Assembly (NCBI GenBank): GCA_963663475.2
Contig: CAXXJV010000001.1
Coordinates: 2,752,001-2,816,000 of the forward strand
Length of the DNA: 64,000 nucleotides
Reading direction: 5' to 3'
Origin: Candidatus Cloacimonadales bacterium
GTDB lineage: Bacteria > Cloacimonadota > Cloacimonadia > Cloacimonadales > JAFGVF01
The translations under genes were made by a program, and so were the position numbers. The notes under the pieces were generated by a model. The model did not search any database, was not told the origin of the DNA, and worked only from the letters and a program-made list of their open reading frames with translations. Numbering within the stretch: position 1 is the first letter of the stretch; the number at the start of each line of letters is the position of its first letter. Below, one piece after another: positions 1 to 64,000 of this stretch.

Positions 1-1110
1 TTGAGATATAATAGGTCTTCTTTTTTCTTGTGATAATCTGTGAGAAGCAACTTTTTTTCTACTCTTAGTATCTAATATTTCCAAAGAAGTTCCATTCTCT
101 CTTACATATACACTCTTTTGCTGATAGAGATAAGGTACAGAATATTTATTTCTTTTCCAGGATATTAATCCTGTTTTATCTACTTTTCTAAGTTCTTCGA
201 TATATAAATTATAGGATCTAAGGATCTTCTCTTCTTCTTTAAACATATTGCGTGGAGTTTCATTTAAGGAACTGTGAATTCGATTATTAACCTCTTCAAA
301 CCAATCTTTTGCTCTAACTCTTACTTCTGACAAACCACTAAAAACTTCACCATAAAGAAAATCTTCTTTTACTTCTCTAACTGCTCTTTCAACTAATCCC
401 TTACTCTCAGGATCATAACCCTCACAAGAATATGGATTTATTGATAGATTGTTCATAAATTGGAAAAACTTACTATTATAAGTAACCTCTCTATATATTT
501 CTTTGATTACTACTAGTTTTGTTTGATCATAAATCATTGTCTCTGGTATATATCCGTAATATTCAAAACATTCTTTATGAGCACTAATAAAATCATCTGT
601 ATTATATGGCTTAAACTGGAAATGCACAAAAGTCATTCTTGAATAGCAATATTTAAACACGCAAAAATATATCTTTTTCCGCTCTTTATTTGATAGTTTA
701 ATATAACATTCTCCAGGATCTACTTGCATCTGAATCCCTGGCTTATAACTTACGACTTTGTAATATCTTTTTGTTGGTAGTTCTAAGCTCTCTTTAATTC
801 TTTTAGAAAAATTAAAAAAACCTCTTTGACTTATCTGTAAATCTTCATAATCTCTCTTAAATATTTTGTATAATTTGCTTAGTCTCATCTTTGGATTTGA
901 TGATATTTTCTGAGTTATTGCTTCTCTGTGAACTTCTAAAACACTCGGTCTTCTAACTTTTGTTAAAAGCTCTTCTACTTCATTATCAGGTACATTTAAA
1001 TAGCGTAAAACAGTTGTTTTAGATACTTTTAACTGCTTGGCTATATCTCTTACACTATTACCTGCTTTGCTTAACGACTTGATTGCATGATACACTTTGG
1101 CTCCTTTCAT
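1..1110 (-). CDS. istA: IS21-family transposase IstA (3'-truncated; absent from ORF track)
   Basis: Manual translation from ATG at 1110: MKGAKVYHAIKSLSKAGNSVRDIAKQLKVSKTTVLRYL (HTH) ...PGIQMQVDPGE...YSR...IYDQTK...YDPESKGLVERAV (DDE) ...VDKTGLISWKRNKYSVP; open to position 1. Confidence 0.92.
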   Translation of the reverse strand, partial: MKGAKVYHAIKSLSKAGNSVRDIAKQLKVSKTTVLRYLNVPDNEVEELLTKVRRPSVLEVHREAITQKISSNPKMRLSKLYKIFKRDYEDLQISQRGFFNFSKRIKESLELPTKRYYKVVSYKPGIQMQVDPGECYIKLSNKERKKIYFCVFKYCYSRMTFVHFQFKPYNTDDFISAHKECFEYYGYIPETMIYDQTKLVVIKEIYREVTYNSKFFQFMNNLSINPYSCEGYDPESKGLVERAVREVKEDFLYGEVFSGLSEVRVRAKDWFEEVNNRIHSSLNETPRNMFKEEEKILRSYNLYIEELRKVDKTGLISWKRNKYSVPYLYQQKSVYVRENGTSLEILDTKSRKKVASHRLSQEKRRPIISQ

Positions 1111-1199
1111 ATTGTCTCCAGGAATTTTTACTTTTTTACTCCTGAAAACTGTACCAGATTAAACTGCCATTTGTGTACCAGTTTAAACTTCCATCTACA
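1..1199 (-). mobile_element. IS21-family insertion sequence, left end plus istA, truncated by window edge
   Basis: Minus strand reads TGTAGATGGAAGTTTAAACTGGTACACAAATGGCAGTTTAATCTGGTACAG from 1199: a TG end with two internal direct repeats, typical of IS21 ends, just upstream of istA. The end could instead be 1201 (TGTGTAG). Confidence 0.85.
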
Positions 1200-1201
1200 C
1201 A

Positions 1202-1520
1202 AGGATCCGTAATCACTTGCCACCAGCGTAAACGCGGGCTGGAATCCCGCGACCCAAAAGCGGGTAGGGCTTTAGTCAAGTAGGGATTTGTAGTTTGGAT
1301 GTCTGGCAGAAGAGGAAGATGCCAGCAAGCAAGGATGCTGGCGTTCCCAGTGTTAGGAAAATACTGGCAGGGATGCTGGCGCTCTTAGTTTTGGTAGGCA
1401 GACTAGGATCCGTAATCACTTGCCACCAGCGTAAACGCGAGCTGGAATCCTGCTACCCAAAGGCGGGTAGGGCTTTAGTCAAGTAAGGATTTGTAGTTTG
1501 GGTGCCTAGCAGAAGAAAAA
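1202..1520. repeat. Two direct copies of a ~115-bp GC-rich structured unit with REP-like spacer
   Basis: AGGATCCGTAATCACTTGCCACCAGCGTAAACGCG..GCGGGTAGGGCTTTAGTCAAGTA..GCAGAAGA at ~1202-1315 and ~1406-1515. The spacer holds GGATGCTGGCG twice and a GCCAGCA..TGCTGGC hairpin. Confidence 0.85.
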
Positions 1521-1605
1521 ATATATTTGAAAAAAAAATGATCTTGCTTTTGTTGAAGAATTTTCTGTTATTCACAAAATCCTACTGCATTGTTTTAGAT
1601 TATTT
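1521..1605 (+). repeat. Degenerate right half of the MITE-like element
   Basis: TTCTGTTATTCACAAAATCCTACTGCATT resembles TTCTGCTATTCGCAAAGGTCTACTGCATT at ~25245-25273. Confidence 0.6.
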
Positions 1606-1623
1606 CCTTATTCCTTGCTTGTT

Positions 1624-1682
1624 CCTTCCTTTACGGTCTTTCGATGAAAGTCCCAGTTTCATCGAAAGACCGTAAAGGAAGG
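1624..1682. repeat. Long perfect palindrome, copy 1 of 3
   Basis: CCTTCCTTTACGGTCTTTCGATGAAA-gtcccag-TTTCATCGAAAGACCGTAAAGGAAGG; 26-bp arms, 7-nt loop. Confidence 0.95.
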
Positions 1683-1738
1683 GTAAATGATGCTACAAGG
1701 GTTTGGAGTAGGATTTCACCCAGAATTTATCTTAAATT

Positions 1739-2650
1739 TTATTTTTCCAGATTAAGTTTTTCAACACTTTTCCATCTTTTATGAACCCAAAACCAAAGAT
1801 AAGGATATTGGTTAATTATGGAAGCAAGAGATTGATTTAAGGCGGACATAACATCAAAATCAGTCATATTTTCTGCCTGTGGATAGAAGATTTTTTCAAA
1901 CCTAAAAATATGTTTACCCTCTTTAGTTCTGATATGATAAGCAGGCATAATGGGTAAGTTAGCCTTTAAGGCAATTCTAGCAATTCCCATGAAAACAGAA
2001 GCATCATGGTTCATAAAAGGCATTATTTCACCAGATTTTCTAGCATCTTGATCATGAATAAAGAAAATCATCCTATCATCTTTAATAGCTTTTAAGATTC
2101 CCCTAAGAGCTCTTTTTTGGTAAATTACATCTAGACCGTACTTAGCTCGAAATTGGACAAAATATTCATCAAAAAAAGGATTTCTCTGTTTCTTGGCAAT
2201 AGCTGAAAGCTTGATATTTCTTTGTAAAAGATAATAACCAAGTATTTCCCAATTACCAAAATGTCCAGTAGCTATTAAAACACTCTTACCCATCTTTATC
2301 GCTTCTTCTAGATTTTCTAATCCTTGGAATTCAGCTTCTTTAACAATTTTATCTTTATCAGCCTTAAAAATTTCATAGACCATCAAGCCATAATGCTTAT
2401 ACATTGCTTTAGTATGCTTGAGAATATCTGTAGAAGATAAATGAGGAAGTGATCTTTTCATTTGCCTAATAACTAAGTCTTTTCTAATCCCAATCCTATA
2501 ACCTATGTTCACTGCAATAAAGTCCATTAATCTTCTAACACCTTTATCACTAAGAATATTAAAGAGCCAAAGGAATAATGATAGACCTAGTTTTTCTACA
2601 AAATTCTTTCTAGCTTTAGTCGTCTTTTTCAAGATTACATACCTCTTCAA
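1739..2650 (-). CDS. Lipid A biosynthesis acyltransferase family (LpxL/HtrB-like)
   Basis: TGHFGNWE, DQD and W-F-W-x-H-K-R-W-K motifs. True start may be the TTG at 2632. Confidence 0.85.
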   Translation of the reverse strand: MKRYVILKKTTKARKNFVEKLGLSLFLWLFNILSDKGVRRLMDFIAVNIGYRIGIRKDLVIRQMKRSLPHLSSTDILKHTKAMYKHYGLMVYEIFKADKDKIVKEAEFQGLENLEEAIKMGKSVLIATGHFGNWEILGYYLLQRNIKLSAIAKKQRNPFFDEYFVQFRAKYGLDVIYQKRALRGILKAIKDDRMIFFIHDQDARKSGEIMPFMNHDASVFMGIARIALKANLPIMPAYHIRTKEGKHIFRFEKIFYPQAENMTDFDVMSALNQSLASIINQYPYLWFWVHKRWKSVEKLNLEK

Positions 2651-3560
2651 TTGAAATAGCGTTGCCTTTTGTGTCTTTCCTGGTTTGATTTACTATTAAT
2701 TCCCCTAAAAGACCTATTGAGAAAAATTGGATACCAGCTAAAATTAAGAGAATTGAAAGAAAAAGTGCAGGTCTATTAGAAAGTGGCATTCCCATAGCAT
2801 ACTTCATAATTGTTAGATATAGGCCTAATATAGTCCCGATTATTGTTAAGATTGATCCAATCCCACCAAATAAATAAAGGGGTGACCGATTAAATCTTGT
2901 GATGAGTTTGACAGTAAGTAGGTCAAGGAAACCTCTGAGGTATCTTTCAAAGCCATATTTAGATTTACCAAATTCTCTAGCTCTATGATGTACTGGAATT
3001 TGGCCAACCTTAAATCCTTTAGCATCTGCTAAAGCAGGTACATACCTATGCATTTCACCATAAATATCTAACTCCTTAACTAAGTTTTTACTGTATGCTT
3101 TAAAGCCACAATTATAGTCATTTAACTTTAGTTTGAAAGTACGGGAAGTAACCCAATTAAAGAGTTTTGAGGGCAGTCTTTTACTTATTGGATCTCTTCT
3201 TTTTACCTTCCAACCAGTTACTAAATCATAACCTTCTTTCATTTTTTCCAGAAAGTTTTTGATTTCTATGGGGTTATCTTGTAAATCTGCATCCATAGTA
3301 AAGATTACATCTCCAGTAACCTGAGAAAAACCAACATCAAGAGCATAAGCCTTACCAAAGTTCTTTCTAAATTTGATAACTTTTACACATTTATCCTCTA
3401 ATGCTAGATTCTTCATAACTTGGTAAGTTTGGTCACTTGAACCATCATCAATAAAAATTATCTCGTATTCATGGTCTTGGCAATTATCAATAATCTCAGT
3501 ATAAAGTTGCTTTAAAGACTCTTCTTCGTTTAAGGCAGGTATTACAAAAGATAATTTCAT
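2616..3560 (-). CDS. GT2 polyprenol-phosphate glycosyltransferase (ArnC/DPM1/GtrB-like)
   Basis: IPALNEE, DDGSSD, RKNFGK, MDADLQD, HR..P motifs; two C-terminal TM helices. Confidence 0.9.
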   Translation of the reverse strand: MKLSFVIPALNEEESLKQLYTEIIDNCQDHEYEIIFIDDGSSDQTYQVMKNLALEDKCVKVIKFRKNFGKAYALDVGFSQVTGDVIFTMDADLQDNPIEIKNFLEKMKEGYDLVTGWKVKRRDPISKRLPSKLFNWVTSRTFKLKLNDYNCGFKAYSKNLVKELDIYGEMHRYVPALADAKGFKVGQIPVHHRAREFGKSKYGFERYLRGFLDLLTVKLITRFNRSPLYLFGGIGSILTIIGTILGLYLTIMKYAMGMPLSNRPALFLSILLILAGIQFFSIGLLGELIVNQTRKDTKGNAISIEEVCNLEKDD

Positions 3561-3568
3561 TTTATCTC

Positions 3569-4756
3569 CTATTTTAGAAAATCAAAAAAAACTTTTGTAG
3601 AAACTTTAGCAAAAAGCTTTGGATTCTTCACAATTAAAGTTTTAAAGATATTTAAGACATTAAGTTCTTCTAAAGATATATCCCTGATTATATCAAAATA
3701 TCTATCAAGTTTTGGATTGCTAGCTGCAACAATTTTGTCTTTAATAATCTGTTCTATCTTCTCTTTATTTTTATGTTTAGCATGCCACTTATTCTGATAA
3801 GCTAATAGTTTCTTATCATCAATTCCTTTTTGTGTAACAGCTTTAGCAATAGTTTGACCACATAGAATTCCAGCAGATATTGCTGTATCAATTCCACCCC
3901 CACTTATAGCATTAGTTTGATAAGCAGAATCTCCCACTAACATAACCCTATTCTTAACTAAAATTGGATTAGTCTGTCTAACTGGAACACCTCCACAAGT
4001 TAACCTAAGAGAGTTAGAATGAGGATAATAGTCTTTTAAAAAATTATCTAAGTAATCCTGTGCAGGTTTTTCAGCTCTTTGAGGATTAACACCTAGTCCT
4101 ATATTTGCTGTATTAGCTCCCTTAGTAAAAATCCAAACATAGCCTCCAGGAGCATAATTATTATCAAAAATAAAACTACACTGACCATCAATAATAGTCT
4201 TATCATATACTAGATATTGAGCACAAGAATCAATATCTGCAAGCGATAACTGTTGAGACATTCCAAACCACCGCCCGACTTGAGAATCGATACCATCTGC
4301 TGCAACTAGTATTCTGGACTGATAAACTTGCTCTTGCTTCCTTATTGAAATATTAAATAATTGTTTTGATTCATCATAAGTGGCAGATTTAACATCATGT
4401 TTCAAAAGTATTTTAGTTCCATACATGAGAGCTTTCTTAGCAAGGAACTTATCAAAAAGTTCTCGATGAAGAATTACTCCCTTACTAGGACTATGCACAG
4501 TTATTGGAATTTTATTGGGAGGGATAATATTGATTTGCTTGATTTGACTAGCAATGACACTTTCTGGGATTTCCCCTAGTTCATCTAAAGCCTTGTTCAT
4601 TATCCCTTCAGCACAACGTACTGGTACACCAATCTCTCTATCACGTTCGAGAACAAGAGTACTTAATCCATTTTTTGAACACTGATAAGCAGTTACTAAT
4701 CCTCCAGGCCCTCCACCAATGACCACTACATCATAGATATGATTATTCTGTGACAT
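3569..4756 (-). CDS. Geranylgeranyl reductase-family FAD oxidoreductase (DGGR-like)
   Basis: GGGPGG, PVRCAEG, AADGIDS, APGGYVWIFTKG..ANIGLG, LVGDSA..NAISGGGI. Confidence 0.85.
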   Translation of the reverse strand: MSQNNHIYDVVVIGGGPGGLVTAYQCSKNGLSTLVLERDREIGVPVRCAEGIMNKALDELGEIPESVIASQIKQINIIPPNKIPITVHSPSKGVILHRELFDKFLAKKALMYGTKILLKHDVKSATYDESKQLFNISIRKQEQVYQSRILVAADGIDSQVGRWFGMSQQLSLADIDSCAQYLVYDKTIIDGQCSFIFDNNYAPGGYVWIFTKGANTANIGLGVNPQRAEKPAQDYLDNFLKDYYPHSNSLRLTCGGVPVRQTNPILVKNRVMLVGDSAYQTNAISGGGIDTAISAGILCGQTIAKAVTQKGIDDKKLLAYQNKWHAKHKNKEKIEQIIKDKIVAASNPKLDRYFDIIRDISLEELNVLNIFKTLIVKNPKLFAKVSTKVFFDFLK

Positions 4757-4922
4757 TTGAGATGGCTCCTAATGGACAGGTATTTATACATTTCTGGCAA
4801 CTAATGCATTTGTTTGAGTTTATATAGACTGCTTGTTCACTAATTTCTATGGCTAATTGTGGGCAAATAGCAACACAACAACCACATTTATCACATATAG
4901 TAAAATTAATTTCGATCTTCAT
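4743..4922 (-). CDS. 2[4Fe-4S] ferredoxin, 59 aa (absent from ORF track)
   Basis: Manual translation MKIEINFTICDKCGVCVAICPQLAIEISEQAVYINSNKCISCQKCINTCPLGAISNVTE*: two CxxCxxCxxxCP motifs; overlaps both neighbours. Confidence 0.93.
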   Translation of the reverse strand: MKIEINFTICDKCGCCVAICPQLAIEISEQAVYINSNKCISCQKCINTCPLGAISNVTE

Positions 4923-6474
4923 TTACTTCTCTATAATCAATAACTTTCGCCTGACCACTGTTAGAAATCTGCACTACAAGTTGGTATATTTTATTATCTT
5001 GTAGTTTATTCTTAAGCCCATTATCAAAATTAAGTTTATGGTGATTACCACTTAAATCATAATTATTCACTAAAAACATTGGTTCTGAATTATCATGACC
5101 AAAAGGCAACATGAAGTCTAATTGTTCAATAGCATTATTATCTAGTTCGCTAACATCAATTACAGCATCAATATTAATTGTCTTATTAGCTTCTATAGTT
5201 TCAAGCTGTGTCTGGAAATATTCCTTATAGAGTTTTAGAAATTTATCTAAGTTGTCTATCTTCATGGTAAATCCCCCTGCTCTGACATGGCCACCATACT
5301 GAATTAATGCATCCTCACAGTATTTAAAAGCATCAAGCACACTAAAACCTTCACTACATCTCCCTTCACAAATAATAACGCCATCACGTTCTTTGAGCAT
5401 AAGAACTGGCTCATATAAGGTGTTAACTAAGAAGGTAGCACAAGTGCCAAGTAGAGGGTTAGGTATTCTATCATCTTTGTCTATATAGACAAGTCCATCT
5501 CCACTATATTCAGAAAGGAGCTCGGAAATAATAGTATTTAACGCAAATAAATTGTGTTCATTAGCTTTCTTTTCATTCTGTATTAAAGCAAACTCATCAT
5601 ATTTCTCTCTATCCTTGGCTAACATGAATCTTAAACCATGGTGTTGGCCATCAACCTCTCTACCATTAGCTATCATTCGATAAGAATAAGTTAAAAAACT
5701 AAGTTTATCATAATATGTATGAATTGGATTACAGATTGATTTTAGCATATCAATGGTATTACCTTTAATTTTATCCCACTTATCCAAGACATGGCGAACA
5801 ATTATCCAGTTCACATCTGCCATTGGTACTCGGTCAGCTAAAGAACCTACAGCAGTCCAAAAGTAATAAGCAGGTTTAATTTCTTTCTCAAGTCGCTTTG
5901 CTAAACCTCTAACTAACATGAGAGAGACACCTACTCCAGCAATCATATCATAAGGATAAGAACAGTCAGAACGTTTAGGATTGACTACTGCAGTGGCTAA
6001 AGGAATATTTTCTTGATCAAAGAGATGATGATCAGTTATTATAACATCTATTCCCATGGCCTTAATCTCCTCAACTTTATCTTTTGAGGAAATACCATTA
6101 TCTACTGTAATAAGTAAATCAGCCTTCTTTTCAGCTAAAAATGATAAACAGGAATCCTGAATACCATGGTGATCTACAAGTCTATTGGGAATATAGTAAT
6201 AGTGATTTTGAAAGCCACATGTTTCAAAAAAATCATAAAGCAAATATGTTGCAGTTACTCCATCTGGGTCATCATGACCAAATATTACTATTCTTTCATT
6301 ACTATAGAGAGCATTTAATATACGCTCAACTGCCACATCTAGATCTTTTAACAAGAAATCATCAGGCAAATCATCTATTGTCTTTTGATATTCATCTTTG
6401 CTCTTATTTCTATTATCTAATATCTGCTTTATAAAATTATCTTCACTATCACGATATAACCATTTTAATTTCAT
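4906..6474 (-). CDS. recJ: RecJ-like DHH-family ssDNA exonuclease
   Basis: GHDDPDG, ITVDNGI, ITDHH, GSLADRVP, YGGHVRAGG, PFGHDNSEP. Confidence 0.75.
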   Translation of the reverse strand: MKLKWLYRDSEDNFIKQILDNRNKSKDEYQKTIDDLPDDFLLKDLDVAVERILNALYSNERIVIFGHDDPDGVTATYLLYDFFETCGFQNHYYYIPNRLVDHHGIQDSCLSFLAEKKADLLITVDNGISSKDKVEEIKAMGIDVIITDHHLFDQENIPLATAVVNPKRSDCSYPYDMIAGVGVSLMLVRGLAKRLEKEIKPAYYFWTAVGSLADRVPMADVNWIIVRHVLDKWDKIKGNTIDMLKSICNPIHTYYDKLSFLTYSYRMIANGREVDGQHHGLRFMLAKDREKYDEFALIQNEKKANEHNLFALNTIISELLSEYSGDGLVYIDKDDRIPNPLLGTCATFLVNTLYEPVLMLKERDGVIICEGRCSEGFSVLDAFKYCEDALIQYGGHVRAGGFTMKIDNLDKFLKLYKEYFQTQLETIEANKTINIDAVIDVSELDNNAIEQLDFMLPFGHDNSEPMFLVNNYDLSGNHHKLNFDNGLKNKLQDNKIYQLVVQISNSGQAKVIDYREVNEDRN

Positions 6475-6487
6475 TAAATTTTCCTTG

Positions 6488-7720
6488 TTAGTTTAAGTCT
6501 TCCTTAATAGGTATATCTCGCGGTTCTTTTCTTGTATAAACTTTTCTAAATATATCAAAACCAGAAACACCTATCATGAACATGCTAGATCTATCTTCTA
6601 TGCCATGAGTATCAAGATCACCTCTAATCATATACTCAAAAGCGAAATCTAATTTATCTATTCTTGATTTAAGAGGTAGAGAAAAACCTATTGTAGCAGT
6701 TTTCTCATAAATCTTTTCATTATTATAGTCAAAAGGAAGCTCTCTTAAGGAGAAACCACTTCTAATAGGTATAGCTTCATAAAATTCTTTTCGGCCAAGC
6801 TTAGGTTCATAAGCAAATCCTATACCAGCTTTCCAAGAATTATGATAATCTTCTCCCATAAACCTATCCCAAATTTCATAATTAAAATCTCCAGCTACCT
6901 TAAAGATACCAGCCCATTTTTTAGCTAAACCAAAAGCAATCTTATGAGGAAGATTAAAATCAACATCAGTTAATTCTTGGCTAGAATGAATTGTAAAAAA
7001 CTCTTTCTCAGCATTAATCTTGCGTCCATACTCATAGTTAGCACCTAGAGACCATGTTGCTCCCTGTTTAAGTATTCCACTGCTAAAACCAATATCAGTG
7101 AAAGATATCTTATACTTGTTTCGAGTATTGAATACACCACTATCTGAATCTTGAATTAACTCCTGTTCTCTATGTCCTATAAAAATATTTGGTCCAAAAG
7201 CTAGACTCCAGCCAGAAGCCATTCTATATCCATAATAAGCATCTAGCTTATAAATATAGGAGCTGAATAAGTTCTTTTCAATTAGAGTATTCTCTTGACC
7301 ATCTATCTCGTAGGTAACTTCAACTTCATTTTCAAAGTTTCCTGATTTCCAAGAGTTGAATTGAAAAGCAAATTTATGTTCATTATAAGGAACCACTATA
7401 CTAAAGAAAGGGAAATCTACAGCATCATCAGTGAAGCTTGAATTAGAATCAGTTTTATACTTAATATATCCTAATTTTACACCTGTATAGAAATTAACAG
7501 TATTTGCTGTATTTATTAAGGCTGGGTTACCAAATCCGTGAGCTAGTCTTAAGCCATCACCTATTCCTACATCTCCCATTCCCTGACTATAGATATCATT
7601 ACCTGAATATTGATAAGGTAATCCTGTAATTGAAAAAATTGAGTTACCTGCTAGTAAAACACCAACTTGCAACCATATCATTACTATCAATAAGGTATAA
7701 TACCACTTCTTTTTGTTCAT
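6488..7720 (-). CDS. Outer-membrane beta-barrel protein (FadL/PorV-like)
   Basis: Signal peptide, GMGDVG and NPA N-terminal motifs, alternating amphipathic strands. Confidence 0.6.
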   Translation of the reverse strand: MNKKKWYYTLLIVMIWLQVGVLLAGNSIFSITGLPYQYSGNDIYSQGMGDVGIGDGLRLAHGFGNPALINTANTVNFYTGVKLGYIKYKTDSNSSFTDDAVDFPFFSIVVPYNEHKFAFQFNSWKSGNFENEVEVTYEIDGQENTLIEKNLFSSYIYKLDAYYGYRMASGWSLAFGPNIFIGHREQELIQDSDSGVFNTRNKYKISFTDIGFSSGILKQGATWSLGANYEYGRKINAEKEFFTIHSSQELTDVDFNLPHKIAFGLAKKWAGIFKVAGDFNYEIWDRFMGEDYHNSWKAGIGFAYEPKLGRKEFYEAIPIRSGFSLRELPFDYNNEKIYEKTATIGFSLPLKSRIDKLDFAFEYMIRGDLDTHGIEDRSSMFMIGVSGFDIFRKVYTRKEPRDIPIKEDLN

Positions 7721-7844
7721 TTATTACTCCATTTCAAATTATTCCATTAATTAAATTAAAATCCTGTCCATTTGTCAATAATCTTTTTTTTATAAATTAT
7801 TATAATAATGGGAAAAAATTGATCTTCACTAAAAATATTTAGCT

Positions 7845-8870
7845 TTATTGAGCAAGAGAATCGAAGTACTTTTCTATTCTTACCCCTAGCTTTTTCTTTA
7901 AAGAATTAACTATTGCAGACTTTGATTTGGCAATAGCTTCTTCTTTATTAATGCCTCCAGAACGGCTCTTTTCGTTTAAGGAAACTACTATTTTATTATT
8001 ATTGTCTCTTATACTTAAATCATATTCATATTTTACAAAATCTTCCTTTCTTCCCAGGTCAACATCCTGATAGTGATAAGAACTGACAACTTTAAGCATG
8101 GCTTGATTATCAACAATACTAAAATTCATTTCATTAATAATTTCTTTGATTGTGTTAGCAAGAATTCCTTTTTCGTCGTTTTCTACCTGAATAGAAAAAC
8201 TAATCTGAGAAGCAATTTCTCGCATAAGAGAATTGATTTTAGGATATCTGTTTTCTACACCAACTATTTCATAATCCATAGGAGATATAATAGCTAACTG
8301 ATCAAGCAAAATTTGATTTTGATAAGCGAAAATTGATGCTAAACCTAGGTAAGCATACCTTCTAACAAGGTCAGAAGTCTCTTCATACTTAGTCATATAA
8401 AAATCAGTCATTTCCTTAGTTTGCACTATTTTTTCATCATAGATATCAGCAGTTCTACTTCTATGAATATAAGCTAAGGCGTATACTTTACCTAAATCAT
8501 CTGTGTAAGTCTCACCAATCTCAATATTTATAAGGTCCTGTTCTGCACTAATGAAGATATCTTTTGTATTTTCGGCAAATAAAGAAACTTCATCTTCAGC
8601 TTTACTAGATTCTAGTTCAGACCATCTTTCTGAAAAATGGGTATTAGCCCTAACATCAGTTTTAAAGATTCTTGCAACACTACCCATAGCATCTGCTTCG
8701 GCTGATCTTCTTGTTGAACCATAACCAACTGCAGCTAAATACATACCTTGAGGATATTTAACCTTAGGATTATCTATCCATTCTGGTTTCCCTCCTGAAC
8801 CTGATTGTTTATTAGCTGAACAAGCCATCATAAGAATTAATACTATTATAAGAATAAAAAATTTTCGCAT
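7845..8870 (-). CDS. LPP20-family lipoprotein
   Basis: Lipobox MMAC, KPEWI motif, AVGYG..A..DA. Confidence 0.7.
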   Translation of the reverse strand: MRKFFILIIVLILMMACSANKQSGSGGKPEWIDNPKVKYPQGMYLAAVGYGSTRRSAEADAMGSVARIFKTDVRANTHFSERWSELESSKAEDEVSLFAENTKDIFISAEQDLINIEIGETYTDDLGKVYALAYIHRSRTADIYDEKIVQTKEMTDFYMTKYEETSDLVRRYAYLGLASIFAYQNQILLDQLAIISPMDYEIVGVENRYPKINSLMREIASQISFSIQVENDEKGILANTIKEIINEMNFSIVDNQAMLKVVSSYHYQDVDLGRKEDFVKYEYDLSIRDNNNKIVVSLNEKSRSGGINKEEAIAKSKSAIVNSLKKKLGVRIEKYFDSLAQ

Positions 8871-8879
8871 ATTAAACCT

Positions 8880-10256
8880 CTACTTTAAATAATATGACTC
8901 AAGTAAGTTGAGTCCATACTCTTTCACTTCATAATTTTTAAAAACATCATAATATTCAACTGAACCATAATTATTATGGTAATTAACTTTAATATCATAA
9001 AAACCTGGAGCAATATCAAAATCTCCTACATAGGCATAGCCCGGGAAAATAAGGCAAGATCTTAAATCAGCAGCCTCACTTGCTTCAGTTAGTGCAGCTG
9101 TGCCCAACTTTGCTAAGAAACCACCCAACTCACCTGTTTCTTTTTCTATCTTCTTCTGGGTTGCTATTGAAGCAATTCCCTTTAAAACTGTTCTAGTAAT
9201 AGCTCTGATATAAGCCATACGGGCTTTGACTGAAAAAGTCTCTTTTGCTATTCTATTAACTGATTCTATTTTTTCTAATTCACCTACCACTTTTCCATTC
9301 ACTTCAATAGATATTTTTTTAATATTACTGTCTTTTTCTCGCATTCTAGGAAGAGAAAACTTAAAATAATAACCAGCTTCTACACCAGGAAAAATAAACT
9401 GTTCTCCTTGACTCTCCTTACCATCATCTACAAAGACAGTTACTAAATTCTCTAAAGTAGCAACTCGGTAGGTTACAGGATATTTTTCAGGAGCTAAGCC
9501 AGTAAAAGAAACAAAACTTATTTTAGTCTTATCTGCCTTTATACTACTAAAACCAGCTAAATTTGGTTTGGAAAAATTATAGATATGACCTTGTAATTTA
9601 AAAGCTTCGTCAATATACCGATTATCGATTCGAACATCGTCAAATCTGTTTTCAGCTCGATATAATAACATACTCAAGAATCTTGCTAAGGCCGAATTAT
9701 TGAATTGAATACTTTTAACTTGGATATCAATTTTACTATTTTCAGATTCGTTTAATTTTTCAACATATTCTTTATATTTGTCTTCTAGAAGGTTAAGTTT
9801 GTCATTAACCCTTCTAATTTCCACAAAAGCTGATTCTTGCTTATTTAAATTAAGATAGTTTAAAGCCTTAAATATATTAATGTAAATATCTTCATAATCT
9901 TCACCTGCATAAGCCAAAGTATTATCATTGAGCAACATTGAAGAAGCAGCTCTACTTACAGATTTTGTATATAATTCACTAATAGCATCTTCAGCTTTAG
10001 TTAAATGAAAATTACTCTTAATATAATCTTTGTTATAGTGTAAAATCATGCCCATATAGAGATGATAAAGAACTCTATCTTTATCTGGAAAGCACTTTTC
10101 TTTGTTTGTTTCAATAACCTGTAATGAAGCTTCAAAGTTTCTATTCTGAATATTAGTTAATAAGGACTCTTTATACATATCTCTGGTTCTAAGATTAGAA
10201 CATCCAATAATTGACATAAATACTAAAATGATTATAAGATATTTACTCTTGTTCAT
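8880..10256 (-). CDS. COG3014-family lipoprotein
   Basis: Lipobox IIGC, Y-A-G-E-D-Y-E, AFVEIRR, EAADLRS motifs. Confidence 0.75.
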   Translation of the reverse strand: MNKSKYLIIILVFMSIIGCSNLRTRDMYKESLLTNIQNRNFEASLQVIETNKEKCFPDKDRVLYHLYMGMILHYNKDYIKSNFHLTKAEDAISELYTKSVSRAASSMLLNDNTLAYAGEDYEDIYINIFKALNYLNLNKQESAFVEIRRVNDKLNLLEDKYKEYVEKLNESENSKIDIQVKSIQFNNSALARFLSMLLYRAENRFDDVRIDNRYIDEAFKLQGHIYNFSKPNLAGFSSIKADKTKISFVSFTGLAPEKYPVTYRVATLENLVTVFVDDGKESQGEQFIFPGVEAGYYFKFSLPRMREKDSNIKKISIEVNGKVVGELEKIESVNRIAKETFSVKARMAYIRAITRTVLKGIASIATQKKIEKETGELGGFLAKLGTAALTEASEAADLRSCLIFPGYAYVGDFDIAPGFYDIKVNYHNNYGSVEYYDVFKNYEVKEYGLNLLESYYLK

Positions 10257-10292
10257 AAAACTCCCTAGGGACAGATATTAAGCTGAAAAAAG

Positions 10293-10320
10293 ATAGGTAA
10301 CTTGTACACAAGCTACCTAT
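10293..10320 (-). terminator. Hairpin plus U-tract after the lpoB-like gene
   Basis: Minus strand ATAGGTAGCTTG-tgta-CAAGTTACCTAT followed by CTTTTTT. Confidence 0.65.
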
Positions 10321-10329
10321 AAAAGATTA

Positions 10330-10932
10330 TTATAATTTAAACTTACCTTGAGAAACAACTTTCTTTAATTTTTTCTCTCCTATCCATACAGTTTCATTTG
10401 ATTCAGTATTAACTAGCTGAAGGTTAACTTGATAATAAACAACCCTTTGGCCTTCAACTGCATCAATAATTGATTTTATTGAACCTTGAAGTACGAAATC
10501 TGCACCTAGCTCTTCAGCTAGTCTTTTAGCTGTTTCTTCTGAAGCATAAGATTGCTGTTGTAGTCTCTCTTCTCTGATTTCTGCTCGTTCGTCTTTACCT
10601 GCAACGAATCTTACCTTACCAGAGTTTATTAGTTCTCTTTGCATATCTTTGATAAAAGTAGAAGTCTCAATATGCTCACTTGTAAGATTACGCACAGTTC
10701 CTACTGTCACGACAGGTTTTTCAGAGTTTTCAGCAACAAAATTCATTAACCAGTTTTGTGATACTACATCCTTAACCATCTCTTCTGATACTTGCTGAGA
10801 ATCAATATCATTCCACCTACCACTTAAGTCAATTTTTTCATCAACTCCTCTTCTACTAACCTCTCTTGAAGAAGAACATCCTGCAAGGACTAAAAGGATT
10901 AATAGGGCTAAGATCATATAAGTTTTCTTCAT
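10330..10932 (-). CDS. Penicillin-binding protein activator LpoB-family lipoprotein
   Basis: Lipobox LAGC, V-R-N-x-T-S-E-H-I, GADFVLQGSI, ETVWIGEKK. Confidence 0.8.
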   Translation of the reverse strand: MKKTYMILALLILLVLAGCSSSREVSRRGVDEKIDLSGRWNDIDSQQVSEEMVKDVVSQNWLMNFVAENSEKPVVTVGTVRNLTSEHIETSTFIKDMQRELINSGKVRFVAGKDERAEIREERLQQQSYASEETAKRLAEELGADFVLQGSIKSIIDAVEGQRVVYYQVNLQLVNTESNETVWIGEKKLKKVVSQGKFKL

Positions 10933-10953
10933 TATTTCCTCCGCTTTATGTTT

Positions 10954-11910
10954 TTATTTACTAGCTAAGAAGACCTTAACTTTCTCGTCAATATCTTTTT
11001 TATTTTTATTCTTAATAAACTGTTGTTGATAGAAATTATATTGAGACTCAATAATTCTTCTATGGACATAAATCACTATTGGAGAGAATATAAAAGAGCT
11101 AAGCATAAAGAGTAAAATCATTGAGGGAATTGAACTTATAATATCAATCCTGTTTACAAGTAAAGGAAAATTTACCTGGAGAATATCTGGAAATAAGGAC
11201 TTTAGATAAATAAAAATATTAACCAATGCATGTTTATAAATTAGTAGAGATAGGGTAATAAATAACAAGTTAACTAACCATGCTTTGAGATAATAGCTTT
11301 TCATTTGAGAAATAGACTTAAAGATTTTATTCAGGGTTCTGACTTCATTTCCACCAGTATAGAAGAGTAAAATTTGAGTTCTCAGCATCATAGTAATACT
11401 TGCTGTTGTTAAGACAAGAATGATATAAAGAGGTTCTTGAAATCTGTTTAGACCAGCTATATCATAAAATAGATTAGTTAAAAAATTCAAATCCCAAAGT
11501 GGAAGAAAATAGATGATAGCAAAGCAAATCATCCAGAGAAAGAGACTAATCAGGGTAATAAAGACATTAATATTATCCTTATCTTTGTAAGGTATTATAT
11601 CAATTTCATCCCTTTTTTTAAAAGAATTAATAATTTTTTGATCAATTGAAATTGAGATATAGTTCCAGATAACAAGTATAGCAAAAAGAATGGAGCAGAT
11701 TAATGGTATATTTTGCCAAGAGTAAGACATGGTAAAAAAATAGTTATCCAACCATCTTCTCTCAGAAACAAAAACTGATAGATCTTGGGGCTGTAAAAAT
11801 ATTTGGAGTCCATTCCAACCTCCAAAAAATAACAGCTGGCTCCATAAAATTATCTTAGAGAACAGAAATTTATCATTTTTAACTATTGAATCTTCATTAC
11901 TGTAAAGCAA
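10954..11910 (-). CDS. Hypothetical polytopic membrane protein
   Basis: About 6 hydrophobic segments; AGGAG RBS ahead of a TTG start. Confidence 0.7.
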   Translation of the reverse strand: MLYSNEDSIVKNDKFLFSKIILWSQLLFFGGWNGLQIFLQPQDLSVFVSERRWLDNYFFTMSYSWQNIPLICSILFAILVIWNYISISIDQKIINSFKKRDEIDIIPYKDKDNINVFITLISLFLWMICFAIIYFLPLWDLNFLTNLFYDIAGLNRFQEPLYIILVLTTASITMMLRTQILLFYTGGNEVRTLNKIFKSISQMKSYYLKAWLVNLLFITLSLLIYKHALVNIFIYLKSLFPDILQVNFPLLVNRIDIISSIPSMILLFMLSSFIFSPIVIYVHRRIIESQYNFYQQQFIKNKNKKDIDEKVKVFLASK

Positions 11911-12044
11911 GTATTTTCTCCTTCTTAACTTTAAACTAAGATAACTGAGGGTCTATGTTTGTCAATTTATTAATGATTTTTTTTATTATTGACAGTATAT
12001 TTCAAATAATATTAATATCATTTTACTAACAAAAAGGAGATTTT

Positions 12045-12890
12045 ATGGAAAGAACAGGATTCCAAAAAGTAGGCATCTATGTTGATGTAGCTAACATAGC
12101 CCAGAATGGTGGTTATGGAATAGCTTACGATGTGTTGCGTGAATTTGCTTGCCGTAATCATGGTACAGCAGTAAGATTGAATGCTTACTTAGCCTATGAT
12201 GAAGAAAGAGCTAAGAGTGATGCTGAGTATCGACGCCATTCTCTAAATTTTCATGCTAACTTACGTGACTATGGTTATAAAGTCATAGTGAAGTCTGTTA
12301 GATTTTTCTTTGATGAGCTAGGTCATCGTTATGCAAAAGCAAATGCTGATCTTGATTTAGCCGTAGATGCTTTATTACAATCAAATCATTTAGATTATGT
12401 TTTATTAGTGACAGGAGATGGAGATTTTCTTCAGGTCATCAGAGCCTTGCAAAATAAGGGTTGCAGAGTCGATGTATTAGGTTTTAAGAATGTATCATAT
12501 TTATTAAAAAACGAAGCCGATATATTTGTTTCAGGATTTTTAGTTCCTGATTTATTACCAGTCCAAGACGAATATGGAGTTCCTCTCAATAAAGAACATT
12601 GGGGTGAGATTGGTTCTTATGTTCGTGGAGTATGCTATACTTATAATAAAGAGAAGAACTTTGGTTTCTTTAGAGTATTAAATTCAATCAATGAGGGCTT
12701 ATGGATTACAGATTCTCGTAAGGAACATTCTCCCTATAAGTCAATCTTCTTTCACAGCTCCAATTTACCTGAAGGTATAGATATTGAACTTCCTAACCGT
12801 AATCAAATATTTGAATTTAAATTAGCCCAAGGTGAAAAGGGCTTTCAAGCTGTTGATATCCGAGTTGGTTATAAATACAGTTTTAAGTAG
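12045..12890 (+). CDS. NYN (LabA/DUF88) domain protein with C-terminal cold-shock-like OB fold
   Basis: IYVDVANI, DLDLAVD, LVTGDGDF, GCRV; C-terminal NFGF..IFFHSS..GEKGFQAVDI. Confidence 0.85.
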   Translation: MERTGFQKVGIYVDVANIAQNGGYGIAYDVLREFACRNHGTAVRLNAYLAYDEERAKSDAEYRRHSLNFHANLRDYGYKVIVKSVRFFFDELGHRYAKANADLDLAVDALLQSNHLDYVLLVTGDGDFLQVIRALQNKGCRVDVLGFKNVSYLLKNEADIFVSGFLVPDLLPVQDEYGVPLNKEHWGEIGSYVRGVCYTYNKEKNFGFFRVLNSINEGLWITDSRKEHSPYKSIFFHSSNLPEGIDIELPNRNQIFEFKLAQGEKGFQAVDIRVGYKYSFK

Positions 12891-12952
12891 ATTATTAAAA
12901 AAGAAAAATTATTATAAGTTGAAAATAAAGTAATTTTAAAACTTTGAATATT

Positions 12953-12983
12953 AAGTGAGTTAGAAGATAACTCACTTTTTTTT
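12953..12983 (+). terminator. Rho-independent terminator
   Basis: AAGTGAGTTA-gaaga-TAACTCACTT followed by a T-run. Confidence 0.7.
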
Positions 12984-13058
12984 AAAATAAAATGCAGGAT
13001 TTTCTAAATGGTCAAGTCTTAAGGGGTGAAGACATAAAAGAAACCAAAAAAGGAGTAT

Positions 13059-13577
13059 ATGATGTTTAAAAAAACTGTATTAGTTGTTGCCTTAATGGCA
13101 GTGTTGTTAGGAAGTCTTTTAGCTCAACCAATGAGATACCAGGCTAAAAGAGAATTAGGTGATGAAAGAGGCATTCATTCTCAATATAAGAATTATCCTG
13201 GAAGAATGGGTATGGAAATGGGTATGCATAATCGTAATGGTGGAAAGAGAATGCATAAGATGCTACCAGGAAGAATGGTTTTAGCCATGGCCGACCAAAT
13301 AGATTTATCTCAAGCTCAGATTGATAAAATTAAAGATATTCAAACAGATTTTGGTAAAATGAATAATTCAAAGACAGCTGAGATTGAGAATTTATTAATA
13401 GACAAAAGAGCTGCTATGCGTGCTCAGAATTTTAAGGAAGCTAGAAAAGTTACTACTGATATCTATGAACTTCGTCAAGATTTAGCAGTAGCAAAAATTA
13501 CTGCTATGGAAGATATCTATAAAGAATTAAGTACAGAGCAAATTGAAAAGCTAAAAAATGAATGTTTAATGGACTAA
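13059..13577 (+). CDS. Spy/CpxP-like periplasmic protein
   Basis: Signal peptide, Met/Gly-rich N-terminus, LSQAQ and LSTEQ (LTxxQ-like) motifs. Confidence 0.7.
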   Translation: MMFKKTVLVVALMAVLLGSLLAQPMRYQAKRELGDERGIHSQYKNYPGRMGMEMGMHNRNGGKRMHKMLPGRMVLAMADQIDLSQAQIDKIKDIQTDFGKMNNSKTAEIENLLIDKRAAMRAQNFKEARKVTTDIYELRQDLAVAKITAMEDIYKELSTEQIEKLKNECLMD

Positions 13578-13602
13578 AATAAAAAACACTCTCTCTCAAA
13601 TC

Positions 13603-13632
13603 TAAAGAGGAATGCCTAGGCATTCCTCTTTA
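13603..13632. terminator. Bidirectional terminator-like palindrome
   Basis: TAAAGAGGAATGCCTAGGCATTCCTCTTTA between convergent genes. Confidence 0.75.
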
Positions 13633-13693
13633 TTTGAAAAAGACAAAAGAAGATACTTCTTCTCAAGTATTGTTTCAATGTTTGAATTTTGTT

Positions 13694-16600
13694 TTAGGGA
13701 ATACTTCTAACAAGTCTGAAGCCTATATTCCAAGCTCTAGTTGCATAGTTCATAGAAGCTCTTGCAATGTTTGTGCAGGCATAAGAACTTTCCGCAAAAC
13801 TACCTCCTCTAATCATACGTTGATCCCCTGCTACTGGACCTGTCGGATTTACTTGAGGAGTACTAGGGTAAGTAGCATAATAATCCCAACACCATTCCCA
13901 GACATTTCCTGACATATCATAAATACCTAGTTCATTAGCTTGTTTAAGTCCAACACTGCAATGAGAAGTTGCATTATCATTATACCAGCCAACCTCATCT
14001 AAATTGTTAGAACCACAATATGTGTAATTTTCAGATTGATTACCTCCTTTAGCAGCAAACATCCATTCCATTTCTGTTGGTAATCTATAACCATTTGCAT
14101 TAAAATTACAAGTGATATATTCTTCATTAAAAGTATAATTTTGAATAAAAGGAGCCCAATCGTCAGGATTACTTCCATAATTTTGGTATGTGTAACAGGG
14201 AGTCAAACCCTCAGAAATAGATCTGCGATTGCAGTAAGATATGGCATCAACCAAATTGACGCTATCTACTGGCCGATTAGGTTTTGAATAATAGTTTGGA
14301 TAATGAGAAGGATTGGTTCCCATAATATTCTGATAATTAATTTGTGTCATCTCATATTTATCCATATAGAAAGAAGATATGGTTACTTGGGAAGATCCGT
14401 TATTGAAGGTGCCTCCTTCAACATATTTAAAATCAGGAGGAAAAATCCAATATTCAAAAACTCCAGTTTCAGAATCAAAAAGACCTGGTTTAAATGCCTT
14501 AGCTTTCAATATTGTATGATTACTAGTTACAAATATTCCTGAAGTATAAAGTGTTGAGTTTGAGTTAGGTTCACTTCCATCGGTAGTATATCTAATCACA
14601 GACCCAAAAGTTTCACATTCAATTCTAACATTAAATGTATCATAACCGTGTCCTCCAGGATGACTAAAGCTAGGAGTAGATACTTGTTCTTGGTGAATAC
14701 CACGGACACACCTAAAACCATTCCCCCAATGCAAAGTAGTATTTGCAATAAATCCTCGATGATTTATTAAACAATTGTCATTACCATATTGCCAGCCTCC
14801 TCCTTTAATTACCTTAGAAGGATTTGTTTGATCTGTAGTGGGATTAATCTGGTTTGTGTTAGATAGACTTCCTTCATGATCCCAACACCATTCCCAAACA
14901 TTTCCACTCATATCATAAATACCTAGTTCATTACCATCTTTTGTTCCTACTTCATGAGTTCCATAATCAGGATTTGAAGTTCCACCTGATATTTGCGAAG
15001 CATTACCTGAAAACCAAGCAACATCCCACACATTATTACTACCACTATATGTATAGCCTAAAGATTGATTTCCCCCTTTGGCTGCAAACATCCACTCCAT
15101 TTCGGTTGGTAACCGATAACCATTTACACTCCAATCGCAAGAAATATTAAGAGTATTGTTTGAGTCACTATTCCAGTCGGAAGGCCAGTTATCAGGATTA
15201 CTCCCATAAATACCATAACTGTAACAAGGAAGTTGATTCTCTTGAATACTTCTTCTATTACAATATTCTATTGCATCAAACCAGCTAACATTTTCCACAG
15301 GCTTATTTCCATTATCTGCGAAATAGGAGGGGTTATTTCCCATAACTGCTTGATACCCTACCTGAGTTATTTCATATTTATCAATTAAGAAGGGAGATAG
15401 TGTAACATTAGCAAATCCATTGTTAAATGTTCCTCCTTCAACTTGAATAAAGTTATCTGGTACTATGAAGTATTCAGCTTCTGAAATAAGTGATGGATAT
15501 AAATCATCTTTGTAGGCTCTTGCTCTTAGGATAGTAGAATAATTTATTTCTATAGGTGATGAGTAAAGTAAAGAAGATTGGCTTGGTTCACTTCCGTCAG
15601 TAGTATATCTTATTTCAGACCCAAAGCTTGAAGAGGTAATACTTATGGACTGTGGGCTAAGATAAGTTCCTGATGATAGATTGAAGATTGGGGCTTGAAC
15701 TTGTCGGTCTAAAGAATTTCTTGCACATCTAAAACCAATGTGCTGAAAAAGATTAGTAATTGTAGATTCTGTTCTATAATCAATACGACAAAGATTCTCT
15801 GAACAATTCCAACAACCACCACGCATCACACGTGCATCTCCTGTAGAAGCACCAGTTGGATTAGTTTGCTGAACTTCAGAATATTCTCCCAGAATATCCC
15901 AACACATTTCAAAAACGTTTCCACTCATGTCATAGAAACCTAATTCATTAGCTTGTTTTGTTCCTACGCTATGTGTTCCGTAATCAGGATTATCACTTTC
16001 TCCAGTAATAAATAATGCATTAGCATTAAACCAAGCAACATCCCAAATATTGTTACTACCACTATAAATATACCCAGAACTTTGATTACCACCCATAGCA
16101 GCAAACATCCACTCCATCTCAGTTGGTAAACGATAACCATTAGCATAATTATTTAAGTAAACATAATGTTGCTTTGAATCATGATTATCCCAGTCATTAG
16201 GCCAGTTGTCAGGATTAACTCCGTAAGAATCATAACGATAATATGGATTTAGGTTTTCTTGAATACTTCTCCGGTTACAGTATTCTATTGCATCAAACCA
16301 AGTTACCTGTTCAACAGGTCGATTTAAGTTACCTGTAAAGTAAGATGGGTTAGTTCCCATAATCTCTAAGTAACTAGACTGAGTAACTTCATACTTATCT
16401 AGGTAAAATGAGCTTAAAGTTACATCTGCTGTACCATTATTAAAAGTAGCTCCTTCTACAAGAATAAAACTCTCAGGTTGGATATGAAATTCAGCTTGGC
16501 CAACTATTGAAGGAATCATATCATTCTTATAGGCTTTTGCTTTGATTTTTAAAGATGAATAGACATCAATTGGACCATAATAAATTGCAGAACTTTCATT

Positions 16601-17830
16601 TGGCTCAGTGTCATCAAGTGTATAACGTATTGTAGCGCCAGGTGTAGTAGTTGAGATTATTACACTTTGAAAGTCGTTATAGACTCCAGCAGGAGGACTA
16701 AAAGTTGGCATAGAAACTTGTTCTTCTAAGGTTGATCTTACTAAACGTAAACCAACAATCGCATTTCTTGATGTTGGTGTTAAGATACTCCTATGGAATA
16801 CTCTTGAATTTAAGAAAGGATTACTCCAACTACCTCCACGAATGCATCTATGTGAGCCACTACTAGGTCCATGAGGATTAGTTTGATCATTTGTGGGATA
16901 TTCACCATATAGATCCCAACATAGCTCAAAAACATTACCACTCATGTCATATAAGCCTAACTCATTAGGGGCTAGTAATCCAACTTCATGTGAGCTACTA
17001 GCGGAATTTTCATTATACCAAGCTACAGCGTTTATGTTTTCACTTCCACTATAAGTATAGTTATTTGAGAGATTACCTCCCTTAGCAGCGAACATCCATT
17101 CCATTTCTGTTGGTAATCTATAACCATTATTTTGAAAATCACAGGCAAAATTCACCTGATAAAGAGCTGTAGAATTCCAACCTTCTGGCCAAGCAGCAGG
17201 ATCATAACCATATTCTGCATATGAATAACAGGGTGTTAAATTCTCTTCCACACTTCTTAAATTACAATAAACTAGAGCATCATACCAAGAAATCTTTTCT
17301 ATTGGATGATTAGGATTATTACCATTATCATAATTATTGGAAGGGTTTTCTCCTATCACTGCTTCATATTCAGCTTGTTTTAATTCATAATTAGAGATGT
17401 AAAAAGAGGAAAGTGTGATGTTAGATGTTCCATTATTAAATGTTCCCCCTTCAACTAAGATAAAATTTGTTTGGTTGTCATTAGCTACTGCTGCAACATA
17501 ATAAAACCTTCTTTCATTGCTTAGAGGACCAGTCCAACTATTACCTGAAAAGACGCCTGATAGGTCTTCTTCGAACTCACTTTGAGGCTTAGTAGATGAA
17601 TAAACCTTATAAGAATCTATACCAGTAACTTGTTCCCAAGTAAGACTTAAAGTATTGTTATCCTGGTTAATACTAATAGAGATTCCTTCTACAAGACGAT
17701 TAGAATCTTCTGTGGGAAAGGAAATTGCTACGTTGGCTTGTGGTAACCTATTTGCTTGAATAGTTAAAGGACATATTAATATAATAAATACCATAAAAAA
17801 ATAATAACAAGAAACACGAGAAATTTTCAT
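13694..17830 (-). CDS. Secreted protein with four FGE-sulfatase (SUMF1/CLec-fold) domains separated by three Ig-like Fn3-associated linker domains
   Basis: 4x (GYRLPTEMEWMFAA..NELGxYDMSGNV..GG..GF/LR) and 3x (P.F..P.G...IRYT.DG.EP). Start set at ATG 17830 behind GGAGG; the ORF track starts at 17842. Confidence 0.9.
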   Translation of the reverse strand: MKISRVSCYYFFMVFIILICPLTIQANRLPQANVAISFPTEDSNRLVEGISISINQDNNTLSLTWEQVTGIDSYKVYSSTKPQSEFEEDLSGVFSGNSWTGPLSNERRFYYVAAVANDNQTNFILVEGGTFNNGTSNITLSSFYISNYELKQAEYEAVIGENPSNNYDNGNNPNHPIEKISWYDALVYCNLRSVEENLTPCYSYAEYGYDPAAWPEGWNSTALYQVNFACDFQNNGYRLPTEMEWMFAAKGGNLSNNYTYSGSENINAVAWYNENSASSSHEVGLLAPNELGLYDMSGNVFELCWDLYGEYPTNDQTNPHGPSSGSHRCIRGGSWSNPFLNSRVFHRSILTPTSRNAIVGLRLVRSTLEEQVSMPTFSPPAGVYNDFQSVIISTTTPGATIRYTLDDTEPNESSAIYYGPIDVYSSLKIKAKAYKNDMIPSIVGQAEFHIQPESFILVEGATFNNGTADVTLSSFYLDKYEVTQSSYLEIMGTNPSYFTGNLNRPVEQVTWFDAIEYCNRRSIQENLNPYYRYDSYGVNPDNWPNDWDNHDSKQHYVYLNNYANGYRLPTEMEWMFAAMGGNQSSGYIYSGSNNIWDVAWFNANALFITGESDNPDYGTHSVGTKQANELGFYDMSGNVFEMCWDILGEYSEVQQTNPTGASTGDARVMRGGCWNCSENLCRIDYRTESTITNLFQHIGFRCARNSLDRQVQAPIFNLSSGTYLSPQSISITSSSFGSEIRYTTDGSEPSQSSLLYSSPIEINYSTILRARAYKDDLYPSLISEAEYFIVPDNFIQVEGGTFNNGFANVTLSPFLIDKYEITQVGYQAVMGNNPSYFADNGNKPVENVSWFDAIEYCNRRSIQENQLPCYSYGIYGSNPDNWPSDWNSDSNNTLNISCDWSVNGYRLPTEMEWMFAAKGGNQSLGYTYSGSNNVWDVAWFSGNASQISGGTSNPDYGTHEVGTKDGNELGIYDMSGNVWEWCWDHEGSLSNTNQINPTTDQTNPSKVIKGGGWQYGNDNCLINHRGFIANTTLHWGNGFRCVRGIHQEQVSTPSFSHPGGHGYDTFNVRIECETFGSVIRYTTDGSEPNSNSTLYTSGIFVTSNHTILKAKAFKPGLFDSETGVFEYWIFPPDFKYVEGGTFNNGSSQVTISSFYMDKYEMTQINYQNIMGTNPSHYPNYYSKPNRPVDSVNLVDAISYCNRRSISEGLTPCYTYQNYGSNPDDWAPFIQNYTFNEEYITCNFNANGYRLPTEMEWMFAAKGGNQSENYTYCGSNNLDEVGWYNDNATSHCSVGLKQANELGIYDMSGNVWEWCWDYYATYPSTPQVNPTGPVAGDQRMIRGGSFAESSYACTNIARASMNYATRAWNIGFRLVRSIP

Positions 17831-18093
17831 ATATTCCTCCAAGATTGTGGGTTCCTTTTCAAATATGCTTAATAATAATTATAATGCATTAGTGTCTCAT
17901 AATAAATTTATTTATGCTAATACATTATTAATTGTCAAGTTTAAAATTGAAAGAGAAATAGATATTTATCTCTTAATGAAGACTACACTAAGAGAATAAA
18001 CCTTTTATAATGAACTTTCCTATTCTTATAATTAATATTTTAAGTTAAGTTTTTATTATTGATTTTAGGTCTAGTTTTCTGAGTAAAAACTTG

Positions 18094-19014
18094 TTAATTT
18101 TGACTAAAATCAGCAATTATATCATCAATTACCTCTAGCAAATCTTTCTCTTGTTGTAGTTTTTTTTCCACATTTCCGATTAGCTGCAAAGGATTAATTA
18201 AATCTCTTAACCTCCCAAGTAAATACCAATTATCAGGTAGCTTTGTCTCAGCATAAGTATTATAAGCCTTAGCAAAAAGAATTTTATCTTGTTTGCTAAA
18301 ACAGTCTCTGTAGCGGAAGAACTGTCCCACATCAGCTAAAGAATGTCCATTAGTAGAGTATTCCCAATCAACTATATAAATATCGTCGCTGGAAGCTAGA
18401 ATCATGTTAGCTGGACGAAAATCTGAGTGAATAAAACTCTTATAGATCTCAATTTCATTGAGAAGATTTTGATTATTAGCAATAAAATCTTCTATCATTT
18501 TTATTCTCTTTTCCCCTATAAGTCTCTGAGTTTTTTTATTGCTTAGAAAGAGCTTAAACCAACTTGAAAAAGGAGGTAAATCAAATTCTTGTATCTTTAA
18601 TCTTGTTTGGAAAGAGTGTATTTTTGCTAGGGATTCTCCAACTTGAATTATATGTTCTTCTCTAATTTCCTCCTGGCAAAGAAAGTGAGAAAAATTAACA
18701 CCTTTTATAAATTCATAGAGAATAAAATATCGCTTATTCTTAAGTGAATAATCTAGCAATTTAGGTATTTTAATGATTTTAGCAAGTTCTTGGTTTAAAG
18801 CTAGTTCATTAACAATCATAGCAGAGTCTTGACTAGTTACCCTGAGTAAAAATGTAGCAGTCTTTGTTCTTAGGATAAAATTACTATTTCTACAACCAAT
18901 TTCAATTAGTTTTACGTCAAATATTTCTTTGTGCTTAAAAACAGTAAAGATATCTTTAAGTTGCTTACTATCAAGTTTGTAGTAAGGATATGAACGTTCC
19001 CAATGAATATCCAT
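18094..19014 (-). CDS. Aminoglycoside phosphotransferase/choline kinase-like protein
   Basis: HSDFRPANM and VDWE motifs. Confidence 0.85.
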   Translation of the reverse strand: MDIHWERSYPYYKLDSKQLKDIFTVFKHKEIFDVKLIEIGCRNSNFILRTKTATFLLRVTSQDSAMIVNELALNQELAKIIKIPKLLDYSLKNKRYFILYEFIKGVNFSHFLCQEEIREEHIIQVGESLAKIHSFQTRLKIQEFDLPPFSSWFKLFLSNKKTQRLIGEKRIKMIEDFIANNQNLLNEIEIYKSFIHSDFRPANMILASSDDIYIVDWEYSTNGHSLADVGQFFRYRDCFSKQDKILFAKAYNTYAETKLPDNWYLLGRLRDLINPLQLIGNVEKKLQQEKDLLEVIDDIIADFSQN

Positions 19015-19024
19015 AAGAAGAGGT

Positions 19025-19047
19025 AAGGCTGAGTTTCCCCAGCCTTT
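19025..19047 (-). terminator. Possible hairpin after the PEPCK gene
   Basis: AAGGCTG..CAGCCTT inverted repeat; weak U-tract. Confidence 0.4.
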
Positions 19048-19059
19048 TCCAAATAGTTT

Positions 19060-20790
19060 TTATAAATGAACTTTAAGTGACTTTAACAAGTCTGCTAATA
19101 GTTCTGGTTTAGTATTAACATCAGATTGTCTGATGAAGTCAATTCTCTGTCTGAATCTATCAGCAACAATAGCTTTATATTCTTCAATATTTTCTCTCTT
19201 TGTAGGATCATAACGATCATAATATCCAGGAAGTATTTTTTCAATGGATTCTCTAGTAGGTATTTGAGCACCATTAAGAAGTGGCCAATCTTCCCATTCT
19301 ATCTTATCCATGAGGATACCTGATTGGAGAGTTAATGAAGTTGCAAGAGGTATCTTTTCTAAATCATCGTCTGAAGATTTCCAGTAACCTATTGAATTAA
19401 AGCAGTAAACATCTGCCCCACCTTCAATAACATTGATGAAGGCTTTTACATCTTTCCATAGTTCATAGACACGGAAAGGGTTAGCAAATGGTTCGAAGAC
19501 TAGTTTGTTAAGTTCTTCTTCAGTAACGTTTTCAGCTCTATTTCTTTTAGTCATAAGAGCAGTACCCATTGATACAGCTAGATGCTTATTAGTAAATCTG
19601 ATTACAGGAGGGAGAATTGTATCTTTCATCAACCAAGCAAGTGCTTTAGGGAAGCTACATTTATTAACCCAATCTCCTAATAAATCTCTATCAAATAAGG
19701 CTCTACCATTAGAGTTTCTTAAATCTAAACCAACTGGTGTTTTTACTCCATCAATATCAATAATTGCATGGTTCATAAGTGATAGGCAGTATTTCCAATC
19801 TTTATGATCTGGTTTTCTACTATCAGTTTTATCAAACAAGCTTGGTTCCCAGACTCTACATAATTGTTCTTCAACATCAATTTGGAAAGCATCGTCATGA
19901 AGAACAACTTTTTTGAAACCTTCAGGAAGTGTTTCACAGTTATTTTCACTGTTAGTATGGGAAGATTTTCCTGTACCTGATAGACCATAGAAAGCTATTG
20001 ATCTTTTACCAAGTTCATGATATTTTTCTTCATCACAAGTAGTGAAGTCAATCTCTTTAATACCACCATGACAGGCAGCCATTCCTAACCTCATTCCAGA
20101 AGTCCATGCTAAGGTTAAAGTACCTTTTTTTCTTTCTCCAAAGTATTTCATTCCAAAGTTGAAAATAACATTTTCTTTTTCATCAACAAGGGCTAATTGA
20201 GGAGCACCAACATTATGGTAGTAAGGGTCATTACTTTGCCAATCGTTATAAGCAATAATAATAATATCTTGAATTGGCAGTTCTTTGCTTTTTTTATATT
20301 GATCTTCAAGGCATTCATATGGAATAAAATTAGTTAACCAATTAAACATATTAGCAGCATCTGATTCAGTAGTTACATAAGTAGCTTTAATCATTAAATC
20401 AGAATCTAAACCGATAATAGCTTCACCTTTGATTAGTTCTTGTTTTTGCATATCAAAGATAGCTTCTCTTAGGTCACCTTCAACCTTGTTTTTTTTGGAG
20501 ATATCTAATCTATGATAGAATTTCCTTGCTTTAGCAGTTCTACCGATGATTTTTCCATGACAGTCATCAATAATTTTAGCACCTTCAGGTAAGCCTACTT
20601 TCTTAGCATATTCTGGATATATTAAAAAATCAGTTTCTGATACACCAGCTTGCTTTTTAGCCATTTCATAAGCTTGAGCAACTGTAACTTTTCTTACACG
20701 TGAATTATTAACAACTGTTTCTGCAAGAGCTCTTATTTTAGACATATCTTGCAGATTATTATAATACTTAGCACTAGGTTTACTAGCCAT
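19060..20790 (-). CDS. pckA: Phosphoenolpyruvate carboxykinase (ATP), divergent type
   Basis: YFGERKKG, ACHGG, GLSGTGKSS P-loop, LHDD, NGR, PFANPF. Confidence 0.8.
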   Translation of the reverse strand: MASKPSAKYYNNLQDMSKIRALAETVVNNSRVRKVTVAQAYEMAKKQAGVSETDFLIYPEYAKKVGLPEGAKIIDDCHGKIIGRTAKARKFYHRLDISKKNKVEGDLREAIFDMQKQELIKGEAIIGLDSDLMIKATYVTTESDAANMFNWLTNFIPYECLEDQYKKSKELPIQDIIIIAYNDWQSNDPYYHNVGAPQLALVDEKENVIFNFGMKYFGERKKGTLTLAWTSGMRLGMAACHGGIKEIDFTTCDEEKYHELGKRSIAFYGLSGTGKSSHTNSENNCETLPEGFKKVVLHDDAFQIDVEEQLCRVWEPSLFDKTDSRKPDHKDWKYCLSLMNHAIIDIDGVKTPVGLDLRNSNGRALFDRDLLGDWVNKCSFPKALAWLMKDTILPPVIRFTNKHLAVSMGTALMTKRNRAENVTEEELNKLVFEPFANPFRVYELWKDVKAFINVIEGGADVYCFNSIGYWKSSDDDLEKIPLATSLTLQSGILMDKIEWEDWPLLNGAQIPTRESIEKILPGYYDRYDPTKRENIEEYKAIVADRFRQRIDFIRQSDVNTKPELLADLLKSLKVHL

Positions 20791-21007
20791 GGTTCCTCCC
20801 GAACTCTATTTATTTTATTTTATTTTTTTTTGTTTGAAATAATCACACGGGGCATTAAATAGATTCACAAATGACTTGTCAAGCATACAAAAAATAAAAG
20901 CTGATAAATATGGTCTAAACTATTATTTAACAGCATATTAACCATTTCTTAACAAAAAGCTGTTTTTTTCAAAAACTCAATAATGGCTAATTTTTGACCA
21001 AAAAATA

Positions 21008-21037
21008 AGAGGCCATAACTTATAAAGTTTGGCCTCT
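21008..21037 (-). terminator. Terminator after rpmA
   Basis: AGAGGCCA..TGGCCTCT stem; minus strand followed by TATTTTTT. Confidence 0.7.
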
Positions 21038-21059
21038 AAATTTTAATTTAATACTATAT

Positions 21060-21314
21060 TTAGGCAGGAACTATATTAATATATTTTCTACCGTTCTTTT
21101 TAGTAACAAATTGAACTTTTCCTTCTGATACAGCAAAGATAGTATGATCTTTACCAATACCTGTTCCAATACCAGGATGGAATTTAGTTCCTCTTTGTCT
21201 GACAATGATATTGCCAGAAATCACGTATTCATTTCCGTATTTTTTGACACCGAGATATTGAGGATTACTATCTCTTCCATTCCTACTCGAGCCAACACCT
21301 TTCTTATGAGCCAT
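21060..21314 (-). CDS. rpmA: 50S ribosomal protein L27
   Basis: [16 protein letters not shown]...[10 protein letters not shown]. Confidence 0.99.
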
Positions 21315-21323
21315 TAGTTCCTC

Positions 21324-21638
21324 CTATCTTTTTATCTCTGTAATTTTGATTTCAGTGAAATTCTGTCTGTGGCCATTTTTCTTCTTATAACCTTGTCTTC
21401 TTTTCTTTTTGAAAACAATGATTTTCTTATCTTTTTTATGGCCAATAACTTCTGCTGTTACAAGAGCTCCAGCAACATTTGGAGTACCAAATGTTATATC
21501 CTTCTCATCCCTAAGGACAAGTACGTCGTTTATGCTAACTTTATCGCCAGCATTTTGATCAGCAAGGTAAGGTACTTTTACTATAGCATCTTTTTCAACC
21601 TTAAACTGATATCCTTTAAAATGAACTATTGCGTACAT
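21324..21638 (-). CDS. rplU: 50S ribosomal protein L21
   Basis: MYAIV..G.QFKV...KIIVFKKKRR..GHRQ. Confidence 0.99.
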   Translation of the reverse strand: MYAIVHFKGYQFKVEKDAIVKVPYLADQNAGDKVSINDVLVLRDEKDITFGTPNVAGALVTAEVIGHKKDKKIIVFKKKRRQGYKKKNGHRQNFTEIKITEIKR

Positions 21639-21702
21639 TTTTTCTCCTTTATTTATATATAAAATAAGTTCTTAAACTATAAATTTAAGACTTGATAATT
21701 TG

Positions 21703-23208
21703 TCAAGTACTATATTGATCTGTTATATCTTCGTGGTCTTTTCCTTGATAAACTCTAAAGTCGTGCCTATGAAGTTTCTCATTACTTACAAATTCAACTT
21801 TAAACTTGTAGTTGGAATAAATATAATCAGGATGATCTAATATAAAAGCTCTAATAGCAGGATTTACTTCTACTCTTAGCTGGTCTTCTTTAATGAAATA
21901 TTCAGCTCTATTTAGCCATCTACTAATGTTAACTAAGACAGCATCGCAGGAAAGAATTCTTCCTGTACCGAAGCAATAAGGGCATGATTCTGAATAGGAA
22001 GAGATTATTGATGGGCGAATTCTTTTCCGGGTAATTTGAACTAGTCCTAAGGGGCCAAAAGGATAGGCTTTGTTTCTTGCTCTATCTTTCTTAAGCTCTC
22101 GTTTTAAAACATCCAAAACTTCTTCTCTAGATTTATCTTCTCCCATATCAATAAAGTCAATAATAATTATACCAGATAAATCTCGAAGTCTTATCTGTCT
22201 TGCGACTTCCTTAGCTGCTTCCTTATTAGTCTTAGTGATTGTATCTTCATACTTTGATTTACCAGTAAAAGAGCCAGTATTGACATCAATAGCGACTAAA
22301 GCTTCAGTTTGATCTATCTGAATATTTCCTCCGCTAGGAAGGTATGATTTAGAATTAAAGATAGATTTTATCTTCTTTTCAATACCAAAGGCATCAAAAA
22401 CAGGAGTATCTTCATTATACCATTCAATCCTATCAAGCAAGTCAGGTGCAATATCGGAAATCTCACTTTTTATTTCTTTGAGAAAGTCTATATCATCGAT
22501 AACAACCCGGCTAACATCATCTCTAAAGAGGTCTCTTATTAGAGTGTTTTGGATTTTATTCTCATCAAAGATACAGATTGGTGGTTTAGCATATTTAATT
22601 TGCTTTTCAATGACTCTCCAACTCTTGGTTAAAGCACGATATTCAGCTGTTAATTCTTCATCTGTACAGCCTTCAGCTTCTGTTCTTACTATTAGACCAT
22701 GGTCTTTTTCTTTAAGATTATAAAGGAAGCTTTTAAGTCTTTTTTTCTCTTTAAAAGACTGTATTTTGCGGGAAACAGATATCTTAGTCTTGTTAGGAAA
22801 GAAGACTAAAAACTTACCAGGAATAGAGATTTGGCCAGTTAATCTAGCACCTTTTTTATTGATAGGTCCCTTCTGTACTTGGACAATTATTTCCTGTCCA
22901 GGATGGAGATATTTACCTATTTTAGATGAATCATTTGATTTACTAGTTACCTTCCCATCACCTTCAACTTCATCAAGGTAATCAACCATAATGTCTGTAT
23001 AGTGCAGGAAGGCGGTTCTTTCTAGACCTAAATCTATGAAGGCTGCTCCCATACCAGGTAAGACATCTTTCACAAGTCCCTTATAAATATTTCCAACAAT
23101 GTTAGAATTGTTTGGTTTTTCAACGATAAACTCAAGAAGTTTACCATTTTCTAAAACTGCAATCCTTTTTTCTAAGGGCGTAACATTTACTACTATTTCT
23201 AAATTCAT
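21703..23208 (-). CDS. rng: Ribonuclease E/G family
   Basis: VGNIYKG..VLPGMGAAFIDLG S1 domain, IDVNTG, LRDLSGIIIIDFIDM, CPYC.GTG. Confidence 0.92.
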   Translation of the reverse strand: MNLEIVVNVTPLEKRIAVLENGKLLEFIVEKPNNSNIVGNIYKGLVKDVLPGMGAAFIDLGLERTAFLHYTDIMVDYLDEVEGDGKVTSKSNDSSKIGKYLHPGQEIIVQVQKGPINKKGARLTGQISIPGKFLVFFPNKTKISVSRKIQSFKEKKRLKSFLYNLKEKDHGLIVRTEAEGCTDEELTAEYRALTKSWRVIEKQIKYAKPPICIFDENKIQNTLIRDLFRDDVSRVVIDDIDFLKEIKSEISDIAPDLLDRIEWYNEDTPVFDAFGIEKKIKSIFNSKSYLPSGGNIQIDQTEALVAIDVNTGSFTGKSKYEDTITKTNKEAAKEVARQIRLRDLSGIIIIDFIDMGEDKSREEVLDVLKRELKKDRARNKAYPFGPLGLVQITRKRIRPSIISSYSESCPYCFGTGRILSCDAVLVNISRWLNRAEYFIKEDQLRVEVNPAIRAFILDHPDYIYSNYKFKVEFVSNEKLHRHDFRVYQGKDHEDITDQYST

Positions 23209-23237
23209 TGTAATCCTTTTACAGAATTACATCTCGA

Positions 23238-24971
23238 CTAATTTCCGAAACTCACAGGAAGAAGTGTTTGAGTAGGATGTTGTTTAAAACTTTCAAATAA
23301 AGCCTTTTGTTGATAAAGAGTTTCAGAAGTATTTTTTAGTAATAAATTTTTTACTTGAGTAACACCTAATCTTTCAGAAAGCATATACTTAAAAAGATCC
23401 TGTCTTTTGGGAAAGTTTTCTTTAACATACTCTTGAACATTTGCTAATTTTGATGCTTCAATAATTGCATCTTGTAAAGAACCAATTTCATCAATCAAAC
23501 CATTCTCTTTAGCTGATAGAGCGTCCCAGATTTGTCCCTGAGCTACTTTTTCGACATCAGCTAGACTAGCAAATTTGTCTGAGCGTCCTTCTTTTACAAT
23601 CTTTTTAAAAGAATTATAAACAGCGTCTGCTGAACCTTTTAAAGCGACAAGTTGTTGATCTGAAACACCATTCAAAGTATTAAGCCAAGTGCTTTTCTTG
23701 CCATATTCCAACTTATCATGGGTAATTCCGATCTTATCTTGAAGATTCTTAGCATCTGGGACCATTTGAACTACTCCAATGGAACCTGTTATAGAGTAGG
23801 GGTCTGCAAAAATTTTGTTACTGGCCATGCTTATCATATAGCCACCTGAGGCTGCTACATCACCCATAGAGACAACTACAGGCATTTTCTTGTTAAGTCG
23901 TTTTAAAGTTTGTAAAATTTCTTCAGATTCTAAAGCAGAGCCACCAGGACTATTTACTCTAATAACACAGGCTTTGATTGTTTTGTCTTTCATCATATCA
24001 TCCACTTCATCTTCTATCCATTTAGAAGTGAGTACTGAAAAATTGCCTTCTAATGGCATAATTGAGCCATTGAGATATAAAACTGCTATTTTATCATATA
24101 ATTTTTTATCAATTTTTGATCTATAACCTAATAAGTACTTATTATAGTCGATTAATTTACCAGATTTCTTTTCTTCTTCTCTAAGGTAATCAGTTTCAAA
24201 AGCTTTTTCTTGAATCAGACCTGTCATTATGGTTTCATCAGGCTCAAGGAACATATATTTTTCATTGTTTATAATACTTTCAATAACGATTGAAGACACA
24301 TTTAACTGTTGAGAAATTTGATCAATGAAAAGTTCATATCTGGCTTTCAAAACTCTATTAAGGTTTTCTTTTGTTTCATCAGACATTGCTTCTTTTGAAT
24401 ATTGAGTACCGTAATCTTTGTATTTGCCTGCACTTATAATGTGCATTTTGACTCCTACATTATCAAATAGATTCTTGTAAAAGGCCATATCAACTCCAAA
24501 GCCTTTTAGGAAAACACCTGCAGAAGATGAAGCTGAAATTGTTGTTTTGTCGGCTATTGAAGCTAATAACATATCAGTATTAGAGGCCATTGTTAGGAAG
24601 GCAAGTACTGGTTTGCCAGAAGTTTTAAAATCTTCTAGGGCTGAAATGATTTCATTCAGTGATGCATAACCCATAACAGCTAATTCTGGTCTGATAAGAA
24701 TTCCATTGATTCTTGGGTCATTTTTCGCCTTCTTAATTGCATCTACAATATCAAAGACAGTTGGCTGATTATCGAAGAAGGTAGAATTGGAGAAACGTGA
24801 ATATTCGGCAATAGGTCCTTGCATTTTTATAGAGAGTAATGAGTTTTCTTTGATATTAACAATATCTTTTGATGAAACTTTAGTCAATCCATAAATTAAC
24901 AGACCGAAAAATCCTATAAAAATCAAAATGGATGTTAAGCATCCAAAACCGAAATATGCACCTTTTTTCAT
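23238..24971 (-). CDS. sppA: Signal peptide peptidase SppA (67K type)
   Basis: RVNSPGGSA, SMGDVAASGGY, TGSIGV, AQGQIW; duplicated S49 domain. Confidence 0.93.
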   Translation of the reverse strand: MKKGAYFGFGCLTSILIFIGFFGLLIYGLTKVSSKDIVNIKENSLLSIKMQGPIAEYSRFSNSTFFDNQPTVFDIVDAIKKAKNDPRINGILIRPELAVMGYASLNEIISALEDFKTSGKPVLAFLTMASNTDMLLASIADKTTISASSSAGVFLKGFGVDMAFYKNLFDNVGVKMHIISAGKYKDYGTQYSKEAMSDETKENLNRVLKARYELFIDQISQQLNVSSIVIESIINNEKYMFLEPDETIMTGLIQEKAFETDYLREEEKKSGKLIDYNKYLLGYRSKIDKKLYDKIAVLYLNGSIMPLEGNFSVLTSKWIEDEVDDMMKDKTIKACVIRVNSPGGSALESEEILQTLKRLNKKMPVVVSMGDVAASGGYMISMASNKIFADPYSITGSIGVVQMVPDAKNLQDKIGITHDKLEYGKKSTWLNTLNGVSDQQLVALKGSADAVYNSFKKIVKEGRSDKFASLADVEKVAQGQIWDALSAKENGLIDEIGSLQDAIIEASKLANVQEYVKENFPKRQDLFKYMLSERLGVTQVKNLLLKNTSETLYQQKALFESFKQHPTQTLLPVSFGN

Positions 24972-25112
24972 CTATTTTCTCCTAAATACTTAATGTATTA
25001 TAAAATATTTTTTAATAATTCTATTATTATATTTTACATTAGTATGTCAAGAAAAATAATTATTTGAGTTAAGGATAATGAGATTTACTAAGAGGTCCGA
25101 ACATCTAGTCTA

Positions 25113-25285
25113 ATAATCCCGAATGGTGCAGTAGAACTTTGATGAAGAGTGCTAGATTCTTTTAGCAAAATAAATTACAGAATTTGAAGGCATACAATAT
25201 ATATATTCATGAAAATTATATAGCTTACTTTTTGCAAAAGAAGATTCTGCTATTCGCAAAGGTCTACTGCATTATTTGGGATAAT
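25113..25285 (+). mobile_element. MITE-like non-autonomous element with imperfect TIRs (copy A)
   Basis: Core 25127-25271 bounded by TGCAGTAGAACTTTG / CAAAGGTCTACTGCA, extending imperfectly to ATAATCCC / GGGATAAT. Aligns over its length to the reverse complement of 49966-50105. Confidence 0.75.
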
Positions 25286-25303
25286 ATACCCCTTAAGGAT
25301 CCC

Positions 25304-25370
25304 TAATCCTTCCTTTACAGTCTTTCGATGAAAGTCCAGGTTTCATCGAAAGACTGTAAAGGAAGGATTA
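25304..25370. repeat. Long perfect palindrome, copy 2 of 3
   Basis: TAATCCTTCCTTTACAGTCTTTCGATGAAA-gtccagg-TTTCATCGAAAGACTGTAAAGGAAGGATTA; 30-bp arms. Confidence 0.95.
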
Positions 25371-25561
25371 AGGATGGTATAGTGATTGAAGAATATATTT
25401 ATAGGTAAAATTGACTTATTATCTAGTCCATTTTGAGGACAATAATTTAGGAAAGATTTAGCTCAGAAAGTGTAGTAGCACTATAGTGAATTTAGCTGAT
25501 TTTGAGTTTACGGAAGCTAGTAATTGATAAAGGAATGCATGCACTTTCTAAGAACATGCTA

Positions 25562-25591
25562 GCAAAAAACCCCTCACATGAGGGGTTTTGC
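25562..25591 (-). terminator. Terminator after the TPR lipoprotein gene
   Basis: AAAACCCCTCA-ca-TGAGGGGTTTT. Confidence 0.8.
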
Positions 25592-25616
25592 ATAATATTA
25601 AATTATTTTATTTCAA

Positions 25617-27281
25617 TTAGAAGCTTGTTTCTAATCTTTCATTTAATTCTCTAAGACGAGCTAAACGAGATTCTACGATATTAAGAACTTTAGGAACTGT
25701 AGTAACTTTAGTAGCTTGTTTTAAGTTTTCTTCAGCTTCTCTATAGTATTGACTAGCTTGTTCTTTAGCTTGATCTCTTTGGTCAGCTAAAGTTTGAGCT
25801 TTAGAGCCAGTAGCTTTAGGAATTTCACTGTTAAGTTTAGCAGCAGCTTGGAACTTATCAATTCCTAGAGTTTGTTTAATTTGTGCTGATAAAAGATATG
25901 GAGCGTAGTTGTTAGGAGTAAAGACCATAGCTTTTTCAACATTTTGGATTGCTTTAGTATAGTTTTCATCTTCAAGATAAAGGTTAGCTAAACGAGTATA
26001 AACAACACCGTTAGTATCATCAATTTTTACAACATCGTTATAAGCTTTAGTAGCTTTTTGTTTGTAATTTTTGGCAGTTTTAGTTTGGCCTGCTTTTTCA
26101 GCATCTTTGGCAGCTGAAAGATACATATTAGCTAGGTTAAGACGGGCAGTGATATTCTTGCTATCTTTTTTAACGATTTCTTCGTAGTTTTTAATAGCTT
26201 GATCAATTTGACCAGTTTGTTGGTAAGCTGAAACTAAGTTTGATACAATAATATCATCTTCAGGGAAGAGTTGCACAGCTTGTTCTAAGTAAGGGATAGC
26301 TTCTTGATAGTTTTGCATATCGTAAAGAACGTTAGCATAACGGTAGATAGCATCTTGGTCTTCAGGGTCAATTTCAATAGCTCTAGCTACTGCATCTCTC
26401 ATATTATTAAGGTCATTAGCTCTAGCATATAAGTCAGCTAGTAATAACCAATCGTCTTTAGTATTTCTAATTTCAACAATTTTTCTGGTAGGTACAGCAG
26501 CTTCTCTATACTTACCTTGTTGAAGGTAAACTTGAGTTTGGGCATCAAGATAAGAAATATTTTGGGTAGTATCTTGCTCTACTAAGTAGTCAAAGTAGCC
26601 AAGAGCATCATCATATTTTTCTTCTTTAAGATTGATTAATCCAAGATAGTAGTATGGTTCTTCAAGTGAAGGGTCAATTTGAGAAATATTTTCAAATGAT
26701 TCTCTAGCAACATCATAACGTCTTGTATTGTAAGCTTGCTTAGCGATATCAATAAGTTTTAACATTTCAGTAGTTACGAAATCATCAATTTTACCCATGA
26801 ATTTTTCATCTAGAGTAGTTAGGCGTTGTTCTTTATCTTTAAGGACATTAGCTCTACCAGCAGCAACATCACCAGTTCTAGTTGAATAGAGGGTATAAAC
26901 TACTTTGTATTGGGGATTTCTAACTTCTTCAACAGTCATTGTAATAACTAAATCAGCAGCTAACTCACGACCAATGTCAAGAATTTCTTCTTTATCTAAT
27001 TCATCAACAGCGATATCACCATAATCGAAAAAGACAGCATCAATTTTTTCTTGGTCTACTAGAATAAAGTTTTCAGTATAATCAAAAAGCAACTGAATAT
27101 CTCTTCTTTCTAAGAATTTTTTAATATATCCACTTCTGTTATCTAATTTTTCTATTGGTAGTACAGCAACTTTCAAAGCTCCATCAACCTTTTCAGGCTT
27201 TTCACGATCTTCGAATGAACTTACATTCATACTACAAGCAAATAGAAATGCACTCAATATTACTACTATGAGTTTTCTCAT
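25617..27281 (-). CDS. Tetratricopeptide-repeat lipoprotein
   Basis: Lipobox LFAC; N-terminal TolB_N/CsgG-like segment (KVAVLPI...ADLVI); multiple TPR units. Confidence 0.85.
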   Translation of the reverse strand: MRKLIVVILSAFLFACSMNVSSFEDREKPEKVDGALKVAVLPIEKLDNRSGYIKKFLERRDIQLLFDYTENFILVDQEKIDAVFFDYGDIAVDELDKEEILDIGRELAADLVITMTVEEVRNPQYKVVYTLYSTRTGDVAAGRANVLKDKEQRLTTLDEKFMGKIDDFVTTEMLKLIDIAKQAYNTRRYDVARESFENISQIDPSLEEPYYYLGLINLKEEKYDDALGYFDYLVEQDTTQNISYLDAQTQVYLQQGKYREAAVPTRKIVEIRNTKDDWLLLADLYARANDLNNMRDAVARAIEIDPEDQDAIYRYANVLYDMQNYQEAIPYLEQAVQLFPEDDIIVSNLVSAYQQTGQIDQAIKNYEEIVKKDSKNITARLNLANMYLSAAKDAEKAGQTKTAKNYKQKATKAYNDVVKIDDTNGVVYTRLANLYLEDENYTKAIQNVEKAMVFTPNNYAPYLLSAQIKQTLGIDKFQAAAKLNSEIPKATGSKAQTLADQRDQAKEQASQYYREAEENLKQATKVTTVPKVLNIVESRLARLRELNERLETSF

Positions 27282-27360
27282 ATATCCTCCACGATAATAT
27301 TCTTTTATTAAAAAAAATTATAATTCTATTATAAGTCAATACTTTTCTTTATTTTTTTTA

Positions 27361-28110
27361 TTATTTATCAATTTCAACAATGGTTCCGTGATAGAAAGGT
27401 TGAATTAAATTTTCATCTAACTCTAAGATTAAAGCCCCTTTCTTGTTAGTTTTAAGTACTCTTCCACGAAAGAGTTGAAACTCTGTATCAAGCGAGATAA
27501 ATTTATCTTTAAGGTAATCACTTCTGTTATAATAATCTTGATATTCGACAAATCCATGTTCAATAAAATAAGGAAGTTGCTGGTAAAGTTTGTCTAGAAA
27601 AACTTTTAGAAGATAGTAATTACTCACCTCAATATTTAGATAATCTCTGAGAGAAACAGCAATATTGGAAAGTTCTAGAGGCATTTCAGGAATATTTGAA
27701 TCTATCCCGATACCACAAACTAGGTATTTAGCCCAAGAGTAGTAAGAAGTCAAAATACCGCAGAGCTTTCTATCTTCAAGCATTATATCATTAGGCCATT
27801 TAATCTTAAGTTTATCTTTTAAAGATGGGTAAATTTCTGTTATTGTTTGATGAATAAGCACAGCCATGAAGAGGGTTATAGAACTATCTTGTCCGAGATT
27901 ATAAAGTCCTAGACTGAACCAAAGTCCTCCCTGAGGGGAATACCAGATATTCTTTCTTCTTCCACTTCCAGAAGATTGTTCATCAGCAATTACCAGGAAG
28001 TTTCCTTTTGCTAGGTTATCTTTAATCATCGATAGAGCAAAAGTAGAGGTAGAATTTAATTTATTCTTATGAATAATTTCATCGAAAAGAGGATGTTCAT
28101 CTAAAATCAC
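27361..28110 (-). CDS. birA: Biotin--acetyl-CoA-carboxylase ligase (no HTH)
   Basis: Q.SGSGRR..W.SP.GG, IKWPND, KLCGIL, GIGID. Confidence 0.92.
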   Translation of the reverse strand: MILDEHPLFDEIIHKNKLNSTSTFALSMIKDNLAKGNFLVIADEQSSGSGRRKNIWYSPQGGLWFSLGLYNLGQDSSITLFMAVLIHQTITEIYPSLKDKLKIKWPNDIMLEDRKLCGILTSYYSWAKYLVCGIGIDSNIPEMPLELSNIAVSLRDYLNIEVSNYYLLKVFLDKLYQQLPYFIEHGFVEYQDYYNRSDYLKDKFISLDTEFQLFRGRVLKTNKKGALILELDENLIQPFYHGTIVEIDK

Positions 28111-28120
28111 AATATTCTCC

Positions 28121-29161
28121 TTAGACTATTAACATAGCATCGCCATAACTAAAGAAACGATACTTAGCTTCAACAGCCATTTTGTAAGCATTCATTACAT
28201 TTTCATAGCCAGCAAAGGCTGAAATCATCATAATTAGAGTTGATTCAGGCATATGAAAGTTAGTAATCATACCATCAATAATATTAAACTTTTTCCCAGG
28301 GTAGATGAAAATACTTGTCCATTTATCCCCGTAGCCTAATTGCTTGCCTTCTGCGAAACTTTCAAGAGTACGTGTAGAAGTTGTTCCTACAGCAAGCACT
28401 CTTCTTCCTTGAGCTTTAGCATTATTAATTTTTTGGGCAACGTCCTGACTAATGCTACAATACTCTGAATGCATGTTGTGGTCTTCTATATTATCACTTT
28501 TAACAGGTCTGAAAGTACCCAAACCAACATGCAAGAGAACTTCTACTATTTCCACACCCTTCTTCTTTAGAGCTTGGAAAATATCCTCTGTAAAATGTAA
28601 GCCAGCAGTTGGAGCAGCAACAGAGCCCTTGATTTTAGCATAGATTGTTTGATAGGTAGAAGAATCTGATTTTTCAGCATCTCTTTTGATATAAGGAGGT
28701 AGAGGGATGTTGCCTGCCATACTTAAGGCAGACCAAAATTCTCCTTCATAGTCAAACTTGATTAGTCTGGAACCTTCAGAAGCTAAGTCCATAACTGTTG
28801 CCGAGAAGTTATCACTAACAGTTATTTTTGTACCAACAGGACACTTTCGCCCTGGCTTAACTAAGCATCTCCAAGTATCATTTACAACATGATTTAATAG
28901 AAATATTTCTATCTTAGCACCAGTATCTTTAGTGCCAATCAATCTAGCAGGAATCACTTTAGTAGAATTGACTACTAAAATATCTCCTTTTTGGAAATGA
29001 TCAACAATATCTGTAAAAGACTCATGTTGAACCTGACCTGTCTCTTTGTTTAAGACAAGTAATCTAGAAGCAGATCTTTCTGCAAGAGGATACTGAGCAA
29101 TCAATTCTTCTGGTAATTCATAATGATATGAACTTTTTTGTAGTAAATCTTTATCTTTCAT
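28121..29161 (-). CDS. queA: tRNA preQ1(34) SAM ribosyltransferase-isomerase
   Basis: LPEELIAQYP, PLPPYI, GSVAAPTAGLHF, LHVGLGTF, TNFH.PEST, YRFFSYGDAM. Confidence 0.98.
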   Translation of the reverse strand: MKDKDLLQKSSYHYELPEELIAQYPLAERSASRLLVLNKETGQVQHESFTDIVDHFQKGDILVVNSTKVIPARLIGTKDTGAKIEIFLLNHVVNDTWRCLVKPGRKCPVGTKITVSDNFSATVMDLASEGSRLIKFDYEGEFWSALSMAGNIPLPPYIKRDAEKSDSSTYQTIYAKIKGSVAAPTAGLHFTEDIFQALKKKGVEIVEVLLHVGLGTFRPVKSDNIEDHNMHSEYCSISQDVAQKINNAKAQGRRVLAVGTTSTRTLESFAEGKQLGYGDKWTSIFIYPGKKFNIIDGMITNFHMPESTLIMMISAFAGYENVMNAYKMAVEAKYRFFSYGDAMLIV

Positions 29162-29164
29162 AAG

Positions 29165-29917
29165 TTATAATTTTCCACCTGTTATAAAAATTTCTTCACC
29201 TGTGATAAGTCTATTCTTGGCTGATAAGAGAAAGTCACAAGTTTCCAAGATATCTTGAGCTTTAACTAGTTTCTTGAGAGGAGTATTCTCTAGTTCTTTA
29301 GCAAAATAACTTTCTCTAAATTTCTGATATTCTTCTGAGAAATGTGACTGATCAGCATCAACTGGACCTGGAGAGATAATATTAATCATAATATTATATT
29401 TTCCATACTCTAAGGCAATAGTTCGAGCTAAATTGCCTAAAGCCCCCTTGGAAACTGCATAAGCAGAGCCAAATTTTAAGCCAGTACGACTTATATTAGA
29501 GCCAATCAAAACAATTCTTCCTTCTTCCTTCTCTTGGTAATAAGGGAGCAAGTTCCTTAGCAAATTATATGTAGAGAACAAGTTATTGTTAACTACAGAA
29601 TACCATTTCCTAGGATCAGTTTCAGCTAGAGGTAAAAAATCACTAGATCTTACAGCTGAAGTATGAATAACTTTGCTGGGAAGTCCTTTTTCACTTTCTC
29701 TTAATTTCTTAACAAGGGAAGCAAGTTGCTGAAAATCTGTAAGATCACATTTTTCAATAAGCAAATTATCAGGATAGTCTTGCAGAAGTTGTGTTAATCT
29801 ACTGATATTTCGGTGTACCAAAGCAATTACATGATAGCTTTTCTTAAGATATTCAGCTGTTAGAACTGAACCTATAGCTCCATTAGCCCCTGTTATTATA
29901 ATTGCTTTATTTCCCAT
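29165..29917 (-). CDS. SDR-family oxidoreductase
   Basis: TGANGAIG, YAVSK, N.ISPG, ITGE.I.I.GG. Confidence 0.9.
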   Translation of the reverse strand: MGNKAIIITGANGAIGSVLTAEYLKKSYHVIALVHRNISRLTQLLQDYPDNLLIEKCDLTDFQQLASLVKKLRESEKGLPSKVIHTSAVRSSDFLPLAETDPRKWYSVVNNNLFSTYNLLRNLLPYYQEKEEGRIVLIGSNISRTGLKFGSAYAVSKGALGNLARTIALEYGKYNIMINIISPGPVDADQSHFSEEYQKFRESYFAKELENTPLKKLVKAQDILETCDFLLSAKNRLITGEEIFITGGKL

Positions 29918-29951
29918 AGTTAAACCCTTTTTTAAAACTCAAATTTATTAA

Positions 29952-31136
29952 TTAATTTTCTTTAACACTATTTTTTAAATCTTCTATTGTGTCAATAATC
30001 TTGTGAGCTAAGTCAAATTTTGTACCTTTAAATTCTGTTACCGAGCTGGAACTAATTAGGTAAGCAAGGGTATTATCACTCTGAGATACAGAGATGTCAT
30101 TAGCTATTATTAGGTCTAGATTTTTCTTGTGTAATTTTACTTTTGCATTTTCAATAATATTTTCTGATTCTGCAGCAAAGCCAACTAAAATTTGTCCCTC
30201 TCGTTTATTTTCTCCTAAGTAATGTAAAATGTCTTGTGTTCTCTTAAGCTGTAAAGTAAGGTCTCCTGCTTTCTTAATCTTATGATTTTCTTTGTTTACT
30301 GGACTATAATCAGCAACAGCTGCAGACATAATAATAACATCATGTTTATCGGCCTGAGTTTTAACCTTTAAAAACATTTCTTGAGCTGAAAGACTTTCAT
30401 GGGATTGTTCAAGATAATAAGGTACTTCTTGACTAATACGACCATGAATAATTGAGACATTTGCTCCTCTAAGATGAATTGCCCTAGCGAGAGCTATTCC
30501 CATTTTACCAGAAGAGTGGTTACTAATAAAACGCATGGGATCAATTGCTTCTTGACTAGCTCCCAAAGTGACTAAATAATTTCCTCTAAGATTTGCTTTA
30601 TGCTGTAAGTAAGTAATTATAGCTGGAATAATCTCTTCATTGGGTGGATACTTTCCCCTACCTTCATAACCACAAGCAAGCATACCTTTTTCAGGAATCA
30701 AGACATGAATTCCTCTTTCCTGTATTACTTGCAGATTATGCTGAACAGCAAGATTATGATACATATTAACGTTCATAGCTGGAACTACTAAAATAGCTTT
30801 ATGGAAGGCTAACATTGTTGAGCTTGCTAAATCATCAGCAATCCCATTAGCCATCTTTCCAATTATATTAGCAGTTGCAGGAGCTATTACCATTATATCA
30901 GCCCAATCGGCTAAAGTAATATGGGCTATAGGTTCATTTAAATCAAACTGATCTGTGTAAGTTGCTTGACCTGTAATGGCTCTGAAATTTATCTCACTAA
31001 TGAATTCTGTAGCACTTTTTGTTAGAATAGTTCTGACTTGAGCTCCTAATTTCTTTAATCTGCTAGCTAAATCTATAGCCTTATAAGCAGCTATACCACC
31101 AGTAACTATCAAGAGAATTCTTTTATCTTTTAACAT
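29952..31136 (-). CDS. coaBC: Phosphopantothenoylcysteine decarboxylase/ligase CoaBC
   Basis: TGGIAAYK, APATAN, PAMN, LACG..G.G, IDPMRFISNHSSGKMG, VGFAAE. Confidence 0.97.
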   Translation of the reverse strand: MLKDKRILLIVTGGIAAYKAIDLASRLKKLGAQVRTILTKSATEFISEINFRAITGQATYTDQFDLNEPIAHITLADWADIMVIAPATANIIGKMANGIADDLASSTMLAFHKAILVVPAMNVNMYHNLAVQHNLQVIQERGIHVLIPEKGMLACGYEGRGKYPPNEEIIPAIITYLQHKANLRGNYLVTLGASQEAIDPMRFISNHSSGKMGIALARAIHLRGANVSIIHGRISQEVPYYLEQSHESLSAQEMFLKVKTQADKHDVIIMSAAVADYSPVNKENHKIKKAGDLTLQLKRTQDILHYLGENKREGQILVGFAAESENIIENAKVKLHKKNLDLIIANDISVSQSDNTLAYLISSSSVTEFKGTKFDLAHKIIDTIEDLKNSVKEN

Positions 31137-31310
31137 TTTACTTTCCTTTGAAAATTAAGTTTTAATAAGATAAAATTACATTGAGGAATGTCAAGAAGAA
31201 ATTCTGAATCTTTCCTTTCAAACTCTAGGTCTCCTGAAGCCTCAGCAAACATAAGTATTGACAAATAATCTAAAAGATGAGAAAATGCAAAAAAATATAA
31301 GGTTAAGTAG

Positions 31311-34764
<3,454 letters not shown>

Positions 34765-34765
<1 letters not shown>

Positions 34766-35853
34766 TGAGAACTTTAGATAAATACTTAATAAAAGAATTT
34801 CTTAAGACTTTTGTTGTAATGTTCCTAGCTTCATCTGTTTTATTCATTGTTATAGATATTATCGACCAGTTATCTAAAATGTTAAAACATGGAGCAAGTC
34901 TTAATCAAGCGAGTCTCTATTATCTTCTTAGATTACCCTACTTATTAACCTTAACATCTCCCGTGATAATGCTTCTTACAGGATTATTCCTTATGAATAA
35001 TCTAGCCAAGTACAATGAATCAATCGCTGTTAGAGCTGCTGGAATTAGTATTAAAAGAATGCTATTCCCCTTGATAATTATAGGACTTATTGTTAGTATA
35101 ATTATTGGTTGGTTTGGTGATTATGTTTTACCTAAAGCAGAAGAAAGAAGGCAAATACTATATCAAGTTGAAATCAAAGGTGGAGACTTAAGAGATAAGA
35201 TGTTGAGGACTAAAATCTTCTTCCAGGAAGGTGATGATACCCACAATTATGTTGCTTTTTTCAATGGTCATTCTCAAGAGATGAAAGTAGTAGATAAGAC
35301 TATTATCTCGCCTGATTTTTCTTCCATAAGCTATAGAAGTGAAGCAGCGTCTGCAAGTTGGGATAAAGATGAGTGGACATATAATAATCTCTATCAAAGA
35401 GAATTTTCTAATGGTAAGCTAACTAATTATCAATATAGTCCTAGTTTTAAGGGTAAGGTAATGACAATTACTCCCCTAGAGTTTATCCGATCAGGAAAGC
35501 CTACAATGTCTATGAATTATCGTGAGTTAAGTGCTTATATAGATAGATTGAAGAAACTTAATGATAATTATTCTGAAGAATTAGTAGATCTTTACATGAA
35601 AATATCCTTTCCTTTTGCTAATTTGATAATTCTCTTCTTCTCTTTCCCAATTGTATCTAGCTCTACCCGAAGCAAGAATCGAGGCTATATTTTTATGTTA
35701 GGTTTATTGGTTTGTTTTACATTCTTAATTACTTTAGAAATAAGTCGAAGTTTAGGTTATAGTGAAGTAATTAGTCCTTTAACTGCTGCTTGGGCTCCTA
35801 ACGTAATATTTGGGTTGATAGGTCTTTATTTCTTACATAAGGCAGAGGTTTAG
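34765..35853 (+). CDS. lptG: LPS export permease LptF/LptG family (LptG-like)
   Basis: MRTLDKYL, NE..A.RAAGIS, KISFPF, AAWAPN. Confidence 0.82.
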
Positions 35854-37005
35854 ATGAGAATTATAGTAAAAAAGTTTGGTGGAACTTCGGTTGGGGATAT
35901 AAATAAAATCCGTAATATTGCCCTGAGAATAAATCAAGAAATGGAAACAGATTCTTCCTATGTAATAGTAGTCTCAGCTATGGGAGACACAACAGATCAG
36001 CTCACAGATATGGCTTATCAACTAAGTAAAAAGCCATGCAAAAGAGAATTAGACATGCTGCTTACAGCTGGAGAAAGAATATCAATGTCATTGCTATCCA
36101 TAGCATTACAGGAGTTTGGTATTGTTTCCATTTCCTTCACTGGTTCACAGTCTGGCATAATAACAGATTCACATCATGGTAATGCCAGAATAATAGATGT
36201 TACAGCTTTTAGAATAAGAGAAGAGCTGATTAAACATAAAGTAGTTATTGTTGCAGGTTTTCAAGGAGTAAGTAGAGAGAAAGAAGTTACTACCTTAGGA
36301 AGAGGTGGCTCAGATACATCTGCAGTTGCCTTAGCTGCTTATCTTAAAGCAGAAAAGTGTGAAATATACACTGATGTTGATGGTATATATAGCGGGGATC
36401 CAAGAGTAATCAAAGATTACCAGAAGCTTGCTGAGATTTCTTATGATAGCGTTCTTGAAATGGCCTATGGCGGAGCTAAGGTTATACATCCTAGAGCAGT
36501 AGAATTTGCCAAAAAATATAATATACCTTTAGAAGTTAAATCTTCATTCACTTTTAAAACTGGAACTTTTATAATTAAGGAAAAACTTACTATGGAAGAA
36601 AAGAAAATTACCTCTTTAGCCCAAAAAACAGACTTAATAAGGTTCATTGTAGAAGCAGATTCTATCCAACTTCTACATAGTTTAAACCAGGCTAACATAG
36701 ATATTTATGATTTTAATATTAATGGAAACAACACTATTATTGTGCAAAAAGAAGATTATGAAGATAGTCTTGAATCTCTTAAAGGATACAATATTTTAGA
36801 AGCATGCGAGGTGCAGTCAATATCAATAATCGGACATAGAATTATTAATGATATTGACTTCTTAATGCAACTAATTAGAGAAGTAAAAGAACTCGATACT
36901 GAGATTAAAGATATTAAGAAGAATGCTGTAGGTATCAATTTGATAGTTTCCAGCAAAGATATTGATAAACTACTAAACAAATTACATAAAAATTATATAA
37001 ATTAA
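35854..37005 (+). CDS. lysC: Aspartate kinase
   Basis: KKFGGTSV, VSAMG, TTLGRGGSDTSA, YTDVDG..DPR. Confidence 0.93.
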   Translation: MRIIVKKFGGTSVGDINKIRNIALRINQEMETDSSYVIVVSAMGDTTDQLTDMAYQLSKKPCKRELDMLLTAGERISMSLLSIALQEFGIVSISFTGSQSGIITDSHHGNARIIDVTAFRIREELIKHKVVIVAGFQGVSREKEVTTLGRGGSDTSAVALAAYLKAEKCEIYTDVDGIYSGDPRVIKDYQKLAEISYDSVLEMAYGGAKVIHPRAVEFAKKYNIPLEVKSSFTFKTGTFIIKEKLTMEEKKITSLAQKTDLIRFIVEADSIQLLHSLNQANIDIYDFNINGNNTIIVQKEDYEDSLESLKGYNILEACEVQSISIIGHRIINDIDFLMQLIREVKELDTEIKDIKKNAVGINLIVSSKDIDKLLNKLHKNYIN

Positions 37006-37021
37006 TGGAGATAAATGATTA

Positions 37022-39052
37022 ATGAGTAAATATATAGTTACTAGTGCTTTGCCCTATGCTAATGGCAAACTTCATATTGGACATGTTGCAGGAGCATATC
37101 TACCTGCTGATATTTTCGTAAGATACTTAAGATTAAAAGAGGAAGATGTAATTTATATCTGCGGAACTGATGAGCATGGAGCTCCGATATCCATAAAAGC
37201 AGAAAAAGAAGGTGTATCACCTCAGGTTATTGTTGATAGATACCATAAGTCTATTAAAGAGAGTTTTGATGGACTTAACATTAACTTTGACAACTTTTCT
37301 GGAACCTCAAGAAAACCCCACTATGACTTATCTCAACAATTCTTTACAGAACTACTGGAAAATGGATATATTACCAGTAAAATAACTCAACAGTTTTATG
37401 ATGAAGCAGAATCTCGCTTTCTACCTGATAGGTATGTAGAAGGCACTTGTCCTCATTGTGGAGCAGCTGGAGCTCGAGGAGACCAATGTGATGCTTGTGG
37501 CAAGCTTATTGATTCAATAACCCTAATAAATCCTATCAGTAAAGTATCTGGTTCTACGCCAGTGATTAAAGATACAAAGCAGTGGTATTTAGAACTTCCA
37601 AAATTCACAGACCAGCTTAAAGAATGGTTAGATAGCAAAAGTTACTGGAAAGAAAATGTTCGTAACTTTATCTTAAGTTGGCTCAATGAAGGCCTTATTG
37701 AAAGAGCTATTACCCGTGATATTAACTGGGGGGTACCTGTTCCTTTAGAGGAAGCTGAAGGTAAAGTTCTCTATGTATGGTTTGATGCTCCTATTGGTTA
37801 CATTTCATCTACAATCGAATGGGCTCAAAAACAAGGTAAAGCAGACTTATGGAAGGATTACTGGCTAGATAAAGAAACTAAGTTGATTCATTTTATTGGA
37901 AAAGATAATATTCCTTTCCACACTATAATGTGGCCTTCTTTTGTTATGGGACAGAATGAAAATTATGTTCTCCCCCATGATGTTCCTGCTAACGAATATC
38001 TTAATTTAGAAGGTGAAAAAATTTCTACAAGTAGAAATTGGGCTATTTGGGTTGATGAATTCATCAAGTATTTTGATGGAGAATATCTTCGTTATGTTTT
38101 AGCTGTTAATGCTCCAGAAAAACAAGATAATGACTTTTTATGGAAAGATTTTCAAAATAAGATTAATACAGAGCTGAATAATGTACTTGGTAACCTGGCA
38201 AACAGGGTTTTCTCTTTCTCAAAGAAGCATTTCCAAGGACTAGTAGAAAAACCAGCTACATTATCTGATTCATCTCAAGCTGCACTAAAGCAAGCAAATG
38301 ATCTTACCCAGGATATTGATAATTGCTACCAAAGTTATCAAGTGAGAAAAGCAGTTAAAACTATTATGGATATTGCTAGATTAGGTAACAGGTATTTTGA
38401 TGAAAGAGAACCTTGGAAAGCTATAAAAGAAGACAAAACTTCAGTTCAAGAAACCATCTATACTTGTTGTGAAATCTTAAGAATAATCTCTGTAGTTATG
38501 ACTCCTATCCTACCAAATTTCATGTCACAACTTAGAGGAATAATGGGGTTAAGAAAACCAGCTAGCTGGTCTCAACTAGCTTCAGACCCTTACCCTATCC
38601 AGCTAGATAATATCAAAAGAATCTTTCAAAAGGTAGAAGATAATCAGATTGAAGAGCAGTTAAAACTTCTCCAAGAAAATGCCCAAGCTAATAAAGAAGC
38701 AGAAAAGGTAAACTTCAAAGAGCTTAAACCTGAAATTGAGTTTGATGATTTTATGAAACTTGATATCAGAATTGCCAAAATTCTTACAGCTGAGAAAGTG
38801 AAAAAGACTGATAAATTACTGCAGATTACTGCTGATATAGGTGGCAAAAAGATTGAACTAATTGCAGGTCTTGCTAAAGCTTATCAACCAGAAGATATTA
38901 TTAACAAAAAAGTTGTTATGCTTCTCAATTTAAAACCACGCAAAATTAAAGGTGTATTATCGCAAGGTATGATACTTGCTGCTGATGATGGTCAAAATCT
39001 ATCTGTTTTACTTGCTGATAAAGATGTTAAAACAGGTGCTGAAATAGGTTAA
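37022..39052 (+). CDS. metG: Methionine--tRNA ligase with C-terminal tRNA-binding domain
   Basis: ALPYANG.LHIGH, GTDEHG, CPHC..CDAC, YVWFDA, GKDN, KISTS, SQGMILAA. Confidence 0.98.
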   Translation: MSKYIVTSALPYANGKLHIGHVAGAYLPADIFVRYLRLKEEDVIYICGTDEHGAPISIKAEKEGVSPQVIVDRYHKSIKESFDGLNINFDNFSGTSRKPHYDLSQQFFTELLENGYITSKITQQFYDEAESRFLPDRYVEGTCPHCGAAGARGDQCDACGKLIDSITLINPISKVSGSTPVIKDTKQWYLELPKFTDQLKEWLDSKSYWKENVRNFILSWLNEGLIERAITRDINWGVPVPLEEAEGKVLYVWFDAPIGYISSTIEWAQKQGKADLWKDYWLDKETKLIHFIGKDNIPFHTIMWPSFVMGQNENYVLPHDVPANEYLNLEGEKISTSRNWAIWVDEFIKYFDGEYLRYVLAVNAPEKQDNDFLWKDFQNKINTELNNVLGNLANRVFSFSKKHFQGLVEKPATLSDSSQAALKQANDLTQDIDNCYQSYQVRKAVKTIMDIARLGNRYFDEREPWKAIKEDKTSVQETIYTCCEILRIISVVMTPILPNFMSQLRGIMGLRKPASWSQLASDPYPIQLDNIKRIFQKVEDNQIEEQLKLLQENAQANKEAEKVNFKELKPEIEFDDFMKLDIRIAKILTAEKVKKTDKLLQITADIGGKKIELIAGLAKAYQPEDIINKKVVMLLNLKPRKIKGVLSQGMILAADDGQNLSVLLADKDVKTGAEIG

Positions 39053-39062
39053 TGTCTAAAAA

Positions 39063-40232
39063 ATGAATATCCTAATGGTCTTAGAAACTGCATTCCCACC
39101 TGATTTACGGGTTGAGAATGAAATAGATGCATTGCTTGCAGCAGGACATCAAGTTACTATCATAGCTGGCTTTAGACAGAAGTTAGAAAAGTATGCTTCT
39201 TATGGCCAGGCTAGAATCATTAGGGTATTCATTCCAATTTTCATCTATAAAAGTTCAATCGGCTGTTTAAATTTTCCCTTCTACTTTAATTTTTGGCAAA
39301 AAATAATCAAAGAGGAGTTACTTACAGGTCACTATGATGCGGTTCATGTTCATGATCTCCCTCTTAGTCAAGTTGTGATAAATTTAAGAACACAGCTAAC
39401 AAAGACATTTTTTATTACCCTTGACCTACATGAGAATTATCCTGATATGCTCAAAATAGCTAAACATACTAATTCTTTTTTAGGAAAGTTATTCTTTAGT
39501 TATAAGCAGTGGTTAGCTTATGAATCAAAAATGGTTGAGCAAGTTGATAAAGTGATCACAGTTGTAGAAGAAATGAGAGAGAGAGTCATCTCACTTGGAG
39601 TAAGTCCTGAAAAAGTAACAGTAGTCTCCAACACCTTCAATTCTGCTAAATTTACTCAAGCTATTAGACAGAAAAGCCAAGATAGTTTTATCCTTTTTTA
39701 TGGTGGTGGGGTTACTATTGATAGAGGACTTCAATTTGTAATACCTGCATTGCCTAAACTTGCTGACAAGATACCAGAGTTAAAAGTCTGGATTGTTGGT
39801 GATGGTTCCTATCTAAATGATTTGAAAATATTGGCAGCTAAGCATAAGGTTGAAGATTTTCTTACTTTTTATGGAAGACAAAGCTTTACTAAACTCTTAG
39901 AACTCTTAGGAAAAGCAAACATAGCTCTTATTCCTCATATCAAATCACCTCAAACTGAATCTGGTTTACCACATAAACTCTTTCAATATATGGTAACGGG
40001 CATACCAATTGTAGCATCTAACTGCTCACCCTTTATAAGAGTCTTAGGAGATAACCAAGCTGGACTTATCTATAAATATGATGATATAAATGACTTTAGT
40101 AAATCAATCTTAAAATTGTATTCTGATCCTAACTTATCAGATGATTTAACTAAAAAAGCTAAACAAATCTTGCAAGAAAAGTACTTATGGGAATATGATG
40201 CTGAAAGATTAGTTAAGATTTATAAGAAATGA
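39063..40232 (+). CDS. GT4-family glycosyltransferase
   Basis: PDLRV..E, HVHDL, DLHE, P.KLFQYM..G.PIVAS. Confidence 0.88.
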   Translation: MNILMVLETAFPPDLRVENEIDALLAAGHQVTIIAGFRQKLEKYASYGQARIIRVFIPIFIYKSSIGCLNFPFYFNFWQKIIKEELLTGHYDAVHVHDLPLSQVVINLRTQLTKTFFITLDLHENYPDMLKIAKHTNSFLGKLFFSYKQWLAYESKMVEQVDKVITVVEEMRERVISLGVSPEKVTVVSNTFNSAKFTQAIRQKSQDSFILFYGGGVTIDRGLQFVIPALPKLADKIPELKVWIVGDGSYLNDLKILAAKHKVEDFLTFYGRQSFTKLLELLGKANIALIPHIKSPQTESGLPHKLFQYMVTGIPIVASNCSPFIRVLGDNQAGLIYKYDDINDFSKSILKLYSDPNLSDDLTKKAKQILQEKYLWEYDAERLVKIYKK

Positions 40233-40290
40233 CTTGACATAATTAGCCGAACAATTAAGCTATACTTAAAATTCTAAGGAAATAATTAAA

Positions 40291-41490
40291 ATGAGTAATA
40301 TTTCAAAAAGGTTAAAATCAACTTATCTAAATGAATTATTTAATGAAGATCGATTAGCTTTATATTCACATATACAAGCTAACAAAGATAATAAAATCAT
40401 GAAGCACTATTTAGATAGTGCTAACTTAAGTGATTATTACCCACAAAATTACTTATTCGACAATGAAAATGATCAAGCATTACTAGATACTCTTAAGTAT
40501 GAATTTAACAATAATGTCCCATTTCCACCACCATTTCATTCAAAATTCACATTTATTGATTTATTTGCTGGAATAGGAGGATTTAGGATTGCAATGCAAA
40601 ATCTCGGTGGAAAAAGTGTTTTCAGCAGTGAATGGAATATATCATCAAAAAAAACATATTTTGCTAATTATGGAGAAATCCCTTTTGGTGACATCACAAA
40701 GAAACGAACAAAAAGTTTAATTCCTAAGACTTTTGATATTCTTTGTGGTGGTTTCCCCTGCCAAGCTTTTTCAATAGCTGGTAAAAGAAAAGGTTTTGAA
40801 GACTCTAGAGGAACATTATTTTTTGATGTTGAACAAATCATTGCAAAGCATCGCCCCAAAGCCTTTTTATTGGAAAATGTTAAAAATTTAATTTCCCATG
40901 ATAAAGGCAATACTTTTACGACAATCAAAAATATTATTTCTAATAAACTTGGTTACATTCTATTCTATAAAGTTTTAAATAGTATGGAGTATGCCAATAT
41001 TCCACAAAATAGAGAACGTATCTTTTTAGTAGGATTTGACCCAAAACAAGTTTCAAATTTTGAAGATTTTAGATTTCCTACCAAACTACCATTAACAAAG
41101 AAAATATCAGATATGATTTCCCCCGAAAGACAAGCTGATATTTATTATTATGATGAAGATCATAGGTATTATAAAGAGTTGGATAAAACCATGAATGATC
41201 CTGATACTATTTATCAATGGCGCCGAGTATATGTGAGAGCTAACAAAAGTAATGTTTGCCCAACTTTAACCGCAAACATGGGAACTGGCGGTCATAATGT
41301 TCCACTTATAAGAGATAATTTCGGGATTAGAAAGTTAACACCTAGAGAGTGTTTAAACTTTCAAGGATTCCCTGACAATTTTAATCTACCCAATATCGCT
41401 AATAGCAAATTATATCTTCAGGCAGGAAATTCTGTGACAATGCCATTAATCAAACGTATTGGAGAACAGATAATAAAGGTGATATTATGA
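40291..41490 (+). CDS. DNA (cytosine-5)-methyltransferase
   Basis: FIDLFAGIGG, GGFPCQAFS, ENVKNL, QNRER, TRD QWRR.YVR.NKS..CPTLTANMG.GGHNVP, QAGNSV. Confidence 0.96.
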   Translation: MSNISKRLKSTYLNELFNEDRLALYSHIQANKDNKIMKHYLDSANLSDYYPQNYLFDNENDQALLDTLKYEFNNNVPFPPPFHSKFTFIDLFAGIGGFRIAMQNLGGKSVFSSEWNISSKKTYFANYGEIPFGDITKKRTKSLIPKTFDILCGGFPCQAFSIAGKRKGFEDSRGTLFFDVEQIIAKHRPKAFLLENVKNLISHDKGNTFTTIKNIISNKLGYILFYKVLNSMEYANIPQNRERIFLVGFDPKQVSNFEDFRFPTKLPLTKKISDMISPERQADIYYYDEDHRYYKELDKTMNDPDTIYQWRRVYVRANKSNVCPTLTANMGTGGHNVPLIRDNFGIRKLTPRECLNFQGFPDNFNLPNIANSKLYLQAGNSVTMPLIKRIGEQIIKVIL

Positions 41491-42617
41491 TTTTTGAACC
41501 TACCTCAGATGATTACAATAAATATATTAGTTTTTTGGAGATTATGTCAAAACTTTCAAGACTTTTTAGTGAGAGTGATATTCCTTTCATAAATTATAGG
41601 TTTGCCGAGAATTTATTTTGCAGGTGTTTTAATGCTGAAAACTTATCCCGATCAGATACTGCCTTTGATGCTAAAATTAACACACTTGGAATTGGTATAA
41701 AGACCTTTACAATTCCCAATAAATCAAGTTATGAAAAAATAGCAGAATTCAACAAACTATCAAGTCATCTAAAACTTCTCAAACCTCATGAATTAGCTCA
41801 TTCCTTATCAGTATTCAGAAATGAAAGAATATCTTTGGCAAAAAGAATATATGGGATTTCTGAATCAATTTATCACATAGTTGCAAGACAAAAATCTAAA
41901 ATCATTCTTTTTGAAACAGATTACTCACAAATAGATTTGAATAATGTTAGTGATATTAATTCAACCGATAAATCTTTATTTTTTCATGATAATATAAATT
42001 GTTACAAGTACTCTTATTCAAAAAGCACTTTATATAGAAAGTTCATTTTACCAGATAATACAATATCTATTGATATAAACATTCTTAAAGATCCATTTGA
42101 ACTTTTATCTGAACTGAGTAATATTATTAAACAGAGAGATTTAATACCAGCAACTGAAGCATCAAGTTTCGTTATATTACCCTTATATGGCAGAGGCAGA
42201 AAGGTATATGAAAAAAGTGGATTGAACCAATGGAATGCTAAAGGAAGGATTAGAAATATTGGTGAGTTATATATTCCTATACCAAGTATAATACATAAAT
42301 ACTTTCCAGATTTCTTTCCAAGCAAAAATGAAACATTCGATCTTAAAATACCTACTGGAGAAATTTTTAGTGCAAAAATATGCCAAGATAATGGAAAAGC
42401 ATTGATGACAAATCCCAATAAGCAACTCTCAGATTGGTTATTAAGAAATATTTTACAATTACGCGAAAAAGAATTAGCAACAATTGAAAAACTTGATCTT
42501 TTAGGTTTCGATAGCGTAATTATAAACAAAATTGATCATAATAAATTTACAATTGACATTATGAAAACTGGTAGTTATGAAAAATTCATTGCTTCTCAGG
42601 TTGATAAATCCCTTTAA
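41487..42617 (+). CDS. Type II restriction endonuclease (NgoFVII-like)
   Basis: ATGA overlap with the MTase; SRSD.AFDAK..GIGIKTF, EKIAEFN, KSGLNQWNAKGR.R...E.YIPIP, Q.NGKALMTNPN. Confidence 0.75.
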   Translation: MIFEPTSDDYNKYISFLEIMSKLSRLFSESDIPFINYRFAENLFCRCFNAENLSRSDTAFDAKINTLGIGIKTFTIPNKSSYEKIAEFNKLSSHLKLLKPHELAHSLSVFRNERISLAKRIYGISESIYHIVARQKSKIILFETDYSQIDLNNVSDINSTDKSLFFHDNINCYKYSYSKSTLYRKFILPDNTISIDINILKDPFELLSELSNIIKQRDLIPATEASSFVILPLYGRGRKVYEKSGLNQWNAKGRIRNIGELYIPIPSIIHKYFPDFFPSKNETFDLKIPTGEIFSAKICQDNGKALMTNPNKQLSDWLLRNILQLREKELATIEKLDLLGFDSVIINKIDHNKFTIDIMKTGSYEKFIASQVDKSL

Positions 42618-43509
42618 AATATACTAAAACAGCATATAAAGCGTGACCAAATCTTTTCCGTCTAATATTCTCCCAAACAACTTTAAGTAACTTACCAGTA
42701 GAAAACTTCCATGTTAATCTGCAATCAATACAGGCGGGATTAGAGCAGAAAAAGAATTTTGGATTCTGCTTACCGGCAGCTACTTCCCAATCGAAAGTTT
42801 TCTTCATATCAGTCACTATAATTTCCCCATTACCTACTTTGCCCTGATAAAGAATACAAGCTTGCTTTTCATATTGAGGAATTAGTCTGTTAAAACCTTC
42901 TTCACAACCTCCAGCCCAATTAATTAGGAAAAGCTTAACTTGATTATCTTGTAAATAATGCACTCCATACTTGAGTCTTTTCTGTTGCAACCCCAGCTCC
43001 CCAATAGCAAGATGACAGGTACCCAGTCCCTTAGTTTTACCAGGAAAGCCTATTCGAACCTTTTTACCACCCATTTCAGTCATTCTTCTCAGAACATCAT
43101 AAGCGTAGTCATCTGGACTATGGTTATTGGCTAATTTATCGGCATATTTACCTAGAATAGCGAATTTTTGAATAGGGTGATTACTTCTTCTTACTTGTGG
43201 ATAAGCTAGCATTGCATTAGCTATAGCTCCAGCATAGGAAGGTGTTTGGGCATGTGTTAAATAGATATTTTTCTTGAGGTAGCGGTATGGTTTCACACTT
43301 ACAAATGAATCAGTGATAAGCGTACCTTCATCTCCTACTACATGGAGAAAGGCATCAATAACAGTTCTAGCTCCCCCCTGTACCCAACCAATGGATTTGA
43401 GGGATATTTTTAAATTTAAAATATCACCTTTCTGGATACCTGCTTTTTTTATATCAGCAATCAACATTTCTTTGCTTATCTCAGTCTGCTTATCCATAAT
43501 CCTAGCCAT
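42586..43509 (-). CDS. AAC(3)/YokD-family N-acetyltransferase
   Basis: GIQKGD.L....SL..IGWV.GG...VIDA....VG.EGTL, RRSNHP. Confidence 0.8.
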   Translation of the reverse strand: MARIMDKQTEISKEMLIADIKKAGIQKGDILNLKISLKSIGWVQGGARTVIDAFLHVVGDEGTLITDSFVSVKPYRYLKKNIYLTHAQTPSYAGAIANAMLAYPQVRRSNHPIQKFAILGKYADKLANNHSPDDYAYDVLRRMTEMGGKKVRIGFPGKTKGLGTCHLAIGELGLQQKRLKYGVHYLQDNQVKLFLINWAGGCEEGFNRLIPQYEKQACILYQGKVGNGEIIVTDMKKTFDWEVAAGKQNPKFFFCSNPACIDCRLTWKFSTGKLLKVVWENIRRKRFGHALYAVLVYFKGIYQPEKQ

Positions 43510-43546
43510 TATATTTTAAATAAATTCTAGTTTTCACTTTTAAAAC

Positions 43547-44008
43547 TTAAATATTTCTTTTAGGAACTAGAACATTTCTACGGAAAGTAAGAACTAGATC
43601 ATTGTTTTGATTATAGGCTTTAGTTTCAACATAGACAATCCCTCTATCTCTTTTAGATTTAGATTCTCTAACAGATAATACTTCTGTCTCGGCATAAAGG
43701 GTATCTCCTACAAAAACAGGACCATTATGCATAATATTCTCATAATTAAGATTAGCAATAGCCTTACCTGAAATATCAGGAACAGTCATGCCCACAACCA
43801 GAGAAAAGACTAGGGTTCCGACAACTAGGATTTTACCATGTTGCTGGCCATTAGCATAATCTTGATTAAGATGAACTGGATGGTGGTTCATAGTAAGCAG
43901 AGAAAATAAGTTATTATCTGATTCGAAGATTGTCTTGGATAGGGCATGTTTAATTTTACAAGCAACTTCAAAATCTTCAAAGTAATTACCAAAAGTTGAT
44001 TCAATCAT
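43547..44008 (-). CDS. MaoC-family (hotdog) dehydratase
   Basis: G.YFEDF, DN..F..LTMN.HP.H, PVFVGDTLYAETEV, RGIV. Confidence 0.9.
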   Translation of the reverse strand: MIESTFGNYFEDFEVACKIKHALSKTIFESDNNLFSLLTMNHHPVHLNQDYANGQQHGKILVVGTLVFSLVVGMTVPDISGKAIANLNYENIMHNGPVFVGDTLYAETEVLSVRESKSKRDRGIVYVETKAYNQNNDLVLTFRRNVLVPKRNI

Positions 44009-44184
44009 ATTTACCTCATTTTTCTTTTTTTTACAAGTTATAATAAAGCTAAAAATTATTCAAGTAAAAATTTGATTATTTAGCTATTCATCCTAAAGCC
44101 AGAATATTGAGTCTTTGCAAAACATTAATATTTTGGTTCAGGTTGGAAGGAAATCCTGTGCAGCTACCTGTAGCATGATTTATT

Positions 44185-44241
44185 CTTCCTTTACAGTCTT
44201 TCGATGAAAGTCCGTGTTTCATCGAAAGACTGTAAAGGAAG
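44185..44241. repeat. Long perfect palindrome, copy 3 of 3
   Basis: CTTCCTTTACAGTCTTTCGATGAAA-gtccgtg-TTTCATCGAAAGACTGTAAAGGAAG; 25-bp arms. Confidence 0.95.
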
Positions 44242-44359
44242 GATCAAGCATGATTAGGGGATGGATAAGAAAAAAATTAGGAGGATGTTAGCTTGAGAGA
44301 TTATCTGGAATAAATTTTGGAGACCAGACTTCCTCAGCCGTAGGCAAGGGACTTCGGGT

Positions 44360-44409
44360 GAAGAGTGTCGGAAGTAGCTACTCCGTGAGCAACTCCCGTC
44401 ACTCTTCAT
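44360..44409. repeat. GC-rich imperfect hairpin (REP-like or structured RNA)
   Basis: TGAAGAGTG-TCGGAAGT-AGCTACTCCGTGAGCA-ACTCCCGT-CACTCTTCA. Confidence 0.55.
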
Positions 44410-44446
44410 ATAGAGCCTAAATTTTTATATTACTCCTAATAATATA

Positions 44447-44474
44447 AAAGGGAGCTTACTAGTAAGCTCCCTTT
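44447..44474 (-). terminator. Terminator of the four-gene membrane operon
   Basis: Perfect palindrome AAAGGGAGCTTACTAGTAAGCTCCCTTT, 23 nt past the stop codon. Confidence 0.8.
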
Positions 44475-44497
44475 ATCTATAGTAAATCTATATTATT

Positions 44498-45094
44498 CTA
44501 TGCAAGCCAACCTTTAAAGGTATCAGCTAAGAATTGCAATCTACCGATGAGAAGTGAGATACGGGCCATAACAGTATAACCGAATGAAGCACCGAAACCA
44601 ATCATCATATACCAGATTCCAATTCGAGAGAATTTTCCATAAGCACCAGTATGGGCTTTGGAGAAGAAGAAGTAGAACAATACAGTAATGGTTCCTAAGA
44701 AGATCAAGAAGATATTGAAATTCTCAATAGGAATCATAGCTTGTCTAACTTGCACAAGCACCATAGAGTTCATACTCATAGTAACACCAGCACCGACCAT
44801 ACCCATTGAAATAGCGATAGGGTATCTAGTTAACCAGCCGTAATTTCTGGAGAATCTGAACCAATATAATACACCAAAAAGAACAGGTATAATAAATATA
44901 TATTTATGTTCTACAAAGATTCTTTGTAAGACAAATGGTTCAAAAGCATTTTTATATACAAGTGGTAGTGCATATCCTAAGGAAACACCTACAAGTAAAT
45001 ATTCAGCAAATCTGTATGCAGGATTATCTTTATACAGAAAGGAAAATATTGATAAGGTCAAAAGAACTGCAACTATTTCGCCTAATAATGTCAT
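44498..45094 (-). CDS. Conserved hypothetical membrane protein (operon gene 4)
   Basis: About 6 TM; SFLYKDNPAYRFAE..VG, MIGFGASFGYTVMARISLLIGR. Confidence 0.85.
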   Translation of the reverse strand: MTLLGEIVAVLLTLSIFSFLYKDNPAYRFAEYLLVGVSLGYALPLVYKNAFEPFVLQRIFVEHKYIFIIPVLFGVLYWFRFSRNYGWLTRYPIAISMGMVGAGVTMSMNSMVLVQVRQAMIPIENFNIFLIFLGTITVLFYFFFSKAHTGAYGKFSRIGIWYMMIGFGASFGYTVMARISLLIGRLQFLADTFKGWLA

Positions 45095-45102
45095 GTTTCC
45101 TC

Positions 45103-46131
45103 CTATAAGTTTTTATTTTGATTTCTTTTTTCCAAGAAGTAACCAATGTTACCAAGGATAATGAAAACAATAATTAGAATGTGTGCAACAGATTGAGCAT
45201 TCATACCAAGACGAGCCATTTTGAATGAAGTAGGCACTCTATCAGTTGTGATATCAAGGTTTGCTAACATTTCTTCAGTTGGGTTATCTAATTGGCCCTT
45301 AGAGAAGGTAATATTGTTCATAGCAAACATATCAACAAGTTTTTCGTATTCAGCAGCACCTTTAAGACCAGCTGTCATACCAACACATTGTCCTGATTGA
45401 ATATAAGGATATTGGTCAGCAGCCATAACAGCAGTTAAACCAACACCAACATTAACACCAAAACGAGGTCTAGCATAAATCATCCAAGAAAGGCCTTGGT
45501 CATTACCTGAAGTTTCATAAACTAGGTTCATTTGGGTGTAGTTTCTAATTGCAGTATCTCTGTACATTGGAAGGTTTTCAATTCTATTACCATCTGAATC
45601 AGTTTCCACCGCAGCAGCAATATCATCACCCATACCAAGGAGGATAGGAAGATAAAGAGCAGCAGGTTTATAACCAATATTGATATAATCCTTACCTCTT
45701 TCAATGACCCTACCAGTCTTTTCAATTTCTTCAGTAACTACTGAGAGAGCTTCTTCAATAAGAGGCACAGCAGTTGCCAAGATAGTGAAGGTATAGAAAG
45801 GTACTCTTCTATAAATACAGTGTCTCATAACAGCAACTTCCATTGGGAAAAGTTCTGGCATGGTTGCAGCATCATGATAAACATCGATAAAGATAGCTCT
45901 ATCTAATTTAAAAGCATCAACTTCTTCATCAGAGATGATACCATCATTATTAAGGTCATCAGCCCTCACGTAAGGAGAGTAAGAGTCAATGATTTGATAT
46001 AGACTCTCCACAGGAGAAGTTGTATAAGTAACAGATTTAAACGGGAAAGCAAGTGGTATAATGATAGCAACAGCTATAAATACAAACACATATCTTCTGT
46101 CTAAGCCTTGTAAGTTTTTAATAAAATTCAT
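45103..46131 (-). CDS. Conserved hypothetical membrane protein, alpha/beta domain between two TM anchors (operon gene 3)
   Basis: DRR.VF N-terminal TM; G.DYINIGYKP, TAVMA...YPY.QSGQ..G...GLKGAAEYE, M.AQS.AH C-terminal TM; EF-hand-like DLNNDGIISDEE. Confidence 0.85.
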   Translation of the reverse strand: MNFIKNLQGLDRRYVFVFIAVAIIIPLAFPFKSVTYTTSPVESLYQIIDSYSPYVRADDLNNDGIISDEEVDAFKLDRAIFIDVYHDAATMPELFPMEVAVMRHCIYRRVPFYTFTILATAVPLIEEALSVVTEEIEKTGRVIERGKDYINIGYKPAALYLPILLGMGDDIAAAVETDSDGNRIENLPMYRDTAIRNYTQMNLVYETSGNDQGLSWMIYARPRFGVNVGVGLTAVMAADQYPYIQSGQCVGMTAGLKGAAEYEKLVDMFAMNNITFSKGQLDNPTEEMLANLDITTDRVPTSFKMARLGMNAQSVAHILIIVFIILGNIGYFLEKRNQNKNL

Positions 46132-46142
46132 ATTTCCTCCTA

Positions 46143-46781
46143 TTAATCTCCACCACCGAGGTAGGTTCTTTCGATACCTAACAAGATTTTAAGTGATGTT
46201 GCCACAGAGCCAAGACCAACACCTAGTAAAATACCTCTTTTAGAAGCAAGGTTTGGTACATCCATAATCCATTGAGAAATATCTAAAATATTGATTGGCC
46301 AGCTTTTTGAAATAGTCATACCAAGTGGAACTTGACCTAACATAACAATAATAGCAGCAATCAAAAGCACAGTAGCTTCGATAGATCTAGCACGGAATGA
46401 TTTATAGGCAGCAGTAGCCATGTAGAATGCCAAAAGTGAGAACATAGTAGAACTCATAGGCATCATTAAGTTTCTGAAAATCCATTGAGAAGGAGTTCCT
46501 GATTGGGTTCCCCAGATAAAACCAACTGTTGAAGTAACAACAAGACCACTTAGGGTTATAATTGAGTATCCCCATTTAGGAGCTTTCATTCTAATTTTAT
46601 TATAGTGAACACTTACTAAACTGTAGACCCCAAGAAAAACAGCCAGAGGTGACATAGTTTTAACAAATTCTTGGTAAGCCATATATACATCATCTTGCAT
46701 CCATTTAGCAGGAATAAAAGTCCATCCTACAAAAAGGAAACCAAGCATCATTACTATTGCTATAGGTATATTTTTTTTCAT
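46143..46781 (-). CDS. Conserved hypothetical membrane protein (operon gene 2)
   Basis: About 6 TM; MFSLLAFY..AAY..FRARS.EA, W.M.VPN.A..RGI..G..LG, LG.ER.YLGG. Confidence 0.85.
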   Translation of the reverse strand: MKKNIPIAIVMMLGFLFVGWTFIPAKWMQDDVYMAYQEFVKTMSPLAVFLGVYSLVSVHYNKIRMKAPKWGYSIITLSGLVVTSTVGFIWGTQSGTPSQWIFRNLMMPMSSTMFSLLAFYMATAAYKSFRARSIEATVLLIAAIIVMLGQVPLGMTISKSWPINILDISQWIMDVPNLASKRGILLGVGLGSVATSLKILLGIERTYLGGGD

Positions 46782-46789
46782 TGTAACTC

Positions 46790-49639
46790 CTATTTATCTG
46801 GGAATATATCAAGTAAGAATGTAATTTTCGAAGTGGAAAGAACAGTTCCCACGATAATGAAAAAGAGAACAAGGAACTTAAAGTAGTCTTGTGCTTTCAA
46901 AGTTCCGAGAATCATTGGTTCTTTAGACATATAAGCTGAAGCAGCATAAAGCTCTTCACCAATAAGTGTGTAGTCACAAGTAGTGATAAAGAAAGGAATC
47001 TGGGTAACAGAGTCTGTACCAGCAATCTGGATAGCACCAGTAATGTTACCAGTTTCAGTCATAAGAAGTGATTCAGCGAAATATGAGCCCATGTAGAAGT
47101 TAGTAGCAGTTTTTTCACGAATCATGATTCCGTTAACACCAGCAACATAAGCAAATTGGTCAGTTGTTACGAAGAAAACTGAGTTTTTGTCATAAGTATC
47201 TGGTCTTCCTGCTTCAATATGAGATTCTTTAACAATCTCTTGAGCAATAGGCATTAAGATATAGTCACGTGTAGGAACAAGAATTCTTGTATCGTATTCA
47301 GCAGCCTTCTTAGCAACTTTACCTAGAATAGAAAGTGCAGCAAGGGTAGCAACAACACCAATTGAAGACATACCAGGTACGAAAAGAATAGGTCTTCCCA
47401 TCTCAGTAGCACGACCAATAGCATTATCGATTTCTTGGATACCAGCGATAGGTCTGATATATAATTCTCTACCTTTTTTAGCTAGGTTAACCATTACAGC
47501 AACTAAGATAGCAAAGATAATAGAAGCAATCAAACCAGCCCATTTTTCATGGTCAAATTGGTTTGAAATAGGTGTAAAGTATTTGTAAGTACCGTCTTCA
47601 TTCTTAGGAAGTTCATAAGAAGCAAAGAGGCCTTTATTGTTAGTAGAAAATACTTTATAAGAACGTTGTCTGAGGCTATTATCTCTGTGGTCTTTTACAA
47701 TAGAAATCCATTTTGAAGTAGAGATATTACCATCTAACTTAGCATTTAAATCATTTAAGGATGTAATATAATTTGCTAAGAGAGCTTTATATTGAGCATC
47801 TTCTTCAAGAGTCATTTCTTCATTAACAGCTTCAATTTCAGCTGCAAGAAGTTCTTTAGCCTTTTCAGGGAATCTATCAAGTGTTAAGGATTTTTCTACA
47901 TCAGAATTATACCAAACTTGGATACCTGAATTAACAAGAACTTTACCAGATTCAGAATCAAAAGCAACTACTGGTTCATAAAGAGATCTTTCATAAGATA
48001 TAACATCACTATAGTTATTCATTTTTCCAACAACTTTAGGAGCTATTGTATTATAGATAGGTGAACCACTCTTAGCATAGACTTCATAGTTGAAAGTATT
48101 TAATTTAATTCCGTCTTTTTCAAGTGCTTGCGGAATTAATGCTTTTAAAATAGAATCAAATTTTAGTTCTTGAGTAAATGTATAAGGTTCAGATTCTTTA
48201 TTTTTAGTTCTTACAGTAATATTAGCAATGATGGTTTCATTTGCATAGCCTTCAGGTAATTCAGCTTTAATAATATTGTTTAAGTAGAACTCTTTTTCAG
48301 TAAAGAATGCTTGATCCTGTCCTTTAACTGTAAGTTGAAGATCAAAATCTTTCAATCTTTCAGACTCATTATCAAAGAAGTCATAGTTAACAATAAGTTT
48401 GTTACCTAATTTGTTATCAAATGAAGTTTTAGTAATTTCAACTGTTGGTTTTTCCCAAACTACAACTTGAGTATCACCTTTATCATTTGGTAGATCATAA
48501 ACATTAAAAGTAGGAGTTCTAGGAGTATCTTTTACATCTTGAGTAAAAATGCTTTGATATTTTTCCATTTTGTTATCATTTAAGAAGATAAAGCCACCAG
48601 CATCTGCTTGGATAGCTACTGAGTATCTGTTAAGATTGTTAATATCAAGAGGGAATTTTTGATCTGCATCCATTATATAAGTTTGACCAGCTTCCATATT
48701 AATCTTAATAGATTTTTTTGCATAAACGTTTGTTTGTTGATCAATTGGAATTATAAATGGTTGGCTAGCTTCATAAGGCATTTCTTCACTAGCTTGGAAG
48801 TAGTTTTTAGCTGTTTCATAGTCTTCGTCAAAAATATAGATTGCTTGTTGACTTGCATATGAACCTGCTTTATCTTCCCAATCAAAGTTAAGGCTAATAG
48901 CCTGATTACCATCTACAATTAAGGATGCATAAAGTTCTGTTGCAGGGGCTAATAATGGATCTTGAACAGGACTTCCACTAATTACTTCTGATGGTTTTAA
49001 ATAACGTCTGTTTTCATTAATTGGAACAACGCTATAATAATAAGTTTCACCAGCTTTTATACTAGCTAAAACACTTACATTACCCACAGGATAACCAGCT
49101 AAAGTTTGTTCATTATATTCAACTTTATCGAATCTCTTGTAATAAGAGCTTTTCTCAATTTGAGCTATAAAGTTAAATTTTCCATTAGTTTGTTCTAAGA
49201 CTTTTAAATCTCTTGGGTAACCATTATTAACAGTACCAAAGTAGAAAGTCTCATCGTTAAGTGCTTCTACCTTATCGTCAAGTTTGATTCCACCAGGGGA
49301 AGCTTTATCAACAAAAGGTTTATAACCACTATCAAGGTAAGTAATTTCATCGCCTGCAAATCCTACAACAGGATTTAACACAACGCTGCCTAAATAGAAT
49401 AAAGAATCAGGTGTAGTACCACGATAGACTCTATATTCCAAAATTTTTAGTTCATTTGGTAAAGGCTTCCATTTGAGGGTAAGCCCATTACCTAAATCGC
49501 CAGCTACGTCTTCGATAACAAAGTCTTCAATTTCAGCGTTTTCTGCTGTAATTTTATCAGCAAAAAGGCCAAAAGAAAAACTTAATGCTACCAAGCATAG
49601 TATTACTGACAACCATGACTTGTTACGGTTTTTGTGCAT
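46790..49639 (-). CDS. Large exported Fn3-like protein with C-terminal membrane-anchored DUF6754-like domain (operon gene 1)
   Basis: Signal peptide; repeated D-x-x-[GN]-D-x-G...W starts; YRVYRG and YYYSVV; TM then IRPIAG..EID.AIGRATEMGRP, AESL...ETG, Q.PFF..CDY.LIGEELYAASAY, final TM. Confidence 0.8.
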   Translation of the reverse strand: MHKNRNKSWLSVILCLVALSFSFGLFADKITAENAEIEDFVIEDVAGDLGNGLTLKWKPLPNELKILEYRVYRGTTPDSLFYLGSVVLNPVVGFAGDEITYLDSGYKPFVDKASPGGIKLDDKVEALNDETFYFGTVNNGYPRDLKVLEQTNGKFNFIAQIEKSSYYKRFDKVEYNEQTLAGYPVGNVSVLASIKAGETYYYSVVPINENRRYLKPSEVISGSPVQDPLLAPATELYASLIVDGNQAISLNFDWEDKAGSYASQQAIYIFDEDYETAKNYFQASEEMPYEASQPFIIPIDQQTNVYAKKSIKINMEAGQTYIMDADQKFPLDINNLNRYSVAIQADAGGFIFLNDNKMEKYQSIFTQDVKDTPRTPTFNVYDLPNDKGDTQVVVWEKPTVEITKTSFDNKLGNKLIVNYDFFDNESERLKDFDLQLTVKGQDQAFFTEKEFYLNNIIKAELPEGYANETIIANITVRTKNKESEPYTFTQELKFDSILKALIPQALEKDGIKLNTFNYEVYAKSGSPIYNTIAPKVVGKMNNYSDVISYERSLYEPVVAFDSESGKVLVNSGIQVWYNSDVEKSLTLDRFPEKAKELLAAEIEAVNEEMTLEEDAQYKALLANYITSLNDLNAKLDGNISTSKWISIVKDHRDNSLRQRSYKVFSTNNKGLFASYELPKNEDGTYKYFTPISNQFDHEKWAGLIASIIFAILVAVMVNLAKKGRELYIRPIAGIQEIDNAIGRATEMGRPILFVPGMSSIGVVATLAALSILGKVAKKAAEYDTRILVPTRDYILMPIAQEIVKESHIEAGRPDTYDKNSVFFVTTDQFAYVAGVNGIMIREKTATNFYMGSYFAESLLMTETGNITGAIQIAGTDSVTQIPFFITTCDYTLIGEELYAASAYMSKEPMILGTLKAQDYFKFLVLFFIIVGTVLSTSKITFLLDIFPDK

Positions 49640-49680
49640 AGATTTCTCCTTATCATTATAAATAAGCTTTATATTAACTA

Positions 49681-49710
49681 ATTTAACAGGAAATTAATTT
49701 TCTGTTAAAT
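49681..49710. promoter_or_regulatory. 30-bp near-perfect palindrome upstream of the operon (putative operator)
   Basis: ATTTAACAGGAAATT|AATTTTCTGTTAAAT, one mismatch, about 40 nt before the ATG. Confidence 0.4.
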
Positions 49711-49965
49711 CTTAATTAATAACTTAGATTAAGTAAAAACTAACAATTATAACAAATTGAGTAATAGTCACAATTTGTCAAACACTTTTTTATGTATTTT
49801 GCCATACCCTGGGTTTAATATCCTTCCTAATTTCTTCTTATTTATTAGTTATCAGTAACTAAGACACTTGTTGTGTAATTTTACATAGATATTCTGCTAG
49901 TAACTAATAGAAGGATAAGCTTATTTACCCAGGCTAAAAGTTCAGTCAATCATTAAGCTAAACAG

Positions 49966-50143
49966 TGGAGTAGGCTTTGTGAATAGCTCAATATTCTTCT
50001 GCAAAAGTAAGCTAGATAATTTCCATGAATATATATTATATGCGTCAGAATTCTGCAAGCTATTTTGCTAAAAGAATTTGCACTCTTCTCTAAAGCTCTA
50101 TTGCACCATTGGGTTAAATCCTACTGCACCACTTAGGGATAAT
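49966..50143 (-). mobile_element. MITE-like element copy B (inverted) plus an extra terminal repeat
   Basis: Reverse complement of 49966-50105 aligns with 25127-25271; an extra CTACTGCACCACTTAGGGATAAT lies at 50121-50143. Confidence 0.75.
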
Positions 50144-50303
50144 TTTTAGGGTGGATTATTAATGTGATTATCGCTAAGTTTAAAAAAAATAATGGACATA
50201 TTTAGTCTCCTTAAAATAATAAGCAGACTAATAAAAGAGTCCATTAAACCCAAATAGTGCGTTAGAATTTTAGGGATAATAAATTTTGGACTAAAGGAAA
50301 ATT

Positions 50304-51041
50304 ATGAGTAATTCATGTTTGTATGTAGTTGCAACCCATATAGGTAATTGGGATGATATAACTTTAAGAGCCTTAAAGACTCTCAAAGAGGTTGATTTCG
50401 TTGTTTGTGAAGAAAGAAAATCAGGATCACGCTTGTTACGTCATTATGATATTAAGCAAGAAATCATGATGCTTAATGAACATAGTAATAAAGAAGATGA
50501 AGATGAAATCTTTAACAAGATATTTTTAGAAGGGAAAAGAGTAGCCCTGATTTCAGATGCAGGAACTCCTCTCTTTGCTGACCCAGGTAACAGACTAGTT
50601 CATAGGTGTAATGATAATGGTATCCCTGTACATCCTATTCCTGGTCCTTCTTCACTAATGGCTATGTTAATGATAAGTGGATTAAAATTAAATTCTTTCC
50701 AATATTGTGGTTTTCTTCCTGCTAATCGTGAAGAAAGAGGAAATGCTTTAAGAAGATATCAGAAACTTACCAATTTAGATTTAATATTTTTAGAAGCTCC
50801 TTACAGATTAAAGCAAGTATTAAGAGATATGGAAATTGTTCTTGGAGGTAATCGTAAGATAATGTTAGGTTATAAACTTACTCAACCTGAAGAACGTTTT
50901 TTAGAAGGAACAATCAAAGAAATGAGAATCATGACTTCTGAACTTCCTAAAGGTGAATTTGTGATTATCTTACCTTCAGATAAAGAGAGATATTATCACA
51001 AGAGTGACAAACGTAATCGTGATTCTGATTATGAGATATGA
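50304..51041 (+). CDS. rsmI: 16S rRNA (cytidine1402-2'-O)-methyltransferase
   Basis: LYVVAT.IGN..DIT.RA, ALISDAGTP...DPG, IPGPS, GFLP, EAPYR, KGEF. Confidence 0.95.
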   Translation: MSNSCLYVVATHIGNWDDITLRALKTLKEVDFVVCEERKSGSRLLRHYDIKQEIMMLNEHSNKEDEDEIFNKIFLEGKRVALISDAGTPLFADPGNRLVHRCNDNGIPVHPIPGPSSLMAMLMISGLKLNSFQYCGFLPANREERGNALRRYQKLTNLDLIFLEAPYRLKQVLRDMEIVLGGNRKIMLGYKLTQPEERFLEGTIKEMRIMTSELPKGEFVIILPSDKERYYHKSDKRNRDSDYEI

Positions 51042-51817
51042 AGCAAATAGATATTGATTATAAAATCCATATCAAACAAGAGTTTAAGCAAACTCAAATC
51101 TTTATGCATGATTTACACTATAAAAAGGAATACTCAGGCCAAATAGATGCCTTAATTAATGCTGAATGGGATGAAGTTACCCGAAACAAAGATGTCTTTA
51201 TTTTTAATGGACCTGTAAGCTGTCTCGATCATTACGAGCTAAGAGGCAGGGACCTGCATATCTATTATTGTGAGAGTGATTATAAATCATATTATGGAAC
51301 AAACATAAAAAATAGTAAGAATCTCAAGGATAAATCTGATTTAGCTAACACTTTAGCTGTATGTACGGTTGTTGAAACTAGTGATAATATGCTTATTGTA
51401 GGTAAAAGAGGCAGCCAATTAGCAGAAGGTACTTGTCTCTGGCATGTTCCAGGAGGGACTCTCGAATACTATTCAAATAAAGAGAATGGTCCTTTTGAAG
51501 TCATGCGAAAAGAACTAGCTGAAGAGTTAAACCTAACCTGTATAAGAAATATGGTCTGTTTAGGATTTGGAGAAAATCTGAATTTCCAAAAACCTGAATT
51601 TTTATTATATACTCAAACAGATCTGACTTCTTCTGAGATAAAAGAGAAACTTCACCTAGCCCCAGATTTTAATGAACATTCAGAAATATCCTTTATTCCT
51701 AGTAACCTGATTGAAAAGTTTTTAGAAGAAAATGACTTTACTGAAATCGGAACTGCAGCAATTCGATTATATCTTGAAAAGGTTGGAATTATCCAAAATA
51801 ATACAGTAGAACTTTGA
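51038..51817 (+). CDS. NUDIX hydrolase-like protein (NUDT22-like)
   Basis: FNGP, WHVPGG..E...KELAEELNL Nudix-box variant, KPE. Confidence 0.75.
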   Translation: MKQIDIDYKIHIKQEFKQTQIFMHDLHYKKEYSGQIDALINAEWDEVTRNKDVFIFNGPVSCLDHYELRGRDLHIYYCESDYKSYYGTNIKNSKNLKDKSDLANTLAVCTVVETSDNMLIVGKRGSQLAEGTCLWHVPGGTLEYYSNKENGPFEVMRKELAEELNLTCIRNMVCLGFGENLNFQKPEFLLYTQTDLTSSEIKEKLHLAPDFNEHSEISFIPSNLIEKFLEENDFTEIGTAAIRLYLEKVGIIQNNTVEL

Positions 51818-51863
51818 GAATATGCACTCTTCTCTAAAGCCCAACTGCACCATTATCGGAATT
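51788..51863. mobile_element. Internally deleted MITE copy (two TIRs joined) overlapping the NUDIX stop
   Basis: ATTATCCAAAATAATACAGTAGAACTTTGAGAATA + TGCACTCTTCTCTAAAGCCCAACTGCACCATT match the two ends of copies A and B. Confidence 0.7.
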
Positions 51864-51865
51864 AA

Positions 51866-51899
51866 GATTGATGAGTGATGATTGATGAGTGATGATTGA
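51866..51899. repeat. Short tandem repeat, 14 bp x ~2.4
   Basis: GATTGATGAGTGAT GATTGATGAGTGAT GATTGA. Confidence 0.8.
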
Positions 51900-51936
51900 C
51901 AATGTTAATCAAGAAAAAAAATAATAAGAGAATAAG

Positions 51937-54063
51937 ATGTATAAGAAAATAGCAGAGATAACGAAGTTAACAGAAAAACAAGTTGAAAGGGTTCTTGCTT
52001 TAACTAGTGAAGGTTATACCATACCTTTTATTGCAAGATACCGTAAAGAAGAAACTAATTATTTAAATGAAATAAATATTAAGCAAATCTTAGATGAGTA
52101 TGATAAGCTTGTAAAATTAAATACTAGAAGGGAAGAAATTATTGCTACCCTTACTGAAAGAGAGCAACTTACAGCTAAACTTAAGATTCTCTTAGATCAA
52201 GCAGACAAAATATCTCTTTTAGAAGAAATTTATAAACCTTACAAGAAAAAGCATAAAACAAAAGCCATGCTAGCTAGAGAAAATGGACTAGAAGAGGTTG
52301 CTGAGAATCTAAGATATTTCAAGGAAAAGCGAAGTAGTGACTTCCATAAATTTATTGGAAAGAATTATCATGATCAGTCTGAAGTAATTGCAGCTGCCCT
52401 CCATATAGTTATTGATGACATTGCCAATAATCAATATTTGAGACAGGCTTTAAAAGACCTATTCCAACAAAAAGCCTATATTCTTGTAGAAAAGGCTAAA
52501 GGTCAAGATCTAGACCCTGAGCAAGTATATCGGAACTACTATGACTTCAAAAAAGCACTTAGATATTTAGAATCTTTCCAAATACTAGCCATTAATAGAG
52601 GAGTCAAAGAAAAGATCCTTACTAGTAATATTGACATTGACCATGACATACATTATAAAATTGAGAGAATACTCAGAATTAAGCCAAATTTAGCTTATTA
52701 TGATGAGCTCATCCAAGCTATAAAAAAAGCTTATTCAGCAAGTATAAAGCCTTCTCTAGTCCGCGAGCTTATGAATGATTTAACCGATAATGCTGAAAGA
52801 CGTTCCTTAGAAGTCTTTGCTAATAATCTCAGGGCCTTGCTATTAAAAAGACCTTTTAGAGCAAGAGCTGTTTTAGGAATAGATCCTGGCTTTAGAACAG
52901 GCTGTAAAGTTGCAGTAGTAGATCAGTTTGGCAACTACCAAGAATCTTCTGTAATCTATCCAGTAGCTCCTTATAACAAAATTAAAGAAACAGAGGCTAT
53001 TGTAGTAGACTTATATAAAAAGTATAATTTTGATGTAATAGCAATTGGTGATGGAACAGCATCCTATGAGGCATCTTTAGTAGTATCAGATATAATAAAA
53101 AAAAATAATCTTAATACAAAATTCACGATTATTTCCGAATCTGGAGCATCAGTATATTCTGCTTCAGAAATTGCTCAAGATGAGTTTCCTCATTTAGATT
53201 TAACTATTAGGTCAGCTATTTCAATTGCCAGAAGGGTATTATCCTTCCTAGATGAAATGATTAAAATACCTCCTGAATCGATTGGGGTAGGAATGTATCA
53301 ACATGATATCAATTCAAAAAAACTTAAAGAAGCTTTAGATTTTGAAGTTACTTCCATTGTTCACCATGTAGGAGTTGATTTGAATAATTCTTCTCCCTAT
53401 CTACTTAAATTTGTCTCAGGTATTAGTCCTTCTGTAGCCAAGAATATCGTGTCTTACAGAAAAGAATCTGGAGCTTTTGCTTGTCGAAAAGACTTAATGA
53501 AAGTAAAGGGATTTGGACCTAAAGCTTTTGAATTAGCCTCTGGTTTCTGCAGAGTAACAAAGGCTATTAATCCACTAGATAATACCATTATTCACCCAGA
53601 TGATTATCCTAAAGTTGTTAAAATTCTCTCCTCAATGGGTTTTAAACAAAGACTTTCTTCCTTAACTTATGCTGATTTAAGAAGATTATTTTCTAGTCTT
53701 CCCAAACAAAAAATTATTTGCCCAGATCTTTCTCAGCATGATATTAATTTTATCTATTCAGCTATTGTGGAAAGGGATATTGATCCTAGGCAATCCCTTC
53801 CTAGTGTTAAGCTTTCAGATAAAGTCCCTAGTATAGAAGATTTTGTTGTTGGTTCTAGCTGGCAAGGAGAAGTTAAAAATGCAACAGACTTTGGACTTTT
53901 TGTTAGTTTAGGAGGCAAAACAGATGGACTTGTTCATGTTTCCAATTTTGCTTCTAAAAAAGAGATGTTTGAAAATTATCCTCCAGGCAAACTTATCAAT
54001 GTTAGGGTAAAATCTCTAGATATTGAGCGGAATAGAATTCAATTAGAAGTTTCCAAGCTATAG
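51937..54063 (+). CDS. tex: Tex-family RNA-binding transcriptional accessory protein
   Basis: TIPFIARYRKE, GIDPGFRTGCK, ESGASVYSAS, IGVGMYQHD, C-terminal S1. Confidence 0.95.
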   Translation: MYKKIAEITKLTEKQVERVLALTSEGYTIPFIARYRKEETNYLNEINIKQILDEYDKLVKLNTRREEIIATLTEREQLTAKLKILLDQADKISLLEEIYKPYKKKHKTKAMLARENGLEEVAENLRYFKEKRSSDFHKFIGKNYHDQSEVIAAALHIVIDDIANNQYLRQALKDLFQQKAYILVEKAKGQDLDPEQVYRNYYDFKKALRYLESFQILAINRGVKEKILTSNIDIDHDIHYKIERILRIKPNLAYYDELIQAIKKAYSASIKPSLVRELMNDLTDNAERRSLEVFANNLRALLLKRPFRARAVLGIDPGFRTGCKVAVVDQFGNYQESSVIYPVAPYNKIKETEAIVVDLYKKYNFDVIAIGDGTASYEASLVVSDIIKKNNLNTKFTIISESGASVYSASEIAQDEFPHLDLTIRSAISIARRVLSFLDEMIKIPPESIGVGMYQHDINSKKLKEALDFEVTSIVHHVGVDLNNSSPYLLKFVSGISPSVAKNIVSYRKESGAFACRKDLMKVKGFGPKAFELASGFCRVTKAINPLDNTIIHPDDYPKVVKILSSMGFKQRLSSLTYADLRRLFSSLPKQKIICPDLSQHDINFIYSAIVERDIDPRQSLPSVKLSDKVPSIEDFVVGSSWQGEVKNATDFGLFVSLGGKTDGLVHVSNFASKKEMFENYPPGKLINVRVKSLDIERNRIQLEVSKL

Positions 54064-54097
54064 AAAGTTAAGTCTTATTAAATTTACTTATATAAAC

Positions 54098-54126
54098 AAA
54101 AAGACCCCAGTAAAAGGGGTCTTTTT
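54098..54126. terminator. Bidirectional terminator
   Basis: AAAAAGACCCC-agtaaaa-GGGGTCTTTTT between convergent genes. Confidence 0.85.
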
Positions 54127-54148
54127 CCAACCAAAAAAGGAGTTTTAT

Positions 54149-56149
54149 CTAAGGTTGTTGGTATATTAGTTGATTATCTCTGTATTCAGGTAAATCTAAA
54201 TACCAGTCTGGATAGGATTGTCCTGAGGATTCAGCCCAAGCTTGGAACTTATGGTAAGCATGGTTTATCTTTTTAGTTTCATAAGGATAATCCCAGCTTT
54301 CAGCAATGTTAAGAGCCCATGGGTGATTATTTACAGTTTTATAGAATCTGTTTTGATTAATGTTAGAGTTATCATCGTTAAGTCCGAAAAGAGTTAAATC
54401 AGCTAGATTACTTGGCGGATAATCGGAAAGGTGAACTTCATGTTCTCTGACTCTATCAACGAAGATAAAGGGGTTAAAAGGAATAGACCATTGCCAGTTA
54501 TCGGTATCTTGCGGACTAGTAAAAATGATATTCAGGGCAACTTTAACAGGTTGAATGTAGTTTGTGCCTGCTTGTGTATTTATGAAGTCATCATTATTTT
54601 GGGCAATAAAGTCATTAGTATTATTGATAAATCTGATAACAGCTCTTTGTCCATCTTCTAAGACTGGGTTAAAGCTAGCATGGGAAATCACATTAGAATA
54701 TGATAAAGAATCTGTTCCATCAATAATAATATAATCTTGGATCAGAGTAGAGTTAAATGGAAATTCAACTGCAAAACCATTTTGTTTTCTAGCTCCCACA
54801 GCTCTTAGTTCAAATTCAGTAATGAGGTTGGTAACCTGACCTTGAACATTTTTATGGAAAAACATATTGTAATCAATTACCATATCGTTAAAGTCATAAT
54901 CACCTTTCTGAGGCCATAAATCTTCAAAGACTAAAGTAGAATTAGAATAGTTATTAGTATGAAAAGCCTTGTTAGGGTCACTTGGGAAGTCGTCAAAGAT
55001 ATCTGATATTCCATCACCATCTTCATCATCAGGAGTATCAATTGGTTGAACATCGTCAATATCTATAGATTCAATAGGATTAGCGGTTGCATAGAATACA
55101 GCATCGTTATAATCATCATCTCCTATATTAAAGACTAAGTCCTCAAAAGCAAACAAGAGTTTTTGGTATTCATTATCATAAACTAAGATACTTTGCTGAT
55201 TATTATCTGGGTTAAGATTTGTATTAGAGAACCAAGAGTTAGTAACTAGATGAGCTCCACCACTGTACCAACCGTTATCCATCAAGACCCAGCCAATGAT
55301 TGTACCTGGTTGGAAGATACCTAAAGAAATCTTATCTCCAGGAACCAAGCCTCCACCAGAATTTACCATTGAAACATTTGGGAAAATAATCTTAACAAGA
55401 TCAATATCATCTCTACTTTGAGGAGGATTGCCTGCTTGATAGGTATAATAACCCAAAGAGTTCAAATGTCCTGCTCCTTCGTGCACAAAAGTAACCCAGA
55501 CTTCAGCGGCTTCATCAATGACAAGAACATTAAGCTGGTTACCATCAGCAAGATAAGTAGGGTGATATTGAGGGACAGGTCTGCTTTCAGGTAGAGTAGC
55601 ATCTACTTTAGTTAAAAAGGCTGCAGGAATATCATCTCTTTCCATATTAAGAGGAACACCTACTGCATTATATTCGCTTAAATATTCTAAATCTGTTTTT
55701 GGAGGACTAAGGGGTTTTTTATCATTTCTACCCTTATCATTTAGACCAGTTCCAAACTGATAACTTACACTATTATTAGTAATGGGTAATTCTAAAGAAG
55801 ACATATAGCCCATTACATAGATACTTGTTAGGTATGTTGGTAAGGTAGATTTAAAGCTTGCCCTACCTGCTTCATTTGTTGAAGCAGCTTCTAGAAGTTT
55901 TCCACCTAGACTTGGATCTTTATCATAAATTTTAAATGGTATATTAGCAACGCCTTGACCTTGACCATTAAAGACTTGGAGATCAATATTGACTAATTCT
56001 GTAGTAGAATAATTAAAGTCTTCTTGAATTTGTAAGTCTTCGAAGTCAATTTGGCTTGTGTTTGTATCATTAGAATCATCATTACTACAAGCAAAGCTTA
56101 TTAATAAAAGAGCTACTAGAATCAAAGAAGTGAGCATTTTATTTTTCAT
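54149..56149 (-). CDS. LruC-domain lipoprotein (DUF4114/DUF4842-like), paralog 1
   Basis: Lipobox SFAC after the probable ATG at 56149 (ORF track starts 56200); FVHEGAG..N..GYY, AFEDL...DDDYNDAVF, FEDLWP..GDYDFND, NPFI, PWAL. Confidence 0.82.
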   Translation of the reverse strand: MKNKMLTSLILVALLLISFACSNDDSNDTNTSQIDFEDLQIQEDFNYSTTELVNIDLQVFNGQGQGVANIPFKIYDKDPSLGGKLLEAASTNEAGRASFKSTLPTYLTSIYVMGYMSSLELPITNNSVSYQFGTGLNDKGRNDKKPLSPPKTDLEYLSEYNAVGVPLNMERDDIPAAFLTKVDATLPESRPVPQYHPTYLADGNQLNVLVIDEAAEVWVTFVHEGAGHLNSLGYYTYQAGNPPQSRDDIDLVKIIFPNVSMVNSGGGLVPGDKISLGIFQPGTIIGWVLMDNGWYSGGAHLVTNSWFSNTNLNPDNNQQSILVYDNEYQKLLFAFEDLVFNIGDDDYNDAVFYATANPIESIDIDDVQPIDTPDDEDGDGISDIFDDFPSDPNKAFHTNNYSNSTLVFEDLWPQKGDYDFNDMVIDYNMFFHKNVQGQVTNLITEFELRAVGARKQNGFAVEFPFNSTLIQDYIIIDGTDSLSYSNVISHASFNPVLEDGQRAVIRFINNTNDFIAQNNDDFINTQAGTNYIQPVKVALNIIFTSPQDTDNWQWSIPFNPFIFVDRVREHEVHLSDYPPSNLADLTLFGLNDDNSNINQNRFYKTVNNHPWALNIAESWDYPYETKKINHAYHKFQAWAESSGQSYPDWYLDLPEYRDNQLIYQQP

Positions 56150-56243
56150 ACATTCTTCCCCTATGTGCATTATTTGAGAAAATCTAATTATTTTTTGCAT
56201 TATTACAAATATTTTTTAATTAAAAATAAAATAATATAAAAAT

Positions 56244-56266
56244 AGGGGAACCATAATAGTTCCCCT
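56244..56266 (-). terminator. Hairpin between the LruC paralogs
   Basis: AGGGGAAC-cataata-GTTCCCCT; minus strand followed by ATTTTT. Confidence 0.7.
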
Positions 56267-56281
56267 GTCATCTTATCAATT

Positions 56282-58285
56282 TTATTCTTGTTCGTAAATT
56301 CTTTCAGTATTTCTGTAACCAGGCAAGTCTTTGTACCAATCAGGATATAGTGTTCCTGAGGATTCTGCCCAATCTTTGAATAATAGGTAGGCACCAATAA
56401 CATTATTCTTTTCGTAAGGGTAATCCCAGCTTTCAGCTATGTTTAAAGCCCATGGGTGGTTTTCAACAGATTTATAGAATCTATTTTGACTAAGGACTGA
56501 AGAGTCTTCATCAGTACCAAACAAGGCTAAGTCAGCTACAGAAGTTGGAGGGTAATCAGCTAAATGAATTTCATGTTCTCTAACTCTATCAACATAGATG
56601 AAAGGATTAAAAGGTGCATTCCATTGCCAATTAGCAATTTCTTCTGGATTTGTAAGCTTAATGTCTAAGGCAAACTTAATAGTTCCTTGATAGGCATTAT
56701 TCATTTCAGTATTGATAAAGTTATCTCCCTGAGCTTGAATCAAGTCCAAAGTGTTGTCTATATATACGATAGTAGCATTTGCACCAGCTTCAAGTTCTGG
56801 AGTAAAGTTTTCATCAGACAGGTAGGTAGAGTAAGTTAGAGGGTCAGAGCCATCAATTATTGTATATGATTCAATGTTAGCAGAAGAGAATGGGAATTGG
56901 ACAGCAAAGCCATTTCTAAATCTTGCACCAACAGCTCTTAGTTCAAATTCAGTAATTACATTTTTAATCTCATTATCGGCATTCTTATGGTAGAAGATGT
57001 TATAATCAACAACCATATCATTGAAGTCATAATCTCCTTTTTGAGGCCATAAATCTTCAAAAGCTAATGTTGACATACTATAATCATTGGTTTGAAATGC
57101 TCTTTCAGGGTCTAGAGGGAAATCATCAAACATGTTTGGCACGCCATCGCTATCATCATCACTAGGAACACCAATTGGGGTAACTTCAGATGTATCAATA
57201 GAATTACTAGGTTCAGCTGAAACAAAGAAAAGGGCATCATTAAAGTCATCATCTCCATAGTTATACATTAAATCTTCAAAACCAATAACTAGTTTATCGT
57301 ATTCATCATCATAGAAGAGAACGCTTTGTTGATAGCCAGTATAGTTCAATTCTTTATCTGAGTACCATGTATTTGTAACTATATGTGGTGAGCCATTATA
57401 CCAACCGTTGGCCATTAGCACCCATGCTACAACAGTGCCAGGCTCAAATTCACCAATATATACTTTATCACCAGGGACTAATCCACCACCTGATCCAACC
57501 ATTGATACATTTGGGAATACGACTGTAATTTCATCAATATCATCAGCTGTTTGAGGAGGATTATTGGCATCGAAAGTATAAAAACCAAAGACATTTTTGT
57601 GTCCAGCACCTTCGTGAACAAAGGTAATCCAAAGATCAGCTGTTTGATTAATGATAACAGCATTGAATTGATTTGCAGGATATAAGTAATGAGGTTTATT
57701 ATCAGGCACTGATACTCTTTCTGGGAGTGCATTATTAACTTTAGATAAGAAGCCTGCTTCTACTGCTTCAAAACTCATATTAGTTGGGACACCATCTACG
57801 TTATAAGTATCTAAATATGTTAAGGTAGATTTTTCTGGACTAATAATTTCTTTGTTATCAGCTTGGGAATTGAAAGAATTAGAGCCAAACTCATAATTAG
57901 CGAATCCATCACGAATAGCTATTTCACGAGCATCCATGTAACCAACCACAAACAAGGTCTTGAGATAGGAAGGTATTACTATTTTGGAAGAAAAAACACC
58001 CTTAGAATTAGTGAGACCTGAATCTAACAATCTACCACCTTCCTGTGGGTCTTTATCGTATATTTTGAAAGGTATCTTATCAACACCATTACTATTACCA
58101 TTAGATACTTTTAATTCTACATTGACGTTATCAGTGGTTGAAAAATCAAAGTTGTCTTCAATTTGAAGATCAGAAAAGTCTGCTTCAGGAACAATATTAC
58201 TAGCACTTTTAGTTGAGTTCTCACAACCAAAAGTAACAAGCAGCAATATTATAGCGCTTATTAAAACAAAATTTTTGTATTTCAT
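56282..58285 (-). CDS. LruC-domain lipoprotein, paralog 2
   Basis: Lipobox TFGC after the probable ATG at 58285 (ORF track starts 58318); collinear with paralog 1. Confidence 0.82.
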   Translation of the reverse strand: MKYKNFVLISAIILLLVTFGCENSTKSASNIVPEADFSDLQIEDNFDFSTTDNVNVELKVSNGNSNGVDKIPFKIYDKDPQEGGRLLDSGLTNSKGVFSSKIVIPSYLKTLFVVGYMDAREIAIRDGFANYEFGSNSFNSQADNKEIISPEKSTLTYLDTYNVDGVPTNMSFEAVEAGFLSKVNNALPERVSVPDNKPHYLYPANQFNAVIINQTADLWITFVHEGAGHKNVFGFYTFDANNPPQTADDIDEITVVFPNVSMVGSGGGLVPGDKVYIGEFEPGTVVAWVLMANGWYNGSPHIVTNTWYSDKELNYTGYQQSVLFYDDEYDKLVIGFEDLMYNYGDDDFNDALFFVSAEPSNSIDTSEVTPIGVPSDDDSDGVPNMFDDFPLDPERAFQTNDYSMSTLAFEDLWPQKGDYDFNDMVVDYNIFYHKNADNEIKNVITEFELRAVGARFRNGFAVQFPFSSANIESYTIIDGSDPLTYSTYLSDENFTPELEAGANATIVYIDNTLDLIQAQGDNFINTEMNNAYQGTIKFALDIKLTNPEEIANWQWNAPFNPFIYVDRVREHEIHLADYPPTSVADLALFGTDEDSSVLSQNRFYKSVENHPWALNIAESWDYPYEKNNVIGAYLLFKDWAESSGTLYPDWYKDLPGYRNTERIYEQE

Positions 58286-58481
58286 ATCTCTCTCCATCCT
58301 TAGTTTTAATCTGTACACAATATAACGCTATTGTTTATTTTGTCAAATAGTATTTTTATTATGAAAACATCTTCAGCTTTTTGGGACAAGTTTTACTTGT
58401 TATTACTTGATTAAGAGTATGATATTTTTTTGGCACTTTGCAGATTTAACTTTTAAAATATAGTCCTAGAGAAGACCTATT

Positions 58482-58860
58482 AATTTCCTTTCAATCAGTA
58501 ATTGCTTGGGTGGGCTTAATTCACTCACCTTCGCAATTCTTTTTTTTCACTTTCCATTTTATTCTTAATTTTTTCGTTCTTGTCAAGCAAGAAACTATTT
58601 CATCAATATTATTTTCTGAGTAACAGACTTGTTCTGTCCAGCAGATATTTTATAAAAATAGACACCACTTGCTACTTGCTGTTCATTGCTGTCTCTTCCT
58701 TGCCAAAGAACTTTATGCACACCTTGAGACAAATTATCTTGTAATAGTTTTTTTACCAGCTGTCCTTTCAAGTTATAGATATTTACTGAAACTTGACCCT
58801 GAACTGGATTATTAAATTCTATAGTTGTTTCTGGATTGAAGGGGTTGGGGTAATTGGTAG
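58482..58860 (-). repeat. Repeat module (FlgD-Ig coding end + 3' flank), copy 1
   Basis: High DNA identity to 61026-61395, including non-coding AGTAATTGCTTGGGTGGGCTTA. Confidence 0.88.
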
Positions 58861-60991
58861 CTGTAAAATTATTTAAAGCAATTTCGTTATCATGAGAACC
58901 AGTATAACCTTGATATTCATAACATCCCATATCTACTCTATCACCAAATACTCTGGGATTTCCCCATAAATCCAAGTCATTCACTTCATACCAGTCAGGC
59001 ATAAAGTTAAAATCTGCAGTACCAGCATCAATCGCTGGCGAGTAGCCACTCACTTCTTCACCTGATAGCTGATAATAAGAATTTATTGCAGGGTCTCCTC
59101 CTACAAAAAGAGGATCAGTGTCATAGAGATTGTTTTCTCCTAAGTTAAATAGTCCACTGCTAGTTGGAGAAAAAAGGTTTCCCAAGTTATTACTAAATAA
59201 GCAATTATCAATATCAATTGCAACTGGTCCATAATGAAAAGCAGAATTCTGTGAATTGTTAAATAAAATTGAATTATAAACTTTGATTGATTCACTTGCT
59301 ATAAAAACTGTTGTATAATCCATGCCACCAGTATTATTTGAGAAAGTGCAATTATTAACTAAAATTCTATTGCCAGCTGTATAAAAGTTCCTAGAGTTAT
59401 TTCCATCACTATTGTTTGCAATTAAGCAATTATCAATAACTATATTAAGAGAATCGTATAGTGTTAGAAATCTAAAATTAGCACCACCATAACTCTGAAC
59501 AGAACTATGATTATTAATAAATTGGCTATTTTTTACAACTAACAGATTTTTAGCATATACTTGAAATATTCCAACAGTACCAACATCACTATTATGAGTA
59601 TTGGTATTATCCTTTATGATTACATTATCTAAAGTAACATCAATACCTTGGACATATCCAACAGCTTCATAGAGGTCAGAAACACAATTTTGGATTAATA
59701 CATTTTTCATTCTAACAGATGAATAGGCAACACTTCCCAAAAGTAGAGGGCATTCTCGAATATCGTTGTTTAGACAATTATCAATTATAATATTTTCCAA
59801 ATTAAGATTCATAACTGCTGAAGACCTAAGAACACACCCTGTTCTGTTTGGTAATGATATGTTCTTAATCGTAATATTCTCCCCAGTCAATGATGCATTG
59901 ATAACCCCAGTAAAGGGAACAACTTTAATATTCTCGCCATCAATAATAGTCTCTTCAGCTGATACTCCTTGCAAAGTAGTATTACTCTTCACCGTAATTG
60001 GCAGATCTTCATAACCATTAGCACAATTACTATAATAGCCAACAGGAAGATGGACTGTCCTTTGATTATTTGGATTACTCTTGATTATCTGGAATGCTCT
60101 ATAAGTAGAGCGTAAAGCTTGTTCAGGAGTTAAGCCGTTATTATTATCATTACCCTCCATTGACACATATAAATCAGCATCTACTTGCTCATGAATTCCT
60201 TCTTCAATATCAAAAACATAATAGGGGTTATAACCAATATCTAAGTAGCCACCATTTGGATCCCAATAACTGGCATAATAAAAATCATTTTCACTAACAG
60301 TAAATTTCTTTAAATATACATCGCAGTTGCCGCCATTATGATTGTACCAATGGATATCACTTCCTAAGCTGGCATAATTATCATAGATAGAAGACCTGTT
60401 TTCTTGATCGAAAATAATACTCGGTTGCTCATCATAAGAGCTGGCTACTTGTAAGCCTCCACCTGAATCGTATCCTAAATTATTTCGGATAATAGCCCCA
60501 CTAAGATGTAAGCCAACGTTAGGGAAGATTATCACTCCCCCACCTCTATCTGCAGAGTTATACTTGATAATTGAATTAACCAAATTCATATTACCTACAA
60601 ACACATTAACTCCTCCTCCAACAGAATAACCACTTCCTTGCCAGCCTGTTCCTCCAGTTATAGTAAAACCTCTCACTAAGAAATTTGTATTATTACCATT
60701 ACAGACAATTACACTATTTTGATTAAGAGAACCGTTGATAGTTGTTATGGAAATATAAGTAGTATCATTAGTTGTTGCTTCCAGGGAAATTAGACTAAGA
60801 TTATTGGTATTACTTAAATCTATGTTTTCAAAATAAGTACCTGGATATACTAAGACTGTATCACCTGCTTCAGCACTATTAACTGCTGTTTGTATCTCTG
60901 TATAAGGTTTTGTTCCATCTAAAGAGACTTCCAAAAGAGCATGCAGGCTAAAGGAAATCAGCATTAATATGGGTATGAGTATTTTGTGCAT
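58595..60991 (-). CDS. Secreted beta-helix (pectin-lyase-like) protein with C-terminal FlgD-Ig/T9SS-like domain
   Basis: IQ.A...A..GDTVLVYPGTY.EN, GGG repeats, LYVS..GND.N.G, SPAIDAG, NYPNPFNPETTI...ASGVYFYK. Confidence 0.85.
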   Translation of the reverse strand: MHKILIPILMLISFSLHALLEVSLDGTKPYTEIQTAVNSAEAGDTVLVYPGTYFENIDLSNTNNLSLISLEATTNDTTYISITTINGSLNQNSVIVCNGNNTNFLVRGFTITGGTGWQGSGYSVGGGVNVFVGNMNLVNSIIKYNSADRGGGVIIFPNVGLHLSGAIIRNNLGYDSGGGLQVASSYDEQPSIIFDQENRSSIYDNYASLGSDIHWYNHNGGNCDVYLKKFTVSENDFYYASYWDPNGGYLDIGYNPYYVFDIEEGIHEQVDADLYVSMEGNDNNNGLTPEQALRSTYRAFQIIKSNPNNQRTVHLPVGYYSNCANGYEDLPITVKSNTTLQGVSAEETIIDGENIKVVPFTGVINASLTGENITIKNISLPNRTGCVLRSSAVMNLNLENIIIDNCLNNDIRECPLLLGSVAYSSVRMKNVLIQNCVSDLYEAVGYVQGIDVTLDNVIIKDNTNTHNSDVGTVGIFQVYAKNLLVVKNSQFINNHSSVQSYGGANFRFLTLYDSLNIVIDNCLIANNSDGNNSRNFYTAGNRILVNNCTFSNNTGGMDYTTVFIASESIKVYNSILFNNSQNSAFHYGPVAIDIDNCLFSNNLGNLFSPTSSGLFNLGENNLYDTDPLFVGGDPAINSYYQLSGEEVSGYSPAIDAGTADFNFMPDWYEVNDLDLWGNPRVFGDRVDMGCYEYQGYTGSHDNEIALNNFTATNYPNPFNPETTIEFNNPVQGQVSVNIYNLKGQLVKKLLQDNLSQGVHKVLWQGRDSNEQQVASGVYFYKISAGQNKSVTQKIILMK

Positions 60992-61025
60992 TGATCTGTC
61001 CTTTGTGTTGAATTTATTATATAAA

Positions 61026-61395
61026 AATTTCCTTACAATTAGTAATTGCTTGGGTGGGCTTATTTTCCCACCTTCACAACTCTATTTTTCACTTTTCATT
61101 TTTATCTTTTTGCTCATGCAAAGCAAGTAATTACTTCATTAAGATTATCTTATGAGTAACAGACTTCTTCTGTCCAGCAGATATTTTATAAAAATAGACA
61201 CCACTTGCCACTTGCTGTTCATTGCTGTCTCTTCCTTGCCAAACAACTTTATGTACACCTTGGTTTAAGTTATCTTGTAATAAATTCTTAACAAGCTGTC
61301 CTTTTAAGTTATAGATATTTACAGAGACTTGCCCCTGAACCGGATTATTAAATTCTATAGTTGTTTCTGGGTTGAAGGGGTTGGGGTAATTAGTA
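61026..61395 (-). repeat. Repeat module (FlgD-Ig coding end + 3' flank), copy 2
   Basis: High DNA identity to 58482-58860. Confidence 0.88.
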
Positions 61396-63851
61396 GTAAC
61401 TATCTGATTTGTTTCGATGATAGAACTATCATCTTTGGTTAATGATACATGATAGTAGTCCCTTCTATCTTTAATAATATTATCAGTATAATCCCACACC
61501 TGTAATTTACTATTGAACTCTGCTAGATGCTTAACTTTTATTGATGATTTAGCACCTGTAAAAATTTCTATGGATATCTCGCTATCATCAGGAACACCTT
61601 CCATAAAAGCTTTTACCATTACAGTAGTTTCACCCTGAGTCTTCGCTCCTCCAATACATTCTTCATCGGCATAAAGAGCAAGCTCTTCTATGTTAGAATT
61701 TTCTTGGATATCAATGAAGAAAGGAGTATAATCACTTTTCTCTTCAAAAATTACATAGGTTGCATCTTGGTATTTGAAGGAATTTGGATTGCTATAGGCA
61801 GGATATGTCCAATTAAAGGCAGTAGGAGGAATTGCATTGCTGCGATATTTAATCTCAACAAAATCACCAATTTCAAGATTGGTATTACCAGTAGATGTTT
61901 TTCCAGTCCATCGAGTTCCATTCCAATATAATGCCCAATCTTTATGTTTAATCATCTGCAAACATCCTAAAATTTCATTGAAAGCAACTAAAGCATCTGA
62001 AGTAAAAGGGACTTGATATCCTAACCAAATTCCATTCGAAGTCATTGGAAGGGGTATATCAACATCAGCATCCTGCATTAATCCTCCAAACCAGTGTCCT
62101 ATATCATTCTGAGTTCTTATCTTATATCCAATATATGGCTCTACTAATTTTTCAGGGTCGTCACCGTCAAGCCAGTAAAAGAAGTGAGGGAAATATTCAT
62201 TAAACTCATTCCAATCTAGATAGTCAACTCTTATACCGTTATATGTCTGATCATTAAAGTCTTTAAACATTACAATCATATTATTGTTAGGAAGTGTCTG
62301 AGTTATACCACCATAGTCAATAGTAGTCTCATTATCAGGGTCTAAGGCTGGGAAGCCTGTCCAGTTTTTGGTTGTAGTTCCACCATCAAAATGATGGTAT
62401 TGTTTTCTATCTTGTTCAAAGGGAATAGCTCCAATATCTATAGTGTCATCTTTATAAGTGAGTAATTTCATGTCAAAGCCAGTTTCAGAATCATCATCAT
62501 ATTTTGAAGAATAACCATTTCCTATAGCTGGATTAGGCCAAACCAGTGAAAAGTCTAATTCATCAGTGTTTTCGAAAATTGGTTCTCCTGTTATATTCAA
62601 ATCATAATTATAAGTATTACTGCAATTATTGAACATATTACTAACTAGATTATTTTGACTAACAAAATTTATTGGTAAGAATTCATAATTAGAAAATATA
62701 TTATTATGTATTTGTAGATTACTTGCTATTGTTAGGAGTTGATGACTATTACCTTGAGTATTAACCTCATTCAGAAAATTATTGTTGCTTATAGTATCTT
62801 GAGAAACAAATGTATTTAAAAAGAAAGAGAATCTGCTATCTTCAAAGGTTTCAATTACATTATTTATAAATTTTGACTTTACTCCATAATTTGCTGATGG
62901 ATAATCTATAGCGAACCTAAAACCATTGAAGATATTACCTGCAAATAATGATACAAATCTTGGTAAAGATAAAATTTCAAAACCACCCTTTCGAGATAAG
63001 TTATCAGTGCAGATTATTCCATTTCCAAAATCACAATTTGAGAATAAAAATGTTGGTAAAGTTGGATCACAGTAACGTAATTCACTATAGTTATTTTTCC
63101 AAAATATGTTCCTAGTCCCTGTAGAAGCTACAGCTGGTCCAGTATTAATAAATCGATTATTGTTCCCATGAAAAGTATATGTAGTTATATAAGTTTTATC
63201 ACCAATAAGACTACAAGAAATTCTATAACACTCTATCTGAGGAACATCTATATAACTGTCCAAACTAGTATCAAATAGACAGTTATTTACAAATAGCTCT
63301 TTCTCGTAAGATTCATTTTGGTTGTCATGTACTAATTTTATATCATTAGTAAATGGGCTTCGATATCGACCTGTAATGAAACGACAGTTTTCAATAACAG
63401 TCTTCGGAGATTTGATATTAATCCCTATATTGTATTCATAAAAATATTGACTATCGTTATGAAAAGTTATATTAGTAATTTTCATAGTCTTAAACCCTCC
63501 CCCTAACAAGGATATAACTGGATTGTAGGGTAACAATGGATATATAATTACTTGATTTTGCGCTCTTGAATAAAACTCATAACAACACAAACCTGATGTA
63601 ACCACATTCTCTCGATAAGCACCATCTTCATATACAGGATTATTTATCATTTCAGGATTTTCAAATATTTCAATTTTTATTGTATAAAGTGTATCATTGT
63701 AATTTTCTGAAGCATATTCTACTGCATCACTAATAGTCCTAAAGTTACTATCATTGTATTGCATTATTGGATTGTTTACATTTAAAAATATATCTACTGA
63801 GTAAAGATAATTAAATGCCATTAACAATATCATTACTAAAATCTTCTTCAT
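61131..63851 (-). CDS. Secreted protein, probable beta-helix N-half, C-terminal FlgD-Ig/T9SS-like domain
   Basis: Signal peptide, TISDAV, NN-rich strands, DIGA, NYPNPFNPETTIEF...KIILMK. Confidence 0.82.
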   Translation of the reverse strand: MKKILVMILLMAFNYLYSVDIFLNVNNPIMQYNDSNFRTISDAVEYASENYNDTLYTIKIEIFENPEMINNPVYEDGAYRENVVTSGLCCYEFYSRAQNQVIIYPLLPYNPVISLLGGGFKTMKITNITFHNDSQYFYEYNIGINIKSPKTVIENCRFITGRYRSPFTNDIKLVHDNQNESYEKELFVNNCLFDTSLDSYIDVPQIECYRISCSLIGDKTYITTYTFHGNNNRFINTGPAVASTGTRNIFWKNNYSELRYCDPTLPTFLFSNCDFGNGIICTDNLSRKGGFEILSLPRFVSLFAGNIFNGFRFAIDYPSANYGVKSKFINNVIETFEDSRFSFFLNTFVSQDTISNNNFLNEVNTQGNSHQLLTIASNLQIHNNIFSNYEFLPINFVSQNNLVSNMFNNCSNTYNYDLNITGEPIFENTDELDFSLVWPNPAIGNGYSSKYDDDSETGFDMKLLTYKDDTIDIGAIPFEQDRKQYHHFDGGTTTKNWTGFPALDPDNETTIDYGGITQTLPNNNMIVMFKDFNDQTYNGIRVDYLDWNEFNEYFPHFFYWLDGDDPEKLVEPYIGYKIRTQNDIGHWFGGLMQDADVDIPLPMTSNGIWLGYQVPFTSDALVAFNEILGCLQMIKHKDWALYWNGTRWTGKTSTGNTNLEIGDFVEIKYRSNAIPPTAFNWTYPAYSNPNSFKYQDATYVIFEEKSDYTPFFIDIQENSNIEELALYADEECIGGAKTQGETTVMVKAFMEGVPDDSEISIEIFTGAKSSIKVKHLAEFNSKLQVWDYTDNIIKDRRDYYHVSLTKDDSSIIETNQIVTTNYPNPFNPETTIEFNNPVQGQVSVNIYNLKGQLVKNLLQDNLNQGVHKVVWQGRDSNEQQVASGVYFYKISAGQKKSVTHKIILMK

Positions 63852-64000
63852 TATTTTTTCCTTTTTTTTTAAAATGTTAGTAAATTAAATATGGATCTCT
63901 TTTAAGTAGAGTGGGTACTACTATAATACAAAAAAAATACTAAAATAGGTTTAGAGAAATAATGCATAAAATTACTTAATTGATGGTTAATAGTATTGTG

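Follow-up and report, generated by a model that had tools for sequence, protein, structure and literature searches.

To our knowledge, bacterial ATP-driven solute transporters use ABC, P-type or rotary ATPases. ECF importers and some ABC importers share one energising module. RnfA/E and NqrD/E are inverted six-TM pairs, whose sizes and topology are used as a comparison below, and hydantoinase-type proteins of the actin/Hsp70 fold (ASKHA) activate their substrate with ATP. MutL/GlmL is described, in an excerpt of PMC4682846, as a chaperone in the reactivation of glutamate mutase. For the Pfam domain DUF6754 (PF20539) no paper with that term was found. The operon described here, ABCD, contains this domain and, as judged from sequence, is the membrane part of an eight-gene system with F, E and the small proteins G and H. 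This system is widespread and unstudied.

Organisation of the operon

In the window, that is the whole 64,000-nt stretch of DNA analysed, the operon consists of four ORFs on the minus strand in the order A, B, C, D. The features are as follows:

49746..49773, minus strand: best sigma70-like site upstream of A, 10/12 with extended -10; candidate only
49640..49655, minus strand: ribosome binding site of A (AAGGAG), upstream of the A start
46790-49639, minus strand: gene A, ORF of 949 aa; hydrophobic N-terminal signal, ectodomain, then DUF6754
46805..47566, minus strand: DUF6754 (PF20539) core of A, residues 692-944
46143-46781, minus strand: gene B, ORF of 212 aa; about six TM segments; no family
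45103-46131, minus strand: gene C, ORF of 342 aa; TM, Rossmann-type domain, TM
44498-45094, minus strand: gene D, ORF of 198 aa; about six TM segments; no family
44447..44474, minus strand: intrinsic-terminator-like hairpin of 12 pairs with a T-rich tail, 23 nt past the D stop codon

An earlier note on this DNA had described four co-oriented genes 8-11 nt apart, each with a ribosome binding site. This is correct: the gaps measure 8, 11 and 8 nt and contain the sites of B, C and D (AGGAG or AGGAGG), so that AGGAG(G) precedes all four starts. The terminator placed after the operon was also found, at 44474-44447. Its weight lies in its position after D, since the number of terminator-like sites is uninformative (3 observed, 4.2 in shuffles). 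The 664-nt gap upstream of A is a divergent intergenic region, and the sigma70-like candidate within it is not above chance (40 sites observed, 34.6 expected).

Here ABCD alone form the transcription unit, with no ATPase gene inside. The absence of an ATPase, ABC, TRAP or MFS signature from ABCD was upheld by Pfam and NCBIfam searches and by the lack of Walker A and LSGG motifs in A-D. In the Pfam check of all four proteins DUF6754 was found in A, while B, C and D had no match in Pfam or NCBIfam, ABC permease and ECF S- or T-component families included. No membrane subunit matched TRAP, MFS or another named secondary carrier family, and homologues of B and D (92 and 95 sequences) gave scattered weak TM matches only. 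In these Pfam, NCBIfam and homologue profile searches the set indeed proved uncharacterised and outside any known transporter family, and no structure matching the membrane subunits was found. B and D each have about six TM segments, as had been proposed; the number derives from averaged hydropathy, not from a structure model.

Gene A has a conserved core and a variable ectodomain

DUF6754 matches A with an E-value of 1e-116 and 388.8 bits against a gathering cut-off of 27, over positions 3-255 of the 257 in the model. No other part of the membrane subunits is as well conserved as this core (median identity 54% in 138 cassettes), and its predicted layout is TM, six-stranded Rossmann-type domain, TM. 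The ectodomain of about 665 aa is variable and has at least one Fn3-like unit. Pfam fn3 did not match A of this genome, and a profile built on five homologues that fn3 does match detected one clear unit at about residues 35-134 (iE 1e-5) and a weak one at about 371-454. The term Fn3-like, which had been applied to the ectodomain at large, therefore holds for part of it only. Fn3, propeller and FG-GAP add-ons are seen on homologues of A.

Across homologues the N-terminal extension of A ranges from 38 to 1014 aa. In some it is replaced by beta-propellers, and in three full operons (L102, L103 and L216) A has 258 aa and no ectodomain. Judged by these homologues the ectodomain is an optional accessory and dispensable. 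Substrate capture, the task that the earlier note had given it, is therefore not supported as a core feature of the system.

Fold and orientation of the membrane subunits

AlphaFold models of the A core and of C (pLDDT 90 and 94) have an identical order of elements, TM-Rossmann-TM, and match the same structural templates over corresponding ranges. The two membrane-anchored alpha/beta domains of the earlier note agree with these models. At the profile level neither A/C nor B/D homology was significant (P 0.024 for the best in-register A/C alignment), and the six-stranded Rossmann fold is a common one. In A the K+R counts are 4.5 and 3.2 on the domain side versus 1.2 and 0.7 on the opposite side; in C they are 1.3 and 1.9 versus 3.4 and 4.1. 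Because this charge bias puts the domain of A inside and that of C outside, the A core and C can be seen as an inverted pair, the Rossmann-type domain of A being probably cytoplasmic and that of C periplasmic. B would be oriented N-in/C-in and D N-out. The TM segments of the system hold conserved polar residues. His317 and Asn328, in the last TM of C, are invariant, and so are Asn24, Tyr27, Glu31 and Arg90 of D.

Structure comparison of the model tentatively placed the domain of A closest to Sir2-type nucleotide-binding folds. Profile tests of this domain against Sir2, ETF, PntB-III and TrkA gave P 0.044-0.85, compared with 0.05-0.7 for reversed controls and 0.0007-0.09 for true superfamily pairs, the comparison sets being shallow (4-29 rows).

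The partner genes

F is an ASKHA ATPase gene with the database label GlmL/MutL. Its product is far above the cut-off of Pfam PF13941 (E 1e-118) and below all three NCBIfam GlmL cut-offs (193.6/475, 191.4/600 and 139.8/204). It is about 150 aa longer than GlmL/MutL proteins. Each of the two ASKHA phosphate motifs is intact in 55 of 56 F proteins, and F probably hydrolyses ATP. E is a barrel-sandwich partner with an aromatic hairpin tip and no invariant Lys at the hairpin; its Biotin_lipoyl match is weak and below the cut-off, and no family exceeded the cut-off for E, G or H. In this genome F and E lie 2.4 Mb from ABCD, a fused F-E ORF is present and H stands apart. A fused F-E ORF adjoins A in both of two loci, which were fetched for that reason. 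In the proposed arrangement identity falls outward, from 61% in F and 54% in A through 49% in E, 44% in D and 42% in B to 36% in C.

Distribution and co-occurrence

The 77 loci surveyed were drawn from the best 80 of at least 615 matches. All four genes were present in 70 of them, in the fixed order A-B-C-D and in about 15 named lineages, so the set does recur elsewhere. Archaea, named as carriers in the earlier note, were not among these 77 loci. Its restriction to anaerobes was too narrow: the carriers include Gimesia, Isosphaeraceae and Phycisphaerales records, groups that include aerobes.

ABCD are very probably linked to F and E, as co-occurrence suggests. Among 201 Planctomycetota genomes 56 had DUF6754, 55 E and 55 F; DUF6754 was found together with E in 53 and with F in 54, leaving 3/56 without E and 2/56 without F. 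In the phylum of genome G104 (201 genomes) DUF6754 exceeded the cut-off in 40 and E in 39, all 39 shared, so that 1/40 lacked E. Of 101 Cloacimonadota genomes 94 had DUF6754 and 95 PF13941, and six genomes, all small, carried neither. All these counts were made across related genomes, whose kinship overstates independence. In a selection of 15 genomes with ABCD, E was found in every one; in 11 of these the flank fetched around the operon did not contain it. Eight-gene operons exist in three gene orders, and in three planctomycete loci A adjoins E (F-E-A in two) with D elsewhere. A genome has one F/E pair, and its ABCD cassettes may number as many as three or four; some loci hold two or three divergent cassettes in an array. 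Contrary to the earlier note, the operon is thus not self-contained: F and E co-occur with it almost perfectly, often in the same operon. Nor is it likely to be ATP-independent, since an ASKHA ATPase with intact phosphate motifs and its partner E accompany ABCD.

Codon use

The earlier note pointed to a cluster of C-ending codons (TTC TAC TTC TTC TTC TCC at 44677-44660) as a hint of high expression. The bias is real. C/(C+T) at Phe, Tyr, Asn and Ile codons is 0.45 in D, 0.42 in B, 0.40 in C and 0.34 in A, where the genome as a whole has 0.25 and a set of 31 ribosomal-protein genes 0.35, and codon log-odds place A-D at percentiles 94.7-98.3 of 2045 genes. E and F share this signature (percentiles 99.5 and 95.6), which G and H of this genome, at the 38th and 42nd, do not. 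From such ribosomal-like codon use ABCD are likely to be highly expressed.

Possible function

We tentatively propose that ABCD with F/E import a small organic nutrient across the inner membrane, coupled to ATP. The opposed pairs A/C and B/D would give a core with inverted pseudo-symmetry and about 16 TM helices, as in alternating-access carriers. F with E would dock onto the very conserved cytoplasmic domain of A, and ATP turnover by F would drive or gate the transport cycle. Cargo choice would lie with the more variable outer domain of C and with B and D. The ectodomain of A would be an optional accessory in transport, and paralogous cassettes would share one energising F/E module. Import direction and cargo are the weakest steps, and the peptides or amino acids suggested by the earlier note are candidates only. 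Neighbours of an uptake type speak for import: TonB/ExbBD occur in 7/77 loci, a TonB-dependent receptor in 3 and M28 peptidases in 6/77. Each neighbour set stems from few lineages, and the neighbours disagree on cargo.

The same evidence of F/E coupling would suit an envelope-building or export machine, in which ABCD, powered by F/E, flip or export a lipid, lipoprotein or surface polymer, with the variable outer domains as scaffolds. Lipid-type neighbours, commoner than peptidases (short-chain dehydrogenases in 16/132 loci, AMP-binding enzymes in 13/132), agree with this, as do the near-universal presence in Cloacimonadota, the aromatic hairpin tip of E, which could touch the membrane, and the add-ons of A, of kinds common among envelope proteins. 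However, the system is present in just 56/201 Planctomycetota and 40/201 genomes of the other phylum, arrays of divergent cassettes suit cargo diversification better, and no glycosyltransferase or polymerase travels with the operon across lineages among the loci surveyed; we consider such a machine unlikely. A sensor or nucleotide-gated channel, in which the Rossmann-type domain of A binds an adenine (di)nucleotide in the manner of an RCK/KTN gate, C senses the outside and F/E regulate the pore instead of powering it, is less probable still. Among the loci surveyed no K-channel filter, kinase, cyclase or DNA-binding output accompanies the operon, ribosomal-level codon bias exceeds the need of most sensors, and the profile tests of the domain did no better than reversed controls.

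The uptake system of the earlier note, ion-driven and with an Fn3 ectodomain capturing peptides, would explain why ABCD form a transcription unit without an ATPase here, and inverted topology with polar TM residues fits a secondary carrier. It is nevertheless improbable, since ABCD almost never occur without F/E and complete operons lack the ectodomain. An ion pump that conserves energy from a chemical reaction, in the way of Rnf/Nqr, a transhydrogenase or a decarboxylase, with F activating the substrate by means of ATP, seems equally improbable. B and D match neither Rnf-Nqr nor PntB profiles (for PF02508, the Rnf/Nqr pair, hhalign P was 0.16-0.17, like reversed controls), their top conserved Cys column reaches 7% in B and 37% in D, a covalent-FMN attachment motif occurs in 0/103 C homologues, E has no invariant hairpin Lys, and the four Rnf/Nqr DE-type genes of the genome stand elsewhere. 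Finally, F might be a GlmL-type B12 mutase reactivase whose link to ABCD is incidental. Its PF13941 score and the chaperone role given to MutL/GlmL in the excerpt of PMC4682846 speak for this, and its scores against the NCBIfam GlmL models speak against it. In the one phylum examined, glutamate mutase E was found in 2 and lysine/ornithine aminomutase in 1 of the 201 Planctomycetota genomes; F was present in 0/3 of these, and 0/55 F-positive genomes had either enzyme. This absence of mutases largely refutes the role, which is very improbable.

If the importer reading is true, solute transport would here be energised on a new principle, by a protein of the actin/Hsp70 fold. The system may then represent a novel class among primary active transporters, though we would not yet call this probable. 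In it an ASKHA ATPase and its barrel-sandwich partner would power an inverted, pseudo-symmetric core of four subunits, formed by duplication of a module of Rossmann anchor plus six TM with one copy flipped, and one ATPase module would serve several cargo-specific cassettes in many bacterial phyla. Because it is very conserved, likely highly expressed, near-universal in Cloacimonadota and common elsewhere, the system may be a main feeding route of its carriers (planctomycetes, Cloacimonadota, uncultured sediment and digester phyla). The GlmL/MutL label hides it, and our reading would correct this. Cultured planctomycete groups carry the system, which makes an experimental test possible.

Comparison with known systems

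The C-terminal 253 residues of A are a full-length member of Pfam DUF6754, a domain-of-unknown-function label that covers A only and not B, C, D, E, G or H. The nearest candidate folds for the domain of A are Sir2/DHS-like NAD(P)/FAD-binding Rossmann domains and transhydrogenase domain III. Unlike these it is anchored in the membrane at each end and lacks a zinc module and a conserved His; identity is 8-11%. B and D resemble the inverted six-TM pairs RnfA/E and NqrD/E in size and in their probable opposite orientation, but lack profile similarity, Fe-S cysteines and flavin subunits. With GlmL/MutL and Or-4 (PF13941; NF040745, NF040744, TIGR01319), ASKHA proteins which are accessory to B12 mutases, F shares the Pfam family and the ASKHA phosphate motifs; unlike them it pairs or fuses with E and accompanies a membrane cassette, not mutases. 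ECF and ABC importers differ in their ABC ATPase, where F is ASKHA, without Walker A or LSGG, and no ECF, ABC-permease or binding-protein match was obtained. In its overall plan the system would nevertheless be like those that share an energising module: one soluble ATPase module serving several interchangeable membrane cassettes.

The ABCD cassette and its surroundings

The four ORFs of the ABCD membrane-protein operon were confirmed, with an AGGAG(G) site ahead of each, gaps of 8, 11 and 8 nt between them and a terminator behind the last. Pfam and NCBIfam searches placed DUF6754 at residues 692-944 of A and assigned no family to B, C or D. Of the Fn3-like ectodomain ascribed to A in the earlier note, one clear unit and one weak unit were recovered. 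The codon hint of high expression held genome-wide: by log-odds against 31 ribosomal-protein genes, ranked over 2045 genes, A, B, C and D lay at the 97.6, 97.2, 98.3 and 94.7 percentile, D reaching only the 56th by plain CAI. The source genome (3.3 Mb, 33% GC) carries the cassette once. Residues 58-70 of C (window 45922-45958) form an insertion specific to the source clade, which we take to be of the DxNxDG type, EF-hand-like and possibly calcium-binding.

Two genes downstream of the terminator (window 42586-44008), one aminoglycoside 3-N-acetyltransferase-like and the other for a MaoC-like dehydratase, are not conserved next to other cassettes. Two palindromic repeat families, REP- or MITE-like and scattered through the genome, occupy window 44170-44262 and 44317-44412; 72 matches were listed, with up to 99% identity, and one of the two families has a perfect stem of about 26 bp. 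They had no Rfam match, and what looks like a related copy is at about 49975-50110. The window also holds a C5 cytosine methylase paired with an NgoFVII-like restriction enzyme (40291-42617) and, at 54149-58318 and 58595-63851, an LruC-like DUF4842/DUF4114 tandem pair with two secreted proteins bearing FlgD/Por-type tails; contigs from RNA runs cover the DUF4842 genes.

Spread of the cassette

The closest named homologues belong to Cloacimonadota, where 94 of 101 genomes carry DUF6754, often in 2 or 3 copies; 2139 relatives of DUF6754 were found among 50%-identity representatives. A GTDB genome scan, of whose 615 or more matches the best 80 were kept, gave 77 loci with record titles from Cloacimonadota, WOR-3, Stahlbacteria, Zixiibacteriota, Ignavibacteria, Planctomycetota, Acidobacteriota, Gemmatimonadetes, Armatimonadota, Fermentibacteria, Coatesbacteria, Riflebacteria, Muiribacteriota, Eisenbacteria, Vulcanimicrobiota, 'Deltaproteobacteria' and 'Bacillota'. 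The four genes do recur together: 70 of these 77 best-match loci have the complete set in the order A-B-C-D, and most of the other seven stop at a contig edge or gap. Zixibacteria and Ignavibacteria have divergent cassettes in tandem arrays of 2 to 3 or more. A second C paralogue follows D in the operons of L201, L202 and L205, 4-6 genes lacking a Pfam match separate D from H in one clade (L204, L207-L210), and a B homologue (L057:12554-14332) has an FG-GAP repeat of about 380 aa inserted in a loop.

Association with E and F

Contrary to the earlier note, the cassette is not self-contained: E and F co-occur with ABCD in whole genomes and as neighbours. E (about 375 aa) starts with barrel-sandwich-like repeats, and F (about 610 aa) is a PF13941 protein of the ASKHA fold; together with the small proteins G and H they are the most frequent neighbours. 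In the source genome the genes lie at:

C1:380617-384012, G-F-E
C1:1584483-1587335, fused F-E ORF (L100)
C1:2220995, H

E or F flanked 31 of the 77 best-match loci. All 15 chosen genomes possessed E, one copy being in pieces, and 11 of them had it outside the flank. Among 201 Planctomycetota genomes DUF6754 was found in 56, E in 55 and F in 55; DUF6754 and E coincided in 53 (DUF6754 only 3, E only 2), DUF6754 and F in 54 (2 and 1). In the phylum of G104 (record title Bacillota; 201 genomes) DUF6754 was present in 40 and E in 39, with 39/39 overlapping. The counts cover related genomes and are hence not independent; the same pattern appears in three phyla. Within about 10 kb, E or F was found in 14 of 20 genomes of the G104 phylum and 14 of 20 Planctomycetota, picked for long contigs from 40 and 56 positives. 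The eight-gene operons show three gene orders, and in three planctomycete loci A adjoins E while D is located elsewhere.

Six Cloacimonadota genomes of one genus (G002, G005, G008, G017, G023, G064) had neither DUF6754 nor PF13941; near-complete at 1.5-1.6 Mb, they represent a reduced lineage that has lost the system. One other genome of the phylum had PF13941 and no DUF6754. A second PF13941 match, in a frame of 950-1080 aa, is common in Cloacimonadota.

The genes for E and F, distant from ABCD in the source genome, have the codon signature of high expression as well; G, H and the fused F-E paralogue there lack it. This paralogue (950 aa, average codon use) lacks the last domain of E, and an OvoA (ovothiol synthase) gene lies directly downstream.

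PMC4682846 describes GlmL, the database label of F, as a mutase helper. Such a role was rejected for F, which scores under the GlmL, Or-4 and TIGR01319 cut-offs and is absent from mutase-bearing Planctomycetota genomes: glutamate mutase E, present in 2 genomes of the sample, and Lys/Orn aminomutase, present in 1, were both missing from the 55 F-positive genomes. F keeps both ASKHA phosphate motifs in 55 of 56 cases.

Possible function

An ATP-coupled importer fits the system best. We prefer it because the conserved coupling parts (F, E and the domain of A) would lie in the cytoplasm, the membrane core would be inverted, the outer face would be variable and a single F/E pair would serve several cassettes. 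Gene order, co-occurrence, the motifs, the fusions and the codon bias are observed. The folds of A's core and of C are predicted, and two matched models are evidence for A and C as an inverted pair; which side of the membrane the domains face, how the subunits assemble, that ATP is used and that a cargo is carried, and in which direction, we infer.

TonB/ExbBD genes, in 7 of the 77 best-match loci, and M28 peptidases, in 6 of them, point towards uptake, but short-chain dehydrogenases (16 of 132 loci) and AMP-binding enzymes (13 of 132) are commoner neighbours, each set being confined to few lineages. In WOR-3-like and Fermentibacteria records (L024, L033, L036, L043; L035, L039, L045) the cassette continues into ExbB-ExbD-TonB genes, accompanied in the last three by a TonB-dependent receptor. 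We consider it unlikely that the system exports material or builds the envelope, and a nucleotide-gated channel or sensor is somewhat less probable still. The ATP-independent uptake system of the earlier note, which as a carrier of the four genes without E and F would be ion-driven, is improbable, and a redox or chemical pump equally so.

Comparison with known systems

The system is real and widespread. It is apparently undescribed, a literature search covering few subscription journals and no supplements having found no published description, and is probably a new kind of machine. What is new here are the matched A/C models, the exclusion test of F against the mutases and the codon signature common to the distant F and E genes. 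Membership tests gave no support for placing the system with ABC/ECF, TRAP/MFS, Rnf/Nqr or GlmL; its proposed way of working most resembles that of importers whose membrane parts draw on one common energising module.
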